From Syncephalis fuscata S228 (lineage: Eukaryota > Fungi > Zoopagomycota): a stretch of DNA of 64,000 bases. The stretch spans positions 620,001 through 684,000 of the forward strand of contig JAHLTZ010000012.1 in NCBI GenBank assembly GCA_025786725.1. Reading direction: 5' to 3'. The notes below the pieces were generated by a model, which searched no databases, had not been told where the DNA came from, and was given only the letters and a program-made list of their open reading frames with translations. A program made the position numbers and the translations under genes. Below are positions 1 to 64,000 of this stretch, in pieces; the first letter of the stretch is position 1; every line of letters begins with the position of its first letter.

Positions 1-2746
1 AATAGTACACATGTATTTACCGCATTGGCTATATTATTTAATAGACGTATTTTACAATAATTACCCATTTTTAAGAACAAAATAATTTTTATAAAATTGA
101 ATTTGATCTTTCTATTATAGCTTACTATTTAACTATTAATCTGTTCTATAATATGGCGACTGGCTGGGTAAATTAACTTTATTATTTACACTCCATTTAT
201 TAATAAATTAAACTCGGCTGTTTATAAATATTGACTGACAGGCTCACATCTCACAATCTACGTCACTACACTTTTCTTTCTCTTTCTTTACACTTAATAG
301 CATATATATACCGTATATATCTCTACCTTCATATATGCTACTTAGCTAGTGTCAGTAGTTGACTGACTGCTAGTCAAGTTCCAACACTTTTTACATCACT
401 TTTGCATTGCTTTCTTTAATCTTACCTTTTGCAAATTACTCTATTCACTCAGATCGTTAATATTATCAGCTTTATTGGCATAGTAAGTGCATTTCTGGCT
501 TTTTATGTTATGTTAAGTATATGCTTTGTTTGTGCTATAAGAACCAATGTAGATCGCACTACAATATTGGCGCTGAGGATTTATTCAGTGGCCATACCAA
601 AGGTGCGACCTAGTTCTGTTGCCAGTACAATCTGCAGTAACATTTTATAATAAGTTAAGGCATACAACAGATTTGGCAGCATATAGCCACCACATTCGTC
701 ATGTACAGCTGGTATATGCTTACAGTAGTAATAGCAGCAGTGCGATTTGTCATTGTTGATAATGTTGTATCTACATAGTTATCAGCACGATGGATATGTT
801 GGCTATATGCGCTGTTATCTCGTCACCGATTGCCTTCTTTGTTCTTTCTTTCTATATATTTCATTAATTTACATTTTAAACGTAAGTTATTTCTTTAGAT
901 TCTTAAATAAAGCTTATTACAATTTACTTAAACATACTATCGTTACTTATAACTATTAATCCAATGTATTATCAATTCTGCTAACTAATGGTGAATACAA
1001 ATCGACAAACGCTGTCTAAAAGTTCTTTCTTTATATTGAACATGTAACTGTAATCTATAACTCCAAGCCTCATTTTTGCATTTTATTTTAATAAACTAGT
1101 GTAGATCTAAATGAATAGCCAAAGAAATGGTATATTTAGCTATATGTTTACGCCATATATATATTTAAATAAAATCAACCATCACGTATAAATACTGATG
1201 TTCATATAAACATATGCATACGTGCATATCATTTGTATCGACAATCTTGGATTGTTGAATTCTAGACCACTGATGGTATGCGATGCTAGTCGCACCATGA
1301 TGATTGGTTGTCTGGATTACAATGAAGTTGCAGAGTACCATTGTCTGGTTTAAGAGCGTTGGACAAAGATTTTGCAGCCAGTCTGTCTCAGCTGTTTCAC
1401 CACCTTAGTATGGTAGGTAACTGAGCCATAGCTAGTTCCTATGCTTAGAATTAAACGAGTCGACACGCGTTTGCTTTGTTGTACGCGTCGAGTCACCATC
1501 CCGCGTATACTAGAATAGGAAAGCAAAGTTGAGATATTTTGGCTCACAAATTCACGATAGTATGACGATACGCTGTGTGTAGGCTATGCATATGAATGCA
1601 GCCTAGACGCGTCAATCAAGCATCACTTCATAGAAATGTACACGTAGATAGGCGACGAGAGAGAAAAAACTGTCGTTTGCATTAAATAGATTGGCGTTTT
1701 GATAATAACAATAGCAATATTACAATAATATTATTAAGTAGCAATATTCTATCATGTCTTTAATAATTATCTAATATACTAATAATAAATAATAAATACT
1801 ATTATCGATTGGTAAATACAGTCATCATTGTACTACTCTCAAGATACACAGAATGATAGATTATAGTTGACTTTTTTATCCAGCGATCGTGCATGAAGCA
1901 CTACTATATGTATTGCAACGACTACAGACTAGTCATGTCGGTATATCAGTCTCTTTAATAACAAATGGCAACGAATCGTCATCATGCTGCCAGGTGGCCT
2001 TGTACACAGTCGACGTACTGTAAATCCTATTGGTAGTAGAGAGCCATAGCTATGTATCATGAATTACCGGCAGCTGCATTTTCTAGTCGTTTGCAGCCCA
2101 TTGTTATCGTGCGTTTACTATCAACTAGTTGGTTGGCGATAACCTGCTTGTCCGCAAAAGAAATCGTTTCATTAGTCTCAATTCAAGTTTGAAGCGCTTA
2201 TTACTTGCACTTCCATGCAAAAGTCTTCATCATGTACGTACATGCATACCATTTACTGCGTTTTTTTAACAAACCACACCACGCCGCGCTGATTAAACAC
2301 CGAGACCTCTGTAACTGATCATCCGCGTGCTCTGTCTGGGGCCTTTGTCTAAAAGTGTGCACGAACCAGTCATCTACGTAAATAGCTTTCGGTACCGCTA
2401 TTTGCGAGAACTTACCAACAAATCACGATCTCTTTTTGTGATAATAATATTTACTGATTGGAGCCTACAATAGTATTGCATACGCTAAAGGGCAAACTTG
2501 TATCATTCTATCGCCATTAGTCGTACACAGTGATGCCGATGCTGCTTCTAGATTTATAATTAAACACCATTGCCGATCACTTATCTCTTTCTACCGACCA
2601 ACCGTTGCCATAGATTCTTATACTTTCTTGCTATTATTACTATTATTATTACACTCTACTGGTTGCATTAACTGGCAGGTGTAGTATCTTTTTTACATAT
2701 CTTTTTTGCTACAAAGCAATCGGTGAAACGTCGATAGAACTAAACT

Positions 2747-4329
2747 ATGAGCGACGTTAAATCGTTCAACTATTGTCGGTCAGTAAAGCGAGCTTTGATG
2801 ACGTGTAGCCATCATTTAACTATGTTATCCGTTTATAGTTGGTCGCTGAGCACTGCTAATTGCAACGATACGTCCTACTATGTGACGGTATACGCATTCT
2901 CGACAGTAATAGCCGGTCTTACCATTATTGTTGGCACAAGTCTATTGATGTGCAGACGCTGTGGCTGTTGCTGCTGTTGCTGTATCATTTGGCCGCACAT
3001 CCGCAAACCGGATTTAATTATTCATTCGCCGCTAGACCAGTTCCTCTTCTGGGTTACCGTGATGGCCATAGGCAAGTTGGCCGTAACCTATAGCACTGGC
3101 TATAATTAACGCGTTTTATTAAATAATACCTATAGGACGACTAACTATAAGCATCATGCTTATCATGAATGCTAATCTTTCTTCCATTTACTATGAAATT
3201 CTTTGGCAATTGCCACTAATTTCCGGTATTAATGCCATGTCTATTTACTGCCTTGATGTGTAAGTATACCGTCGATTCAATGTCTAATTTAGCACCTAAT
3301 TATTATTTTACTGATCAGCATTCAATGTACTCCACAAAGGACGTTTCCTAATTGGGCGCCTACTTCCCAAACCATTCGCGTGATACACCGATGTTTATTT
3401 ATCGTTTTTTATATTGTTATCATGGCACTTGCCATTATTTTTGGCTATTTTCTTGAACATGGCCCCGATACAATGGCCATTATATTCTATTGTACTCTTT
3501 ATTACATTTACGCCATTATTGGCCTCACTTTAATAGCAGCCTATCTAGTTTTTGGCAATCATCTTGTTGCGCTGGCCGCGCGTCAATTAGAGCTTTACGA
3601 AGCTAACAAAAGCTGTGACGATTTGGTTCAAGAAAAAACAATTTTACTGAAGCAATCAATTATACGTGTAAGTAATGAAAATATTGACTGACAGTATATT
3701 AATATATTAATTACCATATTAACTAACTTGTGTATTATATATATATATTAATAGATGCGTATACAAAATGTCGGTGGCATTGCTACCATTGCCATTTGTA
3801 CCACTTGTATATTTATTTGCGCAATAGGTCCTGAACTAATGTCCGAGAATGCTATTTTAAACAAAATCTTTTGCATTATATACAACATTATTCATCCTGC
3901 CTTCTTTTTAACAATCACAGTAAGCCGATAGATTATTATGTAAATTCTGTACTAATTAAATTTTAATATAATCCAATAGCTTGTAACAGCAAAATTGTAA
4001 GCTACAAACAAAAACATTTTATTAACTAATTACTTATACAACATCGATCTTTATCCAGTGAATCCGTGGCAACCATAGAAAATATACGGACATCACAAAA
4101 ACAAACTACAACAAATCGTCACTCGGCTCATACGATCAACGAAGATATCTATTACAAAGAGTTTATCATTTCCATGCCATCCGAACCTATTGCTTTCGAG
4201 ATGGATCCAGCAGATTTATTCACTACGTATGAGCAGCGTCATACTATGGCATCCAGCAGTCATCCTACCAGCGATGTACCTTCACTCAACCACCATGCCC
4301 ATATTACTTTTGAGTCTCCTCGAGCTTAA
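2747..4329 (+). CDS. Multi-exon multi-pass membrane protein (about 7 TM, GPCR-like topology), function unknown
   Basis: Hydrophobic ORF segments (2747-3071, 3380-3666, 3754-3919) are separated by short introns (gcaagt 3072, gtaagt ~3260 and ~3667). A hydrophilic C-terminal exon ends at TAA 4329. Contains the run CRRCGCCCCCC. Exact exon structure not resolved. Confidence 0.6.
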
Positions 4330-4541
4330 TAAACGATAGCGTTGATTTTTTTCTGTTTATTTATAAAATAAATTGGTGATTAAAATAGTCATTGAAATGT
4401 TTAAGTGCATTATTTATTTGATTTTCTTTTTTTTTACCACTTTAGCTCATTCTTCATCGCGCTAGCCTTTTTCTTACTGTTAAACAACAACGACAACGAC
4501 AACACCATAACACCGAACCGTACGAGACTACCACTATCAAT

Positions 4542-6095
<1,554 letters not shown>

Positions 6096-6747
6096 CTATC
6101 CTATTGATGCTTATTATTGTATGAGTTGCTGTAGCTATAGTGGCCACTGCTACTGTTACTACTATTATTGCATTGCACTATTGCGATTAAATATAAACAT
6201 TTCTACCCTTTTTCTCAGTGTCATCGTCATCATATAAATGGTATTTGGCCTCTATTACTATTTCGGCCCTATTTTCGTATTTGTTTGATCAGAAAAAAGG
6301 CCAAATGAGTGGAGAGTAGGAGTGAATGAATGACAAATAACTACACCATGTGCCCACATCAGGTGGTCATTTCCCCCACGCTTGTTAATATTCTCTCTCT
6401 CTCTATACTACACAATACGTCTACAGACACCCTAGTTTCTATTACCACTCTACTATTACAGTATTGTTACTGTTAATATTACTGATACTCCTGCAGTCTG
6501 TCGTTTATTAATTAAACGTGTCTAATTCCATCTTGCTTTCTTTTTGTATTGACGTCAAAAAACTATTGTCTGTATTCACTGTGTATTAAGCGATTCATTT
6601 ATCCATTTCTATTACCGCACCTATTACTTTATTATTATTATTATATTATTATTATATTAGTTTATTATTAGTTTATTATTATTATTATATAAGTGGAGTA
6701 GTCTTAGTTAAAGATTGCCCTGCACAACCATCTAAGGCATTCTTAGT

Positions 6748-9700
6748 ATGGAAACTATTAAGGAAGAAGAGGTAAGTTATGGTTTATATCAATGGTGGGG
6801 GACCTGCACCTATCTTTAAATACCTTATCAATAATATAAAAAGTTACTAAATACTAATAACATATGTCTAGGCGGCTAACGACGTTTCCAATAGTACAAA
6901 TATCAATTGTTCAACTTGTGGCAATATTATTGGTGATAGCACTACCAATAGTTCAAGTAGTTGTAGTAGTTGTCGACATGGCACAAATGCATCCTATGCC
7001 AGTACTTCATACTTTACTGAAGGTATAAGTATTGCCGAGAAAGATGTACCAACACTGGCCTCCTACCGTTCATTATTTCGATATGCCAATTCATGGGACT
7101 ATATTATGATGGTGACTGGGCTTATTCTGTCCATTGGATCAGGTAAGTAATGGACTGTTTTAATCATTAGTGTTAATAGGATGTTGTTATGGCTATTAAG
7201 GACTTGTTTTTCCTTTAACTACGGTGATGTTTTGTACGTAACTATAATAGATCGATGACAGTTATTCTAATACCCTGCTATCTACTAGATAATATATTTG
7301 TTGTTATGGAACAGTATGTACGACGAGATATTCCGTTTAATGTTGCGCCCACGCTTTACGACGCTGGATTCAATTATGTAATATACATTGGGGTTATTTC
7401 AATTGTGGCACTGATTATAGGATTTGGTGTATCGGCATGTTGGGAAGTGGTGGCGGAAAGACAGGCCAAGGTAAGTTGAATAGAATGGATGATATACCAA
7501 GTATTAATACAATGTATATGGATCTATGATAGAATATGCGTGTTCAATATTATACAGCGTTACTTCGTTTATCTGTGCCAGAACATGATCGACTTGATGA
7601 AAAGGAATTGATGTCACGTCTATCTACTGATGTATTAAAGGCCCGTGAAGGCATGGGTGCCAATGTGTTACCGCGTATTGTTCAATCTGTAACCACATTT
7701 GTAACTGGTCTTATTATTGCATTTATACGAGGTAGATACTATAATTGACCTATTAACAATAATACGGTATTGATAGATTATTTAATTAGAGTGGCGTTTA
7801 GCGGCTATTATGCTTAGTATTGCCCCGGTATTACGTAAGTTATTATAACACTATATAAATGTTATACTTATGGTCTATAGTTATTGTGGTGGTGGTTATG
7901 GTTATTGTGGTGAATCGATACGCTCAACAAGGTACATAGTTATAATGGCTGTAATATCTATTAGATGGCCCATTGATGCTTATACTTTATAAATAGTGGC
8001 GGTGGCTTATATGCCGGCTGATACGATAGCGACAAAGGTTCTACGAGCAATTAGAACCATTGTATCATTTGGAACTATTGAGAAGGAGGTTGCTCGATAT
8101 GCGTAAGCTACTAGAAATAATAGCTAGATGTATTCTAATGGTGTTGTTATAGTCAACCATTGCAGCGAGTAGAGACACTTGCTTATCGCCGTGTAACAAC
8201 ACGAGCTATAGCATCTGCTGTAGTCTATTTTCTACTATGTAAGTGAATAATAATAATAGTACAATAATATAATGATATACTATTGTTGATTTATGGTTAT
8301 TTCTAGATGGTTCATATGCTGCTGCCTTTTGGTATGCGGGCACACTTGTACTACGTAATGAACTTACCACCGGTGGATTGGTTAATGTTTTTTTTGCTGT
8401 TGTACTTGGTAAGTTGATCTTTTACCCTAACCAATAAAGTAATAGTAATTAATAATATTAATAATTATTGTATATAATAGCATCTTGGCTGTTGGTGATA
8501 TTCCACCGGCTATTCAAAGGATGGGTGAGGCCCGTCGAGCAGGTATTCGTATATTTGATGTTATTGAACACGCTCAACGCATGTCCACTGAAGGTGGCTG
8601 TATCATCACTTCAGTACACGGTCGAATTGATTTCCGTTCAGTTGACTTTCGGTAATGAATAGGAATGGAATAATGAGTACAATAGGACTAAGTGATTGTA
8701 TTTATTAGATATCCAATAGCACCGAATCGACCTATTATTAAAAACTTTTCTTTAACTATTCTACCTGGTGAAACCATTGCTATTGTTGGCACAGAAGGGA
8801 GTGGTAAAAGTACACTGGCCCAATTATTACTTCGATTCTATGTGGCACAGTGTAAGTAATTATATTAATGATAGCATCTATATTTATATATTGTATATTG
8901 TATATTGTATATTGTATATAGTTGGTACTATTTTAATTGATGGTGCCGATATTAGCAAGGCTAATGCCCGCTCACTTCGTCAGGTAAATAGAATAATAGA
9001 CTATTTGTTATTATGATTACCAATGTTATTAATATTGTTATTAATATTGTTATTATAAAGCATATTGGCTATGTCACGTAAGTAACACATAGTTAATTAG
9101 TAAATAACCAATGACTATTAACTAATAACTAATAACTATTATATAAATGTAAAAATGTTATTTATTAGTCAACATCCAGTTATCTTTACTATGTCAGTGA
9201 TGGAAAATGTTCGTATGGGTGGTCGTAATCCAAATGTACCTCCAAGTAAAGAAGAAGTTGAAGCAGCCTGTAGAAAGGCCTATGCCCATGAATTCATATC
9301 ACAACTAGAAGATGGTTATGATACAATTATTGGAGATGGAGGTATTGAGCTTACCATTGGACAACAACAAGTAAGTCAATATATACAATATACAATATAC
9401 AATATACTAAATAACTTACTTGTATTAATAGAGAATTGCCATTGCTCGAGCCATTATACGAGAACCATCTATTCTAATTATGGATGAACCTACAAGGTTA
9501 GTTAATAATAACCATGGTATTTATATATAATTATATACATACATACATATATATATACTTATATGTATTTATATACTTTATGTAATTAGTTCATTGGCCA
9601 TTGGAGATGAAGAAAAGATTATACAGCAAGCATTAGAAGAGGCATCAGTTAAACGAACAACACTTATTGTAACTCATTGGCCATCTGCTGCTCAACATGC

Positions 9701-12665
9701 TCATCGTATTGGTAAGTAGTTAATTGAATGGTTAAACAACACTCGCTAATACTTATCTAGTTGTACTTAATGACGGTGAAATTATTGAATCAGGCACTCA
9801 TAATCAATTATTGGCCACTCGAGGTGCATATATGAAGTTACTAGTGGCCGAGAATGCTGAACGTGAAGCGGCCAAGAATGAAACACCAGATAATGACCAC
9901 TCTGATAATGAAGAGGATGAGGATAACAACAATGACGCCAATAATGAGGAAGAGGATGATTATGGTGGTGAATATATAGATCCATTTGCCGATAAACAGC
10001 CTAAACGGTCAACTAATCCTGAAACTAAAGTACCAGTCAAAGATTTAAAGAAGAAAAAGGACCCAAAGTCAAAAGATCAACCACCAGTACAAAGTATTCA
10101 AGATCCAGATCCACCCAAACATAAACTATTTATTATTCGTAATGGGGCTAAAGCAGGTCGTATTCAAAAAGATATCGATGGGGGAAAGTCACATGAATCT
10201 GATCATTTAGAGGAGACCGAGACTAAAGTGCCACTTATTCGACTATTGAAAGAAGCGGCACCTGAGAAATGGTTTGTACTGGGCGGCAGTCTAGCTTCTA
10301 TGATCAATGGATTGGTGTTACCATTCTTTGCCTGGATACTTGCCGAGTTACTAACGAGTCTAATGGGAGTTAAAAAGTAAGTTACCAAGTATACGCGATT
10401 TATATAGACTAATCGTTTTGTGTAGACCGGATACTTTGCGGCAACAATCTAACTTTTGGGCCTTAATGGTATTGACACTGGCCAATGTTTCATGTCTATG
10501 TCGATATGCTCAAGGTGCACTATTTGGACGGGCGGGTGAACGATTGGTGGGACGGTTACGCGTTAAAGCACTGCACAATATACTTCATCAAAGAATGGCC
10601 TTTTTCGATAAGCCTGAAAATAGTACCAGTAAGTCTATATTTATACGTATTATTATTATTATTATTGTACATAGTGTCGATTCATAGCTAATATGTTGAT
10701 GTAGCGGCACTTACTCAAACATTGGCGCTTGATCCAGTTAAAGTACCGCCCATTATTACAGAATTATGGGGAGAAGCATTACTTCATTTGGTGACTGTAG
10801 TAACTGGTGTATCAATTGCCTTTGCCAAAGGGTAAGCTGATAGATTATTGTGTCGATCTATATTTATACATAATATTGTGATTATTAATATATATGTCTA
10901 TATATATAGATGGAATTTTGCATTTTTAATTATTGCTTGTTTTCCGGCTGTATCAGGGGCCAGTGATTTACATGTTAATGCTATTCTAAGGTAATAAGCA
11001 TAACATTATAGTGTGTATTGACATTAATACTAATACTATTTATTTATTTATTAGACTTGGTAAACGATCGGCCAAAGCATTTGAACGAGCAGTCCGTATT
11101 GTTAAGCAAAGTGTACCGAATTTCCGTATGGTGATTGCCTTGGGTCGTGATCAAACATTTGAGGCTTACTTTGAAGGTGCATCTGTAGTTTATTGTGAAC
11201 ATGAATATGAATATTAACTTGTTTTGTATATTATAGCGGCCAGTATTGCTCCATATAAAGTGGCCATCCATGCTGCTCTTATTTCATCGGGTGGCTATGG
11301 ACTTTCACAAGGTAAATGGTTTAATCTATTATGGTTGGCCATGAATAGAATATACTAATGTTTATATAATAGGATTGCTTATTATGATCTATGCTGTCTC
11401 ATTTGGTTATGGCATGTCGGTGGTGGCCAGTGATGGTTATGCTCTACGCAACATGCTTATTATACTGTTTACCATTATGTTCACTATTACTAGTGGTAGT
11501 ACATTAATGAAGCTATGGGGTCAGTATGATGAGGCAACAACGGCAGCATTAAGGTAATTGTATAATAATCATATATATATTAGTACTAAACTAGTATTTA
11601 ATATAGCGTATTCCGTGTTATGGATGCACCAACACCGGATTCACGAGACTTACCAGATTCACCGGATAAAGCGACTCCATCACCGCCATCAGAAGATAAT
11701 AAGCCAAAATACGATAAAGGACAGATTACCTTCCGTAATGTGCAGTTTGCCTTTCCTATTCAGCCAAAAACCCAGGTATTTCGTCGATTGAATCTTCGTA
11801 TTCAACCAGGAAGATTAGTGGCCATTGTGGGTGCTACGCAAGCGGGTAAAAGTGCCCTAATTGGCATGATTCCTCGTTTCTACGATGCTAACAAAGGCCG
11901 AGTCGAAATTGATGGACAAGATGTGGGTGCATGGTCTATCGATACATTACGAGCGGGTATGTCGCTCGTTGAATGGGATGCGGCACTATTTGGCACAACC
12001 ATCAGTGAATGTCTCGAGTATGGAGCGGTGAAGGCAACAAGAAATGATGCTATTACCGCAGCACGTGTGGTAGGCTTGATAGTTGGTGTAGTAGCTTGCC
12101 CCAAGGCTACGATACACCCATTAAAGATATAAGTAGTGGGGAACTGAATGCCCAACGACGTCAATTAATTGCGCTTGGTCGAGCACTAATACGTCGTCCT
12201 AAAGTGCTACTACTTGATGATCCAACCGTCATCTTGACCCAGAAAGTGAGATTAAATTCCTAGAAGCATTAAAGAAATCAACTCGAGGTAAGGATATCAT
12301 TATATATATATAGTAATAGTACTCTTATTATTACTATTATTATTAGTTAAAGGATTTGAAAAGCGTACTTCACTTATTGCATCAAGTCGTATCTCTGTAG
12401 CCCAACATGCATCCACCATTGGTAAGTAGAAATGATATCCATTTATTATTATAACATTAATATTGATATATATATATATGTGAATGAACTTATAGTGGTA
12501 CTTCATCATGGACGAGTAGTGGAACGAGGATCACATTTTGATTTATTAGCCCGACGTGGTTACTATTACGCACTTGCTTGTAAACAAAGTGTACAACGCC
12601 GTGTAGAACCATGGGATTATATGTGGTCTATTGGCAAGAAATACGTACAGACACGTAGTATGTAA
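6748..12665 (+). CDS. Full-length ABCB (MDR/P-glycoprotein-like) transporter, more than 20 introns, degenerate NBD motifs
   Basis: TMD1 (LFRYA, VAERQAK..RVQYY), NBD1 ([17 protein letters not shown]), acidic linker, TMD2 ([22 protein letters not shown]), NBD2 ([30 protein letters not shown]). Confidence 0.92.
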
Positions 12666-12897
12666 TCATTTACACTACTTTTTACTATTTATACATTAAT
12701 CTATTTGATCATTTAATCATTCGTTGATCTATTATTTTATGGCATCATGTATCACATTGATTTCTTATTAACTACACCTGACCATTCTATACTATTCAAA
12801 TAAATACATACTATTTCATGCTATTATGATTGCTATAGTTATATATGATTATGATTATGATTATGATTAAAGCGTTTATTAGATGGTATCAACATCA

Positions 12898-13416
12898 TTA
12901 ATGCGATAGATATTTACGGCCTTTTAATCGACGACGAGCAAGGATTTTACGTCCATTTTTCGTTCGAAGGCGTGCTAGAAATCCATGACGGCGTTTACGC
13001 TTTATATTCGATGGTTGGTACTCGTTACCGTAAGTGACCCAACGAACTGATTGTAATTGCTGGAATATACTAGACGCGACGGCAGGTCCACCGGTAAGTC
13101 CGAATGGACGTGGCATTATTGGTCTACCGTTATTATTATACAAATAGTGTTAACATCAATACTGACACATTGTTAATAGCTATACTTACAGTGTGCTGCA
13201 TAGCAATGGAGTTGGACGGGTTATGGATGCGGTGAACGGAAGTAGCGAGGGACGTAGTCTAAAAAGTAATCTATATTAGAGATGACTTGTCTGCCGTATT
13301 CACCGGTATTCTCCTTACCCGGACGAGAAAGAACGGACTGGCGTGGACGCTAGCGTGAAAGGCGTCGTTCTTGTTGATACGGCACGCTGTATCGCAACAG
13401 CCCTATGAAATAACAT
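12898..13416 (-). CDS. MRPL34: Mitochondrial ribosomal protein bL34m
   Basis: C-terminus [45 protein letters not shown]. Upstream exons (donors near 13318 and 13189) give a basic presequence starting [12 protein letters not shown] at 13416. Confidence 0.93.
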
Positions 13417-13519
13417 GTTGTAGAATCTTTACGATTGAACAAATAAAATAGAAAAGAGATTCGTTATTTTTTCTTTTTATTCTATCTCGATTCCATTTCA
13501 ACTTTTACCAATACAATCA

Positions 13520-14033
13520 ATGGACATTAGCGAGTTAGTTGACAAAAAGACCGCTTCTAGTGTTCGTGATGTTAATGCACCAGACGACGCGGCGTTTGGT
13601 GGTCGTTTATTAACGGATGAAGAACGAGTATTTGAATTCAATGCTTGGTAAGCTATTTAGTGTAGCGTTGTTAATGGTTGGCTAGTATGTATTAAACGGT
13701 CTTCTTGACACTATTAGGGACCATGTCGAGTGGACCGAGGAGCATAAACAGCATGCTGATATGGTTATTGAGAAGCAGTCGGCTATAGTTATGTCAAATG
13801 AAGAGAAGGGTAAGTATTTTGGTTAGGTTATTTATATTGATTATTTAATCTATTGATTATGGATCAATAATTAGAGCGTCTTGAGCATGAAGCGCCTCAA
13901 CAATGGGATGCGTTTTATAGAGTCAATCAGAATCGGTTTTTTAAAGATCGACGATGGTTACGCATTGAATTTCCTGAACTATTTGAAGTTACGGTTAGTA
14001 ATATAGCATATGCATAAATAAATATTATATCTT

Positions 14034-14081
<48 letters not shown>

Positions 14082-14916
14082 TAGAATGAGCCACGCACGG
14101 TGCTTGAGATTGGCTGTGGTGCAGGTAATACACTTTTTCCATTACTGGCCGCCAATCCCGATCCAAATCTACGTGTGCTAGGCTGTGACTTTTCGGCCGA
14201 AGCAGTCCGTGTTGTAAAGGTAATTAGCACTCTACAAATCATTTATAATAGCTAATAGAGTATAATATTAATAAATACAAAATTGACTAGGCAAATCCAT
14301 TACTGGATCCTCAACGCTCAGATGCTTTTGTATGGGATCTATCATCGGATACATTGCCGGAAAGCGTGTCAAAGGAGTCGATTGATGTTATTGTATTGAT
14401 ATTTGTACTTTCTGCTCTTTCACCACAACAATGGCCACAAGCTATCCAAAACCTAGTATCTGTAAGTAGCATTGTATTTGTGAGCTACGAGGTATTAATA
14501 GTTATTAATTAGATGCTTAAACCGGGTGGGGTTATTCTATTTCGAGGTAAGATGATAAGCCGGTTACTAGAGTGATCATTTATTAAGGCATATTTAGATT
14601 ATGGACGACATGATATGGCCCAGTTACGCTTTAAACCAGGTCGTAAAATCGACAATAACTTTTACGTTCGTGGTGATGGTACTCGTGTTTATTTCTTTAC
14701 ACCGGGTAAGTAATTTGAAATGCATTGCACTTTTCTAATCACTATGCTTTATTATAATTATTAGAGGAAATAGATGAAATGTTTGGCACAGTATTTGCCA
14801 TTGAACAAAATGCCGTTGACCGTCGTCTTATTGTTAATCGTGTACGTAAACTGAAGATGTATCGCTGCTGGCTACAGGGCAAATTCCGTAAATCTTTATC
14901 ATCTGCAGAAACATAA
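13520..14916 (+). CDS. TRM140: tRNA m3C methyltransferase, Trm140/METTL2 family (spliced)
   Basis: [89 protein letters not shown]. Confidence 0.9.
14035..14082. repeat. Intronic (AT)n/(ATGT)n microsatellite
   Basis: atatatat..atgtatgtatgtatgt directly visible. Confidence 0.8.
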
Positions 14917-15848
14917 ACGCCAGCGACATTATAAATAAACAATTATAGTAGTTATATATATATATATATATTATTGGCATATTACAATTAAGTGCATTGG
15001 ATATAGCTATGCTTAACTATTTATTTTAACAATAATGTCACTGGCTTATTTAGTTAATGAATCATCTTATTCTATGTTAATTTTATTAAAAGTATAATAT
15101 GGTTTTGGTGATTAAATGACTAGTATTTAATAACATCCAATTTATTAAACATAATAATGGGCAGTGAATAACATCAACCATTAAATACTCATCATTGTAG
15201 ATTCATTATCCATTGCGCATATATCCGCCATTTATTTACATTATTCCCATTCTGTTCCACATTAATATATATCATTCTATGCCATATTAGACAGTTTTAT
15301 TGTTTATATGTTCCAATACACGCACCTCATTCTTTTTATTGCGTTATATGCACTATAACGTCAATACCGTTATTCTTACCTTTCATTATTTATATTCATC
15401 CTATTATATTATATTTATACTTATTTGAAATTGCTTTATTTAAAACATTGTCCATTATTCTAACTCTATTTGTTCAGTATTTGTGTAATAATAATAATAG
15501 TGTAAAAATGTTACGTCTACAGCTATGACAGACACATTAATGTTTACGAATGAGAGAATTTGAGTTTGAATTTGTAAAACTATCAAATAAAATACGACTA
15601 TGTTTTGCTATCAACTGTGAACCAGTCACAATCTCTATTAGCCTTGTCTTTCTCTTTGACTCATCTTTACTAATAGCGACCTTTGTCTTTGTTCTAACCA
15701 ACCAACCATCTTTATTTCTACCATAATTCTCGTATATTTCAGTTATTTTGCATAAGCATTCGAATAAGCGTTAAACAACATTAACCGAATGATTTGTACG
15801 GTCATTTAACCTGATTGAACCTACATTGTAGCGAATACAATAAACAAC

Positions 15849-18060
15849 ATGTCAAGGCCTGCTAGTACTCTAAACCCGCCGACCTCACGATCAAGTGCTG
15901 GACGCGAGACAGCACCGCTACTTCATTCGTCGTTGCCAAGACGGACGTCGTTTGCATCTGTTCGTCGGCGGTCTATTGCAACAACTGACGGTCATAGCAA
16001 TAATAGTCATGACGATGATCGTGATATGGCACAAGTTGTTTGTGGCAGTTTCTTTAACTTGACCGTTGGGTTGGCTGGCATGCAGTTTATCTGTAAGTAT
16101 GCCAAGTAGATAGTTGCATTAATTCCAACATTCTCCTGACAATAACATTTACATTAATACTTTCAGGGACGGTTGAATTGGGCTATGGCACACCGTATCT
16201 ACTTGCATTAGGTATGCCGCAGAATCTATTGCCGCTTGTATGGTCAGCTGGTCCATTATCGGGTAAGTGACATGAATACGTATCTATTTAACTATTTATA
16301 CTAATTAGCAATTATACCATTTAAACGGCAGGTCTATTGATCCAGCCAGCGGTCGGTGCTTATAGCGACGTGAGTACAAATCGACTAGGCCGTCGACGTC
16401 CATATATTATTGTTGGGCTATTTTGGTGCTACTTTCTGTATTGATGGTCGCTCATGCTCGATGGATTGCCATGCAGCTACTTGACGTGTGGACTCAACAA
16501 AAGGGCCACTACTCAAATGATGATCCAGTAGTAAGTAGATAGCATATGGCCACGTGAACCATACATAATACTGACCGATATTTAGATAGGTCAGATGGCC
16601 ATTGGCATTGCGGTAGCCGGATTCTTTATACTTGATTTCAGTATTAATGCCGTTCAAGCTTGTTTACGAGCATTGGTCGTTGATGTTGCTTCACTTGATT
16701 CACAGTCACGAGCCAATGCATGGGCCAGTCGTATGTTGGGCATTGGCAGTGTAATTGGCTATTTCACTGGTTATCTTGATCTGGTATTTCTATTTCCTGA
16801 GTTGGGCACTACACAAATGGAGGTGCTATGCTCGATTGGATCGATTGTGTTTGCAGTTTGCATTGCCTGGACCTGTTTAATGGTTCGTGAAGAGCGCTAC
16901 GTGCGTGGTATGGATGCACAGCAACAGTAAGTAGATGTACACTGTCTATTAGTATATAGCTTATTTTATGTTATAGTGCTTGGTATAAGCCATTGCGAGA
17001 TGTATTTCATGTATTATGGCATTTACCTGATCCTATACAACGTTTATGTACAACGCAATTCTTTGCATGGATGGCCTGGTTTCCTTTTCTTTTCTACAGG
17101 TAAATATTGTCTATATTAATGCTCGATTACTATTTAATTGGTATTTAATTGATATTCAATGATATATATAGCACAACGTGGATTATTAATGTACTTATGC
17201 GTGATCATTCACCGACTGAACCGGGATTTCTTGATGCTGCCACGAGAGCAGGAAGTTTTGCTCTTCTTTTAAATGCATTGTTATCGCTTTCTTCATCCAT
17301 TATTCTACCTCTATTTACAGGCTGGCTCAAAGAATTGCCGCACGTCGACGTCTTTCTGCCTCACATCGACCATCATTTGGTGCATTCGACGGGCATGGGA
17401 AGCATTGGTGGATAGCATTGTTGCTTCCTGGCGCTTACGCGGCGTATGGATATTCTCCAATGTATTCTTTGGCATTGTTCTACTTAGTACCTGGTTTGCC
17501 CGTGATGTATATGATGCTACTATCATCGTTGCTTTATGTGGTCTACCATGGGCGGTTGTTCTATGGGTGCCATTTGCTATGATAGGTGAACTATTGAATG
17601 TTACCAATGAAGAGCAGCGTGTATTCAAGTATATACCCAATACAGCAACATCGCCCTCAGCATCTTCTACTTCATTAGGCATTGATTATCCCAATAGTCC
17701 TAATAGTATCTCTTCAAGCTCGCTATTCCGCGAAGGATCTGCTGCACTAGCTAGAAATAGCCAGCTTCGTGAATCCATCATTGAGGCCAATCATAATGAC
17801 GATATTAGTCTAGAATCTGGTGTGGCTCTGGTATTATTAATATTTACGTAGTATTGCCTCAATTTGTCAGTACCATAGTGGCTACTATTATATTTGCCAT
17901 GTTCAACGATCCCAATAGTGTTGGTCATCACGATGATGGTATAGGCACAGGTACGAGCAATGAAGCAGTAGGCTGGGTACTACGTTTTGGTGGTGTTTGC
18001 GCTTTAATAGCGGCTATTATGGCATCACGATGTATTCAAGTGGATACACATCGCCCATAA
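15849..18060 (+). CDS. SUT1/SLC45-like (GPH/MFS) disaccharide transporter, spliced, with apparent frameshifts
   Basis: GMQFIWTVELGYGTPYL, WSAGPLSGLLIQP, GRRRPY, LDFSINAVQACLRALVVD, QFFAWMAWFPFLFY, WVPFAMIG, PQF. Confidence 0.88.
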
Positions 18061-18197
18061 ACGATTAGTACACATAGTAGCGATATTTACATTTATATTA
18101 GTTTAATAACAATTTATTTCAACACAATCTACAAAAGAAATAAAGTATATGATTCTTTTGAACAGTCGGATCAAATGGACATACACAATAGTTTGCT

Positions 18198-20028
18198 TTA
18201 ACTGATGATGCAATCACTGCTATTTCTCTTGGATGCCCGACCACTTTTACGACGAGCTTCGTTGTCGCTATCTGATTCACAATCGGTACTTGAGTTGTGA
18301 TTTGGTCTATGGCTATTTGAGCATGATTAGTGGTTATATTCTCTATATTTGAGTTTGGAATAGCACGGGCCTCTTCTCGTTCCATCTCTTCCTCTTCTTG
18401 TTGTTGTAGACTTAGTGCAAATGCAAAACTAATCAATTATTGTATTAGTATAATTGCTTTTAACTATACAAGTTATAAATACTTACTCTGCATCCAAGCT
18501 ATGCACTACTATATCCGATCGATTGCTGACATAGTCATTGACAACACGTTGTGCTTGGAACTTTGAATCGACCAGTTCACTGGTTGCACCGTGCACATCC
18601 GATAACACTTCCCAGATGGCTGATGACTGTGTCGCTAGACCAGCGTCTGTTACAAGTAAATAAAGTGTTTGATTGGGATGTTTAAAAAGTGTGGCAAACT
18701 AAATAGCTTAAATTAGTAAATTTATAATAAATGATAAATTGACTTACATGATTGTTACGGAATAAAATGCAAAGATTACCCGCTGGAATGGATTCAGAAA
18801 GCATTTGAAGTCCATAGAATGTTAATTGAGTTGGGTTAGATTCCAAGAATTGTTGTGCAATAAGTGCTGTTGTTCTATTATTAACTAGCGATCTATTGAT
18901 AGACTATGTGCTGTTATTCACTTACCATGATGTACTAGATTCATTCGCTGTGCACCGTCCATTTCAATTATGTCATCATCACGCGAACTGTCTCTTTGGC
19001 CTACACCATCGACTACTAGACCTTTACCAGCATGGTCACCTTGTGCTATCAATTCAACGATAGCATTATAGCTTTCACATCGATGGCACATAACTTGCCA
19101 GGTCTCTTCTTCGGCCGGATCGACACACCAGCCGTGCACTAATTCAACACCAAATGTTTGAAATAGAAGCAGCTCGTTACTGTTAGCAAATCCACGAGGC
19201 GATGAAAATTTAACATCAACGTCAAGACCATATTGCAAGCTTGGCAATAATCCAAGAACAGTTTGCAGGATAACTTGATCATTTGTAGGATCAGTCATTT
19301 GATCATCGGACTAATTAGTTGTTTATTAGCATTCATAATATAAATAAGCAACACTAATTACTTACAGTGTTTGTAGGTAGTGTTTGTAGTAATCGATCAC
19401 CCAGTAGAGCGATAAGATAGGATGCGCTCACCGTTGGACGATCTGGTGATTGTATTTCGATTTCACCGCGAAGGATCAGAACATTGCAAATGGCCAACAA
19501 AGGACACGGTCCATTTTCTATTATTACAATAAATAAAAACGATTATTACTCCTCATACTGTACTATTATAAATAACTTACTATTCTGCGTAATAATGTGA
19601 ACAACGCGACTATATCCAGTAATTGGGTCTTGCCATTCTATTGGTTTCAGCTTGTATTCATCAGTGCTGTCTTCTTCGTTATCTCTGGCATTATCGTTTC
19701 TGATAGAAGAAGATACTGCCGGTGTTTCCGTTGACGTAACGAATGGCATATCTGACTGTGTTGATACGATTGGATTGGCTGGAACAAGGGGCGTGCCATC
19801 TTGGCTATTTTCACTGTCCTGGCTGTCTGGTTGCGTTACTAGTTGTTCTTTAAGTGCTGTAGTAGGCAACTCTACGAGTACAGAATCCGCTATCTCGTCT
19901 TCGGGTGCTGTAACAACGATAGCGTCTGTGCTTAGATCGGTAGCAGCAGCAGTGGGCTCAAAAGGTGCTGTTGCTAAAACTGGCCCGTCAAGCTCCGGCT
20001 CACTTACTTCAGCATAAACCAATTGCAT
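18198..20028 (-). CDS. MINDY-1/2 family deubiquitinase (spliced)
   Basis: IITQNENGPCPLLAICNVLILRG, GLDVDVKF, ELVHGWCVDP, QLTFYGL, LFRNNHFATLFKH, LLVTDAG, AFALSLQQQE (MIU-like). The likely C-terminus KRNSSDCIIS-TAA (18198) requires a frame change in the last exon. Confidence 0.9.
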
Positions 20029-20279
20029 GGTACTGGAAGTAAAGTGGTATACTGCAAAGGGCTTGGTAAAAAGAAAGGTAGGAAAGAAAGGTTTGGACAA
20101 AGCAACAACAACAAGATTCAGTAGACAAAGAATAGAATGGTAAAGAAACGAGTGAAGTAACAGGTGTGAAAGGAAACTGTGACAGAAAGAAATACTTGGC
20201 GCTCAGTTGTGACTGTCGCGGAGTAGTAGTTTTACAAACCATTTTATTCAAATATACAAAAGGTGGAACTATAAATATA

Positions 20280-21878
20280 TTATTGCACTCTTTGTTGTCT
20301 GTGCTGCCATTGCATGACAATAAGATGAATTAGCAAGGGTGCAATTATCCAGACTAATAACACTGTACAATTGATCCACATTAATTGCTGCAGTGAACCA
20401 AAGAGTATAAATCGTAGTCCACGTATTGCATAGAAAACTGGAAATCCTTGACCCAGCCGATAGAACGCAGGAGACAGTGCAGTGTCGACCAGAATGTTAC
20501 TGGTGGGTATTAATAATAACAGCAAGAGTGCGCTAGCAAGGGGCAGTAATTTAATGCCTACCAATAAGCATAGTAGACTTAGAAGGCCAATAAACGCTAG
20601 ACCCGAATAGATTAGCCAAAGCAATGAAAGACTGGTGTAGCCTCCGTCCAATTGAGATTCATAGAAACAAAGCGGAGCTGACCAGATAAGCAAACAGAAA
20701 ATGGCTAGTCCAGTAATACCTTTTAAATAACGATATAAATTGGAGCGAGAAAACCATGGTCCCTGACAGTCAATACCTCTTGCGGTATCGCTTATAAAGT
20801 CGCATAGTATTATGGGACAATTTAGATTGTCGGCTTGCTCATCCAATTTGGGTGATGCATGATAAAGAGTAAGAACAATAATGGTGCAAGCAACATAAGT
20901 TAGCAATACTTGTAGATGAATAGAAAAACCTTGTCCAAACTGTTCCTCAATGTACATTGGCTTATTTTTGAGTTCTATAGGCTGTGACCATATTACTGTA
21001 CTTGCATTTTTAATGATCTCTACCGTGTCGTCATTTGCGTAAAAGTCCTGCCTTATTTGCGCATTAAGTTGATGTATTATCTGTTGCATAGACTGCATTA
21101 ACAACGTGTTTAAAGTGTGGTCACGGCTATGATCATAAAAATACTCCAAAGTAGGCGTCGGTCCTATAGTTGGCTCATCCTTCAGACCATATTGAATATA
21201 ATGAATAAATTGCTCCGTAAAATCATAGGGAATATTTACAATAGCCGCATACTCATTTTGTTGTAGCTTTCTTATAGCATCATTCAATGAATGGTTATCT
21301 GGATCGGATACCGCCTTCCAATTGATACGCCTTATAGGATTATTGATCATTTGCTTAGCGACAAATAATCCAAGTAAATTATTATCAGTAACTTTTGAGA
21401 TTGCCATACGAATTTTCGCTGCTAATGGTGTAGTGCTAATAAAGCCTTTATCGCTATTGATTAAACCAACGGGCAGCTGGTTAACACGAGCCGCTGGATT
21501 CCATAGAGCTCCTATGTACAGCCAACTATAGACGTATAGAGTAAGAGCCGAGATAGTAAATACGATCAATACTTTGTGCTGGGCTATCTGAGCCATAATA
21601 GATTTATAAATAGGATCATCGATTGATTTTTGATCGCTCTGCTGCTCCCGCTCTTCCATACCAATTATAATACTAGCTGGAATGGCATAGGATAGGTCAA
21701 ATGACTCAGAAAACTCATTTTTGATAATCTCCAAATGGGTTTCAATATCTTTGCTATATAAGTCATCTTCATGTTCATCGTCACTTAGTGCTATACTACT
21801 GGCATAGGTACTGCCCCGAAGCAGTTCCGAAGGTAGGCTAGCGATAGAATGCCCATAATCAGTGTTTTGGCTGGCCAT
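20280..21878 (-). CDS. SNG1/YhgE-Pip-like (DUF3533) membrane protein, single exon
   Basis: 532-aa ORF: one TM, LYIGALWNP..LPVGLINSDKG, a large extracellular loop (YAAIVNIPYDFT), then a C-terminal TM cluster with PAFYRLGQGFPVFYAIRGLRFILFG. Confidence 0.75.
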   Translation of the reverse strand: MASQNTDYGHSIASLPSELLRGSTYASSIALSDDEHEDDLYSKDIETHLEIIKNEFSESFDLSYAIPASIIIGMEEREQQSDQKSIDDPIYKSIMAQIAQHKVLIVFTISALTLYVYSWLYIGALWNPAARVNQLPVGLINSDKGFISTTPLAAKIRMAISKVTDNNLLGLFVAKQMINNPIRRINWKAVSDPDNHSLNDAIRKLQQNEYAAIVNIPYDFTEQFIHYIQYGLKDEPTIGPTPTLEYFYDHSRDHTLNTLLMQSMQQIIHQLNAQIRQDFYANDDTVEIIKNASTVIWSQPIELKNKPMYIEEQFGQGFSIHLQVLLTYVACTIIVLTLYHASPKLDEQADNLNCPIILCDFISDTARGIDCQGPWFSRSNLYRYLKGITGLAIFCLLIWSAPLCFYESQLDGGYTSLSLLWLIYSGLAFIGLLSLLCLLVGIKLLPLASALLLLLLIPTSNILVDTALSPAFYRLGQGFPVFYAIRGLRFILFGSLQQLMWINCTVLLVWIIAPLLIHLIVMQWQHRQQRVQ

Positions 21879-22859
21879 ACTAATAAATGAATGGATATCA
21901 ACAGGAGGCGTAGATGCAATAGCGGTACCGCCATTGTATCTGTGCAGTTTAATAGCAAAATATAAACGTATTATGCATATCAGACATAGGCAACGGGAAC
22001 AATGAAAACTAATCTGATTGTTCTATATAGTAGCACTGCGAATAAGGCGGCAAAGACCATTGCAAAGGATGCAACAATATCGGCATATTAAACTTCCAAT
22101 AGCAATTTTCTAAACATACCATTATAACTAGACCGTTATAATCATTGTAAAATATAATTGTTTATTCCTAGTAGCTATAATGCATCGATAATCTTTTTTA
22201 TATATCTCTCATACCTTAAAATACCGATAAAACGCTAGTTTAAATTTTGATTTTTATATTATTGAGCCATTGTTGTTATAATACGCAGAACATTAAAGGT
22301 AATTATAGTATAATCAAGTGGTAAGATGCAATGGAATCTGAATCAAAGCCATAATAATAATAAAATAATAAAGTATTGCTAAAATCATGCATCCCTTTGC
22401 ATAAAATGATTACTAAATTCAAGTTCTCCATACTTAGTTGTAAGGAATACTATGATTTATAAACAATTTTTGCAAAAAAGTTTGACAAAAATCAATTACA
22501 ATGATCGTATTATTACAATTCTGGTAATATAATCATATTGTCATAATCATGTAGCTAGAAAATACTACATGCGATTAGACAGATTTATTAAATTACGCGT
22601 GAACAGATAAAATATGACAAATAATCAATTTTACACTAATATTGCTAAAATCAATAGTAAACTTTGCAAAACATATTAGGCTATTTAGTTGTAGCAACAT
22701 TAGCAATTATAATCTTTTGCATATGATCTGTTTAATCTGACCTAGCACTCACAAGTAAATCAGTAAACTAAAGATGATGAATTATAGTAAAACAACTTTA
22801 ATTCTAATCCAGTTTTAGCACTATCTATTATTACAGTTCACTTGTAAGTCATTGCTTGT

Positions 22860-23345
22860 TTAGCATTTTGGAAAGTTTTTTGGCAAATTATTGTTGCGGC
22901 CAAAGTTTTGTGCCCAGTAAGATATGCCATTAGTGCCTACAGCCAGACCGCTACCGAAATGCGTATAGTCGCCTAGTAGGTTAGCATAAGGCATAGGCGA
23001 TTTAGCCCATAAGTCCATGGCTAGCTCCACAGATGTCAGGCTGGGTACGATGTTCTTCCCAACATAGTCTCATGTGACACCGCCGGTGGAGCAGCGCTGC
23101 GTTAGCTCAGGCTTACCAAAAAATGAATGTTTGGGTTTATTATTATTAGCTTAAACTTGGCTATGCTCCTGTGCAGCTTTGTTTAGGCTGGGATGCATTG
23201 CAAGTGGTAAAAGCGCTCTTCTAGCGTGGAATTTGTCAACTAGGTAAATCATCTTTGTTGGATTGAAGTTAAATGGACCAGCGCTTACTTTAACGACGCT
23301 GGCGGCGAATGCGGTAAGCATAACAAGAGTAGTGAGGAATTGCAT
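22860..23345 (-). pseudogene. Secreted CAP/SCP (PR-1-like) domain gene with two in-frame stops
   Basis: One frame reads signal peptide..LNKAAQEHSQV*ANNNKPKH..GVT*DYVGKNI..AMDLWAKSP..YANLLGDYTHFGSG..YWAQNFG..FPKC*. Internal TAA at 23151-53 and TGA at 23070-72. Confidence 0.8.
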
Positions 23346-24818
23346 TATGATAATGATTGCAAGCTTAAAAGTTGTGCGTAGTTATTGGTGCGTTTAGTCG
23401 ATTTATCAGACTAGCTGTAATCAATAAAATGAAATAGTGGCGTAAGTTGCTGGAGAAGCTGTAGCTTTGTTGGGATGCTAAATCAACTATTGACCAAATA
23501 AATTGCTGTGTATTTATACTCAATCTTGTAGTAGCATCTGCTAAGATGTGTTTTATGGTTATAATTATGGCCAAGAGTATCCTTATTTTCTAAGTCCTGA
23601 GTAGTGTAATAAACAACGTCTCCGACCACGCCATGCTAAAACATAACAGCCCTTAATAGCATAAGATTTAATGTTTCAGGTAAACAACCAGTTATCACAT
23701 TTTTATCAAAGCCACACTTTTGCATATTATATTGCCACAACTTGCTAATAGTATTTATGTGTTATAGTTATATCGTTTATTCTTGGTATTAATGATCTTT
23801 TGCCAACAAATATATCAACACACCGATTAATGTGCTATATTGTAAAATTGGTTTTATTAATTATTGCATATTGCACGTTTTATATTCTTGCAGGATACAA
23901 GTTTGCGCTCGTTTTATTACAGCAAAGTTTTGATCCAACTTTCGCGGTACTGGTTTGAATTTTCATGCTTTGTTATATTTGCTGATTATAATCTATTGGT
24001 TTCATTAAACCAGCATCAGGACCAATTCTTATGAAATTATTCCGGTTATGTTTAATGCATACGTATTTGATATACAATAATATTTACAAACAAATAAAAT
24101 AAACAATATAGTATGCTGGTATAAAATAGTCAGTAGCAAGTGCTTAATAGTAAATAGCATGATGGTTATATCACTAGTGTGTATTATGCGAGCTATTTAA
24201 TTTAATAATTATGCTGAGATAGCAATATATTATGTTATATGGACTATTTTATCCGTGTAACATGTTATGGTCAGACATGGTTTGTACAAAGACAAACGCG
24301 TCTTTTACATATAATGATTTTATACCAACTTTTGTTATACTAGCTACAGTTAATATATAAAGTACACCTCTATACAATTAATAAACTATTTTCACAGTGC
24401 CTTTACACGACTCGAATATGCGACACAAGCTAAATTTATTGATTTTACAGAATCAATGGCGATGCATCATTGCGCCTTGCTCTTGCTTTCACCGACAAAT
24501 GTAATCATCGATATCTGCATGTATATCAGATAATATTTAACACCAAATTATTGAGTTTGCCCTTATTTAAAGGTAATTACTGCTATTAATACATAACCAG
24601 CTTATATTCAATAGAAAGAATGGGTAAATAAAAAATGTAAAAGTCAAAATACAATAGTTCCGCAAGATTAATCAATTTAATCCTGATGTTAATCACGATA
24701 ACAAAGATCGGCCAATCAAAAATGATACTGAATAAAATGGATGGTTTCTTTGGTAGCTGTCGGCTGTTTTTTTAACTTGCTATTTTCTTTTTCACTGCAG
24801 CAGTTACGCTCTTCTAAT

Positions 24819-24825
24819 TGACTCA
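24819..24825 (+). promoter_or_regulatory. Gcn4/CpcA-type element TGACTCA
   Basis: Exact consensus 15 nt upstream of the ARG5,6 ATG. It may lie in the 5' UTR. Confidence 0.35.
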
Positions 24826-24840
24826 GTTCTATCATAAATA

Positions 24841-27660
<2,820 letters not shown>

Positions 27661-27733
27661 TGTGTGTTTGATAATTTTGCAATAAAGTATTACTTCGTAC
27701 TTTTTATTATTATAAAAAACAAGAAAATTGAAA

Positions 27734-29585
27734 TTAATAAGTGGGTCGGGTAAGGCCGAATGGTGGTGTAATTGTTTGACTACCATTTACTGCAGTACCT
27801 GTATCCTGTGAACTAGACCGCCTATGACCCTTAGCTTGTGGCCATAAAAAGCAACATTTTAACGATTGACTTGACGAGAATCGCATTAAACGTGGCCGGT
27901 TTGTTGTTGCTGTTGTTCGTTTAGTATGGCTTTCAATATTTGGCGTAAGATAACTGTAATTCATCGTTACTGGACGTGGATCAATAGGTGTTTGACGCGA
28001 AACAGATGGTTTACGCAATACAAATATAGAAGAGTTATGGGTAATACCACCACTTCTTGGCACTTGAGTTGGTAGCCTACTGGATGAATATTCGCTTGGT
28101 GTAGCTGTTTCATTTGATGGCGCAATAACCGACGATGAATGTGTTAGATCGAGGTTGTAAATACTGCTACGGGCCGAATTGGCCGTATGTAATGAATTGG
28201 CCGATGAGTCTGATCGCCATTGCGGTGGTATCCAATCCATTGATTCATAAATCTGTAACATATCGACTGAACGTGATTTACGTTTGATTGTTGCGTCTAA
28301 TCCATCAAAAATACGGTGCCAATGGCGCAGCTCCTATTATCAATACAAGTCAATCAGACAATCTGTTATACACTAATATCCACGTTTAATCTTACCGTTT
28401 CATCCTCTGCTGTAATATGAATAGATTTTAAATTGACAATAATTTCAATCATACCAGCAGTCGAGTAATGATTACGGTCATTTCTTCGCCACCGAAGAGT
28501 AAATCCTACGCTCAAATCAATAGTATGGCGTGGCTCTGAGTCCTAATAAACATATAAACAAATAAATAATTTAAATGGTCGCTTATAAACTTACTGTGCT
28601 TGAATGATATTGATAAAGCTGCGATCCTTGCAATACAACCCATTGACGTTTCCAAAACGTCGGCTTAAGAAATGCTTTAGATTTTATTAACAAATATCCA
28701 TGTGCGTATGCTTCATGGTAAAGATGTTTCTAATATGCGTTATAGTAGATTAAATGGTAATACACGAATTACTTACTGGAATACAAACATAATCCAAACG
28801 ATGATGTAGTTCTAGTTCAATCTAAATAAACTAATAATTAACAATAATACTAGCTAATTAATGTAATACTATTTACCTTATCTTGAAACTCATAATATGA
28901 TAATGGTCTAGCATTATCAAGCCAATGTCCCTAATAGTAATAACAACGATAATACATGTGTTAATTTAAATACCATGTCTTTACTAGTAAATAGCTTGCC
29001 TTGGATGGACAAAACAAGCCAAAGCTAGATCGCCAGCGCGTTTCCCGTTCCTCTTCGTCATCATCGTCGTCATCATCAATACTATTGCGTCTGCTCTGAC
29101 TATTGGCATAAACATCGCGTTCTTTTCGATTACGTGATCGAAATATTGACGCTAATGTACTATTCGCTGATAGAAATGAGCGCTTATTTGATAGTGCAGG
29201 TGTTTTCCACAAATCACACCGTAGTAAAAGAAGATCGCGTGTTTGGCTTACAGTCACAGTGTCTGGGACTGAGCATGTGATAAACAAATGCTTGGCAATG
29301 TACCTCGCATGGACGCGGATTTGACGTGTGCCAGGTTGAATAATTTGTAAAAGTGAAGTAAATGAGGATTTTGTGGATAGCGTCGGCAGTATAGGCTTGC
29401 TAGACAAGCCCTCGTCCAATAAGCGTGCAATAGGCGTTGAAGACGACCGTTGGTGCATTAGTGGACAGCTTGACTTTTTACTTAACACTGGCAAAGCGCC
29501 TCGACTGGTTTGTGGTAAGCGTAAACCATGGCTTTGTATGGATGCAGAGTCGAAAGCCATACTGCTATTAACGAGAGACACCGTC
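27734..29585 (-). CDS. PH-domain-containing signalling-type protein (spliced; start not resolved)
   Basis: Exon 28996-29585 is followed by short exons giving YAHGYLLIKSK..FWKRQWVVLQGSQLYQY and YHITAEDET..LRHWHRIF (PH-like). Ser-rich tail ends at TAA 27734. Confidence 0.65.
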
Positions 29586-30945
29586 TAATAATTGTAAGTC
29601 GACATCAACATACAACAGAACAAATAATAACGCTACTAGGCTGAGCGTATTGAATAAGTGGATAAAAGTTCGTGGCAATAACAATAAATGACGTTAAAGC
29701 TGCGGAGTATGAATAAAAGTCGTCCCAGAAACAATGTTATTAGTTGAAATGATCAATGAGTTTGAAAAGAAGAAAAGTAAAAGTAATTTGAATGGGTCAA
29801 ACGCAGTCAAGAATTATACGCGCGCCCACTCATTCACCCAAGTATTCAATTATCATGCAGCTAACCAAACTGTGAAACAAAGAAGACAGAATTAGAACGG
29901 AATGTGTGGAGATGTCGTGGTGCCTGTACTAATCCACATCATCCTTGGATGCATAAAAGATCTGCTCCGTCTCTGTCTCTGTCTGTCTCTGTCTCTTTTC
30001 ACTCACTCTCACTTTCTTTGTCACTTTTTGTGGTCGTTGACAAAAAGACTCACGAGGTACGCTGTGACTGGTTGCAGTTGTACTCCCTTTTTACACCTGC
30101 TGCTGTATAGAGTGCAGAAAGAGAAACTATGTTCACACTTTTCAAACGACCAACAGCAACTGGGTCCAAGGACTCGGCCACGCCTATGTGCTATCATGTG
30201 GTAAGCTAGAGTGGCGTGCGATAGTCCCTTTGATAATTATTACATAATAACATATGGAATGTGTAGGAGGGATTTCTGGAATGCGCCTATTTTCATGCAG
30301 CAGTGGACACGGCAGAGCAGCTGAAGAAGGAAGGTGCTGTCGTACGTGTACGCTCATTCGAAAATCGTGAAGTATGGCTTGAACGGCTACAGTCACTACA
30401 GCAGGTGAGACCCAATGATAGTATAGTTTGTTCTATCAACTAACTGGTTTATTATAATAAACAACTAGCGAGTACAAGGTGCTAGCGAGCATAAAACATC
30501 GCCTATGGTGTTTAAAGGCTGTCGAGAACAAGACTGGCAACTTGTGGGTGGCTATACCGAATTAAAAGAACGCACGGCAACAAATATACTACATTAAAAT
30601 ATTACTAGCTATCAGTTATGAAATATTTATGTTAATAAAAAAATGAAATATACTACTTTGTAATGTTTAAGCATTATTTACACTGATGAACTAGAAACTA
30701 AAAGCGCTATTGCTTTATTCACATTGTTTTATCGTACTAGCAATGTTTTCAGGTACTAATAGATGCACTTACTTTTCAAAACAGCCATTTACACCGATAA
30801 ACATGTTCTATGATACTAATATATTACTTGATTAAATAAAAAACTTTTGTTTTACGAAAATGTAATAAAAAGTAAATATAATTTTATGTATTTTATCTAC
30901 GCCATTTATTAAATATTTCTAGTTTTAACTTTGAATTCACTTAGT

Positions 30946-31596
30946 ATGGCAGTATATTATGCACATGTTAATGGAATGCGAAAGACGATTGCTCATTTAA
31001 CCGTTAGCAATGCTCAAATATCTTATTTACCGCCTTTAGACATAGTGCTAGCCGAGATTCAACGACTAGAGCGACGAACGTTTCCTCGTTCCGAACACAC
31101 ATGGCCTGGAGAACAGCCGGCCCGTCTTAATCCTCGACAACACGTTATCTTTGCATTTTCTTTTCAAAAAACTAGTAAAGGCATAAATGACAATAAAGAT
31201 AATGAAGCTATAAACAAAGCACAGAATAAGCATAAGCAAAAAAGTAAAAAGAAACAGCAAACAGACAAGGATGCCACTTTAAAGACTGCGTCACAGCCTG
31301 TACCATTTTCTTTAATTGGTTATTTAACACTTCAGCTTGATCCGTCTCGATCGCAAATTATCAAACTTGCCGTAACGCCCGATCAACGAGGCAAAGGCAT
31401 TGGTAGCATACTAGTACAGCAAGCTACGTTGCTATCAGTTGTATTGGGCCGAGACCGTTGTGAATTGCATGTTGATCCGGATCGCGAATCTGCTCGCCGA
31501 CTATACAACCAATGTGGATTTGAAGAACGCGGCGTAGCTGATGATTATTATGGTCCAGGTCGAAACGCTATTGTTTTGCGTTGGCAGTCAAATTAA
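30946..31596 (+). CDS. GNAT (RimI-like) N-acetyltransferase
   Basis: KLAVTPDQRGKGIGS (motif A), ELHVDPDRESARRLYNQCGF, DYYGPGRNA. Has a Lys-rich insertion. Start is 30946 or 30976. Confidence 0.85.
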   Translation: MAVYYAHVNGMRKTIAHLTVSNAQISYLPPLDIVLAEIQRLERRTFPRSEHTWPGEQPARLNPRQHVIFAFSFQKTSKGINDNKDNEAINKAQNKHKQKSKKKQQTDKDATLKTASQPVPFSLIGYLTLQLDPSRSQIIKLAVTPDQRGKGIGSILVQQATLLSVVLGRDRCELHVDPDRESARRLYNQCGFEERGVADDYYGPGRNAIVLRWQSN

Positions 31597-32337
31597 ATGC
31601 TACAAATCTAATCTATAATATTTTTATGGAAGATTTGTAAAAATACGTCGTTTATTTTATAATAGTATCATATTCGTGTTATACTAGGATAAGCGACTAA
31701 TTAGTAGCCATTAATGCTTAGGTGATAGAAGTAAATGTAAACAAGACAGCAGCCATTAAGTTGCTAGTCGTCACAATATAGTGCTAAGTTATTAAAAGTC
31801 AACAGTTATTTTTATATCAATATCAGTACAATATCATTTCATTATATAATAGTGATAGATTTGTTACTACCCATGGTATATCTACAAATAAGCGCGGTCA
31901 ACTTTATTGCCAATACACATCACTAAAATATTCACATTTAACATTGATATATCCATACCAATTTATGCTTATAGCTTACACAGTATAATCATACACATTT
32001 GTAAATTTAGCTATTTAATTAATAATTGTTATTATTGAATTTAAATAGAACATGGTTGTAGATGTATCGATTTGATTGTATATAGTTAAGATGAAACCAT
32101 AAGTTTATTACTATAAGCTTGCACAGTTGAATAGGGACAACTAGATGCAAAGTTGTTGGCAAAATAATGATTTCATTGATTAGAGACTGGATAAACCGGA
32201 GCATTGGCCAAAACTTGATATATAAATAAACTGGACGGCGTAGTTGTCAAATGGTCTTGCTTTTCACCGAATATATACCTAAAGTGTATTGGAATAGTGG
32301 TTTGACTGCACTACCAATGCTGACGTCTTGAAAGTAA

Positions 32338-35246
32338 TTATGGAGCTGTGTTTGTAAATAAAGATATTATATGTTGTATAATTAATGTATAAGCTATCAA
32401 TATAAAATGTTACTTACCGCCTATTATTATTAAGTTTTTAATACACATGGTGCATAATATGTGATTAATAAGCAATCAATTATATACAATCTGACTTACA
32501 ATACTCTAATGTTGATTTGTTGATGGATACAGTGCATGGTATATAATTAGTACATATTCAGTTAATATACAATACAAATGGGGACGTTGCTAGCCAGTAG
32601 GTAAGGCAGCGTTTCCCGAGCTGAAGGTTCCGGATTTAAACTGAGGTTTAAATCAGTTCTTAAGTGGAAAATCCCCTCCCAGCTTTCACTAGTTAACAAA
32701 TTGCAAACCAGAACCCAATAAGTAGGTCCGGAAACAAGACCTTGGCCAGAATAGCCGAGGAAAAGTCAATTGACACCAACTTCAAGAGAATAGTGCTGTG
32801 TAGCGCCATTTAAAAGAAGATGGTCCGCGTGGAATCTACATGGACCAGATTTGCGCAAAAACGTGGCAGTCCACCCGTTAAAAGTTTGGAAAAGTCCAAA
32901 TATAGTGGGAAGCAGCGCAAATTCTTTAATTATGTGCAGCAGGGGTTCACAAGCTCTTCAAAATAAAAAATAAAATACAATATCACTTACTGCCTATTAA
33001 TATTAAGTTATTGGTACACAATACATGATATGTAGTCAGTGTATATTCAGTTAATACATAATGCTACTTACTGCCTATTAATATTGAGTAATCAGTACAG
33101 TCGGTAAATAATATAAATAATATATAATCAGCTAATATACAATAAAACTTACAAACTATCAATATTAAACAATTGGTACAATTAGTAAATAGCATAGTTA
33201 ATATATAGTCAATTAATATACAATACAACTTACGGCCTATCAATATTAAACAATTAGTACAATAGTAAATAGTATAGTTAATGTATAGTTAATAATATAC
33301 AATACCACTTACCGACTATTAATATTAAACAAGTGGTACAATTAGTAAATAATATAGTTAATATAATTAATCAATATACAATACAACTTACCGCCTATTA
33401 ATATTAAATAATTGGTACAATTAGTAAATAGCATAGTTAATATATAGTCAGTGATATACAATAATACTTACAGACTATCAATATCAAACAATTGGTACAA
33501 TTAGTAAATAGTATAATTATTATATAGTTAGTTAATATATAATAATACTTACATACTATTATATTAAATAATTGGTGCAATTAGTAAATAGTATAATTAA
33601 TGTATAATCAGCTGATGTACAATAATACTTACATGCTATTATATTAAATAATCAGTATAATTAGTAAATATCATGATTAATGTATAGCTAGTTAACATAA
33701 AATATCACTTACTTCCTATTGATATAAAATAATCGGTACCATCAGTAAATAACATAATTAATATATAGTAAGTTGGTATACAATACCACTTACCATCTAT
33801 TAATATTGAATAATCAATATAGTTAGTAAATATTATAGTTAATATATAGTCAATTAATATGCAATGCTACTTACAAACTATTAATATTAAACAATCAGTA
33901 CAATCAGTAAATAGCATAGTTAATATACGGTATCACTTACCTTCTATTAATATTAAATAATTGGTACAATCAGTAAATACCATGATTAATGTATAGTCAG
34001 TTCATATACAATATCACTTACTAGCTATTAATAGTAAATAATTGTTATAGTTAATAAATAGTATAGTTAATGTATAGTCAGCTAATATATACTACCACTT
34101 ACGACCTATTAATATTAAGTTATTGATACAATCAATAAATAGCATGTTAATGTATAGTCAGTTAATATACAATATTACTTACATCCTATTAATATTAAAT
34201 CATTAATGCACATAGTACATGAATATAATTAGTGAGTGATTAGTTTATATACAATACAACCTACTCTCTATTATATTAAGTTATTGACACACACAATATA
34301 TAATATATAATTAGTGCATAATCAAGTAATATACAATACTACTTACTTCCTATTATAGTGAATTTTGATACACACAGCGCATGACATATAATTAATGCAT
34401 AATTAGTCATATACAATGATACTTACTGCCTATTAATATTAAGTTATTCATACACATAGTGCATAATATATAATTAGCCAATGCTCACTTAATATGCAAC
34501 ATAACTTACATTCTATTAGTATTAAGTTATATACCAGTGCATAGTATGAAATTAGCACATAATTGGTTAATATATAATACAACTTACCCTCTATGTCATT
34601 AAGTTATTGATATACATAATACATGGTAGCTAGTTAATGTATAAATCATCAGTATACAACATCACTTACCGCCTATTATTATTAAGTTTTAATACACATA
34701 GTGCATAGCATGCAATTAGTAAGTAATCAGTTATATACAATTCAACTTACATTTAGCTAATATTAAGTTATTGATAAATACAGTATATGGTACATAATTA
34801 GTATATGTTCTATTAATATGTAATACGACCTACCAGCTATTCATATTAAGTTATTGATCAACACAGTACATAAAATTTAATTGGTGTATAGTCAATTAAT
34901 GCACAGTAAAACTTACGATCTATTATATTAAATAATCGGTGTCATCAGTAAACAGCATAGTTAATATATAGTCAGTTAATATACAATACCACTTACCCCC
35001 TATTAACATTAGATAATTGGTATAATTAATAAATGGCATGTGATTAGTGTAGTCAAGTAATACGCAACGCAACTTACTGGCTATTATAATTATTAGTTAA
35101 AAATAGGGTTAATAAACAAATGCATGGTATATTTATTAATATTACAACATACAACGACGAACTAAGACTGGTTTAGCATCCACCATGGCTGTACTGGCCA
35201 CAAGCGCAACGACAATGGTGCAAACGATGGCAATGGAAAACTTCAT
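32338..35246 (-). CDS. Microexon gene A: 31 exons, 64-aa secreted six-Cys peptide precursor MKFSIAIVCTIVVALVASTAMVDAKPVLVRR-SRDPAKCEECRKRCPKVYGTLFCVGLCSKYCAP
   Basis: Exon 1 is 35246-35153 (ends in phase 1, donor GTATGT). Microexons in order (lowest coordinate given): 35078 CCA, 34997 GGG, 34917 ATC, 34834 CTG, 34751 CTAAAT, 34670 GCG, 34588 AGG, 34510 AAT, 34427 GCA, 34347 GAA, 34265 AGA, 34183 GAT, 34103 GTC, 34022 CTA, 33941 AAG, 33875 TTT, 33794 ATG, 33713 GAA, 33633 CAT, 33553 TAT, 33472 TCT, 33392 GCG, 33313 TCG, 33234 GCC, 33153 TTT, 33072 GCA, 32991 GCA, 32500 AGTATT, 32418 GCG. Each is flanked by TAG and GTAAGT/GTAGGT. The terminal exon starts CTCCATAA (32345-32338). Confidence 0.9.
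32575..32974 (+). mobile_element. 400-bp structured insertion with A-rich 3' end (retroposed ncRNA / SINE-like) in an intron of gene A
   Basis: Abrupt rise in GC. Flanked by the direct repeat ATACAATA (32567-74 and 32975-82). Ends AAAATAAAAAATAAA. Absent from the equivalent intron of gene B (37889-37965). Contains several hairpins. Confidence 0.75.
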
Positions 35247-35385
35247 GGTGATATTGACTTGTTGAGACAAACAACTAAAAAGATAGTAGAGTGTGGTTGG
35301 TGTAGAGTGGAAAGTAGTGCGTGTTTAGCAGAAAATAGAGTGTGCTGGTGATATCGCAGTTGGTGGTTGTGTATATTTTGTAGGC

Positions 35386-35393
35386 TATTTATA
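35386..35393 (-). promoter_or_regulatory. Putative TATA box of gene A (TATAAATA)
   Basis: About 140 nt upstream of the ATG. Gene B has TTTAAATA at the equivalent position (40385-40392). Confidence 0.45.
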
Positions 35394-37728
35394 CTTACGG
35401 CTATGCTGCGATACTGGTATACTGTAGCATACAAGGCATATCATTGATGTGTAATATGAACCAATAAAGCAATCCAACTAATGGTTTAAGGTACGCATGT
35501 ACCAATATATTCATGGTGTAATAGAATATTCTTAGACTTGATTTCAACCTGCCTGGTCTTTACTTCAATCTGTCAGTCATTTACACGAATAACAGTAATC
35601 GTAATAATCCAGCACATATGCGATAAAAATAGACATATTCACCTGTATTTTTTGTTACACGGTCTAACTATTTGGTAAAAACAAGTATGTTGTTTGGCTT
35701 TGTGAAAACAATAATGATGTCTTTGCTGTCATTTCTACCGATTCAGTCCTTAATATCTGCATGCATACAGAATAGCACGCAACATTGATGCAAAAACAAG
35801 TTAATATGTCAAACTGGTATTTTATACAAGTTTTACTGCCATACATAGGCAGCCATAATTTTTTAAATTATAAAATGCGTTGATTGGTACATGTATGCAT
35901 TTCATTCGACACTATGCCGATTGTTATGGGGTAGTCATTGTTTCAAATTTACAAGTTCATTGCATTCAGGCATATCATGCTACATGTTGTGCGACCACCA
36001 TCATTCAAATGACGGCTAATCCAAATTACTTGGGTTTGACTATACAATAAATACTGTTTGTAGCATGATGCATACAGCATTTTGAGCAATGGAACATTCC
36101 AACAAGTCATTTTCATCATCAATTTCAGCTGTAAACTAGATTGCATTGGATAAATTACACACAATACAATATGCAGACACTAGATTAGACACAATAAAAG
36201 CTTTGGCCAATTACCAGCCATTTCGAGTGCATAGTGGCTGTGGATCGTATACTAACCGGTAACTATCCAAAGCCTAAGTGCTGCCCACATTTCTGAAACC
36301 ACTTCTAACAAGTTAAGCAAGAAGAACATAGAAAAACAATTGGCAGCTCAAAGGCCTACTGGTTTAGCTTATAGCAAGTCATTATCGCCATACCATGTTA
36401 GACTGAGTTTACCAACGACCCAACTATTGATGATGCAGCTAGAACGATAGCACTAAACGAAAGTAACGCATGAAAACAAAAAACATTATGCATAGCATTT
36501 AATAAAACTGCAAAATACACACATGCTGTTATGCTTTGGATTGTATAAGGGTAATTGAGGAAATGATGAACGAATGAGAAGAAATCAGACAATAGCGTAG
36601 ATATTGTCAGCAAGTGTTTAATGCACTCGACAATAAAAATGGTAAAATTTTGTTACGATGCCGAATTACAGTATTATGATTACGTAGTATCTATCATGCG
36701 ATTGATTCATAATGCCCACCATGTAATCGAACAGCTGCTAACGATAATATGTGAATATCCACAACAACAATATATTAAATACTAGTACTAACAATCATAA
36801 ACAAACAGCTATCCAAAAACATAGCTAGTAAATACTTGTTGTTTACTGACATATGATCAACCATATGAACAAGGCTCAAATTCCATTAACAATAGCATTT
36901 ACTATAAATTACTTGCTTTATTGGAATTATAATAAACATATCTACATCTTTGGTTATATATTATTTTCTCTGCTTTAGTTACAAATGATATTTAGCTGCT
37001 AAAGGCTTAACTCTGGTAATTGATAATTAAAAGGATAATTATTTATTGTTATTTTATAATAGTATCATATTCATGTTATACTAGGATAAGCGATTAATTA
37101 GTAGCCACTAATGCTTAGGTGATAGAAGTAAATGTAAACAAGACAGCAGCCATTAAGTTGCTAGTCGTCACAATATAGTGCTAAGTTATTAAAAGTCAAC
37201 ATTATTTTTATATCAATATAGTACAATATCATTTCATTATATAATAGTGATAGATTTGTTACTACCCATGGTATATCTACAAATAAGCACAGTCAACTTT
37301 ATTGCCAATACACATCACTAAAATATTCACATTTAACATTATATATCCATACCAATTTATGCTTATAGCTTACACAGTATAATCATACACATTTGTAAAT
37401 TTAGCTATTTAATTAATAATTGTCATTATTGAATTTAAATAGAACATGATTTAATATAGCAATTTGATTGTATATAGTTAAATGAAACCATAAGTTTATT
37501 ACTATAAGCTTGCACAGTTGAATAGAACAACTAATGCAAAGTTGTTGGAAAATAATGATTCCATTGATTAGAGACTGGATAAACCGGAGCATTGGCCAAA
37601 ACTTGATATATAAATAGACTGGACGGCGTAGTTGTCAAATGGTCTTGCCTTTTGCCGAATATATACCTAAAGTGTATTGGAATAGTGGTTTGACTGCACT
37701 ACTAATGCTGATGTCTTGAAGCCATTGA

Positions 37729-40249
37729 TTATTCTGTATTTACAAATAAAGATATTACACATGGTTAATGTATAAGTCATCAATACACAATTCAACTTAC
37801 GGCCTATTAATATCAAGTTGTTGATACACATGGTACATAGCATGTGATTAGTGAGTAACCAATTAATATACAATACAACTTACATCCTCTAATGTTGATT
37901 TGTTAATGGATACAGCACATGATATATCATTAGAGCATAGCCAATTAATATACAACATAACTTACTGCCTATTAATATTAAGTTGTTAGCATACACAGTA
38001 AATAGCATATGATTAGCGCATAATTAAGTAATATATAATATCACATACAATCTATTAATAAGGTTGTTGATGCATACAGTGCATAATATATAATTAGCGT
38101 ATAATCAATTAATACACGATATTACTTACGGGCTATTATATTAAATGGTTAATATAGCAGTAAATGGTATAGTTAATGTATAGTTAGTTAATATGCAATA
38201 GCACTTACTTGCTATTAATATTAAATAGTTGGTACAATCAGCAAATAGCATAATTAATGTATAGTCAATTAATATAATACCACTTACAGACTATTAATAT
38301 TAAATATTGGTACAATTAGTAAATATTATGTGATTAGCGCATGTCAGTTGACATATAATACAACTTACAGCCTGTTAATATTAGGTTGTCGATGTCACAG
38401 TAAATAGTATGTGATTAGCGTATAGTTAATAATATATATTATCACATACAACCTATCAATAGGGTTGTTGATGCATACAATGCATAATATATAATTAGCG
38501 TATAATCAATTAATACACAATACAACTTACTTGCTATTAAATATTAAATAATTGGTACAATCAGTAAATAACATAATTAATATATAGTCAATTAATATAC
38601 ACTACAACTTACACCCTATTGATATGAAATAATTGGTATAATTAAGTAAATATTATAGTTAATGCATAGTCAATCAATATACAATATCACTTACTATCTA
38701 TTGATATTAAACAATTGGTATAATTATTAAAAGCATAATTAATGCATATTCAATTAATATACACTAAAACTTACCAACTGTCGATATTAAATAATCGGTA
38801 CGATCAGTAAATAGCATAGTTAATATATAATCAGTTAATATACAATACAACTTACAGGCTATTAATATTAAATAGTTTTTACAATCAGCAAATATCAGTT
38901 AGCGTATAGTCAAGAAACATACAATATCACTTACGTTCTATTGATATTAAACAATTGTACAATCAGCAAATAGCATAGTTAAGGCATAGTTGATTAATAT
39001 ACAATACCACTTACTCCCTATTAGTATTAAATAATCAGTGCAATCAGTAAATGTCATGATTAATAGGTAGTTAATTAATATGCAATATCACTTACTATCT
39101 ATTAGTATTAAATAATTGGTACAATTAGTAAATAGCATAGTTAATGTATAGCCAGCTAATATAAAATATTACTCACACTCTATTAATATTAAATAATTAG
39201 TACAATTAGTAAATAGTATAGTTAATGTATATTCATTTAATATACAATATCACTTACCATCTATTGATATTTAACAATCAGTTCAATCAGTGCAATCAAT
39301 GCAATCAGTAAATAGCATAATGCATAGTCAATTAATACATAACATCACTTACCACCTATTGTAGTAAATTATTGATGCATACAATACACAACACGTAATT
39401 AGTATAGTCAGTTAATACACGATATAACTTACACACTAGTGAGTTGTTGATACAATACATGAATATAATTAGTGCATAGTCAGTTAATATACAACATAAC
39501 TTACTTCCTATGGCATTCAGTTATTAATAAACACAGTACGCGGCACATAATTAGTGCATAATCAAGTAATATACAATACTACTTACTTCCTATTATATTA
39601 AATTTTTAACGCACAGCGCATGACATATAATTAATGCATAATTAGTCAATATACAATGATACTTACTGCCTATTAATATTAAGTTATTCATACACATAGT
39701 GCATATATATAATTAGCCAATGCTCACTTAATATGCAACATAACTTACATGCTATTAATATTAAGTTGTTGATATACACGGTGCATGGTATATAATTAGC
39801 GCATAATCGGCTAATATACAATGTACTTACCCCCTATTATATTAAGTTATTGATATAAACAATACATGGTATAGAATTAATTTATAATTTATCAATATAC
39901 AAATCACTTACTGCCTATTAATATTAAGTTGTTGATACACATAGTGCATAGCATGCAATTAGTAATAATCAGTTATATACAATTCAACTTACATAGATCT
40001 AATATTAAGTTATTGATAAATACAGTATATGGTACATAATTAGTGAGTAGTTGGTTAATATGCAATACCACTTACCATCTATTATAATCATCATTTATAA
40101 ATACTGTTAGTAAGCATAATGCCATAATATATTTATTAATATTGCAACATACCACCACGGCGAACTAAGGCTGGATTAGCATCCACCATGGTTGTGACGG
40201 CCACAAGCGCAACGACAATGGTGCAAACGACGGCAATGGAAAGCTTCAT
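37729..40249 (-). CDS. Microexon gene B: 31 exons, 64-aa secreted six-Cys peptide precursor MKLSIAVVCTIVVALVAVTTMVDANPALVRR-GDDLCRACRRMCDEYRKPFDRSSCFSTHCKDCQ (last residues assume one missing base)
   Basis: Exon 1 is 40249-40153 (phase 1). Microexons: 40076 ATG, 39993 ATCTAT, 39912 GCA, 39831 GGG, 39749 CAT, 39667 GCA, 39587 GAA, 39505 GAA, 39433 TGT, 39353 GTG, 39258 ATG, 39177 AGT, 39096 ATA, 39015 GGA, 38935 AAC, 38856 CCT, 38775 TTG, 38695 ATA, 38613 GGT, 38531 CAA, 38450 GTT, 38369 GCT, 38288 TCT, 38209 CAA, 38130 CCC, 38049 ATT, 37966 GCA, 37884 AGGAT (5 nt as assembled), 37801 GCC. The terminal exon starts AATAA (37733-37729). Confidence 0.85.
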
Positions 40250-42872
40250 GGTAATATGATTGTTAGACAAACAAATAAAAAGATAGTAGAGTGTGGTTGG
40301 TATAGAATGAAGAATAGTGTGTGTTTAGAAAGAAGTAGAGTGTGATGATATATTGCAGTTGGTGGTTGTGTATATTTTGTAGGCTATTTAAATCTATGGT
40401 TATGCTGAGGTACTGGTATACTGTAGCATACGAGGCATATCATTGATGTGTAATATGAACCAATAAAACAATTAAATAATGATTGAAATACACATGTGCC
40501 AATAGATTTGTGGCATGATACCATGGTTTCAGTCTTGATTTCAACCTGCCGGTCTTTACTTCAATCTGCCATCATTTACACGAATAACAGTAATCGTAAT
40601 AATCCAGCACATATGCGATAAAAATAGACATATTCACCTGTATTTTTTGTTACACGGTCTAACTATTTGGTAAAAACAAGTATGTTGTTTGGCTTTGTGA
40701 AAACAATAATGATGTCTTTGCTGTCATTTCTACCGATTCAGTCCTCAATATCTGCATGCATACAGAATAGCACGCAACATTGATGCAAAAACAAGTTAAT
40801 ATGTCAAACTGGTATTTTATACAAGTTTTACTGCCATACATAGGTCAGCCATAATTTTTTAAATTATAAAATGCGTTGATTGGTACATGTATGCATTTCA
40901 TTCGACACTATGCCGATAGTTATGGGGTAGTCATTGTTTCAAATTTACAAGTTCATTGCATTCAGGCATATCATGCTACATTTTGTGCGACCACCATCAT
41001 TCAAATGGCGGCTAATCCAAATTACTTGGGTTTGACTATACAATAAGTACTGTTTGTAGCATGATGCATTACAGCATTTTGAGCAATGGAACATTCCAAC
41101 AAGTCATTTTCATCATCAATTTCAGCTGTAAACTAGATTGCATTGGATAAATTACACGCAATACAATATGCAGACACTAGATTAGACACAATAAAAGCTT
41201 TGGCCAATTACCAGCCATTTCGAGTGCATAGTGGCTGTGGATCGTATACTAACCGGTAACTATCCAAAGCCTAAGTGCTGCCCACATTTCTGAAACCACT
41301 TCTGACAAGTTAAGCAAGATAGAACATAGAAAAACAATTGGCAGCTCAAAGGCCTACTGGTTTAGCTTATAGCAAGTCATTATCGCCATACCATGTTAGA
41401 CTGAGTTTACCAACGACCCAACTATTGATGATGCAGCTAGAACGATAGCACTAAACGAAAGTAACGCATGAAAACAAAAAACATTATGCATAGCATTTAA
41501 TAAAACTGCAAAATACACACATGCTGTTATGTTTGGATTGTATAAGGGGTAATTGAGGAAATGATGAACGAATGAGAAGAAATCAGACAATAGCGTCAGA
41601 TATTGTCAGCAAGTGTTTAATGCACTCGACAATAAAAATGGTAAAATTTTGTTACGATGCCGAATTACAGTATTATGATTACGTAGCTATCTATCATGCG
41701 ATTGATTCATAATGCCCACCATGTAATCGAACAGCTGCTAACGATAATATGTGAATATCCACAACAACAATATATTAAATACTAGTACTAACAATCATAA
41801 ACAAACAGCTATCCAAAAACATAGCTAGTAAATACTTGTTGTTTACTGACATATGATCAACCATATGAACAAGGCTCAAATTCCATTAACAATAGCATTT
41901 ACTATAAATACTTGCTTTATTGGAATTATAATAAACATATCTACATCTTTGGTTATATATTATTTTCTCTGCTTTAGTTACAAATGATATTTAGCTGCTA
42001 AAGGCTTAACTCTGGTAATTGATAATTAAAAGGATAATTATTTATTGTTATTTTATAATAGTATCATATTCATGTTATACTAGATAAGCGATTAATTAGT
42101 AGCCACTAATGCTTAGGTGATAGAAGTAAATGTAAACAAGACAGCAGCCATTAAGTTGCTAGTTATCAGTGTGCCATAAGTAACTGCAATAGTTTAATTG
42201 CATTTTTTAATTACATGCAATGTCTAACAAACTATTTGAAAAAGCTATGTTTACCAGTATCGAAGAACTGAGGGTTGCCATTGATGAGTCTAGAATTTTT
42301 GGTAATTGTAAATGGTGTTGCTACATTCTTAAATATAAAACCAAAAGATGTACAATTAAAAGCATTAAGTACAGGTTTAATTATTCAATATGCACTAGCA
42401 ATTGTAATAGCTCAACAGATGTTATTATTTCTTATTGCAAAGCTTAGTTTGTTTTTGATTCAATAGAAAAAATGACATTGCCACAACAGCAGTGATAAAA
42501 TGATGTAACTTTAACCAAGTAACTAAAAAAGAAAAGAAAGAAGTAGTGGCTTATTCAGATGTTTTAATATCAACTTAATAAAATATTTTATCTTTATTAT
42601 CATTCACCACTCATCAGCATCGTGTTCAATAAATAATGCGTATTTTAATTGCGCAAAACATTATCAAATAAACTTAAGACCAAACACACTAAATTATTAA
42701 TAAATTATTTATAAAAACAAATTATACAATACTAGAATGTTCAGATAGTAGAATATATATGTTTATCATTGCTGATCATTGTATTCAATGGGCGTATCCG
42801 CGTGACCGTTTAAATGAGCACACGTCACCGCAACTGGCAATGCGTGCAACTTTCATTTCTCATCTCAACACT

Positions 42873-45529
42873 ATGGAGTCGTCGTCAGTACTTCAATTTG
42901 AACCATTCAAGAGTGCGGTGGACCCTACGTTCTGGCATCAGCTTGGCAAAAAAAAACTTGATCTATACCAGCTGGATCAGTCAGAACGGCCTATTTATGG
43001 TCATTATACTACGGCCACTCGGGCAAAAAAGTCGGCCGAGCGTGATTTGGCTGCACCAGCTCAATTGACTGTAGATGGAGAGGCATTCGAAGAAGTAAAA
43101 CCTTCTGGGTAAATATTACTGTTTGTATAGTATATAGATGGTCTGATATCTAAGTATCTAACTAGACGAACCAACACGGTCATTGTTGAGGGTGCACTGC
43201 TGAACACCAATACCATTGAAGAGTTCAAAACTATTGACAAGCAAGCCCTTCTTAAGAAAACTAGTGACAAGGTAATATTAATGCTTTATTGCTAATTATA
43301 TAGCCTAAATAACCGTATGTATATATTCGGCTGTTTAGATTGTGGCAGCTATTGAAAGTGGTGAAGCATGGCAACATCCAAAGCTACTCTGTAATTTCAT
43401 TGCATTAGCATTTTCAGATTTGAAAAAGCATAGATATACTTATTGGTTTGGATTTCCTGCACTTGTGGCAGCACAGCCAGCACAAATCAATTCATGGTCT
43501 CGTATTAACACCGCATGGTCTAGTCAAAAGGTAGTATAATTATATGCAATTATTAGCATTAACCAACTAGAATCGATAGATTGTGGCATTTCAAAAGAGC
43601 ATGGAAGATTACAATCAGAGACATGCAGGACAAATACCGCCATTTTTTGGTATTATTGAAAGTGACAATGAAGATAGTGTTGCTATTATGAGCTTAAAGA
43701 CGTTTGTCAACATCAAGACACGATAAAGTAAGTATATAGTATAGTATTGTTTAATGTTATCTAATAGTCCATCTATTAGTTAATTATTGGATTTACTGAT
43801 CCTAGCGGATTAGAGGGACATCCTGGATGGCCACTACGAAATTTGGTTGCTTTATTAGCTCGTCACTTTAGTAGAAACACTATTCGAGTGCTTTGTTACA
43901 GGGATGCGATTGGAGCAACTGAACAAGATACATTTAGTGCATTGGCTAACATAGCATTTACATCAACTGCTAGTGGTAACTTGATAGAATTAGATTGATA
44001 GTAGCTCATTTGTTTTAATAGGCCAAGACTACAAGGTAGTTGGTTGGGAAAAGAACATTCACGGCAAATTGGCACCCGTGTAGCTGATTTAGGTAGTATG
44101 ATGGATCCAAGAAGGTACTTTTCATAACAACCGTTTTTATTTATTAGTTAATGGTTATTGTAGATTGGCTGATACGGCCATTGATCTTAATTTGAAATTG
44201 ATGAGATGGAGATTGGCCACTACACTTCAGCTTGAAAAGGTGGCCTCCACCCGTTGTTTATTACTAGGTGCTGGTACGCTTGGATGTTATGTTGCACGCT
44301 GTTTATTGGTAGATAGTATTTATTACAAGTAGTTTACTGTCTAATGCTATAATCGAATAGGGATGGGGCGTTCGTCATATTACATTTGTTGATAGTGCTA
44401 CCGTTTCATTTTCCAATCCAGTACGACAGCCATTATTCAATTACGAAGATTGTTTGGATGGTGGACAACCCAAAGCTCAATGTGCAGCACATAATCTTTC
44501 CAAGGTCTATCCCGGCGTGGTATGTATATTATAATGAGTTTAATAGATGTTGCTAATCAGTAGTGTTCATGAATAGATAACTGCCGGCCATAGTATCCGT
44601 ATTCCAATGCCTGGTCATACAGTTACCAACGATCAACAAACACAAGATGATATTAAAGCGCTTATTAATCTTATCGATGAACATGATGCTATTTTTCTTT
44701 TAATGGATAGCCGTGAAAGCCGATGGTTGCCAACACTATTAGGCGCCCAGCATGGCAAGGTAATATGGGCCAAACATTGATATCGGTAATAGCTAACTGA
44801 TTCGATAGATTGTTATTAATGCCGCTTTAGGATTTGACACATTTTTGGTGATGCGTCATGGTATACCTATTGATGGAGCAGATGCACCTATTGGCTGTTA
44901 CTATTGTAACGATGTAGTGGCACCGGCCGATGTAAGTTATATACAGTATGCAAAAGACTAACCAGCTAACAGTATATTAGTCGTTAAAGGACCGGTCTCT
45001 CGACCAGCAGTGTACGGTTACACGCCCTGGATTAGCGGCCATTGCATCAGCTATGGCAGTGGAGCTGCTTGTATCTATACTGCATCACCCATCAGGGCAA
45101 GTATAAAGCAAATAGCTATTATAACCATAGCCAATTAACTCGTCAATCTTAGGGCAAATGCTCCACCTGCCACTGAAGATGCACCAGAACCACATGATAC
45201 TGAACGACCATTAGGCGTTATTCCACATCAAATACGTGGACATTTAGCCAGTTATCGTAATATATTGGTAAATGGACCAGCCTATAATCGCTGTATTGCC
45301 TGTTCTTCACAAGTAAGCACTATCAAATGTTAATAATAATAACTGTGTATTTACTTGTTTTAATTAGATACGACAAGCGTATAAAGAAGATGGCTACGCC
45401 TTCCTTAAACAAGCCTTTAACGATCCAAAAACACTTGAGCGTCTTAGTGGTTTAGAAGAGCTATTAAACGAGGACCCACAAGTAGACTGGGATCTAGGCT
45501 CTGACGGCGACGATGCTGATGACTTTTAA
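42873..45529 (+). CDS. ATG7: Autophagy E1-like enzyme (spliced, with apparent indels)
   Basis: [102 protein letters not shown]. Confidence 0.96.
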
Positions 45530-45722
45530 CTTAATGTTGTGACTCTGCATTAATGGTATTAATAGTAAAAGTCATTATTGTTATTGATCTTATTAATAAT
45601 ATAAATATACTGGTCTATCTTTACATTTAATAACATTTTAATTATATTTAAGTTGACATTTATTGGAATTCACTATTTTTACCAGCAATTTACTGTTTTT
45701 TGTTTTATTTATACTATCGACT

Positions 45723-47354
45723 ATGTTCAAATTAATAATAAATAGGTCGACACCACGTTTTATATCATGTTCCATCAAACGACCATTGACTACGATAGAC
45801 CTCCGGAGTGATACTGGTAAGTGTGGCTATACAGTGGTATAGATGGGCTAGATTATGGTATTGATAGTCACTATTCGTGTAATAGTAACAACACCTACAC
45901 CAGCAATGCTTATGGCGGCGCAGGAATGTGCAGTCGGTGATGACGTCTATGAGGAGGACCCAACTGTCATTGCCTTGGAACAGCGTATTGCCGACATGAC
46001 GGGACATGAAGCGGCCTATTCTGTGCTAGCGGTACTATGTCTAACCAGTTAGCATTTCGCACTCATTTAAAGCAACCACCCCATAGTGTGCTATGTGACC
46101 AGCGTGCTCATGTCCATCAATATGAGTGTGGCGGTTTGGCATTTCATTCACAGGCCAACACTATAGCCGTTACACCTAGAAATAACATGCATTTGACGGT
46201 CGATGATATTGAGGCATGTGTTGTAATGGAGGATATACATAATGCACCTACGCGGGTTATTTCACTTGAGAATACACTAGATGGCACAGTAAGTGGAATA
46301 AAGTATTATGATTATTTAAATGTTTATAGTGTCGATTTAGATATTTCCATGGAAAGATTTAAGGTATAATATAGTGTGTCTATACTATTAGTGTTTGTTA
46401 ACAGGCTACGGATTATATTAATATGATTAGAGAAATTAGCAAGCTGGCTCACCACAAATCTATTTTATTACACCTTGGTAAATAATTAATGTAATTTACT
46501 TGATAACGTGTTTACACTTTGAATTATAGATGGTGCCCGCTTATGGAATGCATCTGTTGCTACGGGTATAAGCATGAAGCAGTATGGATCTTTATTTGAT
46601 TCGGTAAGTATTAGAATAGATAGATAGATAGATAGATGGATATGTATATTTATAATTATAATTGTATTAGATATCATTATGTCTTTCAAAAGGTATTTCT
46701 AAAATACACTGCTTAATAACTGTAACTGTTAAAATACTTATTATTCATTTAGGCATGGGATGTCCAATTGGGTCCGTGTTAGTTGGTATGTTACTAGTAA
46801 TTACAATTACATCTATCGATATTAATGATATTTAATATTATTAGGTTCTAAACCATTTATTAAAAAAGCAAGATGGTTTAGAAAGTTATTTGGTGGAGGG
46901 TAGGATGCTATTTATTACAGATAAAACGGTTAATTATGTTGACATAATATATAGTTGGCGTCAAGCCGGTATTCTAGCAAGTATGGGATTAGTGGCACTC
47001 GAGGACTATCCTCAACGTATGGCACAAGATCATTTACACGCAACGCAGCTTGCTAAAGCCTGGAAAGATCAAGGATTTGTTTGCCAGTTACCAGTGCAAA
47101 CGAATATGGTATTTATCAATACGGGTACTTGTTCAGCAACTCAGATAGCCACTCATCTACAACAATGCAATATACGGGTCATGCCATTCAGTGAATCAAT
47201 AATACGAATGGTTGTACATCATCAAATCACCTCAACAGACATTGAACGATTGACAAGTACACTACCACGTGTATTACACGCATCATTAGAACCTTCATTT
47301 GAAACTGAAGCAACCTCAACATCAACCACAACAACAACGTACTATAAAAAGTGA
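45723..47354 (+). CDS. GLY1: Low-specificity L-threonine aldolase with presequence-like N-terminus (spliced)
   Basis: [81 protein letters not shown]. Confidence 0.93.
46615..46636. repeat. Intronic (GATA)n microsatellite
   Basis: atagatagatagatagatagat directly visible. Confidence 0.8.
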
Positions 47355-47570
47355 ATCACGTGATTGACAGGCGCTGTTCAAAGCTTCTACTTGTTCGTTT
47401 ACAGATTAGTTGCGTCATCTTTACCTCATTACATTCATAAAAAACTACTGCCTTGCTTCGTCTATTGTACCATTGTCTGTCTTTTATTTATCCTTGTAGT
47501 TAGGCGCTTCATTAAGAGCGCAATTGCGCTATAAAGCGCAGATTATCTGTAACTGAATTGACTTCAAACG

Positions 47571-58411
<10,841 letters not shown>

Positions 58412-58473
58412 ATATAAATATATTTTTGTACATTGAAATAGCGTTTTTCTATTACTATTCATTTTATTACTCA

Positions 58474-59745
58474 ATGTCGTGTCCCATTGGTCCCGCTTTA
58501 CCGCCTCATTTAGCAAAAGCAAAAGCAACTAATGATACGTTGCAAGATCATGATGAGGTTAATAAATTAGAAGAGCCAATTAGTAAAAAGATAGTAGAGA
58601 AAGAGGAGGAAAGAGAAGAGAAGGACGAAGAAGAGGACGACAACGAAGATAGTGCGTCATCTTATGGTCCAAGTCTACCACCCGAGTTACTGGCAAGACG
58701 TCAAACAACAGTAGCTAGAAAAGTAATTGGACCTGCATTACCAAGTACAATTCAAACAAGTAGCTATGAACAGCAAGAAGAAGAAGACGATAGTTTAGGA
58801 CCGATGCCGTTAACCGGCGAAGCAGCAGAAACTATGGTAACGATACTTAGACTACAACTACAAGTAAATAATGTCTATTAAATGATATGTATTAGGCAAA
58901 GATTGAACATCTACAACGTATAGCCGAAATAGAAGCAAGAGCAGCGGGTAAAACTGTAGGAAAGGTAATAAAAATGTATGTTTAATAGATTAATAGATTA
59001 ATAGATTACTATAATTATGGATTATTAGAGTGACGATAATAAAGAAGTGTCATCAAAGCCTACTCGCGGTGAATGGATGCTTGTACCGCCAACAGCAGAC
59101 TTGTCAATGGGTAAATCATTAATAGGAATAGATATACATATAATAATATAAAAGTTAGATCCACTTAAGAAACGGCCAACGGGTTTCCGACAAGTAGAAG
59201 GTCGAGGTTATCGTGGTCCACGCGAAGAACATGACAACTTTCTATGGACTGAATCACCGGCCGATAGGGAAAAGCGACTTATTCGTGAAGTAAGTAGTAA
59301 TGATAAATATACATATATACATATAAATAGATCGATATTAATAAATGTTGTTTATTAGCATGAAGAAAAAGAACATGGACGGCCTTCAACTAGGCGCCCT
59401 GCCCCATCTACTTTTCCAGCAAAGAAATCTTCATCGTCTAATCCAGTGGCAAGTATTAATTCGTATGTCTTATTAATTGTAACACTAACTATTAAAGCAC
59501 AGGTGGCATCTCGTGGTCCATCTTTAATGGAACAGCATTTAGCAACACTACAAGATAAAAAGAAGGATAAGAGTCAAAAACGATCTACTGCAAGTAATAG
59601 CAAGAATGGCGACGATGATGACGAACAAAATTTATCATTTGATCGTGAACGTGATATGGCCGTTCAACGTGTGGATATTAAACGACAGCGTACAATGTTA
59701 CAAAAGGGCAATTTACTAAATGATCGATTCAGTCGTGGAAAATAA
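58474..59745 (+). CDS. GPALPP-motif protein (DUF3752 family), spliced
   Basis: IGPALPPHL, YGPSLPP, IGPALP, RGEWMLVPP, LWTESPADR, RGPSLMEQH, FDRERD, LNDRFSRGK. Confidence 0.88.
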
Positions 59746-60087
59746 AGTGATTTTGTAGTATTTGAATTTATTAAGTTCATTTATGCCATCATCATTCTAG
59801 TATGTTGTCTATTTAATAATTAAATTTTGGTTTCATAAAACTGAACAGTTTGTTATTTGTTTTAATTTTTATAACATAACAATGCTGTACCAATTATTCA
59901 ATAAAATAAAAAAGTTTTTGTAAATACAATAATTTATTGAATAAAACGCTTGTTTCAATGTTGGGTTGTAAATTGTAATAAATTGAATACAATAAGAAAA
60001 TAAATGCCACTAATCATTATAGAAATCGTGATAAACTATGCTTATGATCTGGATAAATTAAAATCGACTATAAAAGCATAATAGTCA

Positions 60088-61119
60088 TTACATATCAATA
60101 GGAATTCGTTCACGTAGTGTTTCGCGGAATCGGTCCTCCCAAGGCTTAGGCACCAAAACAATAGGCAGTACCCTGCATAATACACATAGCTGTTAGTTAG
60201 TAATTGGCAACAAATAGTTGGTAAGAGATTACGTACCATGTTGCCACAAGAATAATGCCATTACCACGATCGGCTGTCTTGATAATTGTAAATTGCATTG
60301 CTACAAAGGTAGCGATCATATTGACAAATGGGTAGATCAATGGGACGGTTTTTGAAAGTGCGCCGAGGAAATAAAGCACACCGGTGGCAACATCACCTTC
60401 ATCTTCAAGTTTTTGTAATGTTCTGGGAGGAATATAAATTTCATAGCCCCACCAATAAGTATGGGCTTCGATACTTTCCGGTGGGAGATCATCGTCGTCC
60501 TCTTCGTTAGGGCTGTTGCTGCAGCGACCATTGCGTCCAATACTTTTGGATCGTTCGTCAGCCAGCAAATCGGGCATCGACATACTACGCCAATCGTGTT
60601 GGAACATTTGCTGCATTAGTGACTGGGTCTTGAATGGATTGGGCATGAGTCGTAGAATATCGAGTACAGTAGAAAGCGTGTCTGGCTTTTGTAGACGCTT
60701 TAACGCTTTCTGCTGTGAAAGCATACGTTGCTTGTCATTTTTGCTATGATGGTGACGATGCTTATGTCGTCGGTGGTGTCGATTTTTCGCAGCTTCTTAT
60801 CGCCCGTTTCCTCGGCTACCGAAATTGCTGCGGCCATCAAGGCGCCATCGGTTGGCTTGGTACTGGGCGAGAAGGCAATACGACGACCATCGGCCAATTC
60901 ACCAGCCGTGGCGGCTTGTTCGTTGTTTACGTTTACCGGAGTCGCTGCAATTGCCAAGACTGCATTGGTATTAAGCACGGTACCGTCGCTTAGAGTAGAG
61001 CCGGAGGCGTAAAGCATACTGGCCGACTGCTGGCCAATAATAAGGTCGCGGACGGTGTCGGCCAACTTCTCAGCACGACGCTGTTCAGCACCGGGCATTA
61101 GTTTTTTGAAAAACGACAT
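60088..61119 (-). CDS. Conserved-looking fungal protein of unknown function (one intron, one apparent frameshift)
   Basis: MSFFKKL.. ORF joins the 60724 ORF through a frame change near 60730. Motifs AHTYWWGYEIYIP and, after intron ~60174-60236, GIILVATWVLPIVLVPKPW. Stop at 60088. Confidence 0.7.
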
Positions 61120-62754
61120 GGCAGCTGGACAATATACAGTGCACCTCAAGCAATTGGCAATAGGCTACAGGATGAAGCAAATAAGTTTAGCGTTGGCCAC
61201 ACAGGAGAATACAAATAGATACTAGAATAAGAACAAAGACGGAGTTGAATGCAAGCGTTATATCGAACAACAACAAACTACAAACGTAAAATTAGAAGGC
61301 ATGTTATGAAAAGCCTGATGGCCAAGATAGCATGCCCCAAAACTCGCTTTCCTCGTGTGCATGTCAGCTGATGTGCACCACATTGGATGTAGTAAGAATA
61401 AGGCGAAGTTGTAGCACTGTCATAATTACTCTGAAGGGGAGCATGACTTTGGAATTCCATTCATCTGTAGCCATTATTAGCATCCATACAAATAGTAATC
61501 GTTTTTAACACGGGTGAATCTAATGACGTTTATTTTGCACTGCAATGTTACTGTTAAAATAATGTAATAAAACGCTAAACGATTCATATCCAAAGTCGTA
61601 ATTTTAATTGATTCTAGCCAATTGACAAATTATTCATTAATGACATTGTAATGTAGAACACACGCTTATTGATGTTTACAATGTATTACGCAAAGTCTTG
61701 GCAATAAATCTTGTATATCTTTTACAGTGTTTGTTTTCATCAGCAATAAATGTATGGGCAACTACAATAATAGTTTTATTAGTAATCTAGGCTATTATAG
61801 TTACACTTTGTTTTTGCATTCTATTACTTTGAATAATCCAATATACAGGTAATGCAATGATAATCAATGTTGGATTTATGTTTATCATTTAAATGTTGTT
61901 TGCCTTTTAATTAGTATTAAAAATAAAGTTTATTGCTACAAACATCATAAATAAATAATCAATAATAGGTCATCGCAGTATTTAGTATTGACTTGCTAAT
62001 TAGTAACATACAAATAGCGTAAACGTTACTTCAGAAATGGTTTTGTTTATACTACTGTGTCTTAATCAATTCCTATACATTATTTTCCCCTTGCTCCATC
62101 ATAGCTAGACAATGTCTATTAATAACAACTCATTCGATAGATTGTTTCGGCTTGCTGCTAGTTCGCCTAGACTAATCAACTGCATTTATTATTTTGGTAA
62201 AAATGCTATCAATAGATTAGTAAGAAATTAGCGCATTGTTTAATAAAGCAAATTGCTATAAAGCAGATCAAAAGCATTGTCCGATATTGGCCATAAGAGC
62301 AATTGTACATCCCGACATGTTAACAATGCAGCTACAATACAAAGCTTTATTATATTAAAGAAAGGTTTTGGAGTATTGGCTGGCATTCGTCAATGGTACC
62401 ATTGCGTTATTTTCTGGCGCTTCCATCGCTAAGATTGGCGCATCTATAAATAGTGTTACCTGTGCAGATGGATGTACTCGAGTGTTTGTGGATGATTGAA
62501 GCAATCGTTACTGGAAACGTCCTTTTTTGGAAACTGCAAGGAGTAAGGTAACAAGGATTTTCCCATTGCCTTATTTTCCGTAATAAAAGCCTCATGCCAT
62601 GCCCATATTTTGCCGCCTAAAAGTACATTCTTTCTAGTCCTAACTAAGCTGTGCTCGGTTCTTTCTTTTATTAACCACTTTAACTACTCTACTACTCCAC
62701 TACTCTATTCTGCGGTACTCGTTCCTATTAACTAACTATTCTATTTCCATCACT

Positions 62755-62949
62755 ATGAAGGCTGCCTACTCGTTTTCGCTACAACTAATTGGCCTGGTGA
62801 CTTTTGCAATGTTGATTGTCAGCGCTGAAGCCAATCCCTTAAATGCGCAAAACTGGAGTCCTAACCGTGATTTTGCTCAAGAAGCACTTGCTGCCTATCA
62901 AAAGGGCGAGTCCAACAAGCCATTTTCTACCGTACTTCCACCACAGTAA
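62755..62949 (+). CDS. Small secreted protein, 64 aa
   Basis: MK + hydrophobic core + AEA signal peptide, then NPLNAQ. Preceded by a pyrimidine-rich leader. Confidence 0.55.
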   Translation: MKAAYSFSLQLIGLVTFAMLIVSAEANPLNAQNWSPNRDFAQEALAAYQKGESNKPFSTVLPPQ

Positions 62950-64000
62950 AAGCAACAACGAGTGTATGACAATAGTCGTGTAGAGCACACCATGTATAGT
63001 CCAAGTGGATAAGGCTCATAATACTCTTAAATAATAATAAAGCTATTATTATTTCTTTCGATATACACTATTACTAGTTGTTATCGCAATATATGATAAT
63101 CATCATTATCCGGCTATTTCCACACCTTAATGTAAAGAATACTGCAAATCTACTCTTACTGCTGCATTGCTTTAAATATAGAATACTACATATGATTACT
63201 TTCATTACTAAAATATACACTAATAGCTTTAGTAACAAATAGATATTTGCTACGACAATATGCTATGATGTTTATAAATAGTAGCTTTTTTTACTTTTTG
63301 TTTGAGGATTAATTAAATAATAGGCTACTATTAACGATTATTTCCAGTTGTTGCAACATTTAAAATATTACTCACGTTAAAAACTCCTGTTATAATCCTC
63401 GCCTATTCTCTGTCATTCTCGTTCATTGAAAATGCAACACATGGCAATAACAAAACACAGTCGACATTTTTGGCTATTTGGACACTGAACTATTGCCCCA
63501 ATACCATTTACTTATAAAACTAGATTTTATTGTGAATATTACTGTGTTTTACGCTCCTATCCCCCAATTCACACAGCAGCAACAAGCTAATAATAGATTG
63601 ATCCATCTTATCCGAAAGCAGATCTTGACTGGTGGTAAAACTGTTTCTACTATAACTAGGCACAAGTCCACATTGAACGTTGAATCCACATGGACAACTG
63701 CCTAAACACGCACGTCATCTTCCAGTTAGTTTTGCTTGAATGTTTTGCCAGCTAAACCCGTTGCTTTTCGCCTCATTCGTTCTCGTCTTTGTGGCGGGTA
63801 TTTTTCCCACGGCCGGCCTACCCCAGAATACGCATGATGCGCTGACTGTTGAGCAAAACTACACAGTAAACTGGCAGCCCAATTAATAAGCTGGTAACCG
63901 GAAAAACTAGCTGAACTGTAAAGGTTGAAATAGGAAAACAGCAGTTTTATTAATAAAATTGCCACAAGTAATAAATATTATGCGATTGTGTGTATAAAGG

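Follow-up and report, generated by a model that had tools for sequence, protein, structure and literature searches.

How can a stretch of DNA that Tandem Repeats Finder calls an 81-82-bp satellite encode a pair of secreted peptides? The question is raised by the minus strand of a 64,000-nt window (the whole stretch of contig JAHLTZ010000012.1 that was analysed, positions 620,001 to 684,000) from Syncephalis fuscata (Zoopagomycota), an obligate mycoparasite with fungal hosts. A preliminary description had read the repeat as two genes, A and B, cut into exons of 3 nt by a chain of short introns. A and B were compared with six further arrays, each headed by the same signal exon, on six other contigs, making eight loci; the curated set holds 178 microexons from six arrays, with L010 and L011 as two further arrays. 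We hold with high confidence that these arrays are fully spliced genes, now or recently. Gene A has the following parts.

35386-35393, minus strand: TATA-like box, 147 nt upstream of the ATG
35153-35246, minus strand: exon 1, 94 nt, with the ATG, a hydrophobic signal peptide and a short pro-region with a dibasic RR end; ends in phase 1
32418-35080, minus strand: microexon array, 29 exons, 27 of 3 nt and two of 6 nt
34756-34751 and 32505-32500, minus strand: the two 6-nt exons, within the microexon array
32338-32345, minus strand: terminal coding exon, 8 nt including the TAA, followed by a 3' UTR of about 250 nt
32104-32109, minus strand: AATAAA, about 20 nt before the A-run end point of the processed paralogs

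The introns of gene A are paralogous, in phase 1 and 63-80 nt long, except one (32990-32506) that reaches 485 nt because a retroelement-like insertion sits in it. The coding total is 195 nt, the length first given for both genes, and the count of 27 exons of 3 nt among 29 is found again in the model of gene B. Checked junction by junction, in residue classes only, the product of gene A is stop-free with cysteine gaps of 2, 3, 8, 3 and 3, as originally read. When the exon order of gene A is shuffled, 2.2% of the orders stay stop-free, and a fraction of 1.1e-4 is stop-free with six cysteines in a CxxCxxxC-containing pattern. We think it quite probable that gene A is currently expressed. Gene B has a similar anatomy.

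About 40392-40385, minus strand: variant of the TATA-like box
40153-40249, minus strand: exon 1, 97 nt, encoding the signal peptide and an RR-containing pro-region; shares 90% identity with gene A's exon 1; ends in phase 1
37801-40078, minus strand: microexon array, 29 exons, 27 of 3 nt, one of 6 nt (39998-39993) and one of 5 nt, with introns of 67-92 nt
37884-37888, minus strand: the 5-nt exon, where the reading frame breaks
37729-37733, minus strand: start of the terminal exon; its TAA is the homologue of the stop in the other arrays but is not in frame in the assembly
37495-37500, minus strand: AATAAA

The coding sum of gene B up to this TAA is 194 nt, one short of the proposed 195. Only five cysteines stand in frame (gaps 2, 3, 11 and 4) because the 5-nt exon at 37888-37884 breaks the frame; read literally, the frame continues for 32 codons in the terminal exon, as far as 37637. 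The C-terminus and sixth cysteine attributed to peptide B are thus not what the assembly encodes. The break may be a true frameshift or an assembly error. There are two frame breaks in 568 exon bases, a rate that matches the one predicted from the near-identical flanks (12 1-bp indels in 1645 columns), so the breaks may be assembly noise.

All 60 introns of A and B, 30 per gene, are of the GT..AG type and are copies of one unit of about 78 nt. The chain of introns was seen correctly, whereas the length range given for it (63-90 nt) has to be widened to 63-92 nt, and the 485-nt intron had been missed. Every intron is in phase 1, and each exon consists of two bases of one codon and one base of the next; the phrase "one codon per exon" has to be given up, every codon being split. 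The reading of triplets as whole codons (phase 0) is excluded, since exon 1 leaves the frame in phase 1 and a phase-0 reading loses the cysteines. Branch-like motifs are present, as had been reported, but at several offsets rather than at one fixed site. Among the 178 curated microexons, 168 are of 3 nt (94%), seven of 6 nt and one each of 15, 5 and 2 nt; 176 preserve the frame as multiples of 3, all acceptors are TAG or CAG, and all donors are GT or GC. The number of microexons per gene is 17-40. Four of the six curated arrays keep an open frame as far as their stop. L008 has a frame-breaking exon (L008:13806), reaches a stop one exon too soon and carries three insertions. The 3-nt spacing lies far above background: the arrays gave 205 matches over 26.7 kb, and 220 kb of other sequence gave 22, with a flat length distribution. 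Short fungal introns are usually intron-defined. The array introns would be recognised in this way and removed one after another, each removal joining one triplet to the growing upstream exon.

Variation is confined to the exons, in agreement with the first reading: entropy is 1.8-2.0 bits at exon positions and 0-0.4 at the flanking splice sites, and units with flanks 87-94% identical have an exon identity of only about 28%. Compared with one another the exons are close to random, and the array products are non-repetitive; the array introns are all paralogous, with a mean identity of about 70%.

A and B belong to a family that in S. fuscata comprises 16 deposited models besides these two unannotated genes. 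Its members have a signal peptide, a short pro-piece, an RR cleavage site and a hypervariable mature peptide; the conserved hydrophobic N-terminus, AxA-type site and RR of all members were judged from sequence. At eight loci or more, the coding sequence of the mature part is an array whose unit is a spliceosomal intron of about 78 nt plus a 3-nt exon. The scaffold C-x2-C-x3-C-xn-C-x3-C-x3-C, with n = 8 in A, 7 in L006, 13 in L009 and 13 in the intronless copy L003:8752-8961, bears out the six-cysteine pattern first proposed for gene A, but the family is wider than this and some members encode cysteine-free peptides. All relatives of exon 1 found are from the S. fuscata assembly; none was found outside it, and a metagenome scan with the exon-1 alignment gave no relative. 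Pfam and PDB sequence searches gave no match, and no Rfam family matched.

None of the eight array loci is annotated correctly. Their deposited models are truncated or garbled and retain introns after the second or third microexon; those of P0007 and P0008 cannot be rebuilt from canonical splice sites, and the best fit for P0007 consists of 3-nt pieces with one displaced by 2 nt, which supports the layout weakly. The model of P0013, on the other hand, has a unique canonical structure of 94+3+3+83 nt that joins two consecutive 3-nt exons. Together with the paralogous arrays and the exon-by-exon matches given below, it upholds the original claim of spliced micro-exon genes missed by gene finders.

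Further evidence comes from intronless paralogs, with which the microexons of A and B were compared exon by exon in scripts (as counts and residue classes only). Microexons 1-10 of gene A match successive stretches of the intronless gene P0002 at 28 of 33 nt (p about 2e-5); seven of the first nine exons are perfect, and 50,000 shuffles of the order never reached this score. L009 also scores 28/33, and gene B 20/33 (p 4e-4). In four intronless copies the similarity to array genes is limited to the stretch between the 5' UTR and about +250 past the stop, where a 5-6-nt A-run follows at the poly(A) site; the array genes lack this run. Such processed copies keep full six- or eight-cysteine scaffolds, and P0002 retains its promoter and 1.1 kb of 3' flank. 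In a 3' UTR tree, which has few well-supported branches and no outgroup root, array and intronless loci lie on both sides of a 99/98 branch. Intronless copies may arise now and then by reverse transcription of spliced mRNAs, and the retroelement found inserted in array units is a plausible agent.

Three further features are found in the window.

31652-37048: tandem-duplication unit with gene A, 5.4 kb including the insertion
37049-42098: tandem-duplication unit with gene B, 5.0 kb
32575-32974, plus strand: 400-bp retroelement-like insertion with an A-rich tail, lying in antisense orientation within intron 28 of gene A

Identity between the two units is 99-100% in the distal upstream DNA and 85% in the promoter-proximal 300 bp, with far greater divergence in the arrays. 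Duplication inside arrays is seen in L006, where introns 7, 8 and 10 match 11, 12 and 14 at 94-100%, and in gene B, where B21 matches B26; across the two genes, A6, 9 and 10 match B3, 6 and 7 at 94-99%. The insertion in gene A is flanked by an 8-bp target-site duplication (32982-32975 and 32574-32567), and related copies occupy the same unit position in other arrays. Seven retroelement-like insertions were counted across arrays, all inside introns, with only short ORFs. As the units are all phase 1-1 and the introns near-identical, single residues or short blocks can be added, deleted or swapped in frame. Unequal crossing-over and gene conversion would edit residues within and between genes in this way. 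Germline shuffling of units is probably the main diversifier, and it may be the main purpose of the layout or a consequence of it. We regard it as highly probable that A and B are hypervariable secreted-peptide genes diversified residue by residue through unit duplication and conversion.

A different use of real genes would be alternative splicing in the style of the micro-exon genes (MEGs) of schistosomes, for which this role has been described (PMC4350168), stochastic skipping of triplets yielding a cloud of peptide variants. The exons are all symmetric, and 26 of the 29 single skips simulated in gene A avoid a stop; the other three create one, and 10 of the 29 lose a cysteine. Intron definition of short introns disfavours skipping, the processed copies retain complete scaffolds, and germline unit duplication is directly visible. 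We find it unlikely that skipping is the main role, and the two ideas are not exclusive.

Less probable still is that the arrays are decaying relics, once spliced, whose transcripts now mostly stall partly spliced while the intronless copies do the work. The frame breaks in B and L008, the seven insertions and the introns kept in the deposited models past the second or third microexon all suggest decay. Splice dinucleotides are, however, intact at 178 of 178 curated microexons, with four of six arrays open to their stop; the insertions are confined to introns, and the two frame breaks fit the indel rate of the flanks.

It appears very improbable that an introner-like element inserted introns singly into intronless ancestors such as P0002, the layout being a by-product. 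The paralogy of all array introns would follow the same way, and intronless paralogs do exist, with P0002 keeping its promoter and 3' flank. But some 30 insertions per gene would be needed, at exact 3-nt spacing and all in phase 1, in eight genes. Introner-type introns occur as similar copies scattered through many unrelated genes, and within the roughly 250 kb examined the unit is found only in this peptide family. Several intronless copies bear marks of processing, and the duplication of whole blocks of units shows that the arrays have grown in tandem.

That the locus is a non-coding AT-rich satellite with splice-like motifs and a cysteine pattern by chance, as the satellite call and the lack of an ORF or a deposited full-length model might suggest, has practically no likelihood left, the exon-by-exon match to an intronless coding gene effectively refuting chance, with further arguments from variability confined to triplets, the shared signal exon and UTRs, the shuffle tests and the lack of an Rfam family.

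The hypervariable secreted-peptide reading can be carried one step further, to a diversity-generating gene in which recombination of a satellite-like array edits a folded secreted peptide per residue and in frame, about 30 consecutive 3-nt exons are joined accurately, the repeat unit is the target of a retroelement, and versions that succeed are fixed as intronless genes by reverse transcription; as a whole we lean only slightly towards it. The product of gene A would be a 33-residue, three-disulfide helical hairpin secreted at the interface with a host or competitor, and the odds of an effector or antimicrobial role seem a little better than even. The fold was predicted for a natural intronless paralog as a stand-in for the A and B peptides, giving a helix-loop-helix with a pLDDT of 89.5. 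Its best Foldseek matches are VBP-8 (TM 0.79) and the Jug r 2 peptide (TM 0.75), at E values of 6-8 that are not significant; P0002 gave nothing useful in Foldseek. On this model, the likeness to alpha-hairpinin-type proteins is at most a shared fold.

If true, about 2.5-2.9 kb of gene is spent on fewer than 200 coding bases. With one intron per residue, we know of no coding sequence that is more fragmented. The arrays offer a natural test of the lower exon-size limit, of intron definition and of splicing order. They let a non-repetitive protein arise from a tandem repeat, and in a single genome introns are seen both to multiply by tandem duplication and to be lost wholesale by way of cDNA. 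An entire effector-like family can disappear from an annotation through repeat masking and gene finders; its peptides are candidates for mycoparasite attack on fungal hosts and possible antifungal leads.

Literature searches on fungi and on Syncephalis found no described arrays of this layout, and we could not find a description of a gene built of consecutive 3-nt exons. Fungal spliceosomes are known to handle exons of 1-3 nt in Coprinopsis cinerea (PMC12230235) and in Trichoderma Xlr2 (PMC11121469); in C. cinerea there are 27 3-nt exons in 26 genes genome-wide (PMC12230235), while gene A has 27 in one run. The predicted product resembles plant alpha-hairpinins, vicilin-buried peptides and kappa-hefutoxin-type hairpins, which are short disulfide-stapled helix-loop-helix peptides with a CxxxC per helix (PMC7191063), and CX3C-Xn-CX3C is a sub-pattern of the scaffold in A, L006, L009 and L003:8752. 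Alpha-hairpinins are of plant origin, pair their cysteines as C1-C4 and C2-C3, and act as antimicrobials or inhibitors. Unlike them, the fungal peptides have six rather than four cysteines and come one per precursor.

The preliminary description likened the genes to Schistosoma MEGs, and they do work like them: both form a multigene secreted family in a parasite, with a conserved signal peptide and a hypervariable remainder, both split the greater part of the mature coding sequence into tiny symmetrical exons that automatic annotation misses, and both are associated with transposable elements. MEGs, reported as flatworm-restricted (PMC4350168, PMC10526429), have 10-20 exons, mostly of 15 bp, and introns of 0.1-5 kb (PMC10526429). 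The S. fuscata arrays, by contrast, have 17-40 exons, 94% of them of 3 nt with all codons split, and their introns are tandem copies of one unit of about 78 nt in a fungal genome; no sequence homology was found, and they are not members of the MEGs. Another parallel is with SmPoMuc of S. mansoni and SOWgp of Coccidioides, where a tandem genomic repeat of exon plus intron varies in copy number, the intron part evolves in concert while the exons stay distinct, and exons are exchanged between copies (PMC2576457). In SmPoMuc a unit of about 1 kb, of which 27 bp are exon, makes a repetitive protein, whereas in S. fuscata a unit of 81 bp with a 3-nt exon makes a non-repetitive peptide.

The two genes on the minus strand of the window are laid out as follows.

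Gene A, minus strand: first exon of 94 nt; 29 microexons, 27 with 3 nt and two with 6 nt; terminal exon of 8 nt; 195 nt in total
Gene B, minus strand: first exon of 97 nt; 29 microexons, 27 with 3 nt, one with 6 nt and one with 5 nt

GT..AG borders were found in 60/60 introns of A and B, which are copies of one unit with an average pairwise identity of 71%; one A intron is extended to 485 nt by an insertion of 400 bp. Both first exons close in phase 1, and introns therefore divide each mature-region codon into 1+2 bases. The spliced models were compared exon by exon and the junctions of A were read as residue classes. Junction by junction, A keeps an open frame with cysteine gaps of 2,3,8,3,3, which bears out the six-cysteine peptide of the preliminary description. 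Shuffling the exon order of A left the frame stop-free in 2.2% of cases and gave six cysteines with a CxxCxxxC start in 1.1e-4. The B peptide proposed there differs at its C-terminal end from the assembly-encoded one: the frame is broken at the 5-nt exon 37888-37884 (minus strand), five cysteines lie upstream of the break and the literal frame continues for 32 codons. In 1645 columns of flanking sequence, nearly identical between the two duplicated units, there are 12 single-base indels, and from this rate about 2 indels are predicted in 568 microexon bases; 2 were seen. The break in B may be assembly noise or genuine. The duplicate flanks 35550-37050 and 40550-42100 are 99-100% identical except that single-base indels are common, a pattern that hints at consensus errors of this assembly.

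S. fuscata is a zoopagomycete of a genus of obligate mycoparasites (PMC13188720; PMC6784888). A and B are surrounded by ordinary fungal genes, namely an ARG5,6-like gene, DUF3533, GNAT and a BEACH protein; the DUF3533 ORF (20280-21878) spans 532 aa in the window against 375 aa in the deposited model. Numerous short exons of mixed lengths with canonical splice sites occupy positions 1-19500; intron density is generally high in this genome, though with no 3-nt bias.

The exon-1 profile search returned sixteen proteins, all from S. fuscata. All ten exon-1 matches among 1.84 billion representatives also belong to this species, with no relative outside it, and no match was found in metagenomes. Six of the ten family loci examined (L006-L011) are further microexon arrays, on other contigs, lying between the common signal exon and the common 3′ UTR; those named here for their peculiarities are given in local coordinates.

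L007, 10001-11890: array for a cysteine-free peptide, in which one exon, of 15 nt, carries an additional dibasic site
L008, 10001-15020: longest array, 40 microexons, strongly homogenised introns
L010, 10001-13100: array for a predicted cysteine-free peptide
L011, 6001-8500: array with ordinary 9-nt and 33-nt exons upstream

The six curated arrays (A, B, L006-L009) contain 178 microexons: 168 measure 3 nt, seven 6 nt, and one each 15, 5 and 2 nt. Every acceptor is TAG or CAG and every donor GT or GC; the three exon positions are near maximal variability while the splice sites are invariant. The six-cysteine scaffold of A recurs in L006 (loop 7) and L009 (loop 13) but the predicted peptides of L007 and L010 are cysteine-free, so the layout is a property of the family and is not tied to one peptide type. 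L008 has a 2-nt exon within a run of G, a stop that falls one exon short of the terminal exon, and three insertions; this array may be decaying.

Evidence for joining of the microexons comes from the paralogs with an uninterrupted mature region, present at 4/10 loci. One of them, the gene of the deposited model P0002, matches the first ten A microexons in successive stretches at 28/33 bases; among exons one to nine of this series seven match perfectly, the 6-nt exon included, and none of 50,000 shuffles equalled this match. The intronless gene at L003:8752 has a cysteine spacing identical to that of the L009 array. Processed copies have the established anatomy of reverse-transcribed spliced mRNA. 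Four intronless copies, whose similarity to array genes is confined to a stretch from within the 5′ UTR to ~250 nt past the stop, and which have a short A-run right after the AATAAA common to array genes, appear to bear this signature. The P0002 gene has a different anatomy.

P0002 gene, L002 157-366: all introns absent, including the non-repeat first intron; promoter and >1 kb of 3′ flank kept

Since promoter and 3′ flank are kept, it is better read as in-place intron loss or the ancestral state than as a processed copy; whole-gene intron loss through cDNA conversion is possible. In the unrooted 3′ UTR tree, array and intronless loci fall on either side of the sole well-supported deep branch, and it is simpler to assume that the array arose once and was lost several times. 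At L003 8690-10880, two intronless family genes lie in a 1.25-kb tandem repeat with near-identical 3′ UTRs and flanks; their mature peptides diverge strongly, with six cysteines in one and eight in the other, and each gene is followed by a degenerate family fragment. Another deposited model, P0013, has a single canonical solution of 94+3+3+83 nt, that is, two successive 3-nt exons and then a retained intron. Ab initio predictors seldom call consecutive 3-nt exons, and we therefore infer transcript support behind P0013 for at least the first splicing steps.

The precursor consists of a signal peptide, a short pro-piece, RR and the mature peptide, the RR being presumably cleaved by a Kex2-type protease. 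Pfam and PDB sequence searches gave no match. For an intronless paralog that shares the scaffold, a helix-loop-helix is predicted (pLDDT 89.5), with alpha-hairpinin-type peptides as closest structural neighbours (TM <=0.79, E ~7). By analogy, the likeliest function, at slightly better than even odds, would be that of an effector or antimicrobial peptide acting on fungal hosts or on competitors.

A and B lie within a 5-kb tandem duplication, the distal upstream DNA of which is 99-100% identical; the identity is 85% in the proximal promoter and 90% in exon 1, and the peptides are very different. Their introns align in shifted register (A6, A9 and A10 with B3, B6 and B7 at 94-99%), B contains an internal duplication, and in L006 a four-unit block is duplicated at 94-100%. 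Between units with 87-94% identical intron flanks, exon likeness is at chance level; the 5′-end exons at equivalent positions are conserved between genes. The pattern is as would be expected if conversion homogenised the array introns and selection acted on the exons, as described for SmPoMuc repeats (PMC2576457). MEG-style exon skipping is a possible source of peptide variants, but it would be costly: single-exon skips in A introduce a stop in 3/29 cases and lose a cysteine in 10/29. With units that add 3 nt in phase 1-1, the frame is kept whenever units are gained, lost or exchanged, and for this reason germline shuffling of units, residue by residue, is favoured as the diversifier of the mature peptide.

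Seven related insertions of ~340-820 bp interrupt the arrays, all antisense and in the same orientation.

Window 32575-32974, antisense: insertion in gene A
L006 10737-11315, antisense: insertion
L007 11233-11648, antisense: insertion
L008 10175-11075, 11495-11944 and 13080-13562, antisense: three insertions
L010 10730-11165, antisense: insertion

The L006 and the first L008 insertions have only the tail-proximal 70-80 bp in common with other copies; no copy outside the arrays was found in the DNA examined for them. The fixed site in the 81-bp unit (~15 nt after the donor), the shared orientation, the A-rich tail, the far ends varying by truncation and the target-site duplications (8-16 bp where checked) are marks of a candidate target-specific non-LTR retroelement.

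The 3-nt exons known from fungi occur singly and scattered; Coprinopsis has 27 of them, spread over 26 genes. The literature searched, which covered few subscription journals, contained no account of arrays like these. On the basis of one assembly, with full-length splicing predicted from the gene sequences, we rate the arrays as a real, extreme variant of the micro-exon gene idea, and possibly as a new class of diversity generator. They share a secreted product and symmetric microexons with schistosome MEGs, and with SmPoMuc the construction as exon-intron repeats; they belong to neither group, since their exons are of another size and their introns of another type, and both product and lineage differ.
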